In this document: in pieces, positions 1-64,000 of the stretch | How the letters are laid out: each line of letters opens with the position of its first letter | How positions within the stretch are numbered: the first letter of the stretch is position 1 | Sequence record: MK327936.1 | Strand: one strand, 5' to 3' | DNA: 64,000 bases | Source: Escherichia phage vB_EcoM_G2540 | Program-made: the position numbers and the translations under genes | The notes under the pieces: generated by a model | What the model was told of the DNA's origin: nothing | Seen by the model: the letters and a program-made list of their open reading frames with translations, nothing else | The model's database searches: none

Positions 1-2178
1 TTAGGCCGCAAGGGCCTTCATAGTTTTAGCGATTTGGGAAACTTCATCATCACTTAAAGAGTTGCGATAACCGATGAAGTCGGAAACAATACGGAATTTC
101 TTGGTAAACTCAGCAACCATTTTATCACTGTTTTTTGAAGCATTATTTGATAATATATCAAAAAGATTAGTTACTGTCCAGATGTCATGACCGATGGTAT
201 CTTTTCCACCATTAAAATATACGCCGCGCAATGAACTAACTATATTAGCGAGTCGTGTATATTCTTCAGAAACTTCATCTGTACTGAAGTACTTCATCAT
301 AAAATCTAGTTCAGGATACTTGATAATTTTATCAATATATCGTTGAGCTGAACTTGAATAACCTACATACTTATCATAATCTACATCATCAAAAGCATCT
401 ACATATAAATCACGCAAAGCTTCAAAAATACATTGGCACTGACCGAGTTCTTTTACCTTTTTCTGCAAAAGCGGACGAATAACATAAAACTCATTAATGC
501 CAATAAGATTAGCCATACGAATCAAAATATTCATAGATGGATGACAAAGAGATGTAGTACCATCCATAGAGAAAATATCAGAACGATGCATATACGCTAC
601 ATACCCAGTAATTTCATCTGCTTCTGATGTGAGCGTAAATAATTCCTCTTTTTCCCAGCGCCCGTCTTTAATTTCAAACTTAAATGCTGTAGCAGCTTTA
701 GGACGAGGAGCTTTACTTTTAACTACCTTTGGAATATAGCTTTTAACTAAAGCTTCAATTTCTGACAAATAATGAATGTTAACTTCATCACTTTCAAACA
801 TCGCCATAATATCAGGAAGCAAATCAATCTGCGATTCTACTTCTGGATTAATAAACAGAAGGCGTTCGTTGTGATGAATATTCAAAGTGTTATTAAATTC
901 ACTATCATCTAACGCATGTGCTAATCCACGGACAATATTAACACGATTTTTAATATTATCAATAACGATATTAATTTTTGTTGCATTAATACCAAACAGA
1001 CGATAACTTGATGCAACGGCTGAAGTTTCATGACTTTGCTTAATGCGCTTCAGTCGAGGGTCAAGATTTACTTCATACACAACTCCTGCATTGCATAACT
1101 TACTGTCAGGTTCAAACATGCTCTGCATCTTTTTATATGACAGATTTTTAGTCGTAAATTTGACTGAATTACTAATCATATAATCTCGAGCAGAATACCC
1201 CATCTTCATCAATTCACGATATGTATGACGGGGAGATGTGGATTCTTTAAATCGTTTTACATCTTCATTAAATGCTTTCTCACTGAGTTCTTTAACTCGT
1301 TCAATAATATTTTTACGAGTACGATCATCCAGTGAAAGAGCCTCGCGAGATGGAGCAATATCAAGTGAACCCATTGGAAACTTAATGTAATTCACTTCAT
1401 TGCGAATGCTTAGCCAGTTACGGTCTCTAATAACACCATCGATAGGATAAACAATACCGCCATAGATAGCATATAATCCACCACGATCAGGCCAGTATCT
1501 TTCTGGATTTACACCGTAATAGTCATTAAAATCCGGAAAATAATCAATTTCGCGGTCAAGACCATTAATGATAGCCAAATCTTTGAATGGTCGCATGATA
1601 TAAGAAACTTCATAAGCAAAGTTTCTAAAGTCTTTTTCTTCAACTGGAACTACGATTTCAATACCAGTTTTATCATCTGGACCCATTTCTTTTACGAATG
1701 TAGGTTTAATCTGTGGACCATCACCATCCATGTAAGCTACATAACCACGAATTTCACCTTTATGATACGAAGTAATACTAAATGTATCAGTATAACTAAA
1801 CGGAGATTTAGAACCTAAACCAAACCCGCCAATAAAGTCATTAGATTCAGCCTTAGATGAACTGAAGTATGAATTATATAACCCAGGAGAATTATCATCA
1901 CCCTGAATATCAAAATCACTCATACCCGGACCAAAATCTCGACAAACAAATCGCGGATCTAATCGTCCTGGAACTTGTATGATAAATTTTTCAGGATTTC
2001 CATTAAGTGCATGGGCATCAATCATATTAGTAATTAATTCACGGACTACTGCACGAATCTTGTTTGTATACAAATCAGATGACAGAATTTTAAATACTTT
2101 AGGAGATGCTGTGATGCTAAATGCTTTTGATTTAGAACCATTGCCAAGAATTGTTTCTTTTTCAGTGGTGATAATCAT
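1..2178 (-). CDS. rIIA: rIIA protein, 725 aa
   Basis: 725-aa ORF ending at window position 1; length and N-terminus ([14 protein letters not shown]...) match recalled T4 rIIA. Confidence 0.85.
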
Positions 2179-2188
2179 AATTTCCTCA

Positions 2189-2392
2189 TTAATTCATATT
2201 ACGCTTAATAACTTCAGCAACTTCTAGTAATTCATCTTTAGTTGCAGTGTCGGATTGAATTTTATCTCTAATATCTTTAAAGCGGTTTTTAAATTCTTCG
2301 GCTTCTCCCATATCGAAAAAGCGTTGAATGATTCTATATTCTCGATGAACTGCTTTATCAAAAAGTTCTAAATTTACTTTATATGATTTCAT
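2189..2392 (-). CDS. small conserved protein downstream of rIIA (rIIA.1 position)
   Basis: 67-aa ORF in the rIIA.1 position by synteny. Confidence 0.55.
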
Positions 2393-2417
2393 TTCAATAT
2401 CCTCATTTGCCCAATTA

Positions 2418-2447
2418 ATTATACCACATCCTTGTGGTAAAGTAAAC
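2418..2447 (-). promoter_or_regulatory. T4-type early promoter
   Basis: minus-strand -35 GTTTAC (plus gtaaac 2442-2447), 18-bp spacer, -10 TATAAT (plus attata 2418-2423) preceded by GTGG; upstream of rIIA.1/rIIA. Confidence 0.6.
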
Positions 2448-4267
2448 TACTGGCTCATCCATTCTTTACGAAGGTCAGCATTATCTCCCATGAGCATTTC
2501 AAAAAGCTCTTTCCAGTTCTCAGGAAGTTTAACAACATCATATACTGGATTTTGAATCATCTCACGATATTCAGATTTTTCCAAAGAGCCAAGTCCTTTA
2601 ATATAACGGATGCTATGTTTAGGTAGAGCATCTTTAGCACTCTCATATTCAGCGACTGTATAAAACCATTCTTGTTTTTTACCAATCTGTGCGATGATTA
2701 CAGGAGTTTTGACAAAGCGAATTCGTCCTTGCTCAAACAGTTCTGGCCAATTACTAAAAAATCCAAGCAGAGAAGGATAAATGCTTCCTAGACCATCATG
2801 GTCAGCATCAGTCATAATAGCAATATTATGATAATTCAAGTTTTCAGCTTTTTCACCGAGAACTAATCCAGTGATTGCGCAAATATCAAACAGTTCTTTG
2901 TTTTTAAGCATGTCAGCATATGACATACCCCAACTGTTGAGAACTTTACCACGTAATGGATAACCACCGTGAAGTTCTTTATCACGAACATCAATAAGAT
3001 ATCCGATAGCCGAATCACCCTCAGTCAAGAAAAGAGTAGTATCAGCATCTTTACCACAAAGATTCGCTTTAATATGTTTATGAACCTTAGCTTTAGAAGC
3101 CTTTTTAGCTGCTTTAGTTTCTGCTGCTTTTTCTGCCGCTAATTTACGAGCCAAAGCAGCTTCAATAATCGGCATTAGAATTGCTTCATTATTTAGAATA
3201 GCACGTGAAATCTTTTTAGCATCAAGTTGAATATGACTACGGATTTCACCAAATGGAGAAGTCAAACGCTCTTTAGTTTGAGAATCAAATCGCATGTTTT
3301 TCATATCACGGACAAACATAACGATAGTCAAACATTCTTTAACGCGTGCTTTAGTCACATCAATTTTGAACTTACGTTTGATTTGTGGAATAAGGTCTTC
3401 ACAAATATCATCCATAACACAGTCAATGTGATGGCCACCATTCTTAGTGTGAATGTTATTCACATAAGTTAATTGACGAAAACCATCCGGTGAACGACCA
3501 ACCGCAATAGAGCAATTTTCTTGTTCTTGAACGATAGCATGCTCATCATATTGGCGTGCATATTTCTTAAAATTGCCCTGAACCTTTTTACCATTAAAGG
3601 TAAATTGAATATCAGGATAAACTACTGCAAGTGTCTGGAGACGATCTAGTGTAATGTCAAGATAAACTTGGGACAGCTCATTAGTTTCAAATGACATAAA
3701 ATCAGGAATGAAAGTAACGCGAGTTCCTTTCCATTTTCCTGGAATAGTTTCCCATGATTTATTTTCCATGCCATTTGAACAACGAACTACAATATTATTT
3801 TGACCATCACCAGTTTCACCGACAAACATCACAGAAAAAATGTTTGTCAAACTAGAACCAACACCATTCATACCACCGGTGACGCGTTCTTTATCATCAC
3901 CGAAGTTACCACCTGCTTTTGGAATAGTCCAGGCAGCAACAGGACCAGGAATTTCTTCACCAGTAGGTGTTTTGACCATCGCTTGTGGAATACCGCGACC
4001 GTTATCTTCAACTGTTACTTGATTGTTTTTAATAGTAATATTAATTTTATTTGCGAATTTAAACTTAGTACGAATACCTTCATCTACTGAGTTATCGATA
4101 ATTTCATCAATAAGCTTAACAAGACCAGGTACATACTGAACACTTTCCCATTTACCAAACAGAAAGCGCTCATGCATTTCATTAGCAGAAGAGCCAATAT
4201 ACATGCCGCTACGCTTTTTGATATGTTCAATATCGCTCAGAATTTTAATTTCATTCTTAATCATCAC
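2447..4267 (-). CDS. 39: DNA topoisomerase II large subunit (GyrB-like ATPase), unsplit 606-aa form
   Basis: N-terminus MMIKNEIKILSDIEHIKKRSGMYIGS..., GHKL ATPase motifs (EDNGRGIP); single ORF covers what T4 splits into genes 39 and 60. Confidence 0.85.
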   Translation of the reverse strand: MMIKNEIKILSDIEHIKKRSGMYIGSSANEMHERFLFGKWESVQYVPGLVKLIDEIIDNSVDEGIRTKFKFANKINITIKNNQVTVEDNGRGIPQAMVKTPTGEEIPGPVAAWTIPKAGGNFGDDKERVTGGMNGVGSSLTNIFSVMFVGETGDGQNNIVVRCSNGMENKSWETIPGKWKGTRVTFIPDFMSFETNELSQVYLDITLDRLQTLAVVYPDIQFTFNGKKVQGNFKKYARQYDEHAIVQEQENCSIAVGRSPDGFRQLTYVNNIHTKNGGHHIDCVMDDICEDLIPQIKRKFKIDVTKARVKECLTIVMFVRDMKNMRFDSQTKERLTSPFGEIRSHIQLDAKKISRAILNNEAILMPIIEAALARKLAAEKAAETKAAKKASKAKVHKHIKANLCGKDADTTLFLTEGDSAIGYLIDVRDKELHGGYPLRGKVLNSWGMSYADMLKNKELFDICAITGLVLGEKAENLNYHNIAIMTDADHDGLGSIYPSLLGFFSNWPELFEQGRIRFVKTPVIIAQIGKKQEWFYTVAEYESAKDALPKHSIRYIKGLGSLEKSEYREMIQNPVYDVVKLPENWKELFEMLMGDNADLRKEWMSQ

Positions 4268-4316
4268 TTATCCTCGTTTGGTTTCGGGAATATTATACTC
4301 CGGTAATCATAAAGCT

Positions 4317-4334
4317 AAAGGCCCGAAGGCCTTT
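4317..4334 (-). terminator. intrinsic terminator hairpin
   Basis: aaaggcc-cgaa-ggccttt stem-loop (UUCG tetraloop on the transcript) immediately 3' of the 4334..4603 ORF. Confidence 0.5.
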
Positions 4335-4603
4335 TATTTAAAACGAATAGTCGAATCCTTGAAGAATAGTCCAGAACATACTGTTCCTTCTACTTTCTGC
4401 CCAGTAGGTCCAATAGCACGAAATCCAGTATGCTGGAAATCATTTTCAGAGCAACCGAACCAATTATATCCAGTGATTTCAATATTAGTAAAACCACTTG
4501 AAGACAAAACTTTGGTTGCATTATCAGCATCAGTACATCCTATTAAAGACACTGCTAATACTAATGCTGCGATAGAACGATTAATATATTTCATAATTTT
4601 CAC
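4334..4603 (-). CDS. putative lipoprotein, 89 aa
   Basis: signal peptide with lipobox-like LIGC motif (MKIMKYINRSIAALVLAVSLIGC). Confidence 0.5.
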   Translation of the reverse strand: MKIMKYINRSIAALVLAVSLIGCTDADNATKVLSSSGFTNIEITGYNWFGCSENDFQHTGFRAIGPTGQKVEGTVCSGLFFKDSTIRFK

Positions 4604-4971
4604 TTAAATTTAATGGCTTGAAGAAGACTAATAATTCTCAAGCGACTTCCTTCATCTTTAACTGTAAAAGAAAGAGGGTCACCAGATTTCATAGTGATAG
4701 TGCATTCAAAAGCAAAACCTTCGGGAACTTCTTCGAAGAAGTCAAATTCTTCATCATAAATTAGAACATTACTCTGAAAACTGTGAAGAATTTTTCCGTC
4801 ATTTCCAGATGCTGTACTAATCATTGTAACATTATTACCTTTCATATCTTCAACGATAAATTCGCTTGTAGATATTACAGCATTAATAGAACCATTCCTA
4901 TAAATAGCAGAAAATAGATATTTCTTTTCTTCACCTTCGCGAATGCGATATTTCTTACCGATTTTAAACAT
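4600..4971 (-). CDS. hypothetical protein, 123 aa
   Basis: ORF tightly packed with neighbours (start overlaps stop of upstream ORF). Confidence 0.45.
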   Translation of the reverse strand: MFKIGKKYRIREGEEKKYLFSAIYRNGSINAVISTSEFIVEDMKGNNVTMISTASGNDGKILHSFQSNVLIYDEEFDFFEEVPEGFAFECTITMKSGDPLSFTVKDEGSRLRIISLLQAIKFK

Positions 4972-4973
4972 AA

Positions 4974-5150
4974 TTACCCTTTAAGTAAGTCGTAAAATCC
5001 GCCATTCACATGCTTAGGGGCAGAGACTAACCGAATAGCAATCCGATGACAATCAGGACATACATCAGTATCTCTTTCAGAAATTTTCTTGATTTTTTCG
5101 TATTCTTTTGCGCAGTCTTTTGATTGACATTTATAATCATAAAGCGGCAT
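4974..5150 (-). CDS. small zinc-ribbon protein, 58 aa (below the ORF-track size cut-off)
   Basis: hand translation MPLYDYKCQSKDCAKEYEKIKKISERDTDVCPDCHRIAIRLVSAPKHVNGGFYDLLKG; two CxxC pairs; fills the gap between flanking ORFs. Confidence 0.45.
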   Translation of the reverse strand: MPLYDYKCQSKDCAKEYEKIKKISERDTDVCPDCHRIAIRLVSAPKHVNGGFYDLLKG

Positions 5151-5152
5151 AA

Positions 5153-5566
5153 TTATTCCTTAAAGTGAGCTTTCAACATCTGATACAAGGACCATGCCTG
5201 TTCATCATTTTCAATAGTAACTTTCATTACAGGGAATTTAGATTGATCAGTTATCGGTGCAGATTCTTCCTGCTCTTCAGCTGCCTGGTATGGATTTTCA
5301 ACTTCATTAAAGAATTCAGCTTCATTCGATGAAAGCCAAATAAAATCTTCATCCAAAATATCTTTACCAGAAGATAGTACTAAATTTCCAGCAAATGACA
5401 TAATTTTAATAGGACGCCCAAGAGCATCCACATCTAAAATTTTAAAAGGATGCATACCTAAACGGCGTGCATAGATTCCGTTATCAGTATGGTCTTTAAT
5501 AAAATTTTCTTGAGCTTGTTTATTTTTAAACTGATACCATTTATTAACTTCAAATTTAATAGCCAT
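5153..5566 (-). CDS. hypothetical protein, 137 aa (goF position by synteny)
   Basis: ORF in the position and approximate size of T4 goF; no motif recognised. Confidence 0.4.
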
Positions 5567-5781
5567 TAATAAATTTCCTTCCAGTAAGTTGTACCATCTT
5601 CAGTGATTTCACGAAATACACCGTAAATTGGTTGTTTATCCCCAACCTTTTCATACACATAAACCGAAGTCAAGTGAGTAAACTTAGCAGTGTGTTCCTT
5701 TTGAACTACTACCAAATCTGGATCGAATAACACATCTTCAAATTCGTCATTAGTGCAGTTCTGAACAATTTTACGTTTCAT
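5566..5781 (-). CDS. hypothetical protein, 71 aa (cef position by synteny)
   Basis: 71-aa ORF, size and position consistent with T4 cef; sequence identity not verified. Confidence 0.35.
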
Positions 5782-5953
5782 TACAATTTCCTCGTTAATT
5801 GAACATTGGAGCGATGCGTTTCAGAAGAGTAGCAGCACCTTTGGCAAATTTTCCATTTTATTCTCCAAATTATTTTCTATATCAGTAGTTGATATTGATA
5901 TAGTACCATAATCAACTACTGATGTATATAGTTTTATGAAAAAATTTTAAACT

Positions 5954-6445
5954 TTATGCATAGCGAGCTTTGCTGTAGTGTTTAATCCAACTTTCAGGAA
6001 TGACTTTGTATGTTCCTAAAAATACCGCGTTGTATAACTTAACGCCATCTTCTACCCATTGATCAGTAATGTATGCACACATAGCGCGAGTACGCTGAGG
6101 AAGTGGTTGTCCACCTTCGGTAAATTCAAACTCATAAGGAGCAATGAACTTGATAGCTTGACCAAGTTTCCACTTAAAGTCTACACCTACATGCGAAGTA
6201 TCAATCGTTTCAATTCCTTTAGCAGGAACAGCTTTCAAAAACGCAGGCTCAAGAAATTTCCATCGAACATAACCAAACTGGGGCTTAGACATTCCATCTT
6301 TAGCAATGATACGTACTTTTACTTCAGAATCTTCATCTTTAACACCATGTTTAAGCTGAATGCTTACAACTTCGACCAATTTTCCTGCTGCTTTAGAACG
6401 GGATTTATCAGATACACGAGCAATTTCACCGATATTAATATTCAT
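5954..6445 (-). CDS. motB: MotB-like protein, 163 aa
   Basis: size (T4 MotB 162 aa) and position; a frameshifted paralogue with a similar C-terminus lies immediately upstream. Confidence 0.5.
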   Translation of the reverse strand: MNINIGEIARVSDKSRSKAAGKLVEVVSIQLKHGVKDEDSEVKVRIIAKDGMSKPQFGYVRWKFLEPAFLKAVPAKGIETIDTSHVGVDFKWKLGQAIKFIAPYEFEFTEGGQPLPQRTRAMCAYITDQWVEDGVKLYNAVFLGTYKVIPESWIKHYSKARYA

Positions 6446-6489
6446 AATTATCTCTCACTTGTTAAAAAGATTTTATACTCCACAGGACC

Positions 6490-6519
6490 ATTATACTCTG
6501 GTCCCAAGAGTTTGTAAAC
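6490..6519 (-). promoter_or_regulatory. T4-type early promoter
   Basis: plus gtaaac 6514-6519 (-35 GTTTAC), 18-bp spacer, plus attata 6490-6495 (-10 TATAAT); upstream of motB. Confidence 0.5.
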
Positions 6520-7066
6520 TAGCTTAAACGAACATTAATCACTGCGCTACGAGGAACTACAGAGTATTCTCCAGCATGAACTACGTTCAGAAGTTCAACG
6601 CCATCTTCAATCCACTGGTCTGTTACCCAACCACAGATAGGATTATCAAAAGGACGACGGATAGACACAGCAGCACACAACAGGTCTGTAGGGTCTTGTT
6701 CTTCAACTTCTTGGAACAGGATGAACTCATCTTCATAAACCAGGTTTTCTTTATTTTGTTATTATCTAACCGGCGACCGTGGATGACGTAAGATTTGTCA
6801 AACCACTCACTTTTGGCAAATTCTTCAACAATAAATTCGCCTTCGCCAAAAACATCAGTCAGAGTTTTATGACCAGAAATCAAGGCATTAGTTTTAATTT
6901 TAGGTTCAACCAGTTTGTAGGTTTTGCCGATTTCAATAGCGGTAGTCATAATAGGTTCCTTAATTTCCAGTGGTTTAACAGGGCATACATAAGTGCTTAC
7001 AACATCAAAATCAATCAGTTTAGCTACCGGATTTGGTATGTATTCAGGATTATAATTAAATTTCAT
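6519..7066 (-). pseudogene. motB-family paralogue interrupted by a frameshift
   Basis: N-terminal frame (6623..7066) runs into a junk tail; a second frame (6519..6758) with no Met encodes ...CGWVTDQWIEDGVELLNVVHAGEYSVVPRSAVINVRLS, matching the MotB C-terminus; frames switch in an A/T-rich tract near 6745-6775. Confidence 0.5.
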
Positions 7067-7068
7067 AA

Positions 7069-7569
7069 TTATCTCATTTCAATAAAATCTACGAGTTCAG
7101 CATGCGATTTGCGGAACATTACTTGGTGCCCACCAATGATAACTTCATCTTCAGGAACTTCGTATACAGCGAGATAAAATCCTTTAGAAGATAATTCTTC
7201 CCGCTCTTCTCGTGTGAACCATCTCATCATATCATATTCACTAGCGAAAGCAAAATGATAAAGACCTATAAACCATCCTGGAATATGATATTCTACTCCA
7301 ACATAATCTTTCTTGAACTTAGTATTAATTACTATATTAGCGTTTTTAACTAATAGTTTATCTTCGTGTGGTAAAGGAATTCTTTTATTATTATCGCTAT
7401 GATGCATAAAATTAGGTCTGTCATAACCTACGTGTAATAGCCACTCTTCGCTCCATGAATCTATTATACTCCTGTACGGCGTTATTTGAACACAAAGATT
7501 TCGACGTATTGTTATAGCATCTTCATAATCAAGAATACTAAACGATGATTCAACACGATAAATTTTCAT
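7069..7569 (-). CDS. hypothetical protein (~166 aa from internal Met)
   Basis: ORF 7069..7608; start placed at MKIYRVESS (GAGGA Shine-Dalgarno upstream) because the ORF-track start overlaps the promoter. Confidence 0.45.
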   Translation of the reverse strand: MKIYRVESSFSILDYEDAITIRRNLCVQITPYRSIIDSWSEEWLLHVGYDRPNFMHHSDNNKRIPLPHEDKLLVKNANIVINTKFKKDYVGVEYHIPGWFIGLYHFAFASEYDMMRWFTREEREELSSKGFYLAVYEVPEDEVIIGGHQVMFRKSHAELVDFIEMR

Positions 7570-7596
7570 TTTATTATCCTCAGTAGCTATGGTGTT

Positions 7597-7626
7597 ATAA
7601 TACCACAACTAACCGAGGAAGTAAAC
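7597..7626 (-). promoter_or_regulatory. T4-type early promoter
   Basis: plus gtaaac 7621-7626, 18-bp spacer, plus ataata 7597-7602 with GTGG context. Confidence 0.5.
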
Positions 7627-7632
7627 AACTTT

Positions 7633-8316
7633 TTATCGTTTTGTTGTAAGAGATAGAGGATCGCAATCTTCCTCTGACGGAGCATCTTCAAGACCCATAG
7701 CATATCGCAAAGCATACTTCATCATCAGAATATCTTTCGCACAGTCATGAATAGAATCATGCGCAACGAATCCATCTAAAGTTCCTTTTGGAAGAGGACA
7801 CGTGGTCATATCACGAACAAGCAGAAGTGCTTCAATTCTGGTACGAATATCACGCTGATTCCAGAATTTACATGGTTCTAACTTAAATGTGTCAAGCTCA
7901 TTCTCAGAAACACCATTAAGACGTTGAATATCACGAATGAGATCGACTAAAATTGGAAAATCAAACGACATTCCACGGCACCAGCCTTGAGATTTCCAAG
8001 GATCGATATTATGTGCATTGATGTAATCATTAAATTTTGCAATACCATCGATGGTGCTTACATCTTCATCTGATGGTGCAATATTTTTTCGAGCTTCAGG
8101 AGACTGATTTTTCCACCATTCGATAGTGCTTTTAGTAAAAAGACGATGTCCTTTTTGGCTTTTTAAATCAAATTTGATTTTAATGCCGCGTGAAACTAAT
8201 TCATCAAATGTTTCAACTACTTCTGGGTTAGGGTCAAAAGCAATTACAGCTAAATCAATAACAGCTGCTTTTTCACCACTTCCCATTGTTTCAAAATCTA
8301 TAATAAAATCAAACAT
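7633..8316 (-). CDS. dexA: exonuclease A (DEDD 3'-5' exonuclease), 227 aa
   Basis: 227 aa as in T4 DexA; N-terminal acidic exonuclease motif (FDFIIDFETMG); synteny upstream of dda. Confidence 0.75.
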   Translation of the reverse strand: MFDFIIDFETMGSGEKAAVIDLAVIAFDPNPEVVETFDELVSRGIKIKFDLKSQKGHRLFTKSTIEWWKNQSPEARKNIAPSDEDVSTIDGIAKFNDYINAHNIDPWKSQGWCRGMSFDFPILVDLIRDIQRLNGVSENELDTFKLEPCKFWNQRDIRTRIEALLLVRDMTTCPLPKGTLDGFVAHDSIHDCAKDILMMKYALRYAMGLEDAPSEEDCDPLSLTTKR

Positions 8317-8591
8317 TAAATTTTCCTTGCTAAATCGCGAATTTGACCTACAGTATAGTCTTGAATATAAACTTTATTAATAGGTTCATCAATAAATTTT
8401 GCCATAGATTCAATATCTTTTTGCATCTCTTCAAGACTGTATATTATCTTTAAAGCTTTTTCGCGAATAGTAATATTTTCAGGACCAGAATTTTTCTCAA
8501 TGACAGCTTTAACATTTGTCATAAGAGATTTAAACTGACACCAACTTAATTCAATCATTAATAACCGCCTTATAAAGATGGCTAATTTCAC
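8316..8591 (-). CDS. small hypothetical protein (start uncertain)
   Basis: one of three small tandem ORFs between dexA and dda; C-terminus resembles the next ORF. Confidence 0.35.
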   Translation of the reverse strand: MKLAIFIRRLLMIELSWCQFKSLMTNVKAVIEKNSGPENITIREKALKIIYSLEEMQKDIESMAKFIDEPINKVYIQDYTVGQIRDLARKI

Positions 8592-8811
8592 CTAAAATGT
8601 AATCACTGATTGTAACAGTTTTTACTTCACCACAAAAGAATTCTAACGCAATCAAATCTCGTTCAATTTCTTCCAATTGAAGCATTAACTTGCCTGATTC
8701 AATTTTCACGTTTTTGCGATTTTTACTATAAGCTATTTCATAAATTTCGCTAACTTTATCCTGAAGAAGATAAAACTGATCTTTAGTTATTTCCACGAAT
8801 AGCTTCCTCAA
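8551..8811 (-). CDS. small hypothetical protein (start uncertain)
   Basis: C-terminal motif ...ISDYILGEI resembles ...IQDYTVGQI of the downstream ORF. Confidence 0.35.
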   Translation of the reverse strand: MRKLFVEITKDQFYLLQDKVSEIYEIAYSKNRKNVKIESGKLMLQLEEIERDLIALEFFCGEVKTVTISDYILGEISHLYKAVIND

Positions 8812-9043
8812 ATTTAATTAGTAATTTACAGACACTTTCATCTAGTGTAATTACCGTATCTGTATTACTGTGATATGATTGTTTTTCAATTCGTTTAATT
8901 GCTAATATAGTATCACTTATAAGATAAAGCTTATGAAGGAGCTCAGCTCCTGTTACCATAACATTAAGATTATCTTGCTTATTAGTATGCTTCCTTATAC
9001 CATCTATTAGACGATTTAAATATTTTGAATTGATGTTAATCAT
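8783..9043 (-). CDS. small hypothetical protein
   Basis: 86-aa ORF in tandem array. Confidence 0.35.
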   Translation of the reverse strand: MININSKYLNRLIDGIRKHTNKQDNLNVMVTGAELLHKLYLISDTILAIKRIEKQSYHSNTDTVITLDESVCKLLIKFEEAIRGNN

Positions 9044-9049
9044 ATAGCC

Positions 9050-10369
9050 TCACACATAAAACACATCATAACGACCACGGGTAACACCAACATAAAGAAG
9101 TTGTTGGGCCAATTCAGCATCTGCATAATGAATACAAGGCGTATAAATGAAAGCACGGTCTACAGACATACCCTGAGCTTTATGGAATGTTGATGCAGGA
9201 AGTGCTTTCACTTTACTAAACTGTGATTTAGCATCCCAAAAATCACTCCATGGAGCTTTTCCGCCTTTGTTCCAATTTTTATAAGTTTCTGCCGTTTTAC
9301 CTAAAAATAGGTTAAACTTATATAACTCTTCATCAGATGAAATTATTTTAATCTTTTCACGATAATATTCATCATCGCCGTAAGTTTCTACTGTTAAATC
9401 CCAATGACGAATTAAGTATTCTCCAGGAACACCACGAGCTTTAACAAACGTCGATGTATACTCTGCTTCTATAATACGAACTAATTGTCCGTTATTAAAA
9501 ATAATTTCTGACACAGGCTTTCCATCAATTTTATATGTTTTAATTAATGGTTCCTGCATTACAATAATTTCACCGACAATAAAATCTTTATCAGTTTCAA
9601 AAATCTTTTTACGAATAATGCTATTTAACTTGTCAACAGATTTATTCGTAAATGCCATTACGCGATTTTCAAACAAATCATCTAGTGATTTTACGATTGA
9701 AAAATAATTTACCATAAAATCGCGTAAAGCGGTATCACCAGTAAATCCACGTACTCCATGCCCGTCAACAATTTTATCATAAATCCACTTACCGTTACGA
9801 ACGTCAGTAGCTACATCAATAATAGGAGCATTACTGCGTTTAACTTCAGTGAGTTCACACTGATAAAAATCTTTGTGTGTAAAGAATGGACTGATATAAG
9901 CAGTGTTTTCTCCTGGGTCAACAGGTCTAATCTGCTTATTATCACCTATTCCAATTATAGTACACCACGGCGGGATAGTTGAAAGCAAAATTTTGAAGAG
10001 CTTTCTATCATACATTGACACTTCGTCGCAGATTAATACCCTGCATTTAGCTAAATCTGGTACTTCTTTTTGTTCAAAAAGAACGTTTTCTTCATACGTA
10101 ACTGGGTTAATTTTAAGAATACTATGAATAGTACTCGCTTCTTTCCCTGACAGTTTTGAAAGAATCTTTTTAGCCGCATGCGTAGGAGCTGCTAAAATAA
10201 TACCAGTTTCACCCGTAGATATTAAAGCTTCAATGATGAACTTAGTAAGAGTAGTCTTACCAGTACCGGCAGGTCCATTAATAGTTACATGGTGTTTCTT
10301 TTCTTTAATAGCCTTCATAACAATGTTAAAGGCATTTTTCTGGCCTTCGGTCAAATCATCAAATGTCAT
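9050..10369 (-). CDS. dda: Dda DNA helicase (SF1B), 439 aa
   Basis: 439 aa as in T4; Walker A GPAGTGKTT; N-terminus MTFDDLTEGQKNAF. Confidence 0.85.
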   Translation of the reverse strand: MTFDDLTEGQKNAFNIVMKAIKEKKHHVTINGPAGTGKTTLTKFIIEALISTGETGIILAAPTHAAKKILSKLSGKEASTIHSILKINPVTYEENVLFEQKEVPDLAKCRVLICDEVSMYDRKLFKILLSTIPPWCTIIGIGDNKQIRPVDPGENTAYISPFFTHKDFYQCELTEVKRSNAPIIDVATDVRNGKWIYDKIVDGHGVRGFTGDTALRDFMVNYFSIVKSLDDLFENRVMAFTNKSVDKLNSIIRKKIFETDKDFIVGEIIVMQEPLIKTYKIDGKPVSEIIFNNGQLVRIIEAEYTSTFVKARGVPGEYLIRHWDLTVETYGDDEYYREKIKIISSDEELYKFNLFLGKTAETYKNWNKGGKAPWSDFWDAKSQFSKVKALPASTFHKAQGMSVDRAFIYTPCIHYADAELAQQLLYVGVTRGRYDVFYV

Positions 10370-10677
10370 CGTAAATTCCCTGCAATTGGTATACTAACAA
10401 TACGCCCAGTATCTAAAATTCGCTGATATAATCTTTGCGTGTCTACGTCAGGCTTAACATGTTTAACTTCTATTTTATTAAACCAAAACTTGCGTGGAGT
10501 CTCAACTAATCTTGGAATTCCCTTACCTAAAGCTAGTCGATACTGCTCTTTAAGAGTAGTAAATACTTTATCAGCAATATTCCATTCAAAAAATACAGCA
10601 GGACGATGTTCATCAAGCGGAACTGGCGCCGTAAATCCGTCTTTGTCTCGGTAAACTATCGCATATACATAAACCAT
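10366..10677 (-). CDS. hypothetical protein (dda.1 position)
   Basis: 103-aa ORF overlapping dda start; synteny. Confidence 0.5.
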   Translation of the reverse strand: MVYVYAIVYRDKDGFTAPVPLDEHRPAVFFEWNIADKVFTTLKEQYRLALGKGIPRLVETPRKFWFNKIEVKHVKPDVDTQRLYQRILDTGRIVSIPIAGNLR

Positions 10678-10678
10678 A

Positions 10679-11425
10679 TTATCCTCGGATAAGTTTAAAA
10701 ATTGAACAATTTAGCGGGTATCCTCTTTTCAGTTTAAGTTTATCAATAAAAGACAAATTTTGATACCGCTCTACACCTTGAATAATTTTATCACACATAT
10801 CATATTGCATTTCTGCTTCTGACAGCTTTTTCACAATTTTCCAATCCGAGCCTTTAAGAAGAACGTTCAATTTAACAACTTCAGCGCCTTCTGCTATGCG
10901 AGAACCATCAATACGTGCTTTAAGTGCTATAATCCTTAGCTTAATGTCAGAGGTCTGTTTTGATTTAGAAAGCTGAGAAATGTGTTCAATTCGGTTTTCA
11001 CGTTTTTTCTGTATAGCTTTAATTTGATTATAAGTCTTTTTGATTTTAGCCCATTTCTTTTCATCTAAATTTAGTTTATGAACTTTTTTCGCAGATGAAC
11101 GACCAATTCGCAAAGCAAATAAATCACGCTTTTCGATCAACTCTTCTAAAGTATAATCAGAACGAAATGTATTATACTTTTTCTTTACTGCAATAACATT
11201 CCCTTTAATGTATCCAACGTTATTATCAAAACGTTCTAATGATAATTTCTCTCCTTCAATACGATTATCAAAAGGTTCTCCTGAATAGGCACAAACTTTT
11301 TGATCTAAAATATTCTTAATATAATTGAAGTCTAAGTTAAAATCTTTAGAACGTCTTTTTGCAGATGCCTGAGTATGCTCTAGACGACGTTTAATTTTAC
11401 GAATTTGGTTATTAGACAGCTTCAT
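10679..11425 (-). CDS. srd: Srd-position protein, 248 aa
   Basis: between dda.1 and modA as srd is in T4, similar size; assigned by synteny only. Confidence 0.45.
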   Translation of the reverse strand: MKLSNNQIRKIKRRLEHTQASAKRRSKDFNLDFNYIKNILDQKVCAYSGEPFDNRIEGEKLSLERFDNNVGYIKGNVIAVKKKYNTFRSDYTLEELIEKRDLFALRIGRSSAKKVHKLNLDEKKWAKIKKTYNQIKAIQKKRENRIEHISQLSKSKQTSDIKLRIIALKARIDGSRIAEGAEVVKLNVLLKGSDWKIVKKLSEAEMQYDMCDKIIQGVERYQNLSFIDKLKLKRGYPLNCSIFKLIRG

Positions 11426-11451
11426 ATTTTTCTCACATCTTACGGACGGTT

Positions 11452-11481
11452 AACTACTTATACTATAACATTTTTACCTTA
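11452..11481 (-). promoter_or_regulatory. candidate T4-type early promoter
   Basis: plus gtaaac 11476-11481; weaker -10 (plus actata region 11452-11458). Confidence 0.35.
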
Positions 11482-11548
11482 ACTTGTAAACAACTTTATG
11501 TAAAAATGCTTTAAAACTTTCATGGTATAATGAATCTAAGTCCTTCCA

Positions 11549-12151
11549 TTATAGATTAAATCCTTCAAAATCAAGAGTATAGATAGTGTATGTTGAATAC
11601 TTTTTGTACTCATATCTATCTGCAATTCTAAATACACTTCCAGCTGGTATCATTACTTCTTGTTCATCTGAAACTAATTCCATATTACGATAACGATGGC
11701 TATCCGGAAACTTAAAGTTTGGATTGTATTCTTTACAACGTAGAGCTTTTATAGCATACTCCTGGAAATTGAATACCATAGGAGCTTTGAATTCAAAAAT
11801 AACTTGTGTGTTATACTCTAAACCGGAAGCAAAATGTAGAGCTATATTTTTATCATATGAAGCTGATACGACTTTATCAAATGTAATAATATCAATTCCT
11901 TGATTTAATACTTGCTTAGTCTCAGCTGGAACACCTCTCCAAAGAGGTTTATCGTTTGGTTCCAAACGAGATTTGATTATTTCATTTAACCAAGTATGGT
12001 CATCTGGTTTATTAGTAATACAATGAATTAAAAGTTCAATTTCAGATAAATTAAACCCTTCAGAAAGTAATTCTTCACGAATAGAAGCACGCACCGATGC
12101 ATCCATTGATTTTATTTTAAAATCTTTTAGTTGCATTACTGAGTATTTCAT
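11549..12151 (-). CDS. modA: ADP-ribosyltransferase ModA, 200 aa
   Basis: 200 aa as in T4 ModA; adjacent paralogue of 207 aa (ModB); start overlaps modB stop. Confidence 0.7.
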   Translation of the reverse strand: MKYSVMQLKDFKIKSMDASVRASIREELLSEGFNLSEIELLIHCITNKPDDHTWLNEIIKSRLEPNDKPLWRGVPAETKQVLNQGIDIITFDKVVSASYDKNIALHFASGLEYNTQVIFEFKAPMVFNFQEYAIKALRCKEYNPNFKFPDSHRYRNMELVSDEQEVMIPAGSVFRIADRYEYKKYSTYTIYTLDFEGFNL

Positions 12152-12771
12152 TCAACTACCTCAATATCATAAACTTTAAATGTTCCAAATGAATCGTGTA
12201 ATTTTTCTTTTGAAATAGAAGTTATTCTATACTTTCCAATTGGAATCATCCATTCTTGTTCACGCACAATCATCATTAAGTTATCAGTACGCTCTGAATC
12301 TAGCCCATCAGTATCTTCATACGTGTACTTAAACTCAGTATTAGGAGAAGAAAGTATAATATCGCTGATATGGTCAGAATAATTAAAAGCTTTATCAGTT
12401 TTTAAGCGAAATATTATTTCAGTGAAATACTCAACATAAGAAAAACCACATGCTGTGTGCAAACTAGTAGTAAATGAATCTACCCTATTCGTTGAAAACA
12501 CTTCTCCAACTTGTAAATCTTTAATGAGTTCTTTTGTCGATTTTGATATACCACGATATAACTGATAAGGTGATTTAGTTAAATGCTTTTTAACGATTTT
12601 ATTCAACTGCCGATGAAGAGCTTCATTCTTTTTAGCTTCCATACATTGCCAAAGAATTGACTGCTCAAAGTCAGTAAATTTTTCACAGACTTTTTTATAC
12701 ATATCATATTGAAAATCAACGCTTTCAGCTTTTATAGATAACTGTTCAACATCTGCAAGATTAATAATCAT
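12148..12771 (-). CDS. modB: ADP-ribosyltransferase ModB, 207 aa
   Basis: 207 aa as in T4 ModB; paralogous to the downstream 200-aa ORF. Confidence 0.7.
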   Translation of the reverse strand: MIINLADVEQLSIKAESVDFQYDMYKKVCEKFTDFEQSILWQCMEAKKNEALHRQLNKIVKKHLTKSPYQLYRGISKSTKELIKDLQVGEVFSTNRVDSFTTSLHTACGFSYVEYFTEIIFRLKTDKAFNYSDHISDIILSSPNTEFKYTYEDTDGLDSERTDNLMMIVREQEWMIPIGKYRITSISKEKLHDSFGTFKVYDIEVVE

Positions 12772-12797
12772 GATAGCCTCCGTATACTTCAGAAGCT

Positions 12798-12827
12798 ATC
12801 ATATCATCGTTAGAAAGGAAAGTAAAC
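12798..12827 (-). promoter_or_regulatory. T4-type early promoter
   Basis: plus gtaaac 12822-12827, 18-bp spacer, plus atcata 12798-12803 (-10 TATGAT). Confidence 0.5.
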
Positions 12828-12838
12828 AACTTTTTGAA

Positions 12839-13021
12839 TTATTTTGCCCAGGGAGCCCAAGGCGGAGGGTCAAGATGGTATGAAGCTAGTTCTTCTAGAA
12901 GAGCATCTGGGGCTTCAATTCCATAATTCTGTAATACTATACGGTATTCTTTCTTATAATCACTAGAATCATTCTGGATATTCGTAGAATGATTATCTTC
13001 TAACATCTCAAATAAATCCAT
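12839..13021 (-). CDS. small hypothetical protein, 60 aa
   Basis: ORF in the modB-soc variable block. Confidence 0.35.
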   Translation of the reverse strand: MDLFEMLEDNHSTNIQNDSSDYKKEYRIVLQNYGIEAPDALLEELASYHLDPPPWAPWAK

Positions 13022-13029
13022 ACTAATTC

Positions 13030-13512
13030 CTAGCGATAAAAACCAAATTGACGATTAGCTTCAATAATCTTTCTTTCTTCTTCAGATATTCTCCAGCGTA
13101 GTCCAACATCAAAATGAGCCCAGACCATCTTAACAAATGCATTTATATCTTTAATATCTTCAATAATGAATGTTTTACTTTTAGAAGGTTGACCTGCTAA
13201 ATTAAGTGCTAATTTAACTTTATCGTCTTCAAACAGGGCAAAAAGACCATATTCATGAGCTCTTTTATAGCCTTTAATAGTTAAAGCTTCAGAAGAAGAA
13301 AACGGTGAATCAGTATTCTGTAAAATATCTTCAGTATGCTTTATAATTAGAATAACATTTTCTGGATATTTTCTTTCTTTTATATCTTTAATTAAAAGAT
13401 CCGGATTTTCTGCTAAAGGAATAATTAATGAGCATTTTTTATCAAGTGCATTTACTGATTTACCTTCTTTAGACATAAATTCTATTGAATAATGTTTTGC
13501 TACTTCAATCAT
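13030..13512 (-). CDS. hypothetical protein, 160 aa
   Basis: ORF in the modB-soc variable block; no motif recognised. Confidence 0.45.
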
Positions 13513-13665
13513 GTGATTTCCTTTTGCCTACTAATGGGCCGTCAGGAATTTTGTTTTCCTGGATATATTTCTCATTTTCTTCCATCATTTTACTGCCAAT
13601 TTTAAGAAGCAAATCCAGTGCTTCATTTGCTTTTGCTTTAGCCTCTTCTAACGTTATATCTTTGT

Positions 13666-13869
13666 TCATGATTTATCACCATAGATGTCTCTCATCAATT
13701 TAAGCGCTGAGCGTTCTAATTTCTTTTCTTTCTCAGCACTAATCATTGATTTCATCCATTCTTCCGATTCGTTCTGCATTTCTTTATTTGCTTGTTCAAC
13801 CCAACCATCGTCAATATACATTGAGTTTGGTCTATTGAACCATTCAAGAATCTTCTTGGGAGCTTTCAT
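13666..13869 (-). CDS. small hypothetical protein, 67 aa
   Basis: ORF overlapping next gene by a few codons. Confidence 0.35.
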
Positions 13870-14341
13870 TTATTTTACCTAAAACAATAGTAGGAGCATC
13901 GTCAAATTTATGAATTTTTAGTAAATTTGGATTTAACTTATTCCATAAAGAGGTAATAAAATATGATAGCGCACTTTCGTCCGTAATTATAAATTTATTT
14001 CCTTTATCTATTTTCCAATCATATATTGAATCATATGAATAGAAGGATAACGGTTTATTATTATAATATGCTTCACTAACATCAATATAGTTAGATTTAG
14101 TAAATGCTTGAATTGCCATAAATGGAGAATTTTGTACAGTTTCAATAATTCCGATCTTTTTAAGTTTTATTTCAACATCTTCTGGAATTGGCATTGAAAT
14201 AAAATCTTCTACTAGATACATGTTATTGTCATATCTTTTATCAATCATTACTGCTACGGTAATTGGAACATCCTTGACAAACGCCATACTAATACTATTG
14301 ATAAACATTTCAAACAAAATTGCTTCCATAATTTTCCTCAA
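13844..14341 (-). CDS. hypothetical protein, 165 aa
   Basis: ORF; no motif recognised. Confidence 0.45.
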
Positions 14342-14679
14342 TCACAAGATGTAGATGAACAACTAGAATCACAAGAACTTCCACATGAATCACCTGCCCA
14401 TACGTGAACAGGAACATTTGTATCATATGAATCAGAACTAGACTGTGTTTTCTGTGCATTAGATGATGTAGTAGGTGTTGACCAGCGCCAAGGATTTTTA
14501 TAATATTCTTGGGCTTCTTCATAAGTCATAGTAACTGCTTCTACTGTTCCATCTCCCATATAAACATACTCAACTACAGTTAAAGGAAGGTAGTCATTTG
14601 AAATAGGAACTACACCTTCTCCGGGAGTTGTAGAGAAAAAATCTGTAAAGAAACTTTTAAACCAATTAAAGATAAACAT
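14338..14679 (-). CDS. hypothetical protein with Cys/Ser-rich C-terminal tail, 113 aa
   Basis: C-terminus ...[20 protein letters not shown] (five Cys in 18 aa). Confidence 0.45.
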
Positions 14680-14885
14680 TACAAAAAGCCTTTCTTGAAT
14701 TCGACTTGCTTCTCACCATAATCATATCGAATTTCTGCATTAAATTCGACAGAACCATCTGCGTACATCATAAATGAATGCACAACAACTTCTGTAGACC
14801 ATGGTTGTAGTTCATATTTCTTCATTACGTGTCGTGAAATGATAATATCTAAATCTTCATTCGGTTTAATCCAACGATTTAACAT
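14679..14885 (-). CDS. small hypothetical protein, 68 aa
   Basis: ORF directly downstream of an early promoter. Confidence 0.4.
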   Translation of the reverse strand: MLNRWIKPNEDLDIIISRHVMKKYELQPWSTEVVVHSFMMYADGSVEFNAEIRYDYGEKQVEFKKGFL

Positions 14886-14912
14886 AGCGCTCTCCTCTAT
14901 AAGATAATTCTA

Positions 14913-14941
14913 TTATACCATACTCATTTTGGAAAGTAAAC
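14913..14941 (-). promoter_or_regulatory. T4-type early promoter
   Basis: plus gtaaac 14936-14941, 17-bp spacer, plus attata 14913-14918. Confidence 0.5.
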
Positions 14942-14950
14942 CATTTAAAT

Positions 14951-14977
14951 GAAAAAAGGACTCCCGAAGGAGTCCTT
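14951..14977 (-). terminator. intrinsic terminator after soc
   Basis: aggactc-ccgaa-ggagtcct hairpin followed on the transcript by a U-run; lies just 3' of the soc stop. Confidence 0.6.
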
Positions 14978-14983
14978 GAATTA

Positions 14984-15229
14984 TTAACCACCAGTTACTT
15001 TCCACAAATCTTCGTTTGCAGCAATCCATTCAGTACGCTGATTTTCTTCATATACAGTAGTATATGCTGCTTTTTCTGAAGGGAACGTCTGGTAATGAGC
15101 ACCAGAAATTTTGTGAACGTCAGAATAAAGAGGGAAAGCTACTGAAATTTCCTTTCCTTCAATTTTCTTATTTCCATCTAATTTCTGCTCAAATGTTTTG
15201 ATATTAACATAACCGCGAGTACTAGCCAT
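14984..15229 (-). CDS. soc: small outer capsid protein Soc, 81 aa
   Basis: MASTRGYVNIKTFEQKLDGNKKIEGKEISVAFPLYSDVHK... matches recalled T4 Soc; late promoter upstream. Confidence 0.8.
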   Translation of the reverse strand: MASTRGYVNIKTFEQKLDGNKKIEGKEISVAFPLYSDVHKISGAHYQTFPSEKAAYTTVYEENQRTEWIAANEDLWKVTGG

Positions 15230-15259
15230 GTAATTCTCCTTTTATTTAAATTACATGAT

Positions 15260-15267
15260 TATTTATA
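15260..15267 (-). promoter_or_regulatory. late promoter (TATAAATA) for soc
   Basis: plus tatttata at 15260-15267 is the reverse complement of the T4 late consensus TATAAATA, ~30 bp upstream of the soc start. Confidence 0.6.
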
Positions 15268-15297
15268 ATAAATTCTCGCGGCTTTTAAGACGAGCTG

Positions 15298-15816
15298 TTA
15301 ATAACCTCGGTCTTGACGAGCGAAATTTTCAGCATTTTTCAGATAATAAAGTTTAAAGATTTCTTCAGCCGTAAGACCGAGGCCTTGGAACATGTTCAGA
15401 ACGAAATGAAGAATATCAATCATTTCGAATTTAATTTCCAACTGGTCTTGTGGAGACAAATCAGTAATCAGAGTTTCACGTCGTTCACCATGTTGAGCTT
15501 TCCAAGGCTTCCATACAGCAGATGCATCTTTTTCACCATTGCTCATACCACCAAGAGAAGTCAGAAGTTCGCGGAATTCATCATCAATATAATCTTTCTG
15601 ATTACGCAGCCAATCAACAACTTCACCTGCAGTAGCCAAATCATCAGGATGACGGTTATATTCAGGTTTATCTTTAGCTAAACGAATCTGCAGAGATTTC
15701 TGCATGTCAAGCATTACCTGCAGCGGGTCTTTTTCATCACCGAGAATATCCCAATATTCATTTTGAGCTTTATCAGCGCCTTCGATCAGTTGACTACATT
15801 CGTTAAAGTAAGCCAT
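15298..15816 (-). CDS. 56: dCTP pyrophosphatase (dCTPase/dUTPase, MazG-like), ~171 aa
   Basis: matches recalled T4 gp56; start placed at MAYFNE giving 171 aa (ORF track extends to 15831). Confidence 0.75.
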   Translation of the reverse strand: MAYFNECSQLIEGADKAQNEYWDILGDEKDPLQVMLDMQKSLQIRLAKDKPEYNRHPDDLATAGEVVDWLRNQKDYIDDEFRELLTSLGGMSNGEKDASAVWKPWKAQHGERRETLITDLSPQDQLEIKFEMIDILHFVLNMFQGLGLTAEEIFKLYYLKNAENFARQDRGY

Positions 15817-15876
15817 TATTTTTCCTTTCAATTCATCAATAAGTTAAATAATTATATCATTTGAGTATGTAAGCAA

Positions 15877-17216
<1,340 letters not shown>

Positions 17217-17241
17217 TATATCATCCTCAGCAATTTATTTT

Positions 17242-17271
17242 ATAATACCATAACAAGCTGAGAAAGTAAAC
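17242..17271 (-). promoter_or_regulatory. T4-type early promoter
   Basis: plus gtaaac 17266-17271, 18-bp spacer, plus ataata 17242-17247; upstream of the nuclease-like ORF and dam. Confidence 0.5.
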
Positions 17272-17315
17272 AAATTTATGAAATTTGTGATAAATATTAA
17301 TTTAAAGGAGGACAT

Positions 17316-17516
17316 ATGGCACAAAAATTAATGGCACTTGTTAATGCCATAAAAGGTAATAAAAAACGTATAGCTTTTACTATTTCTGCTATGGTAGGAA
17401 TTTTACTCTGGAACTTTATTTTATCACCAATTGCAATTGCGCATGGTGTTAATATTCCAGTAGTTACTCTTGATACATTCGTAGATCTAGCATTTGCTTT
17501 AGTTGGGTTAATTTAA
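17316..17516 (+). CDS. small hydrophobic (membrane) protein, 66 aa, plus strand
   Basis: strong Shine-Dalgarno AAGGAGG 5 nt upstream of the ATG; hydrophobic sequence; GATAAATA (one mismatch to the late consensus) at 17289-17296. Confidence 0.5.
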   Translation: MAQKLMALVNAIKGNKKRIAFTISAMVGILLWNFILSPIAIAHGVNIPVVTLDTFVDLAFALVGLI

Positions 17517-18541
17517 ATCTTGGCATATTTAGATAACCGCATTTTAGCCATTAACCCCTGGGCAATATTATTTTTCATATATTCCATAATTTGTTCAGGG
17601 GTTGCACCTTCCTTTCTAATCATATCATTAACATCTTTTGATTTCCAGGGAGATTTATCCCAAAACATAACCCTTTCTCCTGCATCAACTAATTTAGTCA
17701 TTCGCTTGATAGTGTCAGGGTGACGAGGCTCATTATCTAAAACCCACACTCGTCTATCTTTAAATGGAACAACTTCTAGGTCTAATTGACCACCCGTAAT
17801 AGCTATACCATTTTCAATAAAAAGTGAATCTATAGGTCCTTCTAGAACATATACATCACCATCTTTAACTCGTTCGACTCCATATATTTTTGTTGCCTCA
17901 GGATAAGCTTTGATGGTGATATATTTTTGAGGAGCATCTTTCTTTAATGCACGTCCTTGAAAAGACTCAGCTTTTCCATTAGCATTATAAATTGGAATAA
18001 CAAGACGAGGCTCAGAAATTTCCTTTTTGTATGTTCCCGGTGCTATGCTATTAACTAATTTAGGCCATTCGGTTGTAAACCAAAGATATTTCCATTTATC
18101 CTTTGGAATACAACGAGCTTTTACATATTTTATAATTGGATGGTCTTCCGCCAGTTTATCTAATCTAACACATGACGGAAGAGATTTAATTATTTTCTTC
18201 TCAGGATGTTTAGGAAGTTCTTTAGGTTTTTCTACTGGACGACTTTTACCTTTTTCTTTTCTTATTTCAAAGATATACTCACGATATAAATCAGGTTCAA
18301 ACTCCTTTAAATATATTCCGATTGGCGCATGATAGTTACAGTTATAACAATGAATATTTCCTTCATTATTATCACCATAATACCATCCACGCGCTTTATT
18401 TTGGTCGGTTTTTGAATCTCCACAAACTGGGCATCTAAACCGTAATTTAAAAGTTGAACTATTATTTACTTGTGTGAATTTAGGTAAATGAGCTAATGCA
18501 CGATATGCAAACTCATTATCAATCCAAGCTATTGATGACAT
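17513..18541 (-). CDS. 61: DNA primase gp61, 342 aa
   Basis: 342 aa as in T4; N-terminal zinc-binding domain (CPVCGDS...CYNCNYH) and TOPRIM-like core. Confidence 0.85.
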   Translation of the reverse strand: MSSIAWIDNEFAYRALAHLPKFTQVNNSSTFKLRFRCPVCGDSKTDQNKARGWYYGDNNEGNIHCYNCNYHAPIGIYLKEFEPDLYREYIFEIRKEKGKSRPVEKPKELPKHPEKKIIKSLPSCVRLDKLAEDHPIIKYVKARCIPKDKWKYLWFTTEWPKLVNSIAPGTYKKEISEPRLVIPIYNANGKAESFQGRALKKDAPQKYITIKAYPEATKIYGVERVKDGDVYVLEGPIDSLFIENGIAITGGQLDLEVVPFKDRRVWVLDNEPRHPDTIKRMTKLVDAGERVMFWDKSPWKSKDVNDMIRKEGATPEQIMEYMKNNIAQGLMAKMRLSKYAKI

Positions 18542-18544
18542 TCT

Positions 18545-18709
18545 TTACTCTTCTTTTTCTTTAGATTCCTCTTTTTTCTTTTTAGGAATCTGTTCAGGAC
18601 CTTTATTTACTACAGCACCTGATGTTGTTCCAGTAGAGATATTTTCAGGATTACCACCTGAATCTCCAGCAACCATATCTTCTTTAATAAATTCTTTATA
18701 TGTTTTCAT
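18545..18709 (-). CDS. small protein with internal-protein-like N-terminus, 54 aa (61.1 position)
   Basis: hand translation MKTYKEFIKEDMVAGDSGGNPENISTGTTSGAVVNKGPEQIPKKKKEESKEKEE; below the ORF-track cut-off. Confidence 0.45.
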   Translation of the reverse strand: MKTYKEFIKEDMVAGDSGGNPENISTGTTSGAVVNKGPEQIPKKKKEESKEKEE

Positions 18710-18710
18710 A

Positions 18711-19067
18711 TTAACCTCTATTCATAAAAGCATTAAAAATTTGGTCATCAATAGATGGAATAGCAACCTTTTCGGCATCATTTAGCAAATCATTAATTTC
18801 ATCAGATAGCATAACACATGTGCCTTTATTTCCTGTAATTGTTACTGCACAATTACGAACGTTTTCTTTATTAAATTTTAGGTTAATATTTTCGTAATGA
18901 AAATCCTTTAATGCTGAATATATTTTTAAAATAAAATTGTCTTTTACTACAATAAACCCAACCTCACTATTAAAACGTGGTTCATGGAAACTGTAATAAA
19001 CCTTTTCATCTATAAAATCGTATGAAATTTTTTCCATTTTTAAATATGAAAATTCAGAACTATACAT
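18711..19067 (-). CDS. hypothetical protein, 118 aa (61.2 position)
   Basis: ORF between gene 61 and sp. Confidence 0.45.
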   Translation of the reverse strand: MYSSEFSYLKMEKISYDFIDEKVYYSFHEPRFNSEVGFIVVKDNFILKIYSALKDFHYENINLKFNKENVRNCAVTITGNKGTCVMLSDEINDLLNDAEKVAIPSIDDQIFNAFMNRG

Positions 19068-19079
19068 ACTAACCTCTAA

Positions 19080-19373
19080 TTACTCACCTACCACTTCAGC
19101 GATGATATTTTTATTATTAAAGTTTTTATCGCAATACAGAACATAATTATACTGCATTACACCACCAGATTTAAGTTGTTTTTGCACTTCAGCTTTCATT
19201 TCAGGACGATCACGTTCAACGATATTCATAATATCCGCTTCAATTTGAATTTCAACTTCAGTCTGATCTGCAGTCATAGACCATTCGCACAAATCTTTGT
19301 CATAACCCGCCATAGCAGGCTGAGCAGCGCAAGAAGATAAAGCAAAAATTGCAGCAAAGATAAATTTTTTCAT
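19080..19373 (-). CDS. sp: Spackle-like periplasmic protein, 97 aa
   Basis: 97 aa with signal peptide (MKKFIFAAIFALSSCAAQPAMA); size and position as T4 sp (superinfection exclusion). Confidence 0.6.
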   Translation of the reverse strand: MKKFIFAAIFALSSCAAQPAMAGYDKDLCEWSMTADQTEVEIQIEADIMNIVERDRPEMKAEVQKQLKSGGVMQYNYVLYCDKNFNNKNIIAEVVGE

Positions 19374-19401
19374 GATAATCTCCTCAGTAGTTTATGTTTA
19401 T

Positions 19402-19431
19402 ATAGTATCTCAATTTCCAATAAAAGTAAAC
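19402..19431 (-). promoter_or_regulatory. T4-type early promoter
   Basis: plus gtaaac 19426-19431, 18-bp spacer, plus atagta 19402-19407. Confidence 0.45.
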
Positions 19432-19433
19432 AG

Positions 19434-19733
19434 TTATTTTAAAACTTCTGCATAATCACATGTTACAAACTGTTTCTCTAACTTGGCGATTTTACGAAAG
19501 TATCTTTTGCATTGACGAATCTGTCGCTTTGTAGGGCGCACAGCAAACTTAATAAATTCCACTCGACCAAATGGAGGGCTTTCTTCTGCCGGAATATCTA
19601 ATACTAATTCCCACGTATCTGCAATAAGTGCTTTGAATTGAGTATTTTTCCTGACATTATACGGAGTAGGTTTAAATAAAACGATATGCATATTATCCTC
19701 GGCAATCCACTTCACATACCTTCTTGTCATCAA
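19434..19733 (-). CDS. hypothetical protein, 99 aa (61.4 position)
   Basis: ORF between dmd and sp; overlaps dmd 3' end. Confidence 0.45.
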   Translation of the reverse strand: MMTRRYVKWIAEDNMHIVLFKPTPYNVRKNTQFKALIADTWELVLDIPAEESPPFGRVEFIKFAVRPTKRQIRQCKRYFRKIAKLEKQFVTCDYAEVLK

Positions 19734-19875
19734 TGAAAGATTTAACTAGTGCTTTATTAACTTCAGCATATTGAGTAGTAGCCCATTGAACGTCATCTTT
19801 CATCATTGTGATCTCTTTAGTAAACATGCTTTCGTTCTTAAACCACCCCATAAAAACTACCTTTACCAATTCCAT
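19693..19875 (-). CDS. dmd: Dmd-like antitoxin (inhibitor of RnlA/LsoA RNases), 60 aa
   Basis: 60 aa directly downstream of gene 41, as T4 dmd (61.5); N-terminus MELVKVVF... Confidence 0.55.
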   Translation of the reverse strand: MELVKVVFMGWFKNESMFTKEITMMKDDVQWATTQYAEVNKALVKSFIDDKKVCEVDCRG

Positions 19876-19903
19876 AACAATCTCCTCATTTAACCAACAA
19901 GAC

Positions 19904-19934
19904 TACTATACCATAGTCTTGTCAGCTTGTAAAC
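19904..19934 (-). promoter_or_regulatory. candidate early promoter
   Basis: plus gtaaac 19929-19934 overlapping the gene 41 stop; -10-like plus actata 19904-19909 (19-bp spacer). Confidence 0.4.
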
Positions 19935-21361
19935 TAAAATTTTAATTCATTTGCCAAAGCATCTAACTGAGCTCGAGCGGATTCGTTTCTTTGATAGCGA
20001 TTCTGTTCAGCCTGAATTTGCTGTGAACCTGCTACTTCGTTCACTTCAGTTGGAGTAGAATCTTGTTCAATTTCTACCCATTTCTGATTTCCTTTTTGAA
20101 CACCCATCAAAAACTTATTCCATTTATTCTTATCACCGTATCGTGATTTGATTTGCTTAATGAGTTGTTGTTCAGCAGCTGCTAGCTCCTCGGTTTCAAT
20201 GACCGCAAGCATAAAATCAGCTGTTGCTGGAAGACCGGCAGATTCTGCAATATCGCTCATGTTAACATCAGAAGAATCCCAAGCTTGTTTACCAACCTGT
20301 GCTGCAGTCCAAAGAACAGTTTCGGTTTCAACAGCAAGAGCACGTAATTCCTCTGCAATGGCTTTAACAGTTGTGTAACTATTTTCTGAGTAAACTCTAA
20401 TGCGGCAAGATTTACAAATACCCAGATAGTCGACAATAATGATTGTTGGAACAAAATTCTTCTTGAGCTTTAATTCGTTTAAAAGCGATCGAAATGTATT
20501 AGCATCTGCTCCACCAGTAGGATACTGTTTAACTATTAAACGACCGAGAGTAGATTTCTCGCGCCATTTTTCCATTTTTCCTTTATACTCAGCGTAAGAA
20601 ATATGCCCGTCATCAATGTCATCAAGAGAAACATCAAGCATATTAGCATCAATACGCTTAGCACAGACTTCTTCTGCCATTTCCATGGAAATGTAAAGAA
20701 CATTATGTCCGAGCTGCAAATAATCTGCTGCCAATGAACACAGACCTAATGACTTACCGACGTTAACACCAGCCATTAAAACGTTCAGTGTTCCAGTTTC
20801 AGCTCCACCTTTAGTAATTTTATTTAGAATTTTGAGTCTAAATGGAACCTTACGAGCTTTATTCATATAAGATAGCCAACGTGCTTCGTAGTCATCCATC
20901 CAATCATGACCAACGTAACTATCAAATGAAATTGATAATGCTTGGCGCATGATGTCAGGAATAGCACCTACATCTGGCATTTTCTTATTTCGTTTTTCCG
21001 GAGGAAGCTCAGCATTAGTTTGAATTTCGATTATTTTAGACGTAGCATTAAACATCGCCCTTTGCTGAACATATTTTTCTGTTTCTTTTATTAACCAACT
21101 GTGGTCTTCCGGAGAATCAGCCAGTTTTGAAATAAGTGTTTTTACACCAGAATATTCTGTTTCAGTAAATGAACTATTTTCTAATGCAACATTTAACGCA
21201 TTAATAGATGGAACGCTATGATACTCATTAACATGAGATTTAATTAATTTGAATGTATTTTTAGCTGGACCACTTTCAAAATATTCTGAATCCATATATG
21301 GCCAAACTTTTGAAAAATAAGCTTGATCAAATATGAGATGAGAAAGAATAATTTCTACCAC
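19934..21361 (-). CDS. 41: replicative DNA helicase gp41 (DnaB-like), 475 aa
   Basis: 475 aa as in T4; RecA-fold Walker A (MAGVNVGKSLGL). Confidence 0.85.
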   Translation of the reverse strand: MVEIILSHLIFDQAYFSKVWPYMDSEYFESGPAKNTFKLIKSHVNEYHSVPSINALNVALENSSFTETEYSGVKTLISKLADSPEDHSWLIKETEKYVQQRAMFNATSKIIEIQTNAELPPEKRNKKMPDVGAIPDIMRQALSISFDSYVGHDWMDDYEARWLSYMNKARKVPFRLKILNKITKGGAETGTLNVLMAGVNVGKSLGLCSLAADYLQLGHNVLYISMEMAEEVCAKRIDANMLDVSLDDIDDGHISYAEYKGKMEKWREKSTLGRLIVKQYPTGGADANTFRSLLNELKLKKNFVPTIIIVDYLGICKSCRIRVYSENSYTTVKAIAEELRALAVETETVLWTAAQVGKQAWDSSDVNMSDIAESAGLPATADFMLAVIETEELAAAEQQLIKQIKSRYGDKNKWNKFLMGVQKGNQKWVEIEQDSTPTEVNEVAGSQQIQAEQNRYQRNESARAQLDALANELKF

Positions 21362-21370
21362 ACTTACTCC

Positions 21371-21715
21371 TTAAAAGAATTTAAACTTTTTCTTTGACCT
21401 TTTATTGAATGCATCTTGCAGTTGCATTGTAATACATTTTTCTACATGAGGAGCTAACTCAGCTTTTCTTTCTTGGTCAAGAACAGCAAAGTCCATTACA
21501 ACCTTTCCATCAACCCAATCCAGTTTAGTTACATACACTATATGTGTAGAACCATCTTCTAGTTTAATGACAATCTCCTGGATAACATTTTCCATAGCGG
21601 ATTTAATTATCTTAAGAGACTCATTAAAAAGACGTTCTTTTCTTTCTTCTTCCCCCTCCGAAGAGGGGGATTCATCGATAATTTCTAGATCTAAATCTAA
21701 ATCATCTTTATTCAT
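21371..21715 (-). CDS. 40: gp40-position protein (~114 aa from second Met)
   Basis: uvsX-40-41 synteny; ATGAATAA overlap with the uvsX stop if started at MNKDDLD. Confidence 0.55.
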   Translation of the reverse strand: MNKDDLDLDLEIIDESPSSEGEEERKERLFNESLKIIKSAMENVIQEIVIKLEDGSTHIVYVTKLDWVDGKVVMDFAVLDQERKAELAPHVEKCITMQLQDAFNKRSKKKFKFF

Positions 21716-22883
21716 TAAATTCTTCCATATCACTTAACTGTTCGAGGTCAGTTTCTAAATCAGCAGCTGATTTACTTTTACTTTCTGGAGATTTAAATTT
21801 TTCAACCTTTGAGTTAATCAATTCATCAACTTCAGCTTCAACAATTTCATTACTATCAATAGCACCTAACTGATAAGCACGTTTAATAGCATCTCGGAAT
21901 GGTTGATGCTTAAATAAAGGACCCCAGAATGTAGTGCAGTTAGTATCTTTTGCACGCCAAGATTTTTCTTCGCGAATCATCTCGCCGGTTTCTTCATCAA
22001 GAAATTCACGAGCATACCAACCATTTTTAGGTTTTACCACAAATCCTAATTCTAGAGCCATATCTAACAATCCAGAATAAGGATCGATACCACCGTCAAA
22101 TTTAACATCAATAAAGAATTTACTTTTTTCTTTAACGGTACGAGATTTTTCTACATTTAGAACAAATTGATACCCCTGAAGATCAGAACCATCTTTAATC
22201 TGACGCTTACCGATAATGAATACGGTATCAGCCGAATACATTACGCCTGTACCACCTGTCATCACGGTTTTACTAAACATTTCAATGGTTTCAATTGTAT
22301 GGTTAACTGCAACACATGGAATATTTTTAATGCTAAAATAAGGAGTAACAATACGGAATAATGACTTCAGTGATTTAGCACGAGTCATATCTGCCACAGA
22401 TTTTTCATTCAAGGCATCTTCAGTTTCTTTCTTAGAAGCCATATTACCAATTGAATCGATGAATACAATAACTTTTTCACCACGCTCAATAGTTTCAAGC
22501 TGATTCACCATATCAATTTTCAGCTGTTCAACTGACTGGATTGGCGTATGAATTACTCGTTCTGGGTCAACTCCCATAGACTTAAGATAAGCCGGAGTGA
22601 TACCAAACTCTGAGTCATAGAACAAACAGATAGCATCAGGATACTTATTCAAATAAGCTGCTACCATTGTCAGTGACATATTAGATTTAAAATGTTTAGA
22701 AGGCCCTGCGAAAATAGTTAAACCAGACTGCATACCACCGTCCAACGCACCGCTAATTGCAATATTCAGCATTGGAATTTTAGTACGAACCACATCCTTT
22801 TCATTAAAGAACTTGCTTTTAGTAAGCTCTGCAGTCATTTTAGAAGTGGAAGCTTTAATCAAACGGGATTTTAAATCAGACAT
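21708..22883 (-). CDS. uvsX: UvsX recombinase (RecA-like), 391 aa
   Basis: 391 aa as in T4; RecA core with Walker A (FAGPSKHFKS). Confidence 0.85.
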   Translation of the reverse strand: MSDLKSRLIKASTSKMTAELTKSKFFNEKDVVRTKIPMLNIAISGALDGGMQSGLTIFAGPSKHFKSNMSLTMVAAYLNKYPDAICLFYDSEFGITPAYLKSMGVDPERVIHTPIQSVEQLKIDMVNQLETIERGEKVIVFIDSIGNMASKKETEDALNEKSVADMTRAKSLKSLFRIVTPYFSIKNIPCVAVNHTIETIEMFSKTVMTGGTGVMYSADTVFIIGKRQIKDGSDLQGYQFVLNVEKSRTVKEKSKFFIDVKFDGGIDPYSGLLDMALELGFVVKPKNGWYAREFLDEETGEMIREEKSWRAKDTNCTTFWGPLFKHQPFRDAIKRAYQLGAIDSNEIVEAEVDELINSKVEKFKSPESKSKSAADLETDLEQLSDMEEFNE

Positions 22884-22999
22884 TATATTTTTCCATAGGC
22901 AGCATTATATTTTACTCATGTTTATAATAAAGGGTATTGTTATACCCAGAGTTTAACTACATCATATTTAATAATGAGATAATTATATCACCTTATCAT

Positions 23000-23113
23000 T
23001 TAGCATTTACTTTTTGATTTCTTACTTTCATAAAGGTCATACAGATACAATCCAGCAAGACTAACTGCGGCAAATATTCCTAAGCCAGTAATGAATAATA
23101 AAGGTCCTAACAT
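23000..23113 (-). CDS. candidate small hydrophobic peptide, 37 aa
   Basis: hand translation MLGPLLFITGLGIFAAVSLAGLYLYDLYESKKSKSKC in the uvsX-bgt intergenic region. Confidence 0.3.
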   Translation of the reverse strand: MLGPLLFITGLGIFAAVSLAGLYLYDLYESKKSKSKC

Positions 23114-23125
23114 ATTAACCTCAAA

Positions 23126-24203
23126 TTAAGCGGTGATATCGAGAACGCGAAGAAGCTCTTCTTGCCATTCTGATTTTAAACTTTGATACTTAAATAGGGT
23201 TTGATGTTGTATTGTAATCAATTCCCGCCTCAAGCACTCATTGGTTTTTAACTCATTTACTAAAGTTTCAAAATCATTTTTATTCTTAACGTAGAATCTA
23301 GGGTCGTCAATAATAAGATGCTCGCTATCAAACTCTTCATCGATAAGCATCACAGCATCTGATGCCATGGCCTCCCAGACTCTAATTGTGATAAAATTAT
23401 CATTGTAATCTTTATCACCAATGACTATAGTTGCTATCGCTTGGCTATTCGTGTCAATAACCAAATTTGATGCTATTTTTTTGACTGAATGATGGAGCTA
23501 CATTCCACGGAAATTTAGGATTTTTAAACTGTTTCTCTTTAATAGTTCCAAACATTTTAATATTTAAATTGGTATCAAAAAGAAATTCAACTATTTTAGA
23601 CTCTCGTTGCCCACCTCTAAACGCGCCGCAGTACACAACGTCATATTTTTTAATAGTTTGATTCGCAGGTTTAAGTTTCTGTGAATGAATAAAATATCTA
23701 TCTACAGGAAAGTAATCATACTCAAATTCTTTACCGTATCTTTCGGTTGTTTTCTTATGAGCCTTTTTAGCAATTTCTAGATTTCTGCCCTGAGATATTA
23801 CTTTAAAGTCAGATGACACAAATAAGTCTTCATCTTTGTATTCACTTGAAAATTTCTTTCTGCGAACTACCGGAAGAACTTGCATAAATCCAAGACGGCC
23901 ATCAGTAAAAATATAATAAATTTTACTTCTATATTCAGCCATCAATTTATATGAATTTAAAACGATTGGATTTTTCTTTCCACCGAAGAAATTGATAGCG
24001 CCATTAATTACTATTAGTCTATCGTATGAATTTATATCAGTTACTACATCAAATGATATAGTGTATTCAGTATTTCGCATTGAAATTATATCAACGGAAT
24101 GCCCTAATTCAGTTAAAGACCTGCCTATTAAAATAGTTTCGGCTGATGATACTATTTTAAAATCACTCACAGTATTACTTAAATTTAGAATAGCTATTTT
24201 CAT
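23126..24203 (-). pseudogene. bgt: beta-glucosyltransferase-like gene split by a frameshift in an A7 run
   Basis: 249-aa N-terminal ORF plus 112-aa C-terminal ORF together resemble recalled T4 beta-gt (~60% identity); frames switch at the T7 run 23476-23482; removing one base restores FSQKIASNLVIDTNSQAIA, colinear with T4. Confidence 0.65.
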
Positions 24204-25057
24204 GATATTTCCGTAACTTCAACTTTGTGAATAGCATTAAACTTATGAAATGCTTCTGATTTTTCTTTACGCGAAACGCACATGCGAAGAACCTTTAATG
24301 GCTCGTCTTCTTCACCCAACGATTTTCGTTTTTCAATATTAGAAGTTTTCCAACGAGCTTGCTCTGGAAACTCTCTATTGATTTGCTCAAGCGCTCTATT
24401 ATGTTTAGAATTACTACGAATTGAACTACACCCGCCAGGAGCTTGTGCTTTTCCAGATACAACTAGATATTTGAACAAGGCCAAATGCGGATAACCTTGA
24501 TTAATTAAATTGAGAAATGCATACATATCTTCGCATAAATCAATTTTTCCATACCCAATTTGTTCTGTCGTAAGTTTTCCGAGGTCATACCATGTATTCG
24601 TGAATCCATATGAATTTTCACGATAATTACCCCAAGATGAAGTAATTTTAAAAATTGGTAGACGAGCATGACCGTGATAATACCCGCAATCCATGGCATC
24701 TTCAACATATTGAATCAATTCATAGAACTGTTCACGAGTCAATTGATTGACTTTATCTACGCAACGCCGATCATCTCTTTTTCGCATTGAACTCATACGA
24801 ATAGTAGTATCATCGTCAATCATCCAGATTCGTTGACCTGCATACATATCAGTAATTGCTTTACGAGTACCAGCAATTCCATTTACATCATCAGGAATAG
24901 TTATAATTTTAGCTCTAGACCCATAGGCATCATAATAAGCTTTTTCTTCGTGTTCACGTACTACAATATGTGGTTCATAATCAGTCGGAAACATATCAAG
25001 GGCAGAAACTGCCCCTACACGTTGATAGCTTGGAATTACGAATTGAATCATTTCCAC
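24200..25057 (-). CDS. putative GT-A-fold glycosyltransferase, 285 aa
   Basis: N-terminal QFVIPSYQR resembles the GT2 VIPTYN motif; DxD-like IWMIDDDTT ~80 aa in; sits between bgt and gene 42. Confidence 0.4.
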   Translation of the reverse strand: MEMIQFVIPSYQRVGAVSALDMFPTDYEPHIVVREHEEKAYYDAYGSRAKIITIPDDVNGIAGTRKAITDMYAGQRIWMIDDDTTIRMSSMRKRDDRRCVDKVNQLTREQFYELIQYVEDAMDCGYYHGHARLPIFKITSSWGNYRENSYGFTNTWYDLGKLTTEQIGYGKIDLCEDMYAFLNLINQGYPHLALFKYLVVSGKAQAPGGCSSIRSNSKHNRALEQINREFPEQARWKTSNIEKRKSLGEEDEPLKVLRMCVSRKEKSEAFHKFNAIHKVEVTEIS

Positions 25058-25788
25058 TCACCGTTATAATCTTTTTTCACAATATGAGTTTCGCCAGTAT
25101 TCCACCAATGATCAACCAAGTAAAAATGACGAGAATATACATGAAGACTTCCAACATTCCATATAATAGAACCTGCTTTATACTGACGAGTTGAATCGCC
25201 TGCATTCAAATCAGATACTAATTTATCTAATACGTATTTTTGCCATGCATAATCATTACGGAATCCGAAGACCACGTCATTTGAGCGCATGCTTACTACT
25301 GCATTGACTTTCTTATCACGAATCAGGTACTGTACTGTATTAGTACACATGAAATCTGACATACCATCTTTATTGTAGTCAAATTGCATGGATGGACGAG
25401 TATAAATCATGATACCACGTCGAGAATCAGGATTTTGACCAAGTTCAGCTAAACACATATCATACTGGGCATAGTTATCTTCTGACCAAATAGCCCAACC
25501 ATAATTCGAGTTAATTTCACCTTTAGAAGATGCTACCTGCTGCCAAATTTTCGGTGTTTCACCTGGAATATCTTTAACAAACAAGCTTTTAGATTTATAC
25601 CATTCAAGTTCACGCTGAATGTATTCATCATTAAGAGCGCCAAAAATAAACGGTTCATCTGCTACAAATGATGCGCCAATAATTTCAATAGTTTTAACGC
25701 CAGTTTTATCAACTACGAAATCTTTTTCTTTTAATGCAGTTCCCAAATAAAAACGGATTTCTTCAACTGTCATAGAGTCATTAATCAT
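25048..25788 (-). CDS. 42: dCMP hydroxymethylase gp42, 246 aa
   Basis: 246 aa as in T4; N-terminus ...DSMTVEEIRFYLG... matches recalled gp42. Confidence 0.85.
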   Translation of the reverse strand: MINDSMTVEEIRFYLGTALKEKDFVVDKTGVKTIEIIGASFVADEPFIFGALNDEYIQRELEWYKSKSLFVKDIPGETPKIWQQVASSKGEINSNYGWAIWSEDNYAQYDMCLAELGQNPDSRRGIMIYTRPSMQFDYNKDGMSDFMCTNTVQYLIRDKKVNAVVSMRSNDVVFGFRNDYAWQKYVLDKLVSDLNAGDSTRQYKAGSIIWNVGSLHVYSRHFYLVDHWWNTGETHIVKKDYNGEWK

Positions 25789-25941
25789 TTAAACCTCAAT
25801 TGATGCATTCATATTTAAATTGTAACAGTAATAAACCCCACCCTATGATAAGAGTTGGAATCATAGCAGGAACTGTTACGCTATAGTATATACTTATTAT
25901 AACCATCAAGATTAAAAGCAACACTGTTATAATTTTGCTTT

Positions 25942-26193
25942 TCATTCCTTCTCTCTGATGATAATTACCTGATTTGGTTGTGCAGACTTTTTAGTTTCAC
26001 CCGCAATTGACCAAATAAATGTAATAAACCAACCAATAATTGACCAGTTAAACAGTAAAGACGTGAAAAAGATTCCTACTGTAGATTTTGACCCACGCAT
26101 CAAGGCGATAAACCACGGAAGCATGTATATAATAATAGCCAACACGCCTGAAACTAAAACCATAAAAATTGAACCTGCTACTAAAGTTTCCAT
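25942..26193 (-). CDS. imm: Imm superinfection-immunity membrane protein, 83 aa
   Basis: 83 aa with two hydrophobic helices; position between 42 and 43 as in T4. Confidence 0.65.
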   Translation of the reverse strand: METLVAGSIFMVLVSGVLAIIIYMLPWFIALMRGSKSTVGIFFTSLLFNWSIIGWFITFIWSIAGETKKSAQPNQVIIIREKE

Positions 26194-26208
26194 CTTTTCC
26201 TCACTTAG

Positions 26209-26580
26209 TCAAATTTTTACGCATGAATTATAAGAATTCACTACATACTCCATCGGAGCATTTTTACCAGTACGCCATTGGTAATTATTAGCCCAATTAG
26301 CCCAAAGCTCGGCGCAGTAGTTTTCAATTTTTTCTTCGCGTGTAATTACATCCGAATTACGATATGCTTGAGCAGATTCATCTGGACGAATAGCTTCGTC
26401 AAAATTCGCCTGCATTTGTTCTACTGTTTGCTTTGGAGCTTCTTTATAACACTTGACATTAGGATTATAAAATTTGCTTGAACAGTTTACAATTTTTCCT
26501 ACATCAGACTGATTTACTACCGGTCCTTGAGCTACACAACCAGTAAGACCTAATGCAATAACCAAAATAGCGATTTTCAT
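26209..26580 (-). CDS. putative lipoprotein, 123 aa
   Basis: signal peptide with lipobox (MKIAILVIALGLTGC). Confidence 0.5.
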   Translation of the reverse strand: MKIAILVIALGLTGCVAQGPVVNQSDVGKIVNCSSKFYNPNVKCYKEAPKQTVEQMQANFDEAIRPDESAQAYRNSDVITREEKIENYCAELWANWANNYQWRTGKNAPMEYVVNSYNSCVKI

Positions 26581-26590
26581 AATAATTTCC

Positions 26591-26827
26591 TCAAATGCAA
26601 GTAGTAATTACTCCAGTAGTGCTTATGCAGGTATTACCCATTTGCACACCTAAAGATCCATTGGTATTCACATGAAGATTATCATCAATTTTAACTGATA
26701 TTTTACCATTAGTGTGAATAACGGTGCTAGATTCAATCACAGGTTGAGTATCATTTTCAACACTAACAAATGGAACTGCTGCTAATGCAACTAAACAAAC
26801 TGCTAAGCATCCCATAACAATTTTCAT
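26591..26827 (-). CDS. small secreted protein (~78 aa from internal Met)
   Basis: signal-peptide-like MKIVMGCLAVCLVALAAVPFVSVE; the ORF-track N-terminal extension overlaps the promoter so start is trimmed. Confidence 0.4.
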   Translation of the reverse strand: MKIVMGCLAVCLVALAAVPFVSVENDTQPVIESSTVIHTNGKISVKIDDNLHVNTNGSLGVQMGNTCISTTGVITTCI

Positions 26828-26864
26828 TTTATTCTCCAAATCTGTATCAGTAGTTGATAGTTGT

Positions 26865-26894
26865 ATAGTACCATGGAAGAACAGTCTTGTAAAC
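26865..26894 (-). promoter_or_regulatory. T4-type early promoter (repeated cassette family)
   Basis: plus gtaaac 26889-26894, 18-bp spacer, plus atagta 26865-26870; shares the gatagttgtatagtacca block with promoters at 53.3, 55.2 and 58.8 kb. Confidence 0.5.
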
Positions 26895-26974
26895 AGTTTT
26901 GTGAAATTTTTTAGGGAATCCAAAGGGTCCAGAATCATCTGTTTTTCATAAGTATAGATTTATATTACTTGTAT

Positions 26975-26998
26975 GAAAAAGGGACCCGGAGGTCCCTA
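26975..26998 (-). terminator. intrinsic terminator after gene 43
   Basis: agggacc-cgga-ggtccct hairpin followed on the transcript by UUUUUC; 3' of the gene 43 stop. Confidence 0.6.
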
Positions 26999-27009
26999 GA
27001 TTTATTCTA

Positions 27010-29706
27010 TCAGCCAAACAGGAAGTCTAACGAAGCTTTTTCTTCATAGTCCATACCAGCCGATTCACACATACCCGCAAGCGGTTTAACAAACGATTTT
27101 TGGAACAAAGTTGAGTAGTCAATCCAAGACAGTACGTCAGAACGAATTTCTTTTGGAAGTTCTGTTCCCGACGGCCAAGCAATGCACTTGTCACCAAATG
27201 GATTTCCTTCACGCAATGGAAGAACCATTACCTTATTTCCATCCAAAATTGGAGCTACACCTAAACCGCTAACAGCTCGACGATAAGTTAGCACACCACG
27301 AATATGGAACGGACATTTAAATCCTGGCCAACCTTTATCATCATATTTCGCTATATCGTTCGCAGTTTTTACTTCAGCAATAACTTTATAGTCAAGCTGA
27401 CGATATTCTTTCTCGAAGTTTTTGTAATATTCTTGGACAGACTCTTCACCTTCCTGAAGAATACGACGAATACTTTCTTCGAGAGCTTCTTGCACTGCTT
27501 TTGGTGTTGAACTCTGCTGAGTTTCCATACCCATGATTTTTAGATGCGGTTCAGCAAATCGCTTATCTTCCATATCATAAACGTTCAGAGCATAACGCTT
27601 TTTCGCTTTCCAAAATCCGCCAACGCCCTTTGAACCAAGCGGAGGACAAGAAATAGCTTCACGGTCCATATGCATCAGATGCTCGCGGTTATTCATATAA
27701 TCACATAACTCACGATATGCAACATCAATCATAGGTTCCATCTTTTTCTTACCGAACTGATTCATAAATTCAACTAAATCGTTCTGCTCTTTGAATCGGT
27801 CAAGACCAACTTTTTCAATAACTTTATCTACACAAACATATACCGAATCAGTATCACCTGCTGCAATGAAATCTTCGCCATTAGTTCCGCATACTTTATT
27901 CAGATATTCATTAATTTTACGAGCAATCCACTGAATACCAACTTGGCCGAAAATTGTGATAGCAGTAGCATTTCGCAAATCATAGTAACGGAAATGAATA
28001 TTACCAAGAGCACCGTAAAGGCTGTTAATAAGAATTTTACGGTTCAGCTGATTTGTATTAGCAAGTGTAGCCGCTTTTTCACATTCTTCAATCAAACTAT
28101 TGAGAACAGATTCAGTATAATTCGATAGTTCATTTAAGAAATCATCACTGAACTTAACATATCGTTCAACTTCAGGTTTAGTTGAACAAGACCCTGCGCC
28201 TTTCATAATAATCTTTTTAATAGCTTCGGCATTCATTTCTTCAGCGAACATTTTCTTTTTCCAGTCTTTACGCTGGAAAAATACTTTAGCGATTTCCTTT
28301 GGAATGATACCTTCTTGATGCTTATCGTACATCCATCCATTCGGAGAACAAGAATATTCATCACTCGGTTTAGGAGCTGTTCCTGCGATATATTCATGAA
28401 TTGGATGAACTTTAAACTGACCACGAATAGTCTCAGGACTAATGTTAACCTGACGAATAATGCTCGGATACAGAGACGTCAAGTCAAAACTCATAATATA
28501 TCGACGAGCAATTGGTTTAGGTTCAAATACAAATGCACCCGGAAAACTTTGTTTAACGTGCGAACCTTGTTGAGGAATAACCTTGTGTTCACTTTTCAGT
28601 GAGTTAAAAATAATAGCATCCCAAGTTTTAATAGGACTCATTACACCAGAAAAAGGCATTTTAGCGTAATAAGACATACTTAAAACTAGATCGATAAACC
28701 CGCGAATTTTATCAATTGCTTGAACTGATTCTACGTCAATGATGTTATAACTGATGTATCGTTGATGATTAGTCTCACGAAGTTTATTAATAGGACCGTC
28801 GTATGGTAATTTGCCCTTTTTGGTTTCATGTTGAGCAACTGATTCCAAAGAGAATGACGGCAAATTAGTAAATGCGAATTTCTTGTACAAATCTAAATAA
28901 TCAAGAATAGATACGCCATCAATAGAATAAATTTCTTTGCTACCGTACACATTTTGAATTAGTTTAGATTTTACCCGACCGATTGGAGAGAAGCGTTTCA
29001 TACTGCGTTCACCAAGAACCATTTTAACGCGATTCATGATATACGGAACGTCAAATCCCTCAATATTCCAACCAGTAAAAATAGCAGGTCGTTTCTGTTC
29101 CCAGAGATTGATATATTCCATGAGCATATCACGCTCATTATCGAATGGCATATAAATTACTCGGTCAAGAATTTCTTGAGGAACTTCATCACCACCTTCA
29201 CAGTCAAGCTTAGCAGCTAACTTTGCATCCCATTTTGATACTGAACCATACATTGAATTCAAAAGGTCGAAAACATAAAAACGATCATCAATTGAATCGT
29301 AATGAGTGATAGCATCAATTTCATATTCAGCTTTCATTGGGTCAGGAAATTTATCACCAGTAACCTCAATGTCACAGTTAGCTACACGAACAAATTTTCG
29401 GTCATAAACAATTTCTGAACCGTATGTATCACTGATATAAGCGAGTTTAAAATCGTTCATACCGAGAGCTTCGAGACCGATGTCTTCCATTCGTTTCATC
29501 CAATCTCGAGCATCTTTCATTGATGGAAATTTTTGAGGAGCGCAGTTTTTACCATAGATGTCTTTGTACTTTGACTCTTCCTTACAATGCCTAAACATAG
29601 TTGGAAGATATTCTACTTCACGAGTACGTTCCTTTCCGTTTTCATCAATATAACGTTCAACAATGTTATTTCCGACTGTTTCGATAGAGATATAAAATTC
29701 TTTCAT
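27010..29706 (-). CDS. 43: DNA polymerase gp43 (family B), 898 aa
   Basis: 898 aa as in T4; exonuclease and polymerase motifs (YGDTDS-type AAGDTDSVYV). Confidence 0.9.
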   Translation of the reverse strand: MKEFYISIETVGNNIVERYIDENGKERTREVEYLPTMFRHCKEESKYKDIYGKNCAPQKFPSMKDARDWMKRMEDIGLEALGMNDFKLAYISDTYGSEIVYDRKFVRVANCDIEVTGDKFPDPMKAEYEIDAITHYDSIDDRFYVFDLLNSMYGSVSKWDAKLAAKLDCEGGDEVPQEILDRVIYMPFDNERDMLMEYINLWEQKRPAIFTGWNIEGFDVPYIMNRVKMVLGERSMKRFSPIGRVKSKLIQNVYGSKEIYSIDGVSILDYLDLYKKFAFTNLPSFSLESVAQHETKKGKLPYDGPINKLRETNHQRYISYNIIDVESVQAIDKIRGFIDLVLSMSYYAKMPFSGVMSPIKTWDAIIFNSLKSEHKVIPQQGSHVKQSFPGAFVFEPKPIARRYIMSFDLTSLYPSIIRQVNISPETIRGQFKVHPIHEYIAGTAPKPSDEYSCSPNGWMYDKHQEGIIPKEIAKVFFQRKDWKKKMFAEEMNAEAIKKIIMKGAGSCSTKPEVERYVKFSDDFLNELSNYTESVLNSLIEECEKAATLANTNQLNRKILINSLYGALGNIHFRYYDLRNATAITIFGQVGIQWIARKINEYLNKVCGTNGEDFIAAGDTDSVYVCVDKVIEKVGLDRFKEQNDLVEFMNQFGKKKMEPMIDVAYRELCDYMNNREHLMHMDREAISCPPLGSKGVGGFWKAKKRYALNVYDMEDKRFAEPHLKIMGMETQQSSTPKAVQEALEESIRRILQEGEESVQEYYKNFEKEYRQLDYKVIAEVKTANDIAKYDDKGWPGFKCPFHIRGVLTYRRAVSGLGVAPILDGNKVMVLPLREGNPFGDKCIAWPSGTELPKEIRSDVLSWIDYSTLFQKSFVKPLAGMCESAGMDYEEKASLDFLFG

Positions 29707-29764
29707 AGATATTCCTTAGTTTATAGCCCGAGTTATTAGGCTCTTGATATATTATACTCCAAAT

Positions 29765-29782
29765 AAGGGGCCGAAGCCCCTT
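29765..29782 (-). terminator. intrinsic terminator after regA
   Basis: ggggc-cgaa-gcccc hairpin directly 3' of the regA stop. Confidence 0.55.
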
Positions 29783-29784
29783 GC

Positions 29785-30153
29785 TTAATTACCAATCGTA
29801 TATTTAGGAACGAGTTTCCATTCATGTTTTTGTTTAAAAGAAATAACTCGGAAGTTATTAGTTAAATCTTTCATAAAAGTTCTTTGACCAGGAACGATTT
29901 CAATCAGTCCCCAATCTTCTAATAGCCATGCAATCGAATCACGACGAACTTCATCTTCTTCTGTCATTTCAACTTGGCGACCATCCATACGAAGCATTTC
30001 TTTAAAATGAACGATATAGTATAGTCCTTTTTTCTGAAGAATATGACAGGACTGATACAGAACTTTATCTTTATTATTAGCAATTCCCATACGAGTCAAA
30101 GTTTCTTTTACTTTCAGAAAATCTTCAGGTTTTTTAAGAGTAATTTCAATCAT
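29785..30153 (-). CDS. regA: translational repressor RegA, 122 aa
   Basis: 122 aa as in T4; position between 62 and 43. Confidence 0.8.
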   Translation of the reverse strand: MIEITLKKPEDFLKVKETLTRMGIANNKDKVLYQSCHILQKKGLYYIVHFKEMLRMDGRQVEMTEEDEVRRDSIAWLLEDWGLIEIVPGQRTFMKDLTNNFRVISFKQKHEWKLVPKYTIGN

Positions 30154-30154
30154 T

Positions 30155-30718
30155 TTACCATTCCAATGCTAGTTTTTTGAGTTGTTTCTGTTCTTTTACG
30201 TTCTTAGTCACTTCTTTCAAAAAATCATCCGTGACTAATCCTTTAAGTTCTTTTAATACTAAAGGTAGTTTTCCATTTTTAGTAAGAATTGATTTATAGT
30301 TAATTGCATCATTTGTATTAACTTGATACCGCTTAGCAAGTAACTTAATAATCAATACTTCGGTGGAATCTTCAACTAGTTTTGCCCATTTACCATATCT
30401 TTTACCACGAGGAACTGCAGCCATTAGATAATTAAAATGAGCTTCATCACTTAAACCTGATCCAATTAAATTCATAGCATATACAGCTGGCATGCACTCT
30501 GGAAATTGTGATAATGCATTTTCAACCATGAATTTTGAATAATCCTTTTGAGCAATAGAGCATTTAGTTTTATTATTAATAGCTCCAATTATTTCAAAAA
30601 ATTCATTTTCAGCTTTTTCTTTAAAAGAATCAGCAGCGGATTGGACAGCTGTCCAATCTTTTGAATACCAAGCAACTTGATGCTCGTTTAATTGAATATC
30701 ATCTTCAAATAAGCTCAT
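30155..30718 (-). CDS. 62: clamp loader small subunit gp62, 187 aa
   Basis: 187 aa as in T4; synteny with gene 44. Confidence 0.8.
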
Positions 30719-30719
30719 A

Positions 30720-31679
30720 TCACTTCCACTGCATTTCGCATGCTAATTGAATGAAAAGATAAGCTAAATGTAATTCAGTATTAGCTGCAATACCATGATA
30801 CTGATTATTTTCACCGACAATTTCGTACATACGAATAATACTCTGTGGTGTTACACGTGAATAGATTTCTTCGGCAAGTTTACCAATAAACCAAGAATAA
30901 TCTGCTGCATATTTTGGTGCTAAAGCTCTGAGTTGTTTAACATCTTTATTTTTGAGAGACTCAAGAACATCATCAATAGCACCACGATCGTTAGTAACCA
31001 GTGATAAAATACCAGCATCCAAAACACCTTTAGATGAATAACTATCGAGTTCGCCAATAGTTTTACGAAAATCAGGAAAATTCTTTTTAACCAAAGCTGC
31101 TACAACTTTCATATCAGCTATAGCAATTCCTTCATGCTTGCAGATTTCAGTCAATCGACGAATCATCTGCTTCATCATTTCAATTTTATCTTCATCAGTC
31201 GGTTGACCGAATGTAATAACTCGGCAGCGTGACTGAAGCGGTTTAATAATACCATCAATATTGTTAGCAGTAATAATAATACTACAGTTTGAACTATAAG
31301 CTTCCATAAAGGAACGAAGATGTCGCTGAGACTCTGCTAACCCTGAGCGGTCAAATTCATCAATAACGATTACTTTTTGACGACCATCAAATGAAGCTGC
31401 ACTAGCAAAATTAGTCAAAGGACCACGAACGAAATCAATTTTACAATCTGAACCATTCACAAACATCATATCAGCATTTACATCATGACACAATGCTTTT
31501 GCTACAGTTGTTTTACCTGTTCCTGGAGAAGGAGAATGAAGAATAATATGTGGAATCTTACCTTTACTTGTAATAGATTTAAAGGTTTCTTTATCAAAGG
31601 CGGGAAGAATACATTCATCGATAGTAGATGGACGATATTTCTGTTCAAGAATGTGTTCTTTTTCATTTACGGTAATCAT
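30720..31679 (-). CDS. 44: clamp loader ATPase gp44 (AAA+), ~319 aa
   Basis: Walker [11 protein letters not shown]; start placed at [17 protein letters not shown] (T4 length 319). Confidence 0.85.
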
Positions 31680-31711
31680 AATTTCCTCATTCAAGTTTTA
31701 GTGTAAATTAT

Positions 31712-31729
31712 AAAGGGCCGAAGCCCTCT
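31712..31729 (-). terminator. intrinsic terminator after gene 45
   Basis: agggc-cgaa-gccct hairpin directly 3' of the gene 45 stop. Confidence 0.55.
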
Positions 31730-31730
31730 A

Positions 31731-32417
31731 TTAAAAATCGTGGGTAGAATCAGCTTCAAGAGCTACCACATAATTCGCGTGTTCACCTTCAAATTTAGCA
31801 GCACCTTGTTTACCTTTTGCCCAGAGCAGAAGTTTATAATTTCCTGGTTGCATTTTCATATTTGCCATATTGATAATGAAATTAAATGTGTTTTCACCAT
31901 CATAATCACCAAGAGTCAAAGAATATTTAACACGAGTCAAAGCAGAATCTTCTACTTTATTAAAACCGTTAATTACGATTTTACCTTCTTTTACTGTGAT
32001 AGCAATTGTATCAATCTGCAGACCGCGAGATACACGCAACAGCTGTTGAAGGTCTTCAGCTTTAATTTCGGTAACAACAGATGCTACCGGGAATGGAATT
32101 GGTTTATTAGGAGCAACTACTGTACTCGGATCGGCTGCTGGCCAAAAAATTGTTGAACGGGCATCAGCAATTTTAATATTTCCATCTTCTGACTGGGAAA
32201 TTTCTGCATCATCATTAACTAGAGACAGAATACCGAGAAAACCGTTCAAATCGTAAATTGCTACATCAAAATCAATAGTGTCAGAAATATTTGCTTCCGC
32301 GTAAGTTGTACCATTAACTGCGCGAGTCATAATAAATTGACCGGATTTAAGCATAATACCAGAGTTAATAGTAGCGAAATTTTTGAGCAGAGCAGTAGTA
32401 TCTTTAGACAGTTTCAT
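31731..32417 (-). CDS. 45: sliding clamp gp45, 228 aa
   Basis: 228 aa as in T4; synteny 45-44-62. Confidence 0.85.
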   Translation of the reverse strand: MKLSKDTTALLKNFATINSGIMLKSGQFIMTRAVNGTTYAEANISDTIDFDVAIYDLNGFLGILSLVNDDAEISQSEDGNIKIADARSTIFWPAADPSTVVAPNKPIPFPVASVVTEIKAEDLQQLLRVSRGLQIDTIAITVKEGKIVINGFNKVEDSALTRVKYSLTLGDYDGENTFNFIINMANMKMQPGNYKLLLWAKGKQGAAKFEGEHANYVVALEADSTHDF

Positions 32418-32440
32418 GTAATTTCCTTCAATTCAAATGA

Positions 32441-32473
32441 GATTTAATTTTATAACTAATTTAATAAAGCAAT
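32441..32473 (-). promoter_or_regulatory. candidate MotA-dependent middle promoter for gene 45
   Basis: MotA-box-like TTGCTTTAT (plus aaagcaa 32466-32472) ~50 bp upstream of gene 45 with an A/T-rich -10. Confidence 0.35.
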
Positions 32474-32862
32474 TAACGATTAAAATCAGCCGCAATTGTT
32501 TCCGCAACAATTTGAGCAGCAACAATTAGACGTTCATCTGCATTACCGCAATAATCATCTTCAAGACGTTCACCACATGAAGTCATAATAAATTTAGCAC
32601 CGGCGTTTAGGGATTCTGTAGTATGTTTGCGCATTAGTTCAATCCATTTATTACTTACTTCACGATCGATAGCTTCATAATACGCATGACGAGCAGGTGC
32701 AGATTTAATTTTGTTCTGAATAACTTCCATTGCGTTATCAGAAAGAGACAAAACCCATGCTCGACGAATTTTATTTTGGTTTTGTGGATTTGATTCAGAA
32801 CGCACGTGTTTTGGCTGAATATCTTTTACATCAACAGTATAATTCACAGTAATTTTAGTCAT
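32473..32862 (-). CDS. rpbA: RNA polymerase-binding protein RpbA, 129 aa
   Basis: 129 aa as in T4; synteny upstream of gene 45. Confidence 0.7.
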
Positions 32863-32871
32863 AATACACCT

Positions 32872-33063
32872 TTAGTCATAATAATCAGTAACAGTCCAAG
32901 CTTCATTTCTATTGGACATTATTTTTGTATATTCTGCTTTAAATGCATTCCTAAGCATAGATTCAGTAACTATATGCTCTTCATTAGAAAAATTATTTCT
33001 CAGAATATATCGTTTTATTTCAGGAATAGTTAATAGATGCTGTCCGGTTGAATATTCTGCCAC
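32872..33063 (-). CDS. small conserved protein (45.2 position), 63 aa
   Basis: size and position. Confidence 0.5.
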   Translation of the reverse strand: MAEYSTGQHLLTIPEIKRYILRNNFSNEEHIVTESMLRNAFKAEYTKIMSNRNEAWTVTDYYD

Positions 33064-33073
33064 AGTTCCTCCG

Positions 33074-33081
33074 TATAAATA
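33074..33081 (+). promoter_or_regulatory. late promoter TATAAATA on the plus strand
   Basis: exact TATAAATA at 33074-33081, 34 bp upstream of the HNH ORF start, followed by an AAAGGA Shine-Dalgarno. Confidence 0.55.
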
Positions 33082-33114
33082 TGTTTATCACTCGCTGTAT
33101 CAAAAGGATATGTT

Positions 33115-33831
33115 ATGAATTATAAACTAATTTATGAAAAGTTAATCTCTAATGCTAAATCTCGAAAACTTGATTGTTATACTGAATCTCATCACATTAT
33201 ACCACGCTGTTTAAATGGCAGCGATGATGCTTCAAACTTAGTAGATTTAACACCAGAAGAGCACTATGTAGCTCATCAACTTTTAGTAAAAATTTATCCT
33301 TCTGAACCAAAATTAGTCTATGCTGCTAACATGATGACAGTTTCTACGAAATACGCTAAACGCAACAATAAAACTTTCGGTTGGATTCGTCGTAAACTCT
33401 GGGAAATAGAAAAGAATAAAGAATTCTCCCAGGAGACACGAAAGAAAATGTCTGATGCAGTAGCTAATAAAGCAAGACTAACTTGTCCTCATTGCGGTAA
33501 GTCTGGATTAAGCGGGAATATGAATCGTTGGCATTTTGATAACTGCCCAAATCACCCTAATCCTAAAGTTAGACCACCAATGTCTAAAGAACACAGAAAT
33601 AATATCTCAAACGGGCTTAAAGCAATCGTTCTTGAAGAAACATCCTGCGAATTCTGCGGAATGATAGGCAAGAAATGCGTTATCGCAGCGCATAGAAATT
33701 TCTGCAAGAAAAATCCAAATGGACGCAAGAAAACTGAAAAGACTGGTACTTGCGTCCATTGTGGTAAAGTTACCACTTTCGGAAATTTATCAAGATGGCA
33801 TAATGATAACTGTAAATATAAACTTAGCTAA
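33115..33831 (+). mobile_element. free-standing HNH homing endonuclease, 238 aa, with three C-terminal zinc-ribbon repeats
   Basis: HNH motif ESHHIIPRCLNGSDDASNLVDLTPEEHYVAHQ; three Cys-rich repeats (CPHCGK...RWHFDNC, CEFCG...AAHRNFC, CVHCGK...RWHNDNC); opposite strand to neighbours. Confidence 0.8.
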
Positions 33832-35512
33832 TCTTAGCTAAACTAAATCTACCAACTTTTTCCATCTGAATATGCTGACCATATTCTTGTGGGTCATGGT
33901 CTTTATGTGAAATTATGAAGAAGTTGGTATCCTTCAAACCATCTAAAATTTTAGCTACATTTTTAATACCTTCAGCATCAAATGCACCGTCATACACTTC
34001 ATCAAGAAATAAACAACTTATTTTAACACCTGAAACTTTTTCAGCAATATCACGCCAAGTAAATAAAAGAGCAATATCAATTCGTGCTTTTTCACCTTGA
34101 CTGAATGAAGCATAACTAAAATCTTCACGACCACGGGATTTAATTGTCTCATTAAATTCTTCATCTAATGTAAACACATAATCCGCTTCCATTATTTTAA
34201 GATAATGGTTAATCTGCTTATTAAATAATGGAATGTACTTTTTAATAATAGCACCTTTAATACCAGAATCTTTGAGCATATCAGTCAAAATTCCTCGGTG
34301 GTATTTTTCCATTACTAAATTAGTTTTTGTCTTAACAATTTTATCAAGTTCTTCTTGAAGCAGTGCTATTTCATCAGCATGGTCAATAAACTCAGAAGAT
34401 GCTTTTTCTATAGCCGCTTTAACTTTTTTAGCTTTATCTACCGTCGTGATTAGAGATTGCTTTTTATTGCGAATATCATTTGCCAGCGACTGCTGGGTTT
34501 TAATATTATCTCGGTATTCATCAACAAGAACTTTTAAATTATCACGATGTGTTGAAAGCTGTTCAAACGAATGCGTGCATTCAGAAACTTTATCTTTAAT
34601 TTTAGAAACAACTTTATCACCGGAACTTAATTGTGACAAACAGGTTGGACATAATCCACCTTCGTGATACATATTAATGACTTTATTATATGAGTCAATT
34701 TTTGATTTAATTAAAACTGCTTCTTGACCGATTTTATTAAATGCATCAGTCGGGTCTTCATCCAAAACAATATTAACTAATCTTTCATTAGCTTCTTCTA
34801 TTTCCGATTTTAGCGTTCTAGCTTCTTTTGCCAAATCATCGTACATATTTTGCAGACGAGTAAGGTTGTCACCCGTTAATTTTTTCTGGCGTTCAACGTT
34901 ATCATTATATATTTTAATTTGTTGGATAATACTATCTTTTTTAACATCAAGCACTTGGTTCTGCGAATTTAATTCACGTATTAGTGCTTTATTAAGCTTA
35001 TCCATTTCAGCTAATGTTCCTACCTCGAGCAGGTCTTCCACAAGCTTTCTTCGCGCAGGGGTCGACAAACCCATGAAAGGGGTATACCCTGCTGTACCAA
35101 GGACAACAATCTGCTTGAAACTGGCATATGACATTCCGATAAGCTGTTCAAATTCTGCTTGGAAATCTTTACTGCTGGCAGATTCATTAAGACGTGTACC
35201 GTTAACGGTGATTTCGAAAACGTTTGGTTTTTGTCCTCTTTTGATATAGTACTTTTTCTCATCATATTCCATCCACAGTTCAACTAAAAGTTCTTTCTTA
35301 TTTGTGCTGTTTATTAATTGACCTTTCTTTACATCACGGAATGGCTTGCCAAAAAGCCCAAATGTGATGGCTTCTAACATAGTAGACTTACCACCGCCAT
35401 TTCGTCCAGTAATAAGAGTTTTTTGAACCTTATCTAATTGAATGTCAATAGGATTTCCACCTACTGACATTATATTTTGATACCTAACTCGGTTTAGTTT
35501 AAAATTCTTCAC
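33824..35512 (-). CDS. 46: recombination nuclease subunit gp46 (Rad50/SbcC-like ATPase), 562 aa
   Basis: Walker A GRNGGGKST, long coiled-coil middle, signature/Walker B at C-terminus; T4 length ~560. Confidence 0.85.
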   Translation of the reverse strand: MKNFKLNRVRYQNIMSVGGNPIDIQLDKVQKTLITGRNGGGKSTMLEAITFGLFGKPFRDVKKGQLINSTNKKELLVELWMEYDEKKYYIKRGQKPNVFEITVNGTRLNESASSKDFQAEFEQLIGMSYASFKQIVVLGTAGYTPFMGLSTPARRKLVEDLLEVGTLAEMDKLNKALIRELNSQNQVLDVKKDSIIQQIKIYNDNVERQKKLTGDNLTRLQNMYDDLAKEARTLKSEIEEANERLVNIVLDEDPTDAFNKIGQEAVLIKSKIDSYNKVINMYHEGGLCPTCLSQLSSGDKVVSKIKDKVSECTHSFEQLSTHRDNLKVLVDEYRDNIKTQQSLANDIRNKKQSLITTVDKAKKVKAAIEKASSEFIDHADEIALLQEELDKIVKTKTNLVMEKYHRGILTDMLKDSGIKGAIIKKYIPLFNKQINHYLKIMEADYVFTLDEEFNETIKSRGREDFSYASFSQGEKARIDIALLFTWRDIAEKVSGVKISCLFLDEVYDGAFDAEGIKNVAKILDGLKDTNFFIISHKDHDPQEYGQHIQMEKVGRFSLAKIS

Positions 35513-35772
35513 AAAAGATTCCTTTTAATGTATCTTTTAGACCATTCTATCATATCATCATAATCTAAAAAGTATTCATCAAATTCAGCCATGCAAACAA
35601 CACCTTGTGCTGCTTTTGATGTGATATAAATTATTCCAACATATCTAGAATCTTCTTCGGTATAATCAATATTTGCTATGAATTCATCATTAATGTCAAA
35701 TGTCGAAAACTTCACAGTATGCATCCTTAATACAAGATACAGCCATATCTTGTAATGATTTAGGTGTGTCAT
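35509..35772 (-). CDS. small hypothetical protein (46.1 position)
   Basis: 87-aa ORF between 47 and 46. Confidence 0.4.
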   Translation of the reverse strand: MTHLNHYKIWLYLVLRMHTVKFSTFDINDEFIANIDYTEEDSRYVGIIYITSKAAQGVVCMAEFDEYFLDYDDMIEWSKRYIKRNLL

Positions 35773-35959
35773 TATCTAAAATGTTGAAGTTAAAAGATAC
35801 AGCCCAGTCAGTGCAGACCGTAACCTTTTTAATACAATTATCTTCAACCTCTAACGGTTCAAACCAATATTCAATAATTTCTTTATGACCAATATCATCT
35901 TTTACTTCGCATTCAAAATGCTGACTCATCATAACATTTTTAAATTCATCAAAAGTCAT
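35696..35959 (-). CDS. small hypothetical protein (46.2 position)
   Basis: 87-aa ORF overlapping the previous one; start uncertain. Confidence 0.4.
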   Translation of the reverse strand: MTFDEFKNVMMSQHFECEVKDDIGHKEIIEYWFEPLEVEDNCIKKVTVCTDWAVSFNFNILDNDTPKSLQDMAVSCIKDAYCEVFDI

Positions 35960-36975
35960 TGTGTTGCCTCTACATATAACTGATTTGCATATTGAATAAG
36001 TGCTTCACGGTCAGAATCAGTGATGTCTGGAATTGCATTAATGTATTCTTCCATCAACGTCTGAAGAGATTGAACTTCAACTTCTTCACTTTCATCTGAC
36101 TCGACAGAGTTATCAATCTTTGACACAACTCGTAATGAATGCACAACTTTTTCTAGTTCAGATTCGAACTTCGTTAGATTTTTGTCTACTTCAGTTACTA
36201 TAACACGTACTGATAGATTTGTAAAATCTTTATAGTCAATTTTTCCTTTAAATGGATAATGAATTCTGCGATGCCAAGTAGTGTTGTTTGGAATAAATTC
36301 CATTCGTTCTGTTTCTGTATCAAACATCCAGAACCCGCGAGGGTCATTCTCGTCACCTGCAGTTAGTGTCCATGGTGTCCCAATATATCTGACATTTGCA
36401 GCCTCAGAGATAGTATGGAAGTGACCAGACCACACTTCTTTATAAGTCTTAAGGAAATCAGGTTCAAGACCGTGAGATTTCATTCCTTTATAAAAATAAA
36501 ATCCATTCAGTTCCCAGTGACCAACACAAAAAGAAGCAGATGAAGTTTTGATGTGTTCAAGAATTTCACCAGTATTTTCTTCGCACATCCAAGGAATCAA
36601 ATCAATCAAACATCCGTCAAAATCTACTGTAGTAGGCTTATCATATACTTTAACATTAGGATATTTAGCCAAAAGCTCAGTAGAGGCATTTGGATGCATT
36701 ACATTTTTGTAGTGGAGATCGTGATTTCCTACAATAGTATGTAATGTGATTCCAGCGTCATCAAGCATTTGAACTATTTCACGGGCAAACTCCATAGTTT
36801 TATGCGTGATTGCTTTTCGCACATCAAAAATATCACCATATTGAATCCATACAGTAATTCCATTTTTCTTAGAATATTCTATCGCTTGCTTAATTCCATC
36901 AATTTGAATACCGCGAATCCACTCATCATCAGCTTTAACGCCTAAATGCCAATCACCCAAGTTTAGTATTTTCAT
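35956..36975 (-). CDS. 47: recombination nuclease subunit gp47 (Mre11/SbcD-like), 339 aa
   Basis: 339 aa as in T4; phosphoesterase motifs (LGDWHLG, GNHD). Confidence 0.85.
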   Translation of the reverse strand: MKILNLGDWHLGVKADDEWIRGIQIDGIKQAIEYSKKNGITVWIQYGDIFDVRKAITHKTMEFAREIVQMLDDAGITLHTIVGNHDLHYKNVMHPNASTELLAKYPNVKVYDKPTTVDFDGCLIDLIPWMCEENTGEILEHIKTSSASFCVGHWELNGFYFYKGMKSHGLEPDFLKTYKEVWSGHFHTISEAANVRYIGTPWTLTAGDENDPRGFWMFDTETERMEFIPNNTTWHRRIHYPFKGKIDYKDFTNLSVRVIVTEVDKNLTKFESELEKVVHSLRVVSKIDNSVESDESEEVEVQSLQTLMEEYINAIPDITDSDREALIQYANQLYVEATQ

Positions 36976-37576
36976 GGTGTCTTTTCCATCCTAATTTAGC
37001 TGCTTTTGAAACCAGTTCTTTAATTTTTCCTTTTGTCCATTCAGGACCAGGAGGTTCATGACATAACATTTGCTTAACTCCGTTATTATACCATTTTTTA
37101 CCTTTATTATGTGATGAAGCTTTAAATTTATTTGACCTTCCTTTTACATAACCTTCTGGAATATAAGGCAAAAAGGCAGATTTTCCTGTTAATGGATCAT
37201 GTGAATGTATATTTCCTTTACAATTATGAGAACCATATAATGGATGATTTTGTCCTTTATTATCTCTTCCAAATGAACCTTTTGGAGCAGCATATGACAT
37301 ATTAAAGAATAATGGATTTTTAACTGCATCATGCAATCGTTGATAATATAACTCGCATTTAATAGCTTCTTCACGCGTATCAAATTCAGCTAAAATGCAT
37401 GAATCAAATAAGTGAGGATTATCTGAAAGCTCTTTATTATAAATTTTCTTATACTTTTTAGATAAAACTGAACCATGATATCCAGCTAAATGCCTATCTA
37501 AAGACGTAGATCCAATATAAAAAGGAGGAAGTTTATCTCCACTATATATTGTTAAATAAGTTATATATTTTTTCAT
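36953..37576 (-). mobile_element. GIY-YIG (Seg-like) homing endonuclease, 207 aa
   Basis: GIY-YIG module YITYLTIY...FYIGSTS with downstream Arg and Glu; basic C-terminal region; 3' end overlaps the gene 47 start by 23 nt. Confidence 0.7.
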
Positions 37577-37736
37577 ATATCAAGAACCGTCATTGAAATG
37601 CAAAATAAAATTATTGAAATAAACCCATCTGGTGTGCTAAAGAACCCAATCCAACATGCTTTAGTGAATAGATAAAATGCAAGAAAAAGTATCACATATC
37701 CAAGAAATATCATTATATCAAACTCCGTATAAAGCT

Positions 37737-37754
37737 AAAGGGCCGAAGCCCTTT
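37737..37754 (-). terminator. intrinsic terminator after alpha-gt
   Basis: aaaggg-ccgaa-gcccttt hairpin overlapping/adjacent to the alpha-gt stop. Confidence 0.5.
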
Positions 37755-38955
37755 ATTTTGTAATAATGTCAAACTGTTCTTTAAAGCAGAAGCTTGAATC
37801 TTGATGCTGATACAAAAATTCATATGCTTTTTCACGCTCACGGTCATAAAGAGCTCGGTCAGATGACAGTTCTTTAATACGTTCAAATGTTGATTCCATA
37901 TCATTTTCATCAAACCAAATGATACCGCTATCATGCGAGGTCAAAGGAGTATTATCAACACGGAATTTTAAATTTTCGCCAGTAGATTTCCAAAATACCG
38001 GAATTGTTCCACATGCACCAAGCTCGAGATGAGTATATTCTAAAGAGCGCTGTAGATATTTTTTATCCAACTTACTCAACTGATAACCAAATCCGGATTT
38101 ACTCATACGTTCAAGCATTTCGCTATTTACATAACGATCGAGAATTTGCGTTGGTAAATTAGGAGCAATTTTAATTTGGTCTACTTGATGAAGACGATAA
38201 TACTCGTATGGAATTCCTTTTTCTTTAATAGGAATGAACGCTGGAGAACGTTCCAGACCTTCCATAATAGTACTTAGTCCTGCAGGTTTAAGATGTTTTT
38301 CGTGAAAATCAAACATCTGATAAAAACCTTTCCATGTAGTCGTACGACCAATCCAACGGTTGACATTCATGTTAATTTCAGAAACATCTTTCCAGTAGGT
38401 TGACCGAACCTTCGCAATATCCATAGGAGGCTGAAAGTTATATACGGTCGGCGCTTCTTCAATATCATCAAACAGAGAAACAGTTTCTGGATACCATTCT
38501 TTCATCAGAACTTTATTAAAATCACCATTATCAGAATGGCTAAAAATAACATCAGCTCGACGAACAGTTTCTTCTAATCCCAAATTTCGACGCAAAGAAA
38601 GAGAAGAATGGTCATGTTGATAAACTACAACACGAACCGAAGGTTTAATGTTATCAATAATTTTTTTATAGTTATTAATAGTGTCTTCTTCAACTGAAGT
38701 AGCAGGAACTGAATTGATAATTAGAATATCACAATCATTTACCAGCTTAAGTGTTTTATCGTATTCTTTTGCCAATAAAACCGGAATTGAAAATGATTTA
38801 TAATCATGCGCACAGTTACGAGTAAATGATTTATCTTTGGCATAAACCAAAGTTACTTCATGACCATTTTTAATAAACCAATCACGTTGCTCGAGTGAGA
38901 ATTTTGTTACACCACAACCTTCAAGACCTCGAGCCATAAAAATACATACTTTCAT
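37753..38955 (-). CDS. agt: DNA alpha-glucosyltransferase, 400 aa
   Basis: 400 aa; N-terminus M.VCIFMARGLEGCGVTKFSLEQRDWFIKNGHEVTLVYAKDKSF closely matches recalled T4 alpha-gt. Confidence 0.85.
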   Translation of the reverse strand: MKVCIFMARGLEGCGVTKFSLEQRDWFIKNGHEVTLVYAKDKSFTRNCAHDYKSFSIPVLLAKEYDKTLKLVNDCDILIINSVPATSVEEDTINNYKKIIDNIKPSVRVVVYQHDHSSLSLRRNLGLEETVRRADVIFSHSDNGDFNKVLMKEWYPETVSLFDDIEEAPTVYNFQPPMDIAKVRSTYWKDVSEINMNVNRWIGRTTTWKGFYQMFDFHEKHLKPAGLSTIMEGLERSPAFIPIKEKGIPYEYYRLHQVDQIKIAPNLPTQILDRYVNSEMLERMSKSGFGYQLSKLDKKYLQRSLEYTHLELGACGTIPVFWKSTGENLKFRVDNTPLTSHDSGIIWFDENDMESTFERIKELSSDRALYDREREKAYEFLYQHQDSSFCFKEQFDIITK

Positions 38956-39004
38956 TTAATATCCTCTTTGTTTTGGTTTATTTTACCAAAAATTTATAAA
39001 GCAA

Positions 39005-39024
39005 TATAGGAGCCGAAGCTCCTA
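39005..39024 (-). terminator. intrinsic terminator
   Basis: ataggagc-cgaa-gctcctat hairpin upstream of alpha-gt. Confidence 0.5.
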
Positions 39025-39198
39025 TCCGCATAATACGCCATACAAAGGCTCATTAGAACTTCTAAATTTTATGCGCTTATATGTTATAGTTCCTTCTGCT
39101 TTAGCTTTATCATAAGACTCTTTAAAGCGTCTCATCATTTCCTCTTTAGAGGAACGAATTTTATTATAATCTATTTCAGAAGTCTGGATGTTCATCTT

Positions 39199-39405
39199 TC
39201 ATAACTGCCACCATTTTTTGACTTGATAAGAATCAACCCACACTTTCATATTAGGGTCTGCTCTTACAATAGGAGGATTAACTTCTTTAATTGAACTATC
39301 ATGGTATTCTTTTTCAGAAATTTTCACACAAAGATGACCATTCAAAGATTCAGTAAATCCTGCATTAATTTTAAGACGCTTGAATTTTACGTGTGTAAGC
39401 ATCAA
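39199..39405 (-). CDS. small hypothetical protein, 68 aa
   Basis: ORF in the 55/alpha-gt interval. Confidence 0.35.
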   Translation of the reverse strand: MMLTHVKFKRLKINAGFTESLNGHLCVKISEKEYHDSSIKEVNPPIVRADPNMKVWVDSYQVKKWWQL

Positions 39406-39688
39406 TCATATCCTCAATTTGCGATCTAGTAGTCTTCCAAAGAATACTGATGAGTTCATCGTTATATGGCTGTTTTAGAATATCCCGACTTTTCTTGATA
39501 GCATATTCGTATTGAGCAAAATTATTATTTTCAGCCGCAATCTGAGCATACTTATAAAGACGATTCAGTTCGCGTTTGTTTTTAGACAATAACTTATTTG
39601 CTTTTCTTTCTGCTTCAAGACGGTTCTTTTCTTCAATAGAAGAAATAAGCTTTTCCACTTCATCATTAATTTCGGGTTTATCAGTCAT
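39371..39688 (-). CDS. hypothetical protein, 105 aa
   Basis: ORF; helical, charged. Confidence 0.4.
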   Translation of the reverse strand: MTDKPEINDEVEKLISSIEEKNRLEAERKANKLLSKNKRELNRLYKYAQIAAENNNFAQYEYAIKKSRDILKQPYNDELISILWKTTRSQIEDMIDAYTRKIQAS

Positions 39689-39689
39689 A

Positions 39690-39908
39690 TTATTTCTCTA
39701 ATATAAAATAAAAATCATCATCTGTTAAATGATACCTGTAATTTAATTCTACACCATTAGATTTAAAAGCGGTATCATACGGATTTTCTGGATCAATATC
39801 AATGTCAAGAGCTAAAACTTCCCTGAGATACATTTTAAGTAAATAGGGAATAGCTTCAACTTCAGGTATTTCTTCCAAGAATCCGGAGAGGTTAATCGTT
39901 AGCCTCAT
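39690..39908 (-). CDS. small hypothetical protein, 72 aa
   Basis: ORF directly downstream of gene 55. Confidence 0.4.
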
Positions 39909-40455
39909 ATAAAAAATCCAAACTAGGAGAATCGTCTACAACACTTTTCTTTTCAGCCCCCGGTGTTCTATAGGTTGATTCTTCGTAATGCGTCATTTTA
40001 TCGTAGATGTCTTGAATAAAAGTTTCATCTACTAACGCAACCATATCGTCGTCACGGCTGTCATAGACATTGTGAACGAAGTAACTATATTTCTTTGCAA
40101 CTTCCTTACGTTCTTTTTTAATACGTTGGACGAATGCATTAAAACAAGCTTGAGTTATATACGCATGTGGGTTTTTATATTTCGTTTCATCAAAATTATG
40201 AAGCCCCTTAATAGAAGCTTCTATACCATCTGCAATCATTTCTTGTTTCCAAGACTGGGTGTATCCTGAAAAGTTGAAACGTTTAGATAAGCCTTCTGCA
40301 ATAAGCATAATGGCTAATCCGATAGTATCATTTTGACGAACTACTTTATTTGGGTCTTTATTATTTGCTAATTCTGTTTTCCAATCAATAATAGCTTGTA
40401 AAAGCTCTTTATTGTTTACGTAATTATATTTAGGCTTAGTTTCTGACATTTTCAC
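39892..40455 (-). CDS. 55: late-transcription sigma factor gp55, ~187 aa
   Basis: size (T4 185 aa) and N-terminus [26 protein letters not shown]... Confidence 0.8.
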
Positions 40456-40527
40456 CTCTTAGCTCAATTCATAGATCTATTATATCATAATATTTGAAGA
40501 TCTATCTTAAAGCATAGAGGATATCAG

Positions 40528-40734
40528 TTATCTAAGTAAGCAGTATGCTTGGAACACTTTCTCCATCATCTTTTTAAATTCATGAATATCTATATAATGA
40601 CTAGTTAAATCAGCATGATATAAAAAGTCTAAAAACTTTTCATGTGTGCTAACATATTCACTTTCATTTAATTCAGAAACATGACTTTCCCAATATCCAA
40701 CACCAGTCTTATTTGGGAAAAATGAAATTTTCAT
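40528..40734 (-). CDS. small hypothetical protein, 68 aa
   Basis: ORF in the 55-nrdH variable block. Confidence 0.35.
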   Translation of the reverse strand: MKISFFPNKTGVGYWESHVSELNESEYVSTHEKFLDFLYHADLTSHYIDIHEFKKMMEKVFQAYCLLR

Positions 40735-40793
40735 GCATTAATCAACATAGAAAATGCCATAATTTTCAATAGTAATAGAAATATTAATAAATT

Positions 40794-41015
40794 TCATACA
40801 TTCATCAACTTAGCCGCTTCAAGAGCTGCATCTAGTGAATCAAATTGGTCAACATATTCAATCAATTCGCCATAATTGGCATATAACCACCATTGGCTAA
40901 ATTCATACTCAAGGATGAATCCGTTTCCTTCAATTTGAGTTAAACCAATGCCATTTGTATTTACTTCATATCCAGCAAGACGCAAATCGTTAATAAGAGC
41001 TTCGTTCATATTCAT
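40794..41015 (-). CDS. small hypothetical protein, 73 aa
   Basis: ORF. Confidence 0.4.
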   Translation of the reverse strand: MNMNEALINDLRLAGYEVNTNGIGLTQIEGNGFILEYEFSQWWLYANYGELIEYVDQFDSLDAALEAAKLMNV

Positions 41016-41338
41016 ACCTTAGCAATTTTCAGGTCAGCAAATTTTTTCTTGCGTTGATTTTTCATACGACGAATAGTTTTATCGGAAATTTCATGCTTTT
41101 GATAAGCTTTAGATTCTACGCCAAAAGCTTTAACATCAAATTCCGACAAGATATATTGAACCAGCAATTCACGGACAGTATTACGTCCAATTTTCTGATC
41201 ATTCTGTTTCATCGTCTGATGAAGCTCTTTTTCCCATTTATCCAAAATTTGAGGAGTTACAATATCGCCTTTTTCTAGCAAAGAAACTACTTTATCATAT
41301 GCGTAAGAATTGATGGCGTTTTTAATTTGAATAGTCAT
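41012..41338 (-). CDS. hypothetical protein, 108 aa
   Basis: ORF with basic C-terminus. Confidence 0.4.
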   Translation of the reverse strand: MTIQIKNAINSYAYDKVVSLLEKGDIVTPQILDKWEKELHQTMKQNDQKIGRNTVRELLVQYILSEFDVKAFGVESKAYQKHEISDKTIRRMKNQRKKKFADLKIAKV

Positions 41339-41375
41339 ACATTATCCTCAATTGCGTTAAAATTTTATTATCCAA

Positions 41376-41392
41376 AAAGGGCCGAAGCCCTT
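41376..41392 (-). terminator. intrinsic terminator
   Basis: gggc-cgaa-gccc hairpin flanked by A/T runs. Confidence 0.45.
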
Positions 41393-41591
41393 AGCTAAAC
41401 TTTTTGGCACCCTTCCAGCCTTCATACATCATTGCGGCTGATATTAATATTGCTCCTGAGCAACTTGAATATTTGTGATTCCAAAACCAGTTTAGAAAAA
41501 CTTCGTCATCAATACCTTGTGCTATCATATTTTCAAAGAACTGACGACGAGCTTCGGCAATTCGCTGCGATAATTTAGATTCAGGATTCAT
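41391..41591 (-). CDS. small hypothetical protein, 66 aa
   Basis: ORF. Confidence 0.35.
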   Translation of the reverse strand: MNPESKLSQRIAEARRQFFENMIAQGIDDEVFLNWFWNHKYSSCSGAILISAAMMYEGWKGAKKFS

Positions 41592-41723
41592 TTAAATTTT
41601 CCAATTACCGTTTTCATCAATGAATTTAATCCAGTCATTTACTGACCACTTAGTTGTATCGCCTTTTGGAGTAACATTTAAAGTATATAGCCCTTGCTTA
41701 AAAAGCATTCGTTTGATATTCAT
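41592..41723 (-). CDS. small hypothetical protein (~43 aa from internal Met)
   Basis: ORF 41592..41807 trimmed to an internal Met to avoid overlap. Confidence 0.3.
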   Translation of the reverse strand: MNIKRMLFKQGLYTLNVTPKGDTTKWSVNDWIKFIDENGNWKI

Positions 41724-41730
41724 AATTTCC

Positions 41731-42024
41731 TCAGCTGTAACGATAGCACTCGTTTGATTTACGTTTAGCAACTCGTTGAGAAGTATTATAATCAAAATCA
41801 TCGTCAATGTAAACTGATTTTTTCAACTTTCTTACTTCACCACGTAATTGGCGATTTAGCTCATCTTTAACTTCTGAATCAATACCTTTCATTCTACGCC
41901 ATTTATCTGAGCGAAAAATGTTTTCAACCATATCTTTATGACTTACCCCATCAGGAGCTTTACGCTTTCCGAAATAGTCATAATCACGCACTTTTAAGTC
42001 TTTACGACGATACGTTTTACCCAT
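41731..42024 (-). CDS. basic hypothetical protein (~97 aa from internal Met)
   Basis: ORF 41731..42063 trimmed to MGKTYRRKD...; Lys/Arg-rich. Confidence 0.35.
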   Translation of the reverse strand: MGKTYRRKDLKVRDYDYFGKRKAPDGVSHKDMVENIFRSDKWRRMKGIDSEVKDELNRQLRGEVRKLKKSVYIDDDFDYNTSQRVAKRKSNECYRYS

Positions 42025-42199
42025 GGAGTTTAATTTCCTTAGCAACTGAACTAAATGCAGCACGATCGCAAATCATGCGTTTATGTAACTTGAGTATAAT
42101 ATAGCAAACTTCAAAACTATTTACATGAGTAACACGAACAGCATTACCATTAATGAGATAATACTGTCCCTTTTTAATTTCTTTATCAACCATAACCAT
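42017..42199 (-). CDS. small hypothetical protein, 60 aa
   Basis: ORF downstream of an early promoter. Confidence 0.35.
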   Translation of the reverse strand: MVMVDKEIKKGQYYLINGNAVRVTHVNSFEVCYIILKLHKRMICDRAAFSSVAKEIKLHG

Positions 42200-42228
42200 A
42201 TCAATTCCTCAAAGGTAATTCATATGTT

Positions 42229-42259
42229 AATAATACCACGGTTTGAACTTGTTGTAAAC
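42229..42259 (-). promoter_or_regulatory. candidate T4-type early promoter
   Basis: plus gtaaac 42254-42259; -10-like plus ataata 42229-42234 with GTGG context (19-bp spacer). Confidence 0.4.
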
Positions 42260-42336
42260 AACTTTGTGAAAAATATTTCAGGGAATGATAAGAAAGGAAC
42301 GATAGCTTAGAATGGTAATATACAGAATGTAAGAAA

Positions 42337-42356
42337 GAAAGGCCCAGAGGGCCCAT
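42337..42356 (-). terminator. intrinsic terminator
   Basis: ggccc-agag-gggcc hairpin followed on the transcript by a UUUCUUUCUU tract; 3' of the glutaredoxin-like ORF. Confidence 0.55.
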
Positions 42357-42357
42357 C

Positions 42358-42681
42358 TTAGTCTTCTATGATATCTCTATCATATCCAAGTGAAATGAGA
42401 GTTTCTTTGAAGTGTTTAATGTTCTTTTGTCTGGAATCATTAATGAAAATGACTGGATAACGAATGTTAAGAGATGTGAATCCAGCGCGTTTAGCAAGAG
42501 ATACAATCAGTTGACGATCATACTCAATCTTACCATTATTAGTAAGAACTTTATAAAAAGTAAAAGGAACATTGAGCTCCTTTAGAAGTTTTGTAACTGA
42601 TTGACATCCAGGACAACGACCTACTTCATCTGGAATTCCATAGACTTCAATCTTATTCTTTAAGTTCGAGTTTTGTTCCAC
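42358..42681 (-). CDS. nrdH: glutaredoxin-like protein (NrdH position), start uncertain
   Basis: CPGC active-site motif; no in-frame ATG after the upstream stop, so a GTG start is assumed. Confidence 0.5.
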   Translation of the reverse strand: MEQNSNLKNKIEVYGIPDEVGRCPGCQSVTKLLKELNVPFTFYKVLTNNGKIEYDRQLIVSLAKRAGFTSLNIRYPVIFINDSRQKNIKHFKETLISLGYDRDIIED

Positions 42682-42964
42682 GAGAAATAATTCCTTGGTA
42701 AGCCCAATAAGGAGGATTAACAGAATCCTCACCAGAGTTTTCTTCAGGAAAATAAACCTGGATAACGAAGCCGGATTCATCAAAGGTAAAATAAACCGTA
42801 GGCAGTTCACCTAACAAATCGGCACGAGCGTTGATTTCGTCGAGGTCTTGTTCACGTCCAGCCCAGAAGCTTGGGTTCAGACTACATTCATAGAAATAAT
42901 AGTCATTACCGAACATATCAAAACCATTCCAACTCTCTACTACATACCGCTCAAAACTAATCAT
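42653..42964 (-). CDS. hypothetical protein, 103 aa
   Basis: ORF whose stop abuts the glutaredoxin domain. Confidence 0.4.
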   Translation of the reverse strand: MISFERYVVESWNGFDMFGNDYYFYECSLNPSFWAGREQDLDEINARADLLGELPTVYFTFDESGFVIQVYFPEENSGEDSVNPPYWAYQGIISRGTKLELKE

Positions 42965-42966
42965 AA

Positions 42967-43182
42967 TTAATCCTTTTTATCAAGAACCGCATTCAGCTTG
43001 TTAGTAATTTTATCCAGACGCTCATTGAACTCACTAGAAGATAAGCCCTTTTCTGGAGAAATTAAACTAATCACGAAAAATACAACAATAAAAGGAATAA
43101 GAAAAATAGCTCCAACCGCCATAAACAGAAAGAACGTTACAGTTGTAAGAAAATCAGCTAAACCTTTACGAAATTTATACAT
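42967..43182 (-). CDS. small membrane protein, 71 aa
   Basis: one long hydrophobic helix (TTVTFFLFMAVGAIFLIPFIVVFFVISLI). Confidence 0.4.
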   Translation of the reverse strand: MYKFRKGLADFLTTVTFFLFMAVGAIFLIPFIVVFFVISLISPEKGLSSSEFNERLDKITNKLNAVLDKKD

Positions 43183-43297
43183 ATTTTACCCTTAATTGAT
43201 TAACCAAGCATTGATAAGCACTAAACTATATTGCGAATAAAATTCTGGACCAAAATGAAAAATCATATCATTTATAGTGTCCATAATATAATTCAAT

Positions 43298-43768
43298 TTA
43301 ATCATGTTTCCACACCCCATCGGTATTTGACCAAAGTCGCTGATTATCTGATCCTCGCCACAGCTTTTTAGTCGGAAGATTTTTCTCATACTTCCCATCA
43401 ATAATAACATCAACATATTTAAGCATTTCTAGTTGTTTAATATCTTCAAACTTATATCCTGTCCACAACCAAATGCTTTTATTGGGATAAAGATTTTTTA
43501 CTGTTTGAACCACAGAGTGAATCACGTCTCTGTTATCAGGATAAAGAGGGTCACCTCCGGTTATAGTTAATCCTTCTATATAATCATTATTCAAACATTC
43601 AATTAATTGTTCTAGTGTTTCACCAGTGAATGGAATACCATTTCTAGCATTCCATGTTGATTTATTATAACACCCTTCGCATTTATGCAAACAACCTGTA
43701 ACGAAAAGAACGACCCTGCATCCAGGGCCATTCACAAAATCGCAAGGATAAAATCTATCATAATTCAT
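43298..43768 (-). CDS. nrdG: anaerobic ribonucleotide reductase activating protein NrdG, 156 aa
   Basis: 156 aa as in T4; radical-SAM-type Cys cluster (CxxxCxxC in GCLHKCEGCYN). Confidence 0.8.
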   Translation of the reverse strand: MNYDRFYPCDFVNGPGCRVVLFVTGCLHKCEGCYNKSTWNARNGIPFTGETLEQLIECLNNDYIEGLTITGGDPLYPDNRDVIHSVVQTVKNLYPNKSIWLWTGYKFEDIKQLEMLKYVDVIIDGKYEKNLPTKKLWRGSDNQRLWSNTDGVWKHD

Positions 43769-45582
43769 TGGTGTTTAACCCTATGCATGATTTCTTTATT
43801 TTTACCGAGATTAAATCCGCGTTCGTTCGGATTTCCCAAATAACCACATGTTCTTCTTATTGTGTTCATCTTTTTAGGATCAGTTTCTCCACAAATAGAA
43901 CAAACAAATCCGTTTTCAGTAGGAGTCATTTCATGGGTACTTCCACATGTAAAACATTTATCTACTGGCATATTAACACCAAAATAATCTAAATGTTGTG
44001 CAGCATAATCCCATACGGCCTCAAGGCCTTTCAAGTTATTTTTCATATCAGGAAGTTCAACATAAGAAATGTGACCACCTGTCGCAATGAAATGATATGG
44101 CGCTTCACGAGAAATCTTTTCAAACGGAGTAATATTTTCTTCTACTGAAACGTGGAAACTGTTAGTGTACCAGCCTTTATCGGTAACATCTTTTACACTT
44201 CCATATTTTTCTGTATCAAGTTTACAGAAGCGATAACAAAGGTTTTCAGCAGGAGTAGAATACAAACTAAAAGCAAACTCAGTTCTTTCAGTCCACTGTT
44301 TAAGACGAGCATTCATTTTAGTTAAAATTTCTCGTCCAATATCACGACCGACAAGAATATTCAATTCGTGAATACCAATGTATCCTAGAGACACTGAACT
44401 TCTACCATTTTTAAATAACTCAATTATATCGTCATCAGGTTTAAGACGAACCCCGAATGCACCTTCTTGGTAAAGAATAGGAGCAACAGTCGCTTTAACT
44501 CCTTTTAAGGAACTAATTCTACACATCAATGCTTCAAAACATAAATCCATTCGTTCATTGAACAATTCAACAAATTTCTGTTCATTGAATTGTGTTCCAA
44601 TATAAGAATCTAACGCGATACGAGGAAGATTCAGTGTTACAACACCGAGATTATTACGTCCATCAAGAATTTCATTACCAGTCGAATCTTTCCATACGCT
44701 CAAGAAACTACGGCAACCCATTGGAGAAACAGGAATAGATGAGCCGGTGATAGCTTTATTGTTCTTAGCTGAAATAATATCAGGATACATTCTTTTGCTT
44801 GCGCACTCTAGAGCAAGCTGTTTAATATCATAGTTCGGATCGTCTTTATAAAGATTAACACCTTCTTCAACAAACATAACAAGCTTAGGGAAAATAGGAG
44901 TTATCCCATCACGACCAAGACCTTTAATACGATTTTTCAGAATTGCTTTCTGAATCATTCGTTCAGTCCAGTCAGTTCCTGTACCAAATGTAATTGTTAC
45001 AAAAGGTGTTTGTCCGTTTGAACTAAAGAGAGTATTTACTTCATATTCATAAGCTTGGAATGCATCGTATACATCTTTTTCTGTTTTAGATTGAGCATAA
45101 TTCAACGCATCAGCGATTTGCCATTTTTCTGCATCCTCAATATGTTTTGCATAGGTGCGTTTAACATAAGGAGAAAGTACTTTATCTACATTAGCAAAAG
45201 TCGTTCCGCCGTATTGATGGGAAGCAACCTGTGCAGTAATTTGTGCCATAATTGCAGTAGCAACACCGATTGATTTAGGAGTTTCAATCTGTGCATTACC
45301 AAGCTTAAATCCATTCTCAAGCATTCCTTTTAAATCTACTAAACAACAATTAGTAAATGGAAGAGCAGGGGAATAATCAATATCGTGGAAATGAATAATT
45401 CCGCTTTCATGCGCTTTCATAATAAAAGACGGGACCATATTTTTGGCAATGTGTTTAGACACAATACCAGCCATAAGGTCCCGTTGAGTTGGAAAAACAC
45501 GAGAATCTTTATTAGCATTCTCGTTTAAAAGGTCTTTATTAGTTTTATGAATCAATCCTTCAATTTCTTTTTCAATTGTCAT
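43765..45582 (-). CDS. nrdD: anaerobic ribonucleoside-triphosphate reductase NrdD, 605 aa, uninterrupted
   Basis: 605 aa; C-terminal glycyl-radical region (...RTCGYLG) and Zn-ribbon CxxC...CxxC; no intron in the ORF. Confidence 0.85.
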   Translation of the reverse strand: MTIEKEIEGLIHKTNKDLLNENANKDSRVFPTQRDLMAGIVSKHIAKNMVPSFIMKAHESGIIHFHDIDYSPALPFTNCCLVDLKGMLENGFKLGNAQIETPKSIGVATAIMAQITAQVASHQYGGTTFANVDKVLSPYVKRTYAKHIEDAEKWQIADALNYAQSKTEKDVYDAFQAYEYEVNTLFSSNGQTPFVTITFGTGTDWTERMIQKAILKNRIKGLGRDGITPIFPKLVMFVEEGVNLYKDDPNYDIKQLALECASKRMYPDIISAKNNKAITGSSIPVSPMGCRSFLSVWKDSTGNEILDGRNNLGVVTLNLPRIALDSYIGTQFNEQKFVELFNERMDLCFEALMCRISSLKGVKATVAPILYQEGAFGVRLKPDDDIIELFKNGRSSVSLGYIGIHELNILVGRDIGREILTKMNARLKQWTERTEFAFSLYSTPAENLCYRFCKLDTEKYGSVKDVTDKGWYTNSFHVSVEENITPFEKISREAPYHFIATGGHISYVELPDMKNNLKGLEAVWDYAAQHLDYFGVNMPVDKCFTCGSTHEMTPTENGFVCSICGETDPKKMNTIRRTCGYLGNPNERGFNLGKNKEIMHRVKHQ

Positions 45583-46052
45583 TTTAAACTCTTTCTAAGC
45601 TGCTTCTTAAATGAAGCTATTAATTGTGTTTTGGTGTCAGATTCATTATATTCAAATCCTCTTTGAAGCATCTCGGCCATCATTTCCTCTTTTCCTAAAC
45701 GAGAAAATTCCTTTGATTTATCTCCAACGAAGTTAGGGTGAATATTATTTTGGGTGTAATCGGATTTTAAATAAGTAAGTAAATTTTCTAACCATTCAAG
45801 ATAATCAACGCCTTGTCCCTTTAAACCAGAGCGATTAAATTTATGTTTCATTTGACCTTCTGCAGCATTGCAGAGATTACAAAGCAATCCACGTACCTTT
45901 CCTGCTTTTGGTCCATTTAATTCATGGTCATGATCGAGGTGATTAGCTTGAACATCAGGATTTAGTTCTCGTTGGCAAATTAAGCATTTACCGTTTTGTG
46001 CATCATAAAATTTCTGTTTTTCTTCTTTATATAATTTGCCAGTCAATAACAT
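45579..46052 (-). CDS. 49: endonuclease VII gp49 (Holliday-junction resolvase), 157 aa
   Basis: 157 aa as in T4; Zn-binding CLICQ...CNLCN and HDHE motif. Confidence 0.8.
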   Translation of the reverse strand: MLLTGKLYKEEKQKFYDAQNGKCLICQRELNPDVQANHLDHDHELNGPKAGKVRGLLCNLCNAAEGQMKHKFNRSGLKGQGVDYLEWLENLLTYLKSDYTQNNIHPNFVGDKSKEFSRLGKEEMMAEMLQRGFEYNESDTKTQLIASFKKQLRKSLK

Positions 46053-46094
46053 AATAAAACCCTTACCTTAAATAGATAAGGGTATTTATTATTT

Positions 46095-46598
46095 TCAAGT
46101 ATTGTAAAACATTTGATGCAATCGCTTATATTGCCGAATCATTTGGTCAGAAAAAGAAATTTGAGTTTCAAGCCATTCAATGTATTCTGCGGCAGCTTGC
46201 ATCAGGTTACCTTCATAGCCATCGTTATTTTCTTGTGCAGCTAATTTAGCTAATGCGTATGAAATACGTTCACCTTGAAAATCGGCTTTAGGCTTCTGAA
46301 CAACTTGATTAGTTCGCTCTACAACTTCTTCAATTTCGCCATTTTCGACTGATTCAGTATTCCACAAACACCAATACGTAATTGGCTTATCGTAGATGTT
46401 AATAATCTTTCCATCAGAAAGTTCAATTTCAATAATTCCAGTATCAGGTTCTATATCATCTTCACATTCTTTTGCAAGTTCACGAACTTTAAAGACAGTA
46501 CCTGCACTAAGTTCCGGCCAGTAATTACACAGCCCTGTATCAGCACGATTAATTCTAAACCACTTATCTACTGTAATCATGTCCCATCTCCATATCAA
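46095..46598 (-). CDS. hypothetical protein, 167 aa (pin position by synteny)
   Basis: ORF adjacent to gene 49; identity as pin not verified. Confidence 0.35.
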   Translation of the reverse strand: MIWRWDMITVDKWFRINRADTGLCNYWPELSAGTVFKVRELAKECEDDIEPDTGIIEIELSDGKIINIYDKPITYWCLWNTESVENGEIEEVVERTNQVVQKPKADFQGERISYALAKLAAQENNDGYEGNLMQAAAEYIEWLETQISFSDQMIRQYKRLHQMFYNT

Positions 46599-46703
46599 TT
46601 AAGTCATTTATCGTTGGTTCATTATACACCGTTTCTTCATCAGTGTAAACCGGTTCTTCCGGCTCTGGCTCTACAGTTTCCCATCTAGCCGCCCACCAAG
46701 GTT

Positions 46704-47024
46704 TTATAGCGTAATCCATTCTCTTACTGTCTGAGTTACTACACGTTCTCGAAGCTCAACCAGTTCAACGGTAGGAACTGCATAATACCAATCAGAATGG
46801 TAAGAACCTGAGCGAGATTCATTTACAGCCACATGTACATTATGTTTTGGACTAAAATAAACACACTGACGATATTGGCATTTACCATCTTGCACCCAGT
46901 CTTCTATTTCGACAGGTTTAAGATAATCGGAAAAATCGAAATCATAGTTTTCTGAAAATGCATCATGGTCTTCAATGATTTCACTCAGAACTGCATCAAC
47001 ATCTAATTTATTTTCAATAGTCAT
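46704..47024 (-). CDS. hypothetical protein, 106 aa
   Basis: ORF. Confidence 0.4.
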   Translation of the reverse strand: MTIENKLDVDAVLSEIIEDHDAFSENYDFDFSDYLKPVEIEDWVQDGKCQYRQCVYFSPKHNVHVAVNESRSGSYHSDWYYAVPTVELVELRERVVTQTVREWITL

Positions 47025-47034
47025 TTTTCACCAA

Positions 47035-47244
47035 TTAATTTCGCAATTTATTAAGTTCTTCATAATCAATCCAGGATTCTAATCCTGATGGCAAATCAGA
47101 TTCAATTTCCCAAAGAAGTTCTTCAATTTTATGAAGACGATCTAGTTCTTCAGCAGGAATAGTAACCATTGACGGAGCTCTTGCTACATTAATATCGTAA
47201 ATCATATTTACCCCAGTTTGACCATACAATCGCCGTATTTCCAC
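47035..47244 (-). CDS. small hypothetical protein, 69 aa
   Basis: ORF. Confidence 0.35.
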   Translation of the reverse strand: MEIRRLYGQTGVNMIYDINVARAPSMVTIPAEELDRLHKIEELLWEIESDLPSGLESWIDYEELNKLRN

Positions 47245-47423
47245 TTAGAAATAGACTTTTCACCGTTAGAATAATAAACTTCAAGTTTAGCACGATTATT
47301 TTTAATTTGAATAACCTTTGCTGTCATCAAAGTTCCATACCCATAATAAACTGCAACTTCATCACCTACATATACCGCGCTTCCGCGGTAATCGTGAATA
47401 TAGTCAGTTCCTTCGAGCATCAT
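47208..47423 (-). CDS. small hypothetical protein, 71 aa
   Basis: ORF downstream of nrdC. Confidence 0.35.
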   Translation of the reverse strand: MMLEGTDYIHDYRGSAVYVGDEVAVYYGYGTLMTAKVIQIKNNRAKLEVYYSNGEKSISKWKYGDCMVKLG

Positions 47424-47683
47424 TTAAAATATTCTCGCAGTTGGTCAAATCCACCAATATGACTTCCATCAGGAGCAAATACTTGTGGCATTGTCAAACC
47501 AATTTGAGTATCACGACCTAGTTTAGCCAGAAGCTCAGCGATTTTCTCATCATCAAAAACACCTTTTTCCGGCATAATGTTGATAAATTCAAACGGCTGT
47601 TTCTTCACGGTCAAAAGACGTTTTGCATTATCGCAATACACACATTTATGAATGTTGCTATCATAACCATATACTTTAAACAT
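47420..47683 (-). CDS. nrdC: thioredoxin/glutaredoxin NrdC, 87 aa
   Basis: 87 aa as in T4; CVYC active site. Confidence 0.8.
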   Translation of the reverse strand: MFKVYGYDSNIHKCVYCDNAKRLLTVKKQPFEFINIMPEKGVFDDEKIAELLAKLGRDTQIGLTMPQVFAPDGSHIGGFDQLREYFK

Positions 47684-47684
47684 A

Positions 47685-47927
47685 TTATTCCTTAATTCCT
47701 AGTACTCGTTTAAAAGTCTCGTCGTAATCAAGACTTTGGCCCGTTTGTTCTTTATGTTTGTATATAATATCACTTACTTCTGATAGCATATTTTTATATG
47801 AACGAGTTAAAGCAGATTTAAGCACGCTGTATCTATCAGGAAATTTACCATGTTCATTATAATACGCTATTGCTAATTCACGGACTGCCTTTTCAGCAGT
47901 CTCCATATATTCTTTACGCTTTGTCAT
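47685..47927 (-). CDS. small hypothetical protein, 80 aa
   Basis: ORF. Confidence 0.4.
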
Positions 47928-47929
47928 TT

Positions 47930-48319
47930 TTAATCCAAAATATTATTAGGCATTGGTTGAACACTCACAAGTTCTTTAAAGAACTCAGTAGAATCAGGCA
48001 ATTTAACCATTTCCGGAGCATGCTTACTGAATTTATGTTTACATTGACGGCATTTATATTCAAGCTCTGGTTTACGCCAGTTAATCAATTGAACTTGTTC
48101 AGTACCGCATTCAGGGCAATTAGGAACGTTTTTAGAAGCTCTTTCACGTCGTTCAACCATAGCCATAATAGCATCCCATGCTGGAGGTTTAAAATCTAAA
48201 TCGTCGCAGCCGTGAATCTTTCCACGCATTTCCATATCATCTTCCTCACCAGCCATAATAATTTTAATTAAACTGGAATTACTTGAAGCTGCAATGTCTT
48301 CTAATAAACGCTTTTTCAT
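47930..48319 (-). CDS. zinc-ribbon protein, 129 aa
   Basis: CPECG...CRQCKH four-Cys motif. Confidence 0.45.
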
Positions 48320-49245
48320 TTCAATACCTCAATAGCATTACGTAAACCATTTGCTTTTGCATTAAGAGCTTTTAACAATTTGGTGTGTTCTGCAATTTGG
48401 GCTTCAACTCCAATCAAACGGGCATTGAGATATTCACGTTCTTCACTCAGATTATCAACCTTTTCTACTTTAGGCTCTTTTACAACTGTCTTATATGTAT
48501 TAGGGTTCTTCAGTTTAATTAGAATGCGTGAACTGTATAACATTGAATCATTATCTTCGGTTTCGTCATACATTTCTACTACATCCATAATTTTTAACAT
48601 CATGCGGAGTTTATAAGACAACGAACGAATAGTTTTGTTGTGCTTATTAATTTCTTTAGCTGTCATGGTGCCGAGATTACGTGAGTAATAATAAGGAACC
48701 TGGATATTAATTAATACTGATGAACCACCTGGCTTGTGTGTTACTTCATCAGCAATAACCCAGTCCTTAACATGAACTGTATTTGTACGGTCATCACCCG
48801 CGGTAAACAGTTTGCGAGCATGCTTAAAAAGCATATTCACTTGGTCATTGAATTGACAAGCAAATTTATCAGCAAATTTAGTTTCAGGAATGGTAGATAA
48901 CCAATCAGCCAAATGAGTCTTTTTAACATCGTTAACAATAGTAAATTCAACCAAATCGGTTATAGATGTCTCAGATTTAATAAAGCTCGGCTTCATAAAG
49001 TTTTTAATGTTATCGTGAGCTACAGTAGAAGATAACATACGAGAACGTTTAAACCATTCAAGCAAATTACCTAACGAATGAGAATAAGCGTTTTGAGTAT
49101 CTTTACAGATATGATTTTCCTGGCCAACATATTGAAGGAAATCACGAAGAATATTATTGATTACTGCTCTGTGTCCTATCTGATAATTACGGTGTTTAGT
49201 AATAAGACTGTCAAAATAATCAATATAATGTTTACGAGTTTTCAT
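48316..49245 (-). CDS. paralogue family member 1 (C-terminal coiled coil), 309 aa
   Basis: N-terminus MKTRKH...; C-terminal heptad-like ...[42 protein letters not shown]. Confidence 0.5.
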   Translation of the reverse strand: MKTRKHYIDYFDSLITKHRNYQIGHRAVINNILRDFLQYVGQENHICKDTQNAYSHSLGNLLEWFKRSRMLSSTVAHDNIKNFMKPSFIKSETSITDLVEFTIVNDVKKTHLADWLSTIPETKFADKFACQFNDQVNMLFKHARKLFTAGDDRTNTVHVKDWVIADEVTHKPGGSSVLINIQVPYYYSRNLGTMTAKEINKHNKTIRSLSYKLRMMLKIMDVVEMYDETEDNDSMLYSSRILIKLKNPNTYKTVVKEPKVEKVDNLSEEREYLNARLIGVEAQIAEHTKLLKALNAKANGLRNAIEVLK

Positions 49246-49297
49246 GTTCTTCTCACTTGGTTAATGGTTTATACTCCGAGCCATCCTTGGCTTTAAA

Positions 49298-50299
49298 TTA
49301 CTTAATTAACTGTAAAGCTTGTTCAAGACGATCAAGACGATTAACGGATTCTTCCCAAATCTTTTTAGCCTGCTCATATTCTTTCTGCGCTTTATTAGAA
49401 ATTTCTAGAACTTCTTTATAAGCTTTTTCTAGTGCAATAACTTCTGGACGAATTTCTACCGGTTCAGGAGAATCATCAAGATTATCCATTAGTTCCTCAA
49501 GGGTAGTTTCTTCTTTAGGAGTATTCACAATTTCATCACATTTTTGTTGGTAAATTTCTTTATCAGTCGGTGAGTACGCACACTTTACTTCACGAAGACT
49601 AATTATAATTTTATATCCTTCCCATCCACACATATTTTTGAAAGGATATGTATGAATACTTTTTACAGTTTCCATACAGCCCAAAGCCGTCTCTAATTGA
49701 TGAGTTATAGTGCTAGCAATTGAGAAAAATTTATTAATGTTCTTTTGGTTAGTTTCTGGTGTAAAAAATCCATAATTCACAAAAATAGCTACTTTATTTT
49801 TATCAAGTTCATATTCTTTTATGATAATCATATCAGAAGCCAAAGGATGAATTTGACGATAATCGCCATAGCATAATTTAGAAGCTGATTTTAGAATTTG
49901 CTTCTTAAAAAGTCTGAAATTACTAATCCAACGACGAGTAAAAATATTCTCAGGGTCTTCTTTATTATTAAGATGATAAGAATTAACATCACCGAACCAA
50001 TTATATCCTACTACATCTTTGGTTCGTTTAATTTCTTTCCCAAAATTACCAAGAATATCCCGATTAACCAAATATGAAAGAAGACGAGACTCTTTAAAGG
50101 TTTTCTTGATAACATCTTTATCTACACGGCTAGAAATTTTACGAATTTCATGAATAAATTTAGTAGAAGAAACAATACTTGCATCAACACTATTGAGCCA
50201 TTGATTGATAATAGAAAGAACGATATTTTGACCAAACATCGGTATAGCTTTATCATCAATAACGCTATTGAATGATTTGATATATTCGTTACGAGTCAT
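49298..50299 (-). CDS. paralogue family member 2, ~333 aa
   Basis: start trimmed to MTRNEYIKSF (GAGGAGA Shine-Dalgarno) because the ORF-track start overlaps the promoter; motif FRLFKKQILKSASKL; C-terminal coiled coil. Confidence 0.5.
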   Translation of the reverse strand: MTRNEYIKSFNSVIDDKAIPMFGQNIVLSIINQWLNSVDASIVSSTKFIHEIRKISSRVDKDVIKKTFKESRLLSYLVNRDILGNFGKEIKRTKDVVGYNWFGDVNSYHLNNKEDPENIFTRRWISNFRLFKKQILKSASKLCYGDYRQIHPLASDMIIIKEYELDKNKVAIFVNYGFFTPETNQKNINKFFSIASTITHQLETALGCMETVKSIHTYPFKNMCGWEGYKIIISLREVKCAYSPTDKEIYQQKCDEIVNTPKEETTLEELMDNLDDSPEPVEIRPEVIALEKAYKEVLEISNKAQKEYEQAKKIWEESVNRLDRLEQALQLIK

Positions 50300-50327
50300 A
50301 TTAATCTCCTCATTAGAAAGTAAGAAC

Positions 50328-50357
50328 ATTATACCACATCCTTGTGGCGAAGTAAAC
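50328..50357 (-). promoter_or_regulatory. T4-type early promoter (near-identical to the one at 2418-2447)
   Basis: plus gtaaac 50352-50357, 18-bp spacer, plus attata 50328-50333; block ataccacatccttgtgg..agtaaac shared with the rIIA.1 promoter. Confidence 0.55.
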
Positions 50358-51382
50358 TAGTTTAGTGCATTTAGTGCATTGTTCAGTTTAGAACGTTGCT
50401 TTGTCAGATTTTGAACCCTTGACTGAGCTTGTTCTAACACCTTTTCAGCTTCTAGCACTTCATTGGTCGCTTTAACGAGTTCATCATCTACTGCCTTAAG
50501 AGACTTCTCAATCGCGCCAGCGTGCCATTTTTCTACAGGTTTAAGACTCGGATTTTCAACAGGAAGAAAATTCACTTTATTGAATTTCCATGCATCATTA
50601 TTACCTGAACTATACATCCAAAATTTAGAATCGTTTGATGAGCAATTGGATAAATTTAAATTTAAGTTATCTTGCACTTCTTGCTTTTTCTCTTGCGGGA
50701 CTTCGTCCTTTCTCAAAAAATCGTATTTAAATGAAACAATCATATCAAGTTCATATGTTGTCGTATCTAACTTAAATCGTTCAAAACGAGGTAAAATCTT
50801 AGATTGAACAGCAGCAACAACATCCATATACTTAAATGCTTCTGTCAACTGTGATTTAAGGCATTCACAAATTGAAAGAGAATTTTTTGTATTAGGTTTA
50901 AAGCTAATTCGTGCAGTTCTGTTATTTTCTTTTAATGGTCTTACTTCCATCTGAAGAGTATAACCATCAAATTTCAGATTCTTTAAGTTAATATCAGAAC
51001 CTTTTAATCGACTAGCCGTCGACAAAATTTGCTTTAATTGTTTACGGAATAGAGCAATAAATCTCCACTCAATACGATAATGATTTGGATTAAAAAATCC
51101 TGTTGATAAATCAACCTTACTCTGACCAACGCCTTGAACAAATAGAGGATTTTTATAATCAATAGTTTTACAGAAATCGGTGAGCTGCTCACGAGCCGTC
51201 ATTTGTGTAATATACCCCGCTTTACTAAAATGACGTAACCATTCACTGCTATTCATATATTTAAAGTGAATATCACGATTAACTTTATCAGGGTCTAAAT
51301 TATTTTGGCACAAAAATGTCATAACATCACGAGTATAACTGGCATTACGAACCATATCTTCAATTTGAGAACGAGTTTTCAT
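50357..51382 (-). CDS. paralogue family member 3, 341 aa
   Basis: N-terminus MKTRSQ...; motif FIALFRKQLKQILSTASRL; C-terminal coiled coil ...VLEAEKVLEQAQSRVQNLTKQRSKLNNALNALN. Confidence 0.5.
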   Translation of the reverse strand: MKTRSQIEDMVRNASYTRDVMTFLCQNNLDPDKVNRDIHFKYMNSSEWLRHFSKAGYITQMTAREQLTDFCKTIDYKNPLFVQGVGQSKVDLSTGFFNPNHYRIEWRFIALFRKQLKQILSTASRLKGSDINLKNLKFDGYTLQMEVRPLKENNRTARISFKPNTKNSLSICECLKSQLTEAFKYMDVVAAVQSKILPRFERFKLDTTTYELDMIVSFKYDFLRKDEVPQEKKQEVQDNLNLNLSNCSSNDSKFWMYSSGNNDAWKFNKVNFLPVENPSLKPVEKWHAGAIEKSLKAVDDELVKATNEVLEAEKVLEQAQSRVQNLTKQRSKLNNALNALN

Positions 51383-51390
51383 GGTGTTCC

Positions 51391-52293
51391 TTAAAATTTA
51401 AGTAAATCAACGATTTTAATTAATTTTTCACGCTCAGATTTAGCTTTACTACTCAATCCAGATAGTCTGAAAATTTCATCATCATATTGCTGAATAGAAA
51501 TATTTAGCTCTTCAATCTGTTTATTAAAATAATCAATTTGTTCAGAATGTTTTTCGTTACTACGAACTGGTACAGGTTTTGTAGGCAATTTAGTTGAACT
51601 GGATTCATCCGGGCGATAAATTAAAATACAACTTGAACCAATAGGGCATTTTGCACCAGATGAATATTCTAATGTTCCGGCTTCTTTTAAAACTTCAAAA
51701 GCTAAACAGAGATGATGCCCCATATTGACATAATCTGTAGAGTGAGCTCTGATGTAATAATCATCTCCACGAGTACTAAATTTAAAGCATTTAAGGTCTT
51801 CTGTATTATTGGTCTTAAAAATCATTTGTTTATCTAGACCTTTAGCTAATCGAGCGCCTAATGCTAATAATCGTCGTTGATTTTCCCACAAATCCGCAAT
51901 CATTTGGTCAAATGATAATTTCGGCATTAGTCGACCATAAAGGTCATATCCTTTATTATAATTGCGAAGGATTTCACTCGCATTAATACGAGACAACGCT
52001 CCAATTTTATTAAGGGCTTTCATGATGCGATTAGATAAACCCATTCCAGATCCGTTTGTTCGTTGCAAATGTTTATCTAATCCAAACCCAATATCAACTT
52101 TAAATTTATCTAAAATTTCAGCATGAACATCTCTGTCAATAACATTCAAATCCAAAGTTGGGTTAAATCTATGAAAAAATTTATCTGGCTCTCCACGACG
52201 AAGTACAGTCCATTCATTTAATTTTTTATTAACTAAAGATTTAATTACTGCATTGACATTATTAATTACTACTGACATATTTTTCTCACTCAA
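51391..52293 (-). CDS. paralogue family member 4, 300 aa
   Basis: C-terminal coiled coil ...IEELNISIQQYDDEIFRLSGLSSKAKSEREKLIKIVDLLKF; weaker internal similarity. Confidence 0.45.
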   Translation of the reverse strand: MSEKNMSVVINNVNAVIKSLVNKKLNEWTVLRRGEPDKFFHRFNPTLDLNVIDRDVHAEILDKFKVDIGFGLDKHLQRTNGSGMGLSNRIMKALNKIGALSRINASEILRNYNKGYDLYGRLMPKLSFDQMIADLWENQRRLLALGARLAKGLDKQMIFKTNNTEDLKCFKFSTRGDDYYIRAHSTDYVNMGHHLCLAFEVLKEAGTLEYSSGAKCPIGSSCILIYRPDESSSTKLPTKPVPVRSNEKHSEQIDYFNKQIEELNISIQQYDDEIFRLSGLSSKAKSEREKLIKIVDLLKF

Positions 52294-52694
52294 TTTTCAA
52301 TTTTACTAAATACACAGAATATGATGGAAAAGACTATATAAGCACCGCATACAGATTGAACTAATACCATTCCAAAGAACCAAACAATATTATCAAACAA
52401 TGTCTGTTTTACGTCGAAAGGACGTAAACTTACAGTAATATTATCACCTTTTTCTATTGAAGAATACATCTCTGGGGAAATATATTCACTAAATCTATAA
52501 CCGTCTTTGAGTTCATATACAGCAATAAACGATAAACTAGACCCCTTTCCTTGAGTTCCTGTAAAGGTATTAACTACAGTAACATCATAATCTTTATAAT
52601 GCATATAATCATTAATTGCGTAATAACCATATGCAACTACTACACATAAACAACATATCAATAAATTCAATCTTTTAATTATCAACTGTTTCAT
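52290..52694 (-). CDS. membrane protein, 134 aa
   Basis: hydrophobic N- and C-terminal helices; stop overlaps the next start. Confidence 0.45.
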   Translation of the reverse strand: MKQLIIKRLNLLICCLCVVVAYGYYAINDYMHYKDYDVTVVNTFTGTQGKGSSLSFIAVYELKDGYRFSEYISPEMYSSIEKGDNITVSLRPFDVKQTLFDNIVWFFGMVLVQSVCGAYIVFSIIFCVFSKIEN

Positions 52695-52749
52695 AATAAT
52701 CTCAATTAAAAGGGCTTAGAACCATTATACCATCCTTGGTATAAAGCGG

Positions 52750-53277
52750 TTATGCGAGTACCGTCTTTAACCGTTCTTCAAACTTCCGAAGAGTATTCTG
52801 GCGTTCAGCTCTTTGCTTTTTGTAAGTTTCAATACGCTCTGAAATGAGAGTGTATCGTTCATTTACTGATTCTTTCATAAAATCAGGAATTTCACGAGAA
52901 GCTTTAATCTCGTCAAATTTATCAATAACTGCTTGCTCTTCAGCAATTAAGTTATCATACATCAAAATATCTTTCTTGATGAACTCAATATCTTCTTGAG
53001 TTACACGAGATAATTTAGATGCTTTATCCTTTTTGTACTGTTCGTTAGTATCACGAGACCAGTGTAATGTACGATTTTTATTCGTATTCTTGTAAATTTC
53101 TACAATACCAATCTCATCGATAATAACGATCCAATTCCAACGAGATTTGTAAATTTGTCCTCCGTCAACCGTGATTTCACCTCCGATTGAGATGTCATTA
53201 AAGAACTTGCTTTGTGCTTCAGATTTAAATTTACCATCGTTGTAATTTACCAGGTTGAAAATATCTTTAGCGTTCAT
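52750..53277 (-). CDS. hypothetical protein, 175 aa
   Basis: ORF with GGAGG Shine-Dalgarno; helical, charged C-terminus. Confidence 0.45.
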   Translation of the reverse strand: MNAKDIFNLVNYNDGKFKSEAQSKFFNDISIGGEITVDGGQIYKSRWNWIVIIDEIGIVEIYKNTNKNRTLHWSRDTNEQYKKDKASKLSRVTQEDIEFIKKDILMYDNLIAEEQAVIDKFDEIKASREIPDFMKESVNERYTLISERIETYKKQRAERQNTLRKFEERLKTVLA

Positions 53278-53305
53278 TTTGTGTTCCTCCGTAGTTGATA
53301 GTTGT

Positions 53306-53335
53306 ATAGTACCACAGAGGAACAGTCTTGTAAAC
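53306..53335 (-). promoter_or_regulatory. T4-type early promoter (repeated cassette family)
   Basis: plus gtaaac 53330-53335, 18-bp spacer, plus atagta 53306-53311; shares the gtagttgatagttgtatagtacca block. Confidence 0.5.
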
Positions 53336-53337
53336 CA

Positions 53338-53652
53338 CTAAAAGAAACTTCTTTCACAATTTTTTCCACTGAACCATGCGCTTACCGCTTTCTTAGTCTC
53401 AGGAGCAGTGTTATCCATAAACCATTCAAAGGCAGCCTTTTTATGATTCTGGAGGGCTTCTCGGGCTTTAATCTGCTCACGGTCTATTAACACTAACATA
53501 TGAGCCTTTCTTGTCACCATGGGCTTCTTATGATTTTTTGAATACTCCCAGTCATTTGTCCATCGCATTGTCGTTGCGAACTTAAATACTGCTTCTTTAA
53601 TTTTAGTTTCGTAAATTTCACGAGCCTTTGAGTATAACATCATTACCTCCAT
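53338..53652 (-). CDS. hypothetical protein, 104 aa
   Basis: ORF. Confidence 0.4.
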   Translation of the reverse strand: MEVMMLYSKAREIYETKIKEAVFKFATTMRWTNDWEYSKNHKKPMVTRKAHMLVLIDREQIKAREALQNHKKAAFEWFMDNTAPETKKAVSAWFSGKNCERSFF

Positions 53653-53742
53653 TCACCAGTTTAATTCTAGTCATCTTTTTAATGGCAGTCCATATAATCT
53701 ATTTCTGAACTGCCTTTTTGTCATAGAAGTCCTCTTATGAAT

Positions 53743-54711
53743 TTATTTCAGAAGAGTAACCTCAGCGATTTCTTCCCAACCGTTTTTGTCGGTCATAATA
53801 AAGTCAGCAAGATAAAGAGCAGTACGCAGTGAAACATTGCGTAAACGATTAACATTAACTTTCATCCATGATAATGCTTTATAAGTTTCTTCATCAGAAA
53901 GACCGCGCTTTTGCATCATGTCGGTTGAAAGAATAACATCTTCAACCCTGACCATAATTTCTTCATTAGTGTGAACACCCAAATCTAAATAAACTGAGCG
54001 GGACACTAATGCTTGTAAATGTGGAGCAAGTTTAGTACCGCGGTCTAATTCGCGGTCAATGTCAACGTTTGTGATAAAAACAATCGTTCCTTTAAATTCA
54101 AACTCACGGTCAATGCCTTTTTCTTCTAAGTAAGAAGATGCAGTGCTCCAGCAGACTTTACGGGTCTCTCCAGTGTCCAGAGCAGCTTTTAGAAGATTAA
54201 GAATGTCCATATCAGAGAAAACATCCACATCATCAATCAAAAGGACAGAGTTCTCTTCACGATTATACCAAAGCTGCTCATAAAGACCAATACCAGAGAT
54301 TTTACCATTAATGCTTTTATATTCAATGTATCCAATATCGTTTGCTTTATTTAAAGCTTTATCTAAAGAATACGTTTTACCAATACCTGCTGCGCCAGAG
54401 ATAATTAATGAACGAATATTTCCATTAATAATACCATTCGTCATCATTCCCATAACATTAAATCTTTTATTAATGCGGGTTTTCATATCTTCATATGATT
54501 CTTTAACTTCTTCAACTTTTACACCATCATATGAAATATCTGATTTGTAAACCCAAACACCACGACGTTTACCGTCAATTTCAACAAAAACTTTACCATC
54601 TCCTTGTGCATCTACCGGAGCATTATCTGGGAACCATTCGCCTAAGAGCTCAAAAGTTCCAGAGATTTCTTTACCGAAGTAGATACCCTTATTGATAGTT
54701 ACAGTTTTCAT
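53743..54711 (-). CDS. P-loop AAA+-type ATPase, ~322 aa
   Basis: Walker A SGAAGIGKTYSL and Walker B VLLIDDVD; start placed at MKTVTINKG (GGAGAA Shine-Dalgarno). Confidence 0.55.
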   Translation of the reverse strand: MKTVTINKGIYFGKEISGTFELLGEWFPDNAPVDAQGDGKVFVEIDGKRRGVWVYKSDISYDGVKVEEVKESYEDMKTRINKRFNVMGMMTNGIINGNIRSLIISGAAGIGKTYSLDKALNKANDIGYIEYKSINGKISGIGLYEQLWYNREENSVLLIDDVDVFSDMDILNLLKAALDTGETRKVCWSTASSYLEEKGIDREFEFKGTIVFITNVDIDRELDRGTKLAPHLQALVSRSVYLDLGVHTNEEIMVRVEDVILSTDMMQKRGLSDEETYKALSWMKVNVNRLRNVSLRTALYLADFIMTDKNGWEEIAEVTLLK

Positions 54712-54747
54712 TTTATTCTCCAATCTCACATTTGTTTTGATAGGGTA

Positions 54748-54777
54748 ATAGTATCACACTACTACCCTTTTGTAAAC
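54748..54777 (-). promoter_or_regulatory. T4-type early promoter
   Basis: plus gtaaac 54772-54777, 18-bp spacer, plus atagta 54748-54753. Confidence 0.5.
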
Positions 54778-54780
54778 AAT

Positions 54781-55044
54781 TTATTTTAACGTTCGCCAAA
54801 TTTTTACTGCTTCACGGCGAGATACTTCTACAGCTCCAAGTTCTACAGCTTTTTGGCGTCGGCGAGCGTGTAAGTCATAATGTTTAATGCGTTTATCTTG
54901 AAACCAAGAACGTTTCATTCCTATTGCTTCTGCCATTTCATGAAGCTCTTCAATATCTCCATCAGTGAACATATGACAATTTTTAGTTGGATGACCGCGA
55001 AGTTTCCATCCATGATTCATTAAAACATCTACGTAAACTGTCAT
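54781..55044 (-). CDS. hypothetical protein, 87 aa
   Basis: ORF; His/Arg-rich. Confidence 0.4.
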   Translation of the reverse strand: MTVYVDVLMNHGWKLRGHPTKNCHMFTDGDIEELHEMAEAIGMKRSWFQDKRIKHYDLHARRRQKAVELGAVEVSRREAVKIWRTLK

Positions 55045-55190
55045 TGATTCTTCTCCAAATAAGTTTCGATAATTTTCTGAGCGAGATAAACTGCATTATC
55101 TTCAGTTGCATCTTCTAAGAAACTTTCAAAACACTCTGAAATTTCTTCTGTATCAATCAACTTTTTTACTTCAATTGGTGTAATTTTCAT
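55041..55190 (-). CDS. small hypothetical protein (~49 aa from internal Met)
   Basis: ORF 55041..55361 trimmed to MKITPIEVKK because upstream sequence is promoter/terminator. Confidence 0.3.
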   Translation of the reverse strand: MKITPIEVKKLIDTEEISECFESFLEDATEDNAVYLAQKIIETYLEKNQ

Positions 55191-55227
55191 TTTGTTTTTC
55201 CGTTTAAGTGTTTGTTTTGATAGTTGT

Positions 55228-55257
55228 ATAGTACCATAAAGCTTTATGCTTGTAAAC
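55228..55257 (-). promoter_or_regulatory. T4-type early promoter (repeated cassette family)
   Basis: plus gtaaac 55252-55257, 18-bp spacer, plus atagta 55228-55233. Confidence 0.5.
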
Positions 55258-55282
55258 AATTTTGTGAAAAATTTTTGAAATA

Positions 55283-55308
55283 AAAAAAGGGAGCCCGAAG
55301 GCTCCCTA
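55283..55308 (-). terminator. intrinsic terminator
   Basis: agggagc-ccgaa-ggctccct hairpin followed on the transcript by UUUUUUUAUUU; 3' of the 328-aa ORF. Confidence 0.6.
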
Positions 55309-56295
55309 TCATTTATAATAACTTCGGTGGTTTTCAAGATAAACCCTCTCAAGGAAGTCATCCCAAAAACCCATGTCTACTTTTTGCTGCATACCGTTCT
55401 TAGAAGCTTCAGTAGATGCTGCTTCTACTTGATCGACCACATCTTCCAAAAACTCTTGAACCGTTTTAAATGGATGTTTACCCAACTTCACGTCGAGAAT
55501 AAATGGAGCATCTTGGAGTGGATAAACCAAGTCACCAGTTTTGTAAATTTCCAATAGTTGGAGTCCACCACGGCAAGCATGACTCAGAGCTTTCCAGTCA
55601 ATACCTTCATTGGCTTCGGCCTTACGAGCACGTTCACCGTATTCAGCATCTAATTTGTTCAGTGACTGCTTAAGCTCAATAAGAGAAAGCGTTGTCTGAT
55701 ATTTACGACCCAACACTGTGTAGAACGTCTGTGGGCCTGTTTTCTCATGATTATGGAACACCCATTCACAGAATTCGTTTTCTGGAAGACGATGCTTAAT
55801 ATCTTCAACTTTAGTACGACGCTGCTTAATAGAACCATCTTCTTGGTAATCAACCCATTGCTCAGGGATTTGATTAACTACTTTCAATACATCACGTAAT
55901 GCAGCCAAACGAGAACCCTTAACGCCGTATTTAGAAGCTTGCTTACGGACATATCCTAAATAGGATTTCATGTTAGTCGTATAAAAACGAGAACGGTTGT
56001 CTTGAATAAACTTCCACACATCAGGCAAATCAGATTTAACCACTAGTTCAGGTGGAGTGTGAAGCATATCTAACGCTACAGTTTCACCATCTGCTGCTAA
56101 TTTAAAGAAATATTTAAGACTGTATAGTTCATGGTCAATATCATCTTTAGTGTTTTTAGATGATGTGTTGTTAGTGTTTTTACTCATGTGCTCTTTAACA
56201 TTTCCGATAAGAATATCACGAGCAGGAGGAACAAAGATTTCTTTAAAATCTACATCAGATTCTGGGGGTAGAAGTTCCATAAAGATGACTACCAA
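55309..56295 (-). CDS. hypothetical protein, 328 aa
   Basis: large ORF with no motif I can name; directly upstream of the AAA+ ATPase block. Confidence 0.5.
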   Translation of the reverse strand: MVVIFMELLPPESDVDFKEIFVPPARDILIGNVKEHMSKNTNNTSSKNTKDDIDHELYSLKYFFKLAADGETVALDMLHTPPELVVKSDLPDVWKFIQDNRSRFYTTNMKSYLGYVRKQASKYGVKGSRLAALRDVLKVVNQIPEQWVDYQEDGSIKQRRTKVEDIKHRLPENEFCEWVFHNHEKTGPQTFYTVLGRKYQTTLSLIELKQSLNKLDAEYGERARKAEANEGIDWKALSHACRGGLQLLEIYKTGDLVYPLQDAPFILDVKLGKHPFKTVQEFLEDVVDQVEAASTEASKNGMQQKVDMGFWDDFLERVYLENHRSYYK

Positions 56296-56319
56296 AATAG
56301 CTTTTCATTACTGTTTTCA

Positions 56320-56781
56320 TCATTCAGCCTTATATTCAATAACAGGACATACTTTAGCTTTACGAGCTTTTAAAAATTCAACGATAATCGATTTCTTGGG
56401 TTGAATAGGAGGTAAACCTTTATACGCCCTATCAATATTTTCTACGTGTAAAGCATAATCCTTTTTCCATTTATAATCTTTATATTTTTCACGCAGTTGT
56501 GCAGGAATAACAAATGAACCGATAATAAGTAAAACAAGCAAAATGGCAAGTATAAATGCTGATGGAATAAGAGTCCATAAACTACCAAAAATAAGCCATT
56601 TCTGTATGATTTCTGCGCAGATGATAGTTAGACCTACGAGTATAGTACATCCGAAAAAAGAAACGAAAAATGTAGGAATAACAATAGACCAAAAATACGC
56701 GCACAGTGTCTTAGGTCGTTTCCATTCATCATTAAACATTTTGAATAATTTATAATGCCAAGAGTTTTCATTAATAATCAT
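56320..56781 (-). CDS. membrane protein, 153 aa
   Basis: two to three predicted TM helices. Confidence 0.45.
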   Translation of the reverse strand: MIINENSWHYKLFKMFNDEWKRPKTLCAYFWSIVIPTFFVSFFGCTILVGLTIICAEIIQKWLIFGSLWTLIPSAFILAILLVLLIIGSFVIPAQLREKYKDYKWKKDYALHVENIDRAYKGLPPIQPKKSIIVEFLKARKAKVCPVIEYKAE

Positions 56782-56783
56782 AA

Positions 56784-57305
56784 TTATCCTTTCATTGAAG
56801 GTGTAACAGTTGTTAAATACTTAATCATAGCTTCAGCTTCTGATTTTGATAATGAAATTTCTCCATTGTTTTGACGAATAGAAATAAAATCCGGATGACG
56901 GTCACCACCAGCTTTTAAAACACACATATAAGTATCAGTTTCATCTTCAATATTTGAAATGATTGAAGCAGTTCCACATGAATGTGGTTTTTGATAAATC
57001 AATACAGCTTTTCTTCCACCGTTTGACTGTTCATAAACTTTTAACACATCAAACAAATCACTTCTTTTATCAATAGCTAAGATGTTGTTTTCATCTTCAA
57101 TGTTAAATCCTTCGGATACTTCATAAAGCGTTACCCATAAATCACCTATATCGATAGTAGCATTTTCCTTTCCATGACTTTCAAGAGCATGACAAATTTT
57201 CTTGATTTCATCATAACTCATTTTAATAATATCATCTCCTTGAATAAGGAAGATGTCATTTTTAAATTCAACACGAATTAAACCGCTTCCACTTGAAATA
57301 AACAT
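56784..57305 (-). CDS. hypothetical protein, 173 aa (paralogue pair)
   Basis: C-terminus ...SKSEAEAMIKYLTTVTPSMKG resembles that of the adjacent 188-aa ORF. Confidence 0.45.
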   Translation of the reverse strand: MFISSGSGLIRVEFKNDIFLIQGDDIIKMSYDEIKKICHALESHGKENATIDIGDLWVTLYEVSEGFNIEDENNILAIDKRSDLFDVLKVYEQSNGGRKAVLIYQKPHSCGTASIISNIEDETDTYMCVLKAGGDRHPDFISIRQNNGEISLSKSEAEAMIKYLTTVTPSMKG

Positions 57306-57311
57306 ATTTCC

Positions 57312-57878
57312 TCACTTTGAAATCATAGTTGGAATGGCAGAATCAAGATAAGTCTTTAGCGCAATAGCTTCGTCTTTTGTAAATGTAACAATATGTGCTC
57401 GAAAATCGTCAATTTGGCGAATAGTTAAGACATCTCCTTCTTCATAACATTTTGATACATTTAAAACAGTTTCATCATTCTGATCGCACTGATCGCAAGC
57501 GTTAGTAATAATAGCATTGCAATTTTTGAGCCATTTTAAACTATGTTTTCTTTCATTAGAATAATAAAAATATTTAATCTTAGCTATAAAACTATCCCAA
57601 TGGATAACTGATAAACACATTGACTCACTTTTAATATTAAATCCTGGGCATGAAGAATAAAAATGAATTTTGTGCTCATCATTGATGCTTACTATTTTAT
57701 CAGTATAAGGATATTCAATTTGGATTAAATGAACGATTTCACTAGGCGTAAAATATAGCATATCGTCTTCTTGCGTCAAACGATACATGTTATTTACTTT
57801 TTCTATAGCCAATTCACCAAAAAGCGGACTAACTTCTAATACTAATCGTTTCATATTGATTCTCTTCGACTCACTCAC
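57312..57878 (-). CDS. hypothetical protein, 188 aa (paralogue pair)
   Basis: C-terminus ...TKDEAIALKTYLDSAIPTMISK; probable GTG start with AAGGAG Shine-Dalgarno. Confidence 0.45.
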   Translation of the reverse strand: MSESKRINMKRLVLEVSPLFGELAIEKVNNMYRLTQEDDMLYFTPSEIVHLIQIEYPYTDKIVSINDEHKIHFYSSCPGFNIKSESMCLSVIHWDSFIAKIKYFYYSNERKHSLKWLKNCNAIITNACDQCDQNDETVLNVSKCYEEGDVLTIRQIDDFRAHIVTFTKDEAIALKTYLDSAIPTMISK

Positions 57879-58013
57879 AATTACATACTCCTTTGAATAA
57901 TATCAATAATGTTGTTCACCAGATTATAAGTAAACATTGGGTAATTATATTGAATCATCACATACACAACAAACAAAACTTTCATTCTCTTCTCCTTGAC
58001 CGTTGACAAGATT

Positions 58014-58043
58014 ACTATACCATAACCTTGTCAACTTGTAAAC
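58014..58043 (-). promoter_or_regulatory. T4-type early promoter
   Basis: plus gtaaac 58038-58043, 18-bp spacer, plus actata 58014-58019. Confidence 0.45.
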
Positions 58044-58208
58044 CATTAAATGACGTTTTCAATAAAATTCTGAAGCTTTGTGTGAGCATCAACCATAATT
58101 TTCATTTCTTCCTTTGCGAAAGCTGTACCTCTTTCCCGAGCAGAATACTCATAGTCAGAAACTGCATTAGCATATTCTTCAATTAGCTTCATTAAAAACA
58201 TTTGCTTT

Positions 58209-58439
58209 TCAGTTTTCATTATTCCACCTAATCATTTCAAGATATTGAACTAACTTAGCTTTGGATTTATCCAAATCCTTTTTAGCTGCTTCTATACCGT
58301 CGTATGAATATCCTTCACAGTGCTCAACTGCCAATTGATATGAATCTATTTCAATATCACGTGCTAATTTAATGATTTTTTCAAACTGTTCACGTGTTAG
58401 CATACTAAACTCTCGTATTATGATCAATAATTTCATCAA
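58209..58439 (-). CDS. small hypothetical protein, 76 aa
   Basis: ORF. Confidence 0.35.
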   Translation of the reverse strand: MMKLLIIIREFSMLTREQFEKIIKLARDIEIDSYQLAVEHCEGYSYDGIEAAKKDLDKSKAKLVQYLEMIRWNNEN

Positions 58440-58644
58440 GAAACATATCTAACGCTTCTAAAGCATTATCAACTTTAGCTTCAAATTTTTCAATACCTTT
58501 ATTTGCAATGCCTGCCGAAAACCAAGCAAAGTCACTAAGTTCCTCATCTGCTTTGCGAATTAAAGCTACCAATTCTTTAATTTTATCTGCTTGTTCAATT
58601 CTAGTCATTATTCCACCACATATGAAAGAGAGAATATTGCACAC
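58405..58644 (-). CDS. small hypothetical protein, 79 aa
   Basis: ORF. Confidence 0.35.
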
Positions 58645-58796
58645 GCCATATGAGTTGCAGCTTCATCACACATATCATAACGTTTCTTAAGAAGTTCTAC
58701 AAGTTCTTCACTAGTAACTTCATCCATGTCGACGAAAAAATCACCATTAATGATGACGTAGATATTTCCTTCTTGATTGAGTGCTTCAATTTTCAT
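58608..58796 (-). CDS. small hypothetical protein (~62 aa from internal Met)
   Basis: ORF 58608..58841 trimmed to MKIEALNQ (GGAG Shine-Dalgarno) because the upstream part overlaps the promoter. Confidence 0.35.
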
Positions 58797-58824
58797 GATG
58801 TTCTCCTCTTTATCCGATAGTTGT

Positions 58825-58854
58825 ATAGTACCACAGCTCAAACGGAAAGTAAAC
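58825..58854 (-). promoter_or_regulatory. T4-type early promoter (repeated cassette family)
   Basis: plus gtaaac 58849-58854, 18-bp spacer, plus atagta 58825-58830. Confidence 0.5.
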
Positions 58855-58864
58855 CGGCAAAATG

Positions 58865-58888
58865 AAAAAAGTCTCCCGAAGGAGACTA
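58865..58888 (-). terminator. intrinsic terminator
   Basis: agtctc-ccgaa-ggagact hairpin followed on the transcript by UUUUUUC; 3' of the 128-aa ORF. Confidence 0.6.
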
Positions 58889-58891
58889 ATG

Positions 58892-59278
58892 TTATTCGAG
58901 GGAAAGAAGATACTTACTCTGGTAAAACATTCCAGTAATATCATCTATCGTGCTTTGAATGGCTGGAGGCATTTCTTTATAAATGCTGTTAGATTGATCT
59001 AGTATGCGATCAATCATTTTAATTGTGTCGGTAGGAAGTTTACTGGCATCTGGAATTGAAGGCGTGTATTTTCTACCAGAATACCCCAAATATTGCTCAC
59101 CAAATTTATCAATCAAATCTGGCAACTCGGAGAAAATAAAATCGTATGCTTTGTGTCTAGCATAACTTTTAGTTTCAAAATGTGCAGAATGAAAATAAGC
59201 TTGTGCAGCCATTAATAAACCTAAGTATTCATCTGCCTTTGAAGGTTTTCCACTTTGTGAAAAGTCGCTGAATTTCAT
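58892..59278 (-). CDS. hypothetical protein, 128 aa (rI.-1 position)
   Basis: ORF directly downstream of rI. Confidence 0.45.
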
Positions 59279-59568
59279 TCAGTCTCCAATTTAATGTTCA
59301 TAATTCTAGCGTATGATTGTGCCATCTCCGCGCCTCGCTCTATACATTCAAAATCGGAAGAGCACGGGTCATTTTTATAAGTCGTTCGCATAAAACTATA
59401 GAACTGTTCAGATGATTCTACGCTTTTGTTTTCAAAAAGCATATAAACGTGTCTAATACCAGATTCCATAAATTTATCAAAATGAGAATCGACATTCGCT
59501 TCAATTGGTGGAGATAAAGCAAATGCTAATCCTAGCATGGCAAATAGTGCCGTTGCTTTTAAGGCCAT
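59275..59568 (-). CDS. rI: lysis-inhibition regulator RI, 97 aa
   Basis: 97 aa; MALKATALFAMLGL...[69 protein letters not shown] matches recalled T4 RI. Confidence 0.8.
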   Translation of the reverse strand: MALKATALFAMLGLAFALSPPIEANVDSHFDKFMESGIRHVYMLFENKSVESSEQFYSFMRTTYKNDPCSSDFECIERGAEMAQSYARIMNIKLETE

Positions 59569-59580
59569 AAAGGCCTCCTA

Positions 59581-59793
59581 TCATTTTTGTCCTGTATTTA
59601 CTTTATGCCGATGCACGGCCTTAACTTTATCAAGGTATTTTTCAAAATTTCGCAATCTAGTATAGTCTGCCGGAGATTGGTTGAGTGATACTTCTCGACG
59701 CAAAGCTGAAATGATATTTCCAACTTCCCTACGAATTTCATCTAATTGAAGAACAGTAAGATTGCGAAGTTGCTTTTCAGTTAATTGTAGCAT
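59581..59793 (-). CDS. small hypothetical protein, 70 aa (rI.1 position)
   Basis: ORF between the late promoter and rI. Confidence 0.4.
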
Positions 59794-59818
59794 ATATACC
59801 CCTTTAGTTAGATAAACC

Positions 59819-59826
59819 TATTTATA
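59819..59826 (-). promoter_or_regulatory. late promoter (TATAAATA)
   Basis: plus tatttata 59819-59826 is the reverse complement of TATAAATA; lies in the tk-rI.1 intergenic region. Confidence 0.5.
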
Positions 59827-59835
59827 ACTTTTGCA

Positions 59836-60417
59836 CTAACCGAGCTTTTTAGTTAATTCATTCCAATGTTTTCTACACAAAGAAACATAAATTTCATCAC
59901 CAATACAGATTTGATTACCTTCTTTAACTGGTGTTCCATCTTCCATTAATCGAGCTGTTATAATAGCTTTTTTACCACAATGACAAACTGCCTTTAGTTC
60001 AATAAGTTTATCTGCAATCGCCAAAAGTTCTTTAGAACCTTCAAATAATTTTCCAGCGAAATCAGTCCTTAGCCCATAAGCCATAACAGGAACATTATAT
60101 GTATCAACAATTCGACTTAATTGATGCACCTGTTCAGTTTTTAAAAACTGAGCTTCATCTACAAATACACAATGAATATCTTTTTGTGCTTCAGCCCATT
60201 TATAGAACTCAAAAATATCCATATCATCCGTAATAATATTCGCTTCCTGCTTAATTCCAATGCGAGAAACGACTTCACAGACAGAATCGCGAGTATCAAT
60301 AGCAGGCTTAAGAACTAATACACCCATTCCGCGTTCTTTATAATTATGTGCAGCAGTCAAAAGAGAAGCAGATTTTCCAGCATTCATTGCTGCGTAAGTA
60401 AAAATTAAACTCGCCAT
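59836..60417 (-). CDS. tk: thymidine kinase, 193 aa
   Basis: 193 aa as in T4; P-loop (AAMNAGKS) and C-terminal Zn-binding Cys pairs. Confidence 0.8.
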   Translation of the reverse strand: MASLIFTYAAMNAGKSASLLTAAHNYKERGMGVLVLKPAIDTRDSVCEVVSRIGIKQEANIITDDMDIFEFYKWAEAQKDIHCVFVDEAQFLKTEQVHQLSRIVDTYNVPVMAYGLRTDFAGKLFEGSKELLAIADKLIELKAVCHCGKKAIITARLMEDGTPVKEGNQICIGDEIYVSLCRKHWNELTKKLG

Positions 60418-60426
60418 ATCACCTTC

Positions 60427-60612
60427 TTAAAGCATATTCACATAAGCTATTAATTCGTTTTCTTTCTTATCAAACCGATCAGCAAATTCTTCTTGCTGTT
60501 CGGGAGATAGCGGGCCGTATTCATCATAAAAGGTGTTTGCTTCTGTATGCTCATCTAGAAGTTCATGGATAAGCTCAAACAATTTATCTTTTTGTTCTTT
60601 ACTCAGACTCAT
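60427..60612 (-). CDS. small acidic protein, 61 aa
   Basis: ORF immediately downstream... positioned next to tk. Confidence 0.4.
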   Translation of the reverse strand: MSLSKEQKDKLFELIHELLDEHTEANTFYDEYGPLSPEQQEEFADRFDKKENELIAYVNML

Positions 60613-60778
60613 ATATTAATTTCCAGGAGTTTTAAAATAATTCGCTTTTGCTTAAATATTTCCATAGTTAAATGACCAGTATCTTTTTGACCGATTCCAA
60701 TGGCAAAACCTTTATTGACAGCGAGTTCAATTAAATTATCAAGCTCACGTAACACTTCATACTGTAACTCAAAACTAT

Positions 60779-60991
60779 TCATTTCGGTTTACCTTCTTTA
60801 ACGAAATCTGGATAAGGATAAAATCCCGAATAAAATCCTTCACCTTTATGATTGATGCATCCTTTATTAGAACAATAGCACCAATAATCGAAATCACAAG
60901 CCATTTCATCGTTGCATAAAGCAAAAACAACTGGCCATTTACACTTTTCACAATGGGCATTTTTAAGAATACTAGTTTGGCTCATAACCAT
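60779..60991 (-). CDS. small Cys-rich protein, 70 aa
   Basis: ten Cys (CEKCKW...CNDEMACDFDYWCYCSNKGC); preferred over the overlapping alternative frame. Confidence 0.35.
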   Translation of the reverse strand: MVMSQTSILKNAHCEKCKWPVVFALCNDEMACDFDYWCYCSNKGCINHKGEGFYSGFYPYPDFVKEGKPK

Positions 60992-61209
60992 GTAACCTTT
61001 AAGCAGTATTCTTCTACATGCTGTTTACGACCTTTCTTATCAATAAAGGTATATTCAACGAATGTTCCAATGTAGTCTTTATCTACATCATGCGGACTAT
61101 TAATTGGACATTTAGTACGGCAAATGCGTTCCCATTGACGAATAATTACTGCCTTATTCTTTGGGTCATATGGATGTGGATAATGTATATTCATAATAAC
61201 GGTTCCCAA
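60982..61209 (-). CDS. small hypothetical protein, 75 aa
   Basis: ORF. Confidence 0.35.
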   Translation of the reverse strand: MGTVIMNIHYPHPYDPKNKAVIIRQWERICRTKCPINSPHDVDKDYIGTFVEYTFIDKKGRKQHVEEYCLKVTWL

Positions 61210-61658
61210 TCAACAATCACAATTTCTAATTTAGAGGAATATGTATCTAAAATCCCCTCAATAATATCCCAGTTCCCTTTACCTATGCCTGCACCAATCC
61301 TAGGCATATAGATTGTAGGTTTAATCAGTTTATTTTCACCAAACTCATTTAATTCTAACATACAATTCATTAAAGCGGAATACTCAAAATTTGGCCCTGG
61401 TTGAAATTGAGTATAAAGGTTGAAGCAATACGCTTTATGAGTCCTAAAATATTTTTCATAGACTGAGTAAGAACCGAGTTTAGTTACATCACCCCATTCA
61501 GTCTGTAATTTATCAGCTTCCAAAATTTTAGGGAAAGCTTTGGTTAATTGACCCGCTACGCCTGAACCCATAGTATGAAAACAATTGCATCCATGCGCAA
61601 TATTTTTACCTTCAGCGAAAAGGGCGACAATATCGCCCTTGATATATTTTACAATCAT
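61191..61658 (-). CDS. macro-domain protein (candidate ADP-ribose binding/hydrolase), 155 aa
   Basis: macro-domain-like motifs: IAHGCNCFHTMGSGVAGQL (cf. NAAN...GGGV loop) and PRIGAGIGKGNW (cf. PAISTGIYG). Confidence 0.5.
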   Translation of the reverse strand: MIVKYIKGDIVALFAEGKNIAHGCNCFHTMGSGVAGQLTKAFPKILEADKLQTEWGDVTKLGSYSVYEKYFRTHKAYCFNLYTQFQPGPNFEYSALMNCMLELNEFGENKLIKPTIYMPRIGAGIGKGNWDIIEGILDTYSSKLEIVIVDWEPLL

Positions 61659-61996
61659 CTAGTACTCAATCCTCGATTATAAGAATCTACCAAACGGTCA
61701 ACCATTGAATGACAAGCGGCTTTATCTTTCTCCTCCGCAACTGAACATTCTAAGGTATTCCACTTTTTAGCATATCGTTTTAACAATGTATCATTTTTAT
61801 ATCTGCTTGATTTATCTCTTTCTCCGTCTTTATATGCATATATTAATTTCTGCGCAAATTCAGCTTGGCATGCTTTATTTTTCCCGCAATAATCCGCGGC
61901 AGTACGGTTTACATACTCTCTAATTTCAGTATATGATGTATCTGCTAACGCAGAAAATGAAATTAATCCTATACATAAAACCAAAATTTTAGTCAT
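61655..61996 (-). CDS. secreted protein, 113 aa
   Basis: signal peptide MTKILVLCIGLISFSALA; several Cys. Confidence 0.45.
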   Translation of the reverse strand: MTKILVLCIGLISFSALADTSYTEIREYVNRTAADYCGKNKACQAEFAQKLIYAYKDGERDKSSRYKNDTLLKRYAKKWNTLECSVAEEKDKAACHSMVDRLVDSYNRGLSTR

Positions 61997-62534
61997 TTAC
62001 TATTTCCAAAAGTTTATTATTTTTAAGGTAATTAGCCTTTTCTAGGACTTCAGAAGCATATTTAGAACCTGCTTTAACATTCCATCCCGAATTATAAGAG
62101 GATATTGCTTTTCTTATATCGCCCTTATGTATATTTAACCAATAAGAAAGTTCAATGTACGCCCAGGAAGCTGAATTGGACCGTTTATTCAACATTCTTT
62201 TTATTTCTGCATCGGTCATATTATAACCAAGTTCCTTAACTCTTGCTCGCATAGTAGGCAAATAATTTTGGAACATTCCGTAGGCGTGATGCTTTGGTTT
62301 AGATTTTAAATTAACTCCGCCAGAGCTTTCTTGCCATAAAATAGCAGCCATTATATGACCTAATCCGCTCTTATGGATATTTTTGTGTGTTTTATATTTT
62401 CCATCCTTAGAAAATTGTTCCCCGAATTGATACGCGTAACGCATGTTATCGAGTTGGACATTACTGAAAGTATGCTCGGAGCTATGTGCCATCATTGAAA
62501 TGGCCAATAGACCAGCGAGTAGTGCTTTTCTCAT
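61989..62534 (-). CDS. periplasmic lytic transglycosylase (SLT domain), 181 aa
   Basis: signal peptide MRKALLAGLLAISMMAHS; catalytic-Glu motif AAILWQESSGG and downstream YN.G-type motif. Confidence 0.55.
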   Translation of the reverse strand: MRKALLAGLLAISMMAHSSEHTFSNVQLDNMRYAYQFGEQFSKDGKYKTHKNIHKSGLGHIMAAILWQESSGGVNLKSKPKHHAYGMFQNYLPTMRARVKELGYNMTDAEIKRMLNKRSNSASWAYIELSYWLNIHKGDIRKAISSYNSGWNVKAGSKYASEVLEKANYLKNNKLLEIVND

Positions 62535-62541
62535 GCTTACC

Positions 62542-63003
62542 TCATTGAGTTTTAATTACTGCTTTAGAAGCCTTTCCTGGTAAACGACGACTGTTGATAA
62601 TTGCCATCCTGCATTGAAGTGACGGGTTTTTGAACTTCTCATTAGGCTTACAAACCGTAAATCCAAGCCAAAGATTTCCATCTGTGATTTCTAAACGTCC
62701 AGGACGATATTCAACCCCATCAATAAAATCCTCGTCAATGTCAGGACGCGGAGGCATACTCAGGAATTCATTAACTTCTAAAACATGGTCTTTTATTTTA
62801 TGGAATAATTCAAAAACATATGTCTCATCAATCTCCCGTTGAATTGCACGATCAAGAAGATGCTGAGAATATTTTAGATGAAACGATGAGACTCCTGCTG
62901 CTTTTGATGCCTCACGAATCTCATTGTTAATTTGACGAAACTCCGACTCAAAGTGACGACGAAGCTTATTTCGACGGATAAAAACTTCTGTATTGATAGT
63001 CAT
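62542..63003 (-). CDS. regB: endoribonuclease RegB, 153 aa
   Basis: 153 aa as in T4; position between the vs block and denV. Confidence 0.75.
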   Translation of the reverse strand: MTINTEVFIRRNKLRRHFESEFRQINNEIREASKAAGVSSFHLKYSQHLLDRAIQREIDETYVFELFHKIKDHVLEVNEFLSMPPRPDIDEDFIDGVEYRPGRLEITDGNLWLGFTVCKPNEKFKNPSLQCRMAIINSRRLPGKASKAVIKTQ

Positions 63004-63030
63004 GTTATTCTCCTCTTAACTGATAGAAAA

Positions 63031-63060
63031 ATTATACCACAGTCAAGAGGAAAAGTAAAC
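63031..63060 (-). promoter_or_regulatory. T4-type early promoter
   Basis: plus gtaaac 63055-63060, 18-bp spacer, plus attata 63031-63036; upstream of regB. Confidence 0.5.
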
Positions 63061-63062
63061 AG

Positions 63063-63650
63063 TTATTCTTTAAATCTAATCAATTTATTCATAGACTTTG
63101 AAACTTCTGCACGAACCTCATGTAAGTTTTTAAGCTGTTCAAGACGCTGCTCATAGTAAGCAATTTCATCTTCTTCGAGACAGTCCTGTGAATCTTCTTT
63201 AAGATAACGTGCATAGTCCTGAAAAGCTTTACGGACTACTTCCTGGAAGTCATCAAGACTTTGAATTTTCTTAGGAGCGGCAGATACACGACGAGGTGCA
63301 GTATAATACTCATAACCAAACCCTGCACTTAATTGAGCCATTAGTATTTTTCCTCTGGTTGGAATATCGCTGATGTCAGGAACTTCAGTATCTTTTATAC
63401 TAAACCCACGTTTTAAGCATTCCGTTATAATGTCTGATTGACGCTTTCGCAAAAATTCTAACTTATCGTAAAAGAACGTAACATGACCAGAGCCTAAAAT
63501 AAACTCGGAAGATATTTTAAAATCTTTAACCCGCTTACCATTTGCCACATGTTTACGAACTATACCAAAAACACGCGGCAATTCACGATACTCAGCCATA
63601 AGATGTTGGTCGGTCAGTTCAGAAACAAGTGTTAAATTGATACGAGTCAT
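63063..63650 (-). CDS. denV: endonuclease V (pyrimidine-dimer DNA glycosylase) homologue with divergent, extended C-terminus, ~195 aa
   Basis: first ~100 aa match recalled T4 DenV ([12 protein letters not shown]...[10 protein letters not shown]); T4 is 138 aa; start placed at MTRINL after a GGAGGA Shine-Dalgarno. Confidence 0.7.
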
Positions 63651-63677
63651 AATTTCCTCCAAGTAGTTGATGAATGT

Positions 63678-63707
63678 ATAGTATCAAAGTCCTTGGAGGA
63701 AGTAAAC
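63678..63707 (-). promoter_or_regulatory. T4-type early promoter
   Basis: plus gtaaac 63702-63707, 18-bp spacer, plus atagta 63678-63683; upstream of denV. Confidence 0.45.
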
Positions 63708-63708
63708 A

Positions 63709-63990
63709 CTATTTTTCTGAAGCGCCTGAAATATATTTTTCAAGACGTTGTTTCATTAGCGAGCCGTTCTTAGCGATTTCTTCTGGTTTATCGCACATAC
63801 GCAACAAGGCTTCAAGCTTAACGATATCGCTGGTACGTTCAAATTTGCGAGTATCTATCTTACTAGCAAGTTCAGAAATACGTGCTAATAGACTTTCAGC
63901 TTCAACCAAAGCTGCACCTAGCTTAGTTGCAAATGTGTCAGTAGCTTCGTTAAGAATAGATTCTGATAAAAATTCACTATATGTTTTCAT
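63709..63990 (-). CDS. internal protein (IPII-like) with capsid-targeting N-terminus, 93 aa
   Basis: N-terminus MKTYSEFLSE resembles the T4 internal-protein capsid-targeting sequence (MKTYQEFIAE); position next to denV. Confidence 0.55.
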   Translation of the reverse strand: MKTYSEFLSESILNEATDTFATKLGAALVEAESLLARISELASKIDTRKFERTSDIVKLEALLRMCDKPEEIAKNGSLMKQRLEKYISGASEK

Positions 63991-64000
63991 ATATACGCTT

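Follow-up and report, generated by a model that had tools for sequence, protein, structure and literature searches.

The two adjacent minus-strand open reading frames at positions 56,784 to 57,878 of the window, the 64,000-nt stretch of Escherichia phage vB_EcoM_G2540 (MK327936.1) that was analysed here, were identified by sequence comparison as genuine paralogues of the T4 MobD.1 (Y05I) type, the products of an ancient tandem duplication. Structure prediction assigns MobD.1 and its widespread paralogue to the PC4-like/PUR fold class and gives them a predicted three-repeat layout like that of Pur-alpha, which would explain why their C-terminal tails are conserved. T4 is the reference phage, and about half of its genes, mobD.1 among them, have no assigned function. 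The family is dispensable and accessory, lacks a characterised function, and the immediate impact of the assignment is modest.

An earlier note on this DNA had described the pair as adjacent 173- and 188-amino-acid (aa) ORFs, located in an accessory block, that form a tandem paralogue pair with a shared C-terminal tail. The ORFs, both quoted tails, and the location in the accessory block were found exactly as described, and the homology proved significant with statistical scoring. The note's picture of related tails on diverged bodies held for the tails only, since the N-terminal domains are also detectably homologous, and its view of the pair as a diversifying family was not borne out.

Paralogy and family membership

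The window was assigned to Tequatrovirus from its sequence: positions 56300-58100 matched Escherichia phage vB_EcoM_G9062 at 100% identity and several hundred T4-like phages at 90 to 99%. The genes in the region all lie on the minus strand, with T4 counterparts that read, in the downstream direction, tk, rI.1, rI, rI.-1, mobD.5, mobD.4, mobD.3, mobD.2a, mobD.2, and MobD.1. After MobD.1 the window has two genes that T4 lacks, followed by nrdC.11. The upstream ORF of the pair (57312..57878, minus strand) was 84% identical to T4 MobD.1 (E=8e-116) and lies between mobD.2 and nrdC.11, so that both high identity and synteny mark it as the MobD.1 orthologue. It encodes 188 aa from a GTG at 57878 or 180 aa from an ATG at 57854, the latter being the start annotated in RefSeq. 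An AAGGAG motif stands 9 nt upstream of the GTG, which lines up with the start region of T4 MobD.1 (MMSEAKRL), and T4 has no internal ATG, making the 188-aa reading plausible. Either start is possible, with homology favouring the GTG.

The downstream ORF of 173 aa (56784..57305, minus strand, taken from the ORF list) is missing from T4. With only 25% identity to T4 MobD.1 (E=3e-10), it is a paralogue rather than an orthologue; T4 has a single MobD.1 copy, whereas the window has two, of which the 173-aa paralogue is only 25 to 26% identical to MobD.1. Compared directly by BLASTP, the two window proteins aligned over nearly their full length (178 columns) with 26% identity, 47% positives, and E=1e-7. 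The Smith-Waterman score was 86, against 30.9 +/- 5.0 for 2000 shuffles (z=11), and none of the shuffles scored as high, which together with the BLASTP result rules out chance similarity. The similarity is also not limited to the tail. The N-terminal ~100 aa alone gave z=6.1 (1/2000 shuffles), the last 24 to 25 aa alone gave z=6.2 (0/2000 shuffles), and both Pfam domains of the family matched both proteins; the C domains without their last third showed no significant similarity when compared alone (z=1.0, 2000 shuffles).

The Pfam matches lay far above the gathering cut-offs of 24.9 bits for PF24449 (T4_y05I_N) and 27 bits for PF24448 (T4_y05I_C). The scores were 113.9 and 82.9 bits, respectively, for the 173-aa protein, and 133.7 (E=3.9e-39) and 77.5 (E=1e-21) for the 188-aa protein. 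Both also matched phrog_1502 (E=1.8e-66 for the 173-aa and E=5.8e-79 for the 188-aa protein). The Pfam family, described there as "y05I-like putative transcription factor," is named after the entry name y05I of T4 MobD.1 (UniProt P39240). By these profile matches, the pair are new members of an already catalogued family lacking an assigned function. A literature search on mobD.1, y05I, PF24449/PF24448, and NP_049711 returned no functional study, only a table entry concerning the insertion site of mobD, omics data, and deletion data.

Relatives of MobD.1 were found in 727 phage records, approximately 415 of them at 60% identity or more, which were taken as Tequatrovirus. Among the more distant relatives sampled, those at ~44% identity were from Mosigvirus (AV114) and those at ~31 to 33% from Gaprivervirus (SP18). 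The 173-aa paralogue occurred at 90% identity or more in ~433 records, all from T4-like phages of enterobacteria. In the AV114 and SP18 genomes, MobD.1 is present once and is followed by a relative of the window's membrane-protein gene (44% identity in AV114 and 28% in SP18, with a membrane annotation only in SP18) and then by nrdC.11. The duplication of MobD.1 therefore appears to be specific to Tequatrovirus. An exhaustive HMM search across 1.84 billion cluster representatives recovered only 27 proteins at 50% clustering; a word-indexed homologue search agreed on this narrow range, and there are thus no cellular relatives to inform function.

Predicted fold and the C-terminal helix

AlphaFold2 (AF2) monomer models of both proteins, built from a 21-sequence alignment, consist of three consecutive E-E-E-E-H (beta4-alpha) units. 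Units 1 and 2 form the N domain, which has the same fold in both models and was predicted with pLDDT values of about 78 to 93 (~90 in MobD.1 and 78 to 91 in the paralogue). In MobD.1 it spans 57555..57845 (minus strand) and coincides with Pfam T4_y05I_N. Unit 3 forms the C domain (PF24448; 57324..57542, minus strand, in MobD.1), modelled as strands followed by one helix, with low pLDDT values of ~48 in MobD.1 and 55 to 70 in the paralogue that may reflect merely the shallow 21-sequence alignment. Comparison of unit 1 with unit 3 by hhalign gave P=1.3e-4, with LTQEDD...FTPSEI aligned to IRQIDD...FTKDEA, and a stand-alone C-domain protein showed a weak match to the N-domain model. These two results suggest that the units are diverged repeats.

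In PC4-like proteins of type I, one chain carries two beta4-alpha repeats; in type II, two chains contribute one repeat each (PMC7549692). Either way, each helix crosses over to the partner's sheet, and a repeat on its own would probably not fold (PMC7549692). The predicted N domain has the arrangement of a type I domain, as in PUR repeats I-II and Whirly-like proteins, and its best structural matches, by a clear margin, were the nucleic acid binders Pur-alpha, MRP1/2, and Whirly. With unit 3 added, the models predict for both proteins the layout of Pur-alpha (PURA, a eukaryotic binder of ssDNA and ssRNA), namely, repeats I-II plus repeat III. Pur-alpha is the sole known protein with both types of domain, and heterodimers of Pur-alpha and Pur-beta through repeat III are considered conceivable (PMC7549692).

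Neither window protein matched the PUR repeat profile that defines the PUR family proper, and the resemblance to Pur-alpha is therefore structural only. At E<=0.1, hmmscan found no Pfam-A model other than the y05I domains and DUF7189, the last below threshold; PurA and Whirly models were absent. Likewise, phmmer and hmmsearch against PDB sequences, using single sequences and a C-domain profile, returned no Pur-alpha chain and no solved structure at a meaningful E value (best, 0.6). Structural matches to the single-repeat homodimer Bpur of Borrelia burgdorferi and to type II PC4/Sub1, neither of which has sequence similarity to the Y05I proteins, came from full-length models in which the aligned unit could not be distinguished. 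Whirly and MRP1-MRP2 and the phage PC4-like proteins form tetramers or other assemblies and are usually basic, unlike the acidic Y05I proteins, to which they have no sequence relationship. A jumbo-phage RNA-binding protein is reportedly Whirly-related. PC4-like proteins have precedents in phages, such as the T5 SSB-like protein 4BG7 and AcrIIA22 (PMC8545432).

The tail of MobD.1 (KDEAIALKTYLDSAIPTM; 57324..57377, minus strand) was predicted as an amphipathic helix with an IPTM cap (AF2 helix 160-177 in the 180-aa numbering). Its counterpart in the 173-aa paralogue (KSEAEAMIKYLTTV; 56805..56846, minus strand) corresponds to AF2 helix 154-167. No other columns of the C-domain alignment are as conserved as those of the tail, and its hydrophobic positions form an a/d/e stripe. 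The family motif is TK.EA.AL..YL..VIPTM, and the conserved tail can be written (T/S)K.EA.A(L/M)..YL....P(T/S)M. Approximately 11 stand-alone proteins of 67 to 87 aa consist of unit 3 only and keep the tail (consensus LTK.EA.AL..YLN.VIPTMK); a BFVD entry of this type is from Yersinia phage fHe-Yen9-01. On this sequence evidence, the tail is a family-wide signature helix of the C-terminal domain and is not particular to the pair. When MobD.1 was compared with the Mosigvirus allele, the tail region was 71% identical with a dN/dS of 0.23 at a dS of 0.87, indicating constraint at the protein level, and the N domain was 37% identical with a dN/dS of 0.47.

A structural role for the tail may be proposed by analogy. 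Units 1 and 2 would pack together into a PC4-like, PUR-type domain, leaving unit 3 as a lone half-domain. A half-domain of this fold class would bury its amphipathic helix and sheet solely by pairing with a second copy, in the manner of repeat III of Pur-alpha and of the single-repeat Pur-alpha of Borrelia. Unit 3 would then be a pairing half-domain with the tail as its interface, and the tail would be conserved because the helix forms the pairing surface. Several observations speak for such pairing: the low confidence of unit 3 next to a confident N domain in the monomer models, the weak homology of units 1 and 3, the stand-alone unit-3 proteins that keep the tail, the a/d/e stripe of the helix, the lower dN/dS of the tail than of the N domain against the Mosigvirus allele, and the intact natural hybrid gene described below. 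On this reading, MobD.1 and the paralogue would most likely be obligate dimers. A phage that has the two genes, such as this one, could make either homodimers or MobD.1/paralogue heterodimers, but T4, Mosigvirus, and Gaprivervirus have a single copy, and a heterodimer is therefore not required for the basic function of the family.

Locus context and possible function

The pair sits in a tightly packed set of genes. From mobD.2 to the membrane-protein gene the intergenic gaps are 2 to 6 nt, and a gap of ~25 to 40 nt separates the membrane-protein gene from nrdC.11. The 34-codon ORF upstream of the pair (57881..57985, minus strand), which the earlier note had called hydrophobic and coupled, is the orthologue of mobD.2 (phrog_3515, E=3.7e-22), 91% identical to T4 mobD.2 with a dN/dS of 0.27. 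It has a strong Shine-Dalgarno sequence (SD; AAGGAG), and its stop codon lies 2 nt ahead of the GTG at 57878. The encoded 34-aa protein is only moderately hydrophobic (GRAVY +0.68), and transmembrane-like hydrophobicity was found in no 15-residue stretch. The coupling came down to this physical adjacency: one or two genes intervene between mobD.2 and MobD.1 in RB27 and in three contigs (L004-L006), and an obligatory functional link between the two is therefore not supported.

Directly behind the paralogue, a gene at 56320..56781 (minus strand) encodes a basic 153-aa protein of the RB69ORF104c type (phrog_944 "membrane protein," E=1e-49; pI 9.4) with two predicted transmembrane segments in hydrophobic stretches at residues ~30-58 and 62-96. 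The last gene of the apparent unit is nrdC.11 (55309..56295, minus strand), 99% identical to T4 NrdC.11 and matching phrog_388 (E=5e-124) and PF10127 RlaP (E=1.8e-6). NrdC.11 is an RlaP-family nucleotidyltransferase with no assigned function (bioRxiv 10.64898/2025.12.29.696909). The conserved placement of this gene behind MobD.1 hints at a link, but T4-like phages preserve their gene order widely in any case. At the 3' side of nrdC.11, an intrinsic-terminator-like hairpin (55288..55307, minus strand; 8 pairs, 6 of them GC) was found by scanning, followed by the T run TTTTTTTATTT, and the site carries a terminator annotation in the G9062 RefSeq record. A search of positions 55000-60000 against Rfam gave only two sub-threshold matches, which were taken as chance (L20_leader at E=0.021, far under the gathering score).

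Upstream of mobD.2, a sigma-70/T4-early-type promoter-like site was detected at 58014..58042 (minus strand), with TTTACA and TATAGT separated by a 17-nt spacer and an extended -10 TG. It matched the consensus at 10/12 positions plus the TG, and its sequence is kept in T4; a promoter function is inferred from these features. An inverted repeat (GTTGACAAGGTTA / TAATCTTGTCAAC; 58002..58035) extends across the -10 element and the site where transcription is expected to start. Its 13-nt arms are 92% complementary and 8 nt apart, nothing else like it occurs in the window (0 expected by chance), and it is also present in T4. In T4, mobD.1 is early both as RNA and as protein, and mobD.2 RNA is early (PMC9697503, supplement). 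A viable T4 deletion covers nrdC.11 to mobD.3 (PMC9825161), and T4 MobD.1 is thus early-expressed and dispensable.

The proposed function follows the analogy with the fold class. Both proteins would be made early, from the promoter upstream of mobD.2, and their ligand during host takeover would be single-stranded nucleic acid or a partner that handles nucleic acid; both would be accessory rather than essential. The uncertainty lies in their charge. Full-length family members are acidic (pI 4.2 to 5.5, net charge -6 to -22), the window proteins have pI values of 4.8 and 5.3 to 5.5, and the N domain of the 173-aa protein has a pI of 4.4. Conserved acidic residues include E13, D25, E33, E72, D139, and E156, and several of the invariant positions are acidic. 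Such acidity is atypical of a nucleic-acid-binding surface and makes nucleic acid binding uncertain for this family, and the prospects of a PUR-like dimer acting on nucleic acid are accordingly judged to be evenly balanced.

The same acidity, consistent across the family and reflected in its conserved residues, favours a reading in which the fold and the dimer are kept and nucleic acid binding is dropped. The proteins would then be acidic modules that act early in infection by binding or inhibiting a protein of the host or of the phage, and they might serve as mimics of single-stranded nucleic acid, as adaptors, or as chaperones. Precedents for adaptor or chaperone modules of this kind are the Whirly-like SsgA, the DUF4176 type VII secretion chaperones, and the CdiI immunity proteins. 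Early, dispensable, mosaic genes that are lost or replaced in some phages are, moreover, typical host-interaction accessory genes. However, the best structural matches are to proteins that bind nucleic acid, the overall acidity is compatible with a local basic or aromatic binding face, no partner is known, and PADLOC and NCBIfam gave no match to either paralogue. Binding to a protein instead of nucleic acid is therefore possible but somewhat doubtful.

The nucleic acid reading can also be extended, speculatively, to the pair as a whole. The Y05I/MobD.1 proteins would be the second family after Pur-alpha with type I as well as type II PC4-like domains, and in Tequatrovirus the C domains, which resemble repeat III, would join the paralogues into a heterodimer. 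Early in infection, this acidic complex would act on ssRNA or ssDNA, or mimic it, and so counter a host function directed at nucleic acid, perhaps together with the downstream membrane protein and NrdC.11. Taken in full, this extension is rather unlikely; if true, it would supply a second example of an architecture called unique to Pur-alpha in a review (PMC7549692).

Selection and turnover of the pair

Rates of substitution were estimated by the Nei-Gojobori method in comparisons with ime09 and T4. The dN/dS was 0.14 to 0.18 for the 173-aa gene and 0.18 to 0.19 for MobD.1, with at most 0.48 between allele classes; the comparison genes tk and nrdC.11 gave 0.02 to 0.11. By these estimates, both genes are under relaxed purifying selection and not under diversifying selection, and positive selection, for which a dN/dS near or above 1 among orthologues would be expected, was rejected. 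Three kinds of change were documented at the locus, namely, replacement in T4 by a homing endonuclease gene, a fusion that joined the paralogues across a 10-nt microhomology, and mosaic swaps of alleles.

In T4, the HNH homing endonuclease gene mobD stands in place of the 173-aa gene and the membrane-protein gene. Directly behind MobD.1, T4 retains a remnant of the 173-aa gene, made up of its ribosome binding site and initial 19 nt (MFISSG), showing that T4 lost the second copy. MobD was found at 95% identity or more in only 47 records, and the pair is the common state in Tequatrovirus.

A natural hybrid (P0011) follows MobD.1 as far as ...CDQCDQNDET and, starting at DTYMCVLK..., the remainder of the paralogue. 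MobD.1 thus contributes the N domain and the beginning of unit 3, and the paralogue contributes the closing strands of that unit and its helix. The junction falls at the exact 10-mer GATGAAACTG, present in MobD.1 at 57467..57476 and again in the 173-aa gene at 56936..56945 (both minus strand), the second copy lying downstream at an in-frame distance of 531 nt (177 codons). Six contigs with the hybrid are on record. In the four retrieved (L004-L007, from four sequencing runs), the hybrid replaces the pair as an intact 179-aa ORF (4/4) directly upstream of a relative of the membrane-protein gene, and the three longer contigs continue with nrdC.11. The T2 record shows frameshifts in MobD.1, the paralogue, and the membrane gene next to an intact nrdC.11, a state that may reflect real decay or sequencing error. 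An apparent T2 allele of the paralogue at "57% identical" was rejected, as it is actually a frameshifted copy.

These losses raise the question of whether the copies are independent and redundant, forming homodimers only, with the second one heading for loss. T4 lost its second copy without visible cost, three genes of the locus are broken in the T2 record, some phages manage with the single hybrid gene, and other genera have one copy. Redundancy is nevertheless unlikely: the 173-aa gene is intact in ~433 records with a dN/dS of 0.14 to 0.18, and the 26% identity of the paralogues speaks for long coexistence and functional divergence.

Variation among alleles is likewise better accounted for by replacement than by selection for change. 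In RB27, the MobD.1 allele is 47% identical to that of the window and 68% identical to the Mosigvirus type, with flanks 95 to 100% identical to the window and sharp recombination breakpoints near 57870 and 57440. The tails of the RB27 and window alleles are identical because the second breakpoint lies inside the gene, not because of selection. The 173-aa gene also has a second allele class (P0010, 56% identical). An arms race in which the bodies diversify under positive selection around a constant anchoring or targeting tail would fit the low identity of the paralogues with the tail best conserved, the sharply different Tequatrovirus MobD.1 alleles, and the divergent 173-aa class, but it is very unlikely and largely refuted by the dN/dS values within and between allele classes, the conservation of the 173-aa gene at 90% identity or more, the N-domain homology and shared N-domain fold, the intragenic origin of the RB27 tail identity, and the nature of the tail as a structural helix of a domain also found alone. 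Each paralogue is thus under purifying selection, and such variation as there is consists of mosaic allele replacement.

The downstream membrane-protein gene and the mobD position in T4

The 173-aa paralogue of MobD.1 is followed, after a gap of 2 nt, by a gene on the minus strand (56320-56781) for a basic protein of 153 aa, with a pI of 9.4, two predicted transmembrane segments and a match to phrog_944, annotated "membrane protein". A relative of this gene also comes after MobD.1 in the sampled Mosigvirus and Gaprivervirus genomes, and the gene is absent from T4. The T4 locus (7209-7283) was compared with window positions 56320-57305. Between T4 mobD.1 and mobD, the Shine-Dalgarno sequence and the first 19 nt of the 173-aa gene, encoding MFISSG, were still present. 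This remnant shows that, in T4, the mobD HNH endonuclease gene displaced both the 173-aa and the 153-aa genes. The target of MobD is listed as unknown (PMC2988022), and the mobD-less allele of the window is therefore a natural candidate for the location of the MobD cleavage site.

Hybrid, exchanged and disrupted forms of the module

In four metagenomic contigs (L004-L007), the pair was replaced by an in-frame natural hybrid, composed of the N-terminal part of MobD.1 and the C-terminal part of the paralogue. The junction was a 10-nt microhomology, GATGAAACTG, common to both genes and located in the window at 57467-57476 and 56936-56945. In the same contigs, a DUF7438 gene and a Phage_tudor gene also sit between mobD.2 and the hybrid.

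In phage RB27 (locus positions 2311-3040), mobD.2 and MobD.1 are separated by an additional gene of 61 aa. The RB27 allele of MobD.1 shared only 47% identity with that of the window and 68% with the Mosigvirus type, within flanking DNA that was near-identical, and this arrangement of the sequences indicates a cassette-like exchange of alleles between genera.

In phage T2 (NC_054931.1, 1940-3481), frameshifts split each of three genes, namely MobD.1, its 173-aa paralogue and the gene for the membrane protein, and the adjoining nrdC.11 was intact. The frameshifts could reflect either true pseudogenisation of the entire module or a local sequencing error. One of the T2 fragments is mislabelled in UniProt as "Prohead core scaffold protein".

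Between nrdC.10 and nrdC.11, the window phage has a DUF4031 gene (54781-55044) and a small ORF (about 55041-55190), both on the minus strand. Neither is found there in T4, and together they constitute another accessory insertion relative to that phage.

The upstream region and the naming of MobD.1

A 13-nt inverted repeat, GTTGACAAGGTTA ... TAATCTTGTCAAC (58002-58035), lies upstream of mobD.2, spanning the -10 element of the promoter-like site there together with its expected transcription start. It occurs only once within the window and is kept in T4; its position is operator-like. Directly upstream of the mobD.2/MobD.1 region, three consecutive small minus-strand ORFs, equivalent to T4 mobD.2a (58046-58219), mobD.3 (58209-58439) and mobD.4 (58405-58644), each matched Pfam DUF7438 and form a further tandem paralogue family. 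Two of the three also weakly matched a PHROG labelled "helicase loader".

In RefSeq, the MobD.1 orthologue (57312-57854) is labelled [quoted passage not shown], and T4 mobD.4 (T4 locus 8353-8535) bears the same label. Neither protein matched any molybdopterin-related family. The T4 gene symbols mobD.x mean no more than "next to mobile endonuclease D", and the label was apparently propagated from them in error.

Follow-up and report, generated by a model that had tools for sequence, protein, structure and literature searches.

The interval between tk and regB of Escherichia phage vB_EcoM_G2540 (MK327936.1, of which a stretch of 64,000 nucleotides, the window, was analyzed) contains three overlapping minus-strand ORFs of a T4-type phage, at 61191-62534 in the ORF list. 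All three are long-annotated, named T4 genes, tk.4, vs and vs.1, and these names were absent from a preliminary description of the region made from the sequence alone. The account that we regard as probable by a good margin is that of the T4 genes vs.1, vs and tk.4 with Tk.4 as an anti-DarT2 macrodomain and Vs.1 as an exported GH23 protein. The anti-DarTG2 role of tk.4 is already published, and the main use of our analysis lies in correcting labels: the tk.4 product is labelled "phosphatase" by RefSeq and PHROG, and many GenBank records still give adfM as "phosphatase" or "hypothetical protein".

The placement of the ORFs given in the preliminary description, with tk and regB as flanks and the 155-aa ORF overlapping the 113-aa ORF, which in turn overlaps the SLT ORF, was confirmed, and reading of the sequence gave overlaps of 4 nt (ATGA) for vs/tk.4 and 8 nt for vs.1/vs. 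These overlapping stop and start codons suggest translational coupling. The region shows 99.3% nucleotide identity to Tequatrovirus genomes; the order regB-vs.1-vs-tk.4 is common to S16, Kosakonia 305, G2494, phiAS4, RB9 and JS09, and the neighbours of tk.4 here are vs and tk.3, as in T4. The T4 genes vs.4-vs.8 are missing from the G2540 background, as is the 3' end of denV. Promoter and terminator scans of the region gave numbers of matches not above shuffled expectation; the top sigma-70-like match lies directly upstream of regB, and the T4 record X04567 likewise marks a potential -10 ahead of the regB ORF. We consider that regB, vs.1, vs and tk.4 probably form one transcription unit, with regB first, read early from a promoter upstream of regB. 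An Rfam scan of 59500-64000 found no RNA family, and small plus-strand ORFs within the interval received no support.

Table 1. Features of the tk-regB interval of G2540 (positions in the window)
Feature	Position	Strand	Basis
tk, flank of interval	59836-60417		
tk.4 / adfM, 155-aa stand-alone macrodomain, ALC1-like class (Gln type), anti-DarTG2 factor	61191..61658	-	identity to T4 Tk.4, Pfam, AF2, Foldseek, published T4 knockout
Gln84 codon of Tk.4	61407..61409	-	site of catalytic Lys DarG K80 / TARG1 K84; = SCO6735 Gln85
Asn25 codon of Tk.4	61584..61586	-	= DarG N22, PhiKZ AdfM N23, SCO6735 N27; invariant in family alignment A1; codon checked
vs, 113-aa "valyl-tRNA synthetase modifier"	61655..61996	-	112/113 identical to T4 Vs; PHROG 1256, 5.2e-40
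Predicted Sec signal peptide of Vs, MTKILVLCIGLISFSALA then DT	61943..61996	-	heuristic: hydrophobic character kept, sequence varies
vs.1, 181-aa secreted (predicted) GH23/SLT-type lytic transglycosylase-like protein	61989..62534	-	181/181 identical to T4 Vs.1
Glu69 codon of Vs.1, putative catalytic acid, E-S motif (QESSGG)	62328..62330	-	invariant in 37 diverged homologues; codon checked
regB endoribonuclease, flank, context only	62542..63003	-	Pfam REGB_T4 5.9e-69; 152/153 identical to T4 RegB
Top sigma-70-like promoter match, directly upstream of regB	63031..63059	-	TTTACT-17-TATAAT, TG extended; consensus match only

Tk.4 is a genuine macrodomain. It is identical to T4 Tk.4 (NP_049723) at all 155 of 155 residues and matches Pfam Macro (PF01661) over residues 22-132 at 27.7 bits, above the gathering score of 22 (2.9e-6). 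The macro-domain-like motifs noted earlier in the 155-aa ORF were both found in the protein, GCNCFHTMGSGVAGQL at residues 23-38 and PRIGAGIGKGNW at residues 119-130, and the glycine-rich loops GSGVAG and PRIGAGIG are conserved in the family alignment (A1, comprising 63 Tk.4 homologues). The proposal of a macro fold was borne out by fold comparison: the AF2 model has a pLDDT of 94.6, and its top Foldseek matches in the PDB are all ALC1-like macrodomains, with TARG1 the best (1.2e-9) and Poa1p, Bt_1257 and DarG also found. The model gave 115 PDB matches at E ≤ 0.001, those listed being macrodomains or designs on macrodomain-like folds, and its TM scores to TARG1 and Poa1p are 0.72-0.81. A sequence search of the PDB returned Bt_1257 first (1.3e-9), followed by Poa1p, SCO6735, DarG and TARG1, and the family profile placed Bt_1257 (2e-18) ahead of TARG1 (2e-15), SCO6735 (4e-14) and Mycobacterium tuberculosis DarG (1e-13). 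By sequence, the DNA hydrolases and the ADP-ribose-1''-phosphate phosphatase Poa1p lie at about the same distance from Tk.4.

The preliminary description had also suggested that a phage-borne macrodomain could counter host ADP-ribosylating defences, and for the identical T4 protein, conditionally essential against DarTG2, exactly this has been published. A HIDEN-SEQ screen returned tk.4 as the sole significant T4 match against DarTG2, and the gene was renamed adfM, since T4 with a clean knockout became sensitive to DarTG2; on E. coli K-12 the gene can be lost, and it matters only when DarTG2 is present, the evidence being genetic and from one preprint (bioRxiv 10.1101/2025.11.20.689424). Comparison of G2540 with RB9 shows that tk.4 alone falls to 47-65% nucleotide identity while its flanks stay at 97-100%, so tk.4 behaves as a cassette exchanged between T-even phages that are nearly identical elsewhere; the alleles of G2540, JS09 and RB9 stand at 100%, 85% and 58% identity. 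Such exchange is expected of a counter-defence gene, as the signature of an arms race, and the exchangeable alleles make the specificity of each allele for a given DarT testable.

The active site of Tk.4 was compared with those of macrodomains of known activity. The catalytic lysine of DarG (K80 in the Thermus aquaticus protein, after the FPT motif) is not present, and its column holds Gln84, which like Asn25 is invariant in the 63 homologues. The segment NLYTQ of Tk.4 aligns with NFPTK of DarG (hhalign), LITK of TARG1 and NMIGQ of Bt_1257, and the equivalence of Asn25 to the asparagine of DarG-like proteins also comes from hhalign. Neither residue of the Lys84/Asp125 dyad of TARG1 is found in the alignment, Lys84 being replaced by Gln84 and Asp125 by Gly126 of IGAGIGKGNW. 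Glutamine at the DarG-K80/TARG1-K84 site together with a positioning asparagine is the arrangement of SCO6735 and Bt_1257, and Tk.4 has both. In SCO6735 the Q85A mutant is inactive and N27S nearly dead, and the wild-type protein works faster than DarG in cleaving DarT-made T-ADPr on DNA and also rescues DarT toxicity (PMC9411070); mutation of the equivalent asparagine in PhiKZ AdfM lowers its activity (PMC13309987). From these alignments we infer that the chemistry of Tk.4 follows SCO6735/Bt_1257 and not DarG/TARG1. The "mobile loop" of the SCO6735/Bt_1257 subclass, five residues longer than in DarG/TARG1 (PMC9411070), is not in Tk.4, which has a 6-column gap relative to Bt_1257 right after the Q-x-x-P-G segment, so the mechanism may differ from both known types. 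The missing lysine raised the idea of an inactive "reader" macrodomain, which we rejected since SCO6735 has the same glutamine yet hydrolyses T-ADPr on DNA with high activity.

Most likely, Tk.4 acts as a free-standing antitoxin-like macrodomain that would strip the ADP-ribose placed by the host toxin DarT2 off thymidine in single-stranded phage DNA, and loss of this ADP-ribose would restore replication. Gln84, held by Asn25, would position the distal ribose with no catalytic lysine involved, and a backbone-activated water would then attack. Established are the macro fold, the match with T4 Tk.4 at every residue, the equivalent residues in related macrodomains and the published genetic phenotype; that Tk.4 acts on T-ADPr DNA, and by a Gln-type mechanism, is what we infer.

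Two other substrates for Tk.4 deserve weighing, the first being the phage's own protein ADP-ribosylation. The Alt, ModA and ModB enzymes of T4 are arginine-specific. Their marks on RNA polymerase and other host proteins, or RNAylation, might be reversed or tuned by Tk.4, and the preliminary description had pointed to ModA/ModB in the same genome at 11549-12771; the ORFs at 11549-12151 and 12148-12771 do match the PHROG "RNA polymerase ADP-ribosylase" (E of 8e-34 and 6.5e-42), and tk.4 is early like them. Proteins can moreover be de-MARylated by ALC1-like macrodomains, but hydrolysis of Arg-ADPr is assigned to ARH1-type enzymes (PMC7050489), and ALC1-like macrodomains act on Asp/Glu esters, O-acetyl-ADPr, nucleic-acid termini and thymidine-ADPr (PMC7050489; PMC9411070). 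About 49 kb within the window separates the mod genes from tk.4, so there is no genetic linkage, and the dispensability of tk.4 on K-12 and its importance only with DarTG2 (bioRxiv 10.1101/2025.11.20.689424) offer no phenotype for an eraser of ModA/ModB marks. The suggestion that the macrodomain regulates those marks found no backing; we set it aside on the chemistry of the arginine linkage together with the lack of a phenotype, and regard it as very improbable. The other reading makes Tk.4 mainly a small-molecule enzyme, a Poa1p-like ADP-ribose-1''-phosphate phosphatase or an O-acetyl-ADP-ribose deacetylase clearing by-products of RNA repair or of sirtuin/NADase-type defences. Poa1p does rank with the best matches both by sequence and by fold, and the historical "A1pp phosphatase" annotation, the RefSeq and PHROG labels and the name O-acetyl-ADP-ribose deacetylase borne by some homologues all lean this way. 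These labels, however, are transferred annotation and not tests, the only known tk.4 phenotype is DarTG2-specific (bioRxiv 10.1101/2025.11.20.689424), and Bt_1257, the nearest structure by sequence, groups with the DNA hydrolase SCO6735 (PMC9411070), which leaves a mainly small-molecule role quite unlikely. Small-molecule and DNA activities of Tk.4 could coexist.

The partners of tk.4 in the interval both carry predicted signal peptides whose character is kept across diverged homologues while their sequence varies. Vs.1 had been described as an SLT-domain transglycosylase with a signal peptide and an ESSGG motif, and we find the Pfam SLT family (PF01464) matched with 25.1 bits, over the cut-off of 21.3, and ESSGG at residues 69-73. 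Its AF2 model (pLDDT 88.7) has a goose-lysozyme-like fold, with weak Foldseek E-values, the best being 8e-3. Family 1 lytic transglycosylases are marked by a catalytic glutamate in E-S, by G-x-x-Q and by (A/S)-Y-N-x-G. Among 37 homologues of Vs.1 down to 40% identity, E69, G86/Q89 and Y147/N148/G150 are invariant and S70 is kept in at least 90%. The predicted signal peptide, assigned heuristically, has a basic n-region, a hydrophobic core of 12-14 residues and the cleavage site AHS|S, and it is kept across 2013 phage records of Straboviridae, Ackermannviridae and Felixounavirus; the ~40 residues that follow it are family-specific. The location of vs.1 in a regB-headed pre-replicative unit and the Sec signal of its product imply that Vs.1 would be made after entry, which makes a contribution to entry, as had been proposed, unlikely; the entry muramidase of T4 is the tail protein gp5. 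Vs.1 is thus a predicted Sec-exported, single-domain GH23 lytic-transglycosylase-like enzyme, and in infected cells it probably acts on peptidoglycan from the periplasmic side, by nicking or remodelling it.

The "secreted 113-aa protein" of the preliminary description corresponds to Vs, known classically as the valyl-tRNA synthetase modifier, and its secretion agrees with what we predict. The start of Vs has a basic n-region, a hydrophobic core of 12-14 residues and the cleavage site ALA|D (again heuristic), with a 2-aa deletion within the signal peptide relative to T4 Vs, and the hydrophobicity is kept in homologues from Tequatrovirus, Gelderlandvirus, Kanagawavirus, Krischvirus and Mosigvirus. 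The predicted mature protein, which would begin with DTSYTE if the signal peptide is cleaved, has a computed mass of about 11.0 kDa and four conserved cysteines, C37, C43, C84 and C95. Searches with Vs gave no meaningful PDB or Pfam match in local copies of these databases, and a literature search on its export found no relevant paper. By tblastn Vs occurs in 795 phage records; a k-mer-indexed search gave only 6 clusters, an underestimate, and diverged, sometimes unannotated copies exist. The predicted signal peptide and the four cysteines, which point to export and disulfides, would fit poorly with a cytoplasmic ValRS target, and predicted export of Vs beside an exported transglycosylase exposes an inconsistency in a 50-year-old gene assignment.

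One way to accommodate these features is that Vs and Vs.1 pair up in the periplasm, with Vs a disulfide-bonded partner or inhibitor of Vs.1 and the ValRS-modifier label incomplete or mis-assigned. Besides the conserved signal peptide and cysteines, this reading draws on the 8-nt overlap of the two genes, on a Vs-like protein with signal peptide and four cysteines directly after vs.1 in Tequatro-, Mosig-, Gelderland-, Kanagawa- and Krischvirus, on the vs ORF being unnamed in the original T4 sequence record (ORF 60.9) and on the published insolubility of N-terminally His-tagged Vs in the cytoplasm. The predicted mass of mature Vs also matches the T4 ValRS-modifying factor of roughly 10 kDa. In the classical biochemistry of the 1970s, however, the T4 factor is described as binding ValRS; the published vs deletion has a plaque defect specifically in minimal medium, which fits an amino-acid or tRNA-charging role, and Vs.1 is present without Vs in Aeromonas, Ackermannviridae and Felixounavirus phages. 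A periplasmic pair is unlikely, and we would give a similarly small chance to the wider proposition that Vs is not primarily a cytoplasmic ValRS modifier but an exported disulfide-bonded periplasmic protein working with or restraining Vs.1 and that, separately, Tk.4 shows a third way of catalysis among the macrodomains that remove ADP-ribose from DNA, one in which a Gln-type site goes with no long mobile loop. Were Vs periplasmic, the minimal-medium defect of vs mutants would reflect damage to the cell envelope and not tRNA charging. For Vs.1 itself, the marginal SLT similarity (25.1 bits; historically E 0.012-0.74) could mean a catalytically inert protein with only a peptidoglycan-binding or structural role, but the invariance of the catalytic glutamate, GxxQ and YNxG over the 37 homologues is what one would expect if the enzyme is active, and we consider inertness improbable.

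Among known systems, Vs.1 differs from the GH23 family 1 enzymes Slt70, MltC/D/E/F and EtgA in consisting of one minimal domain, to which neither a lipobox nor a LysM or superhelical domain is joined, and in being phage-encoded and early, neither a virion nor a lysis-cassette protein. For Tk.4 the closest case is AdfM of T4 itself, the same protein with the same neighbours in the same genus, from which the genomic background alone differs. SCO6735 of Streptomyces coelicolor (PDB 5E3B), a proven thymidine-ADPr DNA hydrolase (PMC9411070), and Bt_1257 (PDB 2FG1), the best solved-structure relative of Tk.4, are likewise Gln-type ALC1-like macrodomains: all share the glutamine at the lysine site, the locking asparagine, the absence of the TARG1-dyad aspartate and a stand-alone form of ~155 aa. 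Tk.4 differs from them in lacking the 5-6-residue longer mobile loop with its extra lysines, in an identity of only about 26% and in being phage-encoded with a counter-defence use.

With the DarG macrodomain (T. aquaticus 5M3E, M. tuberculosis 5M3I) Tk.4 shares the fold class (Foldseek 1.5e-7, TM about 0.77), the asparagine (N22/N25) and the genetic neutralisation of the same toxin family. It departs from DarG in the change of K80 to Gln84, in its length of 155 aa against about 340 and in being without the C-terminal DarT-binding domain; no darT gene adjoins tk.4. DarG HMMs match Tk.4 in the macro part only (PADLOC DarG, 1.3e-9), and the NCBIfam equivalog NF048014 scores 30.3 bits against a cut-off of 250, over profile positions 2-146 of 338. 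We rejected a bona fide DarG-type enzyme on the invariant glutamine, the missing DarT-binding domain and this low score. PhiKZ gp104, also named AdfM, is like Tk.4 a stand-alone phage macrodomain that counters DarTG2, but it belongs to a DarG-like subfamily (E of 9e-25 to M. tuberculosis DarG), keeps the FPTK lysine K78 and has in vitro proof (PMC13309987), whereas the evidence for T4 Tk.4 is genetic; the two proteins share only a 23-residue local match (E of 0.005). The name AdfM thus covers two different macrodomain subfamilies, one with a glutamine and the other with a lysine in the active site, so results on one should not be carried uncritically to the other.

Nucleotide comparison of positions 60400-63100 revealed 99.3% identity to many Tequatrovirus genomes, for example vB_EcoM_G9062, and the window comes from a T4-type phage. 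The three overlapping ORFs that a preliminary description had placed at 61191-62534 were all recovered, with overlaps of 4 and 8 nt and with every motif that it had quoted, and they are the named T4 genes tk.4, vs and vs.1. The order regB-vs.1-(vs)-tk.4 is kept across Straboviridae; as general T4 synteny, it is not taken here to tie the macrodomain functionally to the periplasmic proteins. On the coding strand, the best promoter-like match lies directly upstream of regB, with such matches at no more than the shuffled level, and an Rfam scan of 59500-64000 gave no RNA family.

Features of the region from tk to the denV-vs.3 fusion (T4 reference NC_000866)
Feature	Position	Strand	Length	Identity to T4 protein	Source
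denV-vs.3 fusion	63063-63662	-	199 aa		
regB	62542-63003	-			ORF listing
vs.1	61989-62534	-	181 aa	181/181 (Vs.1)	NC_000866
vs	61655-61996	-	113 aa	112/113 (Vs), 2-residue deletion in N-terminal hydrophobic segment	NC_000866
tk.4	61191-61658	-	155 aa	155/155 (Tk.4)	NC_000866
four small ORFs	60427-60991	-			ORF listing
tk	59836-60417	-			ORF listing

The four small ORFs (61, 57, 70 and 75 aa) are unlike T4, which has three. Only the 75-aa ORF (DUF7202) matches T4 Tk.3 (70/70), the product of the 70-aa ORF belongs to the "phage zinc-binding domain" proteins (PF23895), and conservation at the tk.1 and tk.2 positions is poor. The 5' end of tk.4 contains, at 61620-61640 (codons for KGDIVAL), a perfect inverted repeat of 8 bp, AAGGGCGA-CAATA-TCGCCCTT, which was marked as terminator-like for the non-coding strand; by chance the region should hold one such site. 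In the 199-aa ORF, the first ~101 residues of DenV, a part 84/97 identical to T4 DenV, are fused in frame to Vs.3, with a junction near 63361-63364 that is spanned by none of 50,697 phage records. Relative to G9062 and T4, ~1.96 kb is absent (vs.4-vs.8 and the denV 3' end), and the phage would have neither the GrcA-like Vs.6 nor an intact endonuclease V. The junction could stem from a deletion, either natural or made in the laboratory, or from an artefact of assembly.

The 155-aa ORF had been described as a macrodomain, and several independent lines bear this out. Pfam Macro matched Tk.4 at 27.7 bits (gathering threshold of 22 bits), and a PDB sequence search returned Bt_1257 (1.3e-9), Poa1p, SCO6735, DarG and TARG1. 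In the structure comparison that had been proposed as a check, an AlphaFold2 model from a 63-sequence family alignment (mean pLDDT 94.6) gave ALC1-like macrodomains first in Foldseek, the best matches being TARG1 (1.2e-9), Poa1p, Bt_1257 and DarG. The NCBIfam and PADLOC DarG HMMs match just the macro part of Tk.4, with the NCBIfam equivalog at 30 bits, far under its cut-off of 250. Similarity of tk.4 to A1pp/macro proteins was already pointed out in 2006 (PMC1524935).

For Vs.1, Pfam SLT scored just over threshold, a PDB sequence search gave no match, and Foldseek matches of the AlphaFold2 model (pLDDT 88.7) were weak. A set of 37 homologues, the most distant at 40% identity, shows no variation at Glu69 (E-S motif), G86/Q89 or Y147/N148/G150, and each of them starts with a signal-peptide-like segment. 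Homologues occur in 2013 phage records, among them Ackermannviridae and Felixounavirus, in which rIIA-rIIB precede the gene. The best reading of Vs.1 is a putative GH23 lytic transglycosylase that is produced after infection and exported; the earlier SLT assignment stands, whereas the suggested role in entry is unlikely because this is a non-virion early protein. Its likeness to SLT was on record by 2006 (PMC1524935), beyond which we found no published function for Vs.1 in the literature. Secreted SLT proteins resembling Vs.1 are not confined to the T4 family: Salmonella phage SenALZ1 (Ackermannviridae) and Escherichia phage HY02 (Felixounavirus) encode them too, and the HY02 gene comes directly after rIIA-rIIB near an Rz-like spanin gene, which hints at an envelope or lysis link.

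The "113-aa secreted protein" of the preliminary description is the T4 valyl-tRNA synthetase modifier Vs (T4 reference, PHROG), an identity left out there, although the export signal itself held up: the N-terminus, MTKILVLCIGLISFSALA with predicted cleavage before DT, resembles a cleavable Sec signal. The predicted mature protein (11.0 kDa) has four Cys and, with signal and cysteines both conserved, is predicted to be periplasmic and disulfide-bonded. In the phage JS09 locus (L012), a vs gene without annotation (MTKVLALIVGLVSFNALANTTYTDV...) lies at 1464-1801 in the gap between annotated vs.1 and tk.4, which means that counts of vs from databases are too low. The predicted export would be hard to reconcile with a cytoplasmic ValRS target, and this conflict with the modifier label is worth passing on. 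Vs might instead be a periplasmic partner of Vs.1, as its signal peptide and cysteines, the presence of a Vs-like protein with both features directly 3' of vs.1 in five genera and the lack of a name for the ORF in the original T4 sequence record would allow. We consider this unlikely, given that classical biochemistry, as cited in the literature, describes a ValRS-binding factor in T4, and that a vs knockout is specifically defective in minimal medium, which suits a tRNA-charging function.

The proposal that Tk.4 reverses or tunes the protein marks of ModA/ModB is very unlikely. The same genome does carry two such ORFs at 11549-12771, which fall in the RNA polymerase ADP-ribosylase PHROG and for which Pfam has no model, but these enzymes modify arginine, and removal of Arg-ADPr belongs to ARH1-type hydrolases. 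For ALC1-like macrodomains, the documented substrates are esters of acidic residues, OAADPr, the ends of nucleic acids and thymidine (PMC9411070, PMC7050489), and tk.4 is dispensable on plain K-12 (10.1101/2025.11.20.689424).

The companion suggestion, that Tk.4 counters host ADP-ribosylating defences, was correct and is already in print for the identical T4 protein: when T4 transposon mutants were screened on a host expressing DarTG2, no gene but tk.4 came out as significant, a clean knockout sensitized T4 to DarTG2, and the authors, who named the gene adfM, propose on a genetic basis that Tk.4/AdfM takes DarT2-made ADP-ribose off DNA (2025 preprint, 10.1101/2025.11.20.689424). Both the finding and its main interpretation hold, yet the T4 genes concerned had been described before, and their function has recently been published; the anti-DarTG2 role was known, and the analysis of the Gln-for-Lys site is added here.

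Also worth passing on is that tk.4 varies in the manner of a cassette. Phage records with a Vs.1 of at least 99% identity number 477; at a level of at least 95% there are 497 for Vs and just 220 for Tk.4. T-even phages hold at least three allele classes, at ~100%, ~85% and ~58% protein identity. Compared with phage RB9, nucleotide identity is 97-100% through the greater part of regB, vs.1, vs and tk.3-tk, with lower values there only at the extremities of the aligned stretch and at the vs signal-peptide indel, whereas over tk.4 identity is 47-65% (window 61179-61566), a drop limited to that ORF. The RB9 allele retains Asn25 and Gln84. Such a pattern would be in keeping with exchange of, or diversifying selection on, a gene for counter-defence.

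Profile-profile alignment sets N-L-Y-T-Q of Tk.4 on N-F-P-T-K of DarG, with Gln84 opposite DarG K80. The Tk.4 family profile against the PDB puts Gln84 at the same site (TARG1 K84), aligned with the Gln of Bt_1257, and pairs Gly126 with TARG1 Asp125; Asn25 and Gln84 are invariant over the 63 Tk.4 homologues. The absent lysine was initially taken as a warning sign, which was countered by the Gln-bearing, highly active SCO6735. This protein, 54% identical to Bt_1257 and with Gln85 at the DarG-lysine site, cleaves DarT-made thymidine-ADPr on DNA more quickly than DarG or TARG1 and rescues E. coli from DarT toxicity; Q85A is dead and N27S nearly so, and in the proposed mechanism a backbone carbonyl activates water and Gln positions the distal ribose (PMC9411070). 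Because SCO6735 has the same-site Gln and cleaves thymidine-ADPr, Tk.4 by analogy most likely works like SCO6735, but its fit to that subclass is imperfect too, because it is without the 5-6-residue longer "mobile loop" that defines the subclass (a gap in the profile-PDB alignment). PhiKZ gp104, independently named AdfM, strips ADP-ribose from a DarT2-modified oligonucleotide in vitro (PMC13309987) and is genuinely related to DarG (E 9e-25 against the M. tuberculosis protein), keeping the conserved FPTK motif and, within it, the catalytic lysine, whereas Tk.4 shares with it nothing beyond a 23-residue local match (E 0.005). The Gln-for-Lys active site, which sets Tk.4 apart from both PhiKZ AdfM and DarG, is a further point worth passing on.

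Follow-up and report, generated by a model that had tools for sequence, protein, structure and literature searches.

Results

Make-Up of the denV-Like Reading Frame

The denV-like gene of Escherichia phage vB_EcoM_G2540 (G2540 below) raises the question of how its reading frame came to encode 195 aa, as compared with the 138 aa of T4 DenV, a length that had been given in the first-pass annotation of this DNA and that we could confirm. Three origins had been proposed there for the extra residues: a downstream gene fused to denV, a domain particular to this lineage, or a frame error. G2540 is a plaque-purified, T4-like isolate with a relatively broad host range (Korf et al. 2019, PMC6563267). 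The stretch of its DNA that was analyzed (the window) comprises 64,000 nt of the sequence record MK327936.1, and positions given below without the name of another phage refer to it.

The ORF occupies positions 63063–63650 of the minus strand and consists of 195 codons, starting with the ATG at 63650 and followed by a TAA stop codon at 63063–63065. The ATG is preceded by a GGAGG Shine–Dalgarno sequence. The TTG at 63662, indicated as the start codon in a mechanical ORF list, falls within this Shine–Dalgarno sequence, and was rejected. The encoded protein, with a predicted mass of 22.9 kDa, exceeds T4 DenV by 57 aa, and comprises residues 1–97 of DenV, a linker, TRGKIL, and residues 1–92 of Vs.3 (TadIV-1). 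An exact look-up of the 195-aa sequence retrieved QBO63362.1, from the 168,886-bp record of phage vB_EcoM_G2540, named “putative pyrimidine dimer DNA glycosylase” in GenBank. In a large protein collection, QBO63362.1 is a member of the 92-aa Vs.3 protein cluster (40 of the 91 members were inspected). An NCBIfam search with the fusion protein and with Vs.4 gave no match.

The first part of the ORF (63360–63650, minus strand) corresponds to codons 1–97 of denV. As had been noticed earlier, the first ~100 residues, including the N-terminal Thr, are close to those of T4 DenV: 84 of 97 are identical (87%) in a gapless alignment, and the similarity ends at P97 of DISDIP, just where the divergence had been placed. 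The PDB entry 2END was matched by residues 1–99 (E = 1e-51), the Pfam family Pyr_excise (PF03013) by residues 1–86 (50.8 bits versus a cut-off of 23), and PHROG 1183 with an E-value of 1.7e-48, the match covering only positions 1–101 of the 139 in this profile. Over its first 286 nt, denV does not differ from denV of phages ECO78, Kha5h, Kelasse, and NR1 (100% identity). The α-amine of the N-terminal Thr of DenV makes the imine intermediate, and a neighbouring Glu acts as the catalytic acid/base (PMC3285167). The DenV half of the fusion retains Thr2, Arg3, Arg22, Glu23, and Arg26, as well as the predicted helices H1 and H2; T2, R3, E23, and R26, which lie in the segment MTRINL...EYRELPR, were invariant in 20 aligned sequences.

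The ORF does not encode the complete DenV fold of ~138 aa, as it lacks helix 3, to which R117 and K121 belong, and the aromatic W-Y-K-Y/F segment. The absent residues include nine whose conservation across 19 diverse homologues of DenV is 90% or more, namely Y104, P106, S114, R117, E120, K121, P126, W128, and Y129 (T4 numbering). In the structures 2END and 1VAS, the missing helix 3 packs on H1 and H2 and contacts the DNA backbone, and the aromatic segment is the one implicated in dimer binding. Since nine nearly invariant residues are lost together with these two elements, DenV(1–97) is most likely inactive, and G2540, with residues 98–138 gone, should behave as a denV-minus, UV-sensitive phage.

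A different truncation of DenV (P0127, 122 aa) was observed in seven contigs of T4-like phages, which came from several independent metagenome assemblies. One A is lost there from an A-run near codon 119 and the WYKYY end is gone, while vs.8 to vs.3 are otherwise intact (loci 4001–4369).

The remaining part of the ORF is a complete vs.3 (tadIV-1) gene (63063–63341, minus strand), with an ATG at 63339–63341, 92 codons, and a stop codon. At the nucleotide level (276 nt), it is 100% identical to vs.3 of phages AR1, RB14, and G10400, and the last 92 residues of the fusion are exactly those of translated AR1 Vs.3. The identity to T4 Vs.3 is 97% over all 92 of 92 residues, and that to the sequence of 9WIW is 75% (PDB phmmer, E = 2.3e-38); PHROG 2037 also matched this half. 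The first-pass annotation had described a short YEYY element followed by ~70 extra residues with a charged, helical end. Both the element and the tail are present, but the tail turned out to consist of TRGKIL and the whole 92-aa Vs.3, so that 98 residues follow DISDIP, and YEYY represents residues 10–13 of Vs.3. It occurs in every stand-alone Vs.3, and its likeness to the WYKYY of DenV, of which it had been taken to be the counterpart, is coincidental.

In 2026, Vs.3 was recognized as TadIV-1, an inhibitor of type IV Thoeris that acts as a dimeric sponge for N7-cADPR, and whose ligand pocket is built by a flexible N-terminal loop (PMC13243611). The loss of residues 2–18 of UPEC07 TadIV-1 is tolerated and the loss of residues 2–32 is not, and R17, R18, and K24 are residues that matter in T4 TadIV-1 (PMC13243611). 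All three are kept in the Vs.3 half of the fusion, which, with its N-terminal loop modelled as disordered, has the characters of the long form of TadIV-1.

In the AF2 model of the fusion protein, confident DenV helices (14–36 and 61–80) are followed by a disordered segment (107–129, pLDDT < 50) and by an antiparallel two-helix hairpin (132–153 and 160–194), suggesting that the fusion would consist of two modules on a flexible tether. An additional helix at 99–111 (pLDDT of ~33–50) is not to be trusted, since the alignment forced the C-termini of DenV onto Vs.3. A Foldseek search of PDB folds with this model returned the structures of T4 endonuclease V alone; 9WIW was not returned.

The Junction and the Missing Segment

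To locate the junction, we compared the window base by base with ECO78 for the denV side and with AR1 for the vs.4/vs.3 side. The two sides meet in a 5-nt microhomology, TTCCA (63360–63364, minus strand). In undeleted relatives, TTCCA occurs once in denV (codons I96–P97), and again near the 3′ end of vs.4, and the same comparison revealed that it lies in a longer imperfect match, TTCCAGCAGAATGGAAAAAT versus TTCCAACCAGA-GGAAAAAT. The junction is followed by 18 nt from the 3′ end of vs.4 (acb2; 63342–63359, minus strand). This remnant gives the linker TRGKIL in the frame of vs.3, and its sequence is also present upstream of vs.3 in AR1, ECO78, G9062, and T4. With TTCCA included, the last 23 nt of vs.4 are left. 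The Shine–Dalgarno sequence of vs.3, GAGG, lies inside the remnant (63352–63355), 10 nt before the vs.3 ATG. RNA structure prediction at the junction gave nothing beyond shuffled controls (z = 0.55).

The two break points are separated by 1,967 bp in G9062 and by 2,458 bp in ECO78 and ECO07P4, which are collinear relatives of G2540; in T4 (AF158101.6), the equivalent interval is at ~63.10–65.06 kb. Missing from G2540 are denV codons 98–138, vs.8, vs.7, vs.6 (glycyl-radical GrcA-like), vs.5, and vs.4 except for its last 23 nt, and, as compared to ECO78-type genomes, also the gene of a 157-aa DUF7412 virion/internal-head protein that follows denV. None of the missing genes was found elsewhere within the 64-kb window of the ~169-kb genome, and tblastn with ECO78 DenV detected no coding sequence for the C-terminus of DenV in any frame of the window. 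Likewise, acb2 is absent from its conserved place between vs.5 and vs.3, and tblastn with ECO78 Vs.4, itself a match to the Pfam family Acb2_Tad1_hairpin (PF24729; 9e-20), found none within the window. The absence of vs.4 is unusual, since the gene is carried by 1,029 phage records and is commoner than denV (721 records) or vs.3 (606 records).

In relatives, a 138-aa DenV and a separate vs.3 are thus 1,967–2,458 bp apart. In the first-pass annotation, related genomes with such a DenV and a separate small ORF, set off by a stop codon missing here, had been named as what would speak against its reading; in spirit, this is what the relatives show, but the cause appears to be a deletion and not the loss of a stop codon. 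Of its three proposals, the fusion with a downstream gene holds, but the gene joined to denV is not its immediate neighbour: vs.3 lies six or seven genes downstream and would have been brought to denV by a multi-gene deletion.

Searches for the junction in other sequences were negative. With the 721-nt region around it, megablast matched 655 of 50,697 phage records, a collection evidently without G2540 itself, but the halves were matched at different places: the first half to the 3′ end of the internal head protein gene and denV (98.9%), and the second half to a segment that runs from the end of vs.4 through vs.3 into the start of regB (100%). None of the 50,697 records spanned both halves of the region, or a 131-nt junction probe. 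Neither in IMG/VR nor in JGI metagenomes or GTDB genomes was there an exact match to a 34-mer or a 22-mer pattern of the junction. Judging by these searches, the joint appears to be unique to G2540 among all the sequences searched. As to denV itself, it is not universal in Tequatrovirus, since there is no denV between e/Ip4 and vs.8 in AR1 (locus 2093–3848), and RB14 matched just the vs.3 arm of the query.

Neighbouring Genes and Other Features of the Window

On both sides of the chimeric ORF the gene order is normal. The regB gene (62542–63003, minus strand; Pfam REGB_T4, 6e-69) is the usual downstream neighbour of vs.3, in the same order as in T4, AR1, and G9062. A 93-aa internal head protein gene (63709–63990, minus strand; PHROG 3499, 1e-46) is the usual upstream neighbour of denV in ECO78-type phages, and its product does not differ from that of ECO78 (100% identity). 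A promoter-like site (63031–63059, minus strand) lies in the 59 nt that separate the stop codon of the fusion ORF from regB. It consists of TTTACT, a 17-nt spacer, and TG-TATAAT, and is a strong sigma-70-like match, but by consensus only (10 of 12 positions). A promoter scan directly upstream of denV found no consensus site.

Two other loci of the window deserve mention. On the minus strand at 23126–24203, a beta-glucosyltransferase-like gene appears to be split into two ORFs, one of 249 aa and another, starting with TTG, of 112 aa, and may represent a frameshift or a pseudogene; T4 bgt encodes a single protein of 351 aa. Nothing corresponding to the whole block 22924–24228 is present in G9062, a close relative. 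Also absent from G9062 is a 238-aa ORF of an HNH-type (Mob-like) homing endonuclease (33115–33831, plus strand), which lies on the opposite strand beside a gene 46-like ORF.

Discussion

Origin of the Chimeric Gene

We consider it very probable that the chimeric gene was made by one microhomology-mediated illegitimate deletion in this Tequatrovirus. In an ancestor with the gene order ip–denV–(ip)–vs.8–vs.7–vs.6–vs.5–vs.4–vs.3–regB, recombination between TTCCA at denV codons 96–97 and TTCCA located 23 nt before the start of vs.3 would have removed 1,967–2,458 bp. By chance, the joint leaves the denV frame open through the 18-nt remnant of vs.4 and into the ATG of vs.3, in the vs.3 frame. Such an in-frame chimera would be expected from one in three deletions in a dispensable region, and the fusion would have no designed function. 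The identity of both halves to intact genes (100%), with neither decay nor co-adaptation, suggests that the event was recent. Short-homology junctions are a classic signature of real T4 deletions and a textbook feature of the dispensable regions of T-even phages.

A different source of the joint would be the assembly or the sample: two co-cultured T4-like phages, one ECO78-like and one G9062-like, could have been joined, or a minority deletion variant reported, while the real denV–vs.4 segment is intact. We regard this as improbable. The joint is present in one record only, so that the deletion is known from a single published contig, and the joint coincides exactly with a change of the nearest relative, the arm of denV (63346–64000) being 99.4% ECO78-like and 88% G9062-like, and the vs.3 arm (51500–63364) 99.5% G9062-like and 90% ECO78-like; a chimera of two phages would look no different. 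However, the nearest relative changes often throughout the window, in which the identity to G9062 varies by block from 94.5% to 99.6%, and both arm types, together with the intervening genes, occur in one natural genome, as in ECO07P4 (98.9% and 98.1% for the two arms) and DCP2 (97.5% and 98.8%). The match of ECO07P4 to both arms indicates that the undeleted parental arrangement exists in nature. The typicality of short-homology junctions among genuine T4 deletions also speaks against an artefact, as does the length of the shared sequence: only 5 bases are identical at the joint, and a k-mer assembler (k = 55) cannot bridge a 5-nt overlap. The published assemblies were made with SPAdes (k = 55) or PacBio HGAP as single contigs from purified phages (PMC6563267). 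The mosaic boundary was probably located within the deleted segment; alternatively, the arms could derive from two parents.

The fusion might also be a functional, selected variant of DenV, in which the helical hairpin of Vs.3 replaces helix 3 and the C-terminus as a lineage-specific architecture. The intact Thr2, Arg3, Arg22, Glu23, and Arg26, the open frame, and the low-confidence AF2 helix at 99–111 would be in line with it, but that helix has a low pLDDT and comes from a forced alignment, the segment between the modules is predicted to be disordered, and the nine nearly invariant DenV residues are missing. Moreover, the architecture occurs in one genome only, as compared with 721 phage records with denV, and the identity of the halves to stand-alone genes argues against any co-adaptation between them. 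We find such a variant highly improbable, and the related proposal of a lineage-specific domain fails, since both halves are identical in nucleotide sequence to separate, intact genes and their junction is unique to G2540. A sequencing frameshift or a lost stop within an otherwise normal denV has practically no likelihood. Other T4-like contigs do have frameshifts in homopolymers of denV, as in P0127, but no frame of the window encodes DenV past residue ~101, and what follows the joint is vs.3, with 100% identity to that of AR1. With no 3′ sequence of denV surviving in any frame, the frame error proposed earlier had to be abandoned. Taken together, these results argue that the fusion arose as a by-product of deletion and is not a new DenV or glycosylase architecture. 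As the complete DenV fold is missing, the ORF would best be regarded as a denV pseudogene fragment, joined to a Vs.3 that has the sequence characters of TadIV-1.

The deletion may be neutral, or, given headful packaging, it may offset additional DNA in other parts of the genome. The latter is possible since the window is ~1.35 kb longer than G9062 over the first 52 kb. According to an adaptive scenario, Acb2 was shed because Panoptes-type defences punish its carriers, the break point had to leave tadIV-1 untouched, and the fusion is a functional anti-Thoeris sponge expressed from denV signals. We think this unlikely; if true, it would be a natural case of a phage trading away one anti-defence gene and keeping its neighbour.

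Probable Consequences for Anti-Defence Functions

The Vs.4 protein of T4 is Acb2, which sequesters cGAMP and blunts CBASS (PMC10097602). The loss of acb2 allows T4 to escape Panoptes, and raises the CBASS protection against T4 from ~10-fold to ~10,000-fold (PMC12657218). Since Acb2 is absent from its locus, G2540 should be sensitive to CBASS and invisible to sponge-sensing systems such as Panoptes. As for TadIV-1, its native GAGG and ATG are intact and 10 nt apart, so that a free, 10.9-kDa form can probably still be made from them, in addition to the form contained in the fusion, and anti-type-IV-Thoeris activity is probably kept. The fused TadIV-1 may work as well, since the extension is attached to its dispensable, flexible end.

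In ECO78 (locus 7572–8116) and T4 (locus 1001–1545), acb2/vs.4 and tadIV-1/vs.3, two sponge genes that have been validated by experiment and that act against different signalling defences, are located back to back, with the overlapping stop and start codons TAATG. With acb2 and tadIV-1 adjacent, the denV–regB region emerges as an anti-defence islet that undergoes natural gene loss, and vs.5, vs.7, and vs.8 are candidates for further anti-defence genes. G2540 represents a natural strain without acb2 at the usual locus, probably without DenV activity, and with tadIV-1 kept, ready-made for studies of sensitivity to CBASS, Panoptes, and type IV Thoeris outside T4. The mechanism is ordinary, and its anti-defence consequences are mildly interesting.

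The chimera also has consequences for annotation. The plain, 92-aa vs.3 genes of phages JLBYU22 and JLBYU24 (JLBYU24 locus 5024–5302) are named “putative pyrimidine dimer DNA glycosylase”, a label evidently copied from the G2540 fusion protein, so that the chimera seeds annotation errors for tadIV-1. In other records, and in the PDB entry 9WIW, Vs.3 is named “endoribonuclease”, probably because it was confused with regB next to it. Neither name is correct for tadIV-1.

Comparison with Known Systems

The fusion protein shares the N-terminal Thr and the catalytic Glu with T4 endonuclease V (PF03013; 2END, 1VAS, 2FCC), and the gene has the native Shine–Dalgarno sequence, the ATG, and the upstream neighbour of the usual denV unchanged. 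In contrast to the fusion, T4 endonuclease V has residues 98–138, with R117 and K121 of helix 3 and the segment W128-Y129-K-Y-Y. The second half shares with TadIV-1 (T4 Vs.3; 9WIW) the full length of the long group, R17, R18, and K24, and the position of the gene directly upstream of regB. The predicted fold is also shared, a disordered N-terminal loop being followed by a two-helix hairpin, as in the description of the crystal structure (PMC13243611). Unlike stand-alone TadIV-1, it is preceded by 103 extra in-frame residues in the fusion, and the usual upstream gene, vs.4, whose stop codon overlaps the ATG of vs.3, is gone in G2540.

The deletion itself can be compared with those obtained in T4. 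In T4 whose genome was reduced with CiPGr, the vs.3–denV block is one of the large fragments that viable phages can lack (PMC9825161), and the tolerance of G2540 for its loss is in line with this, as well as with the natural absence of denV from AR1 and the truncated DenV P0127. G2540 shares with these T4 derivatives, and with the acb2 mutants able to escape Panoptes (PMC12657218), a lesion in this dispensable block, the loss of acb2, and viability. However, G2540 is an environmental isolate, whereas the CiPGr derivatives of T4 and the acb2 mutants were engineered or selected. Moreover, unlike in those T4 mutants, the deletion in G2540 ends precisely before vs.3, which leaves tadIV-1 in place behind an in-frame chimeric junction with denV.
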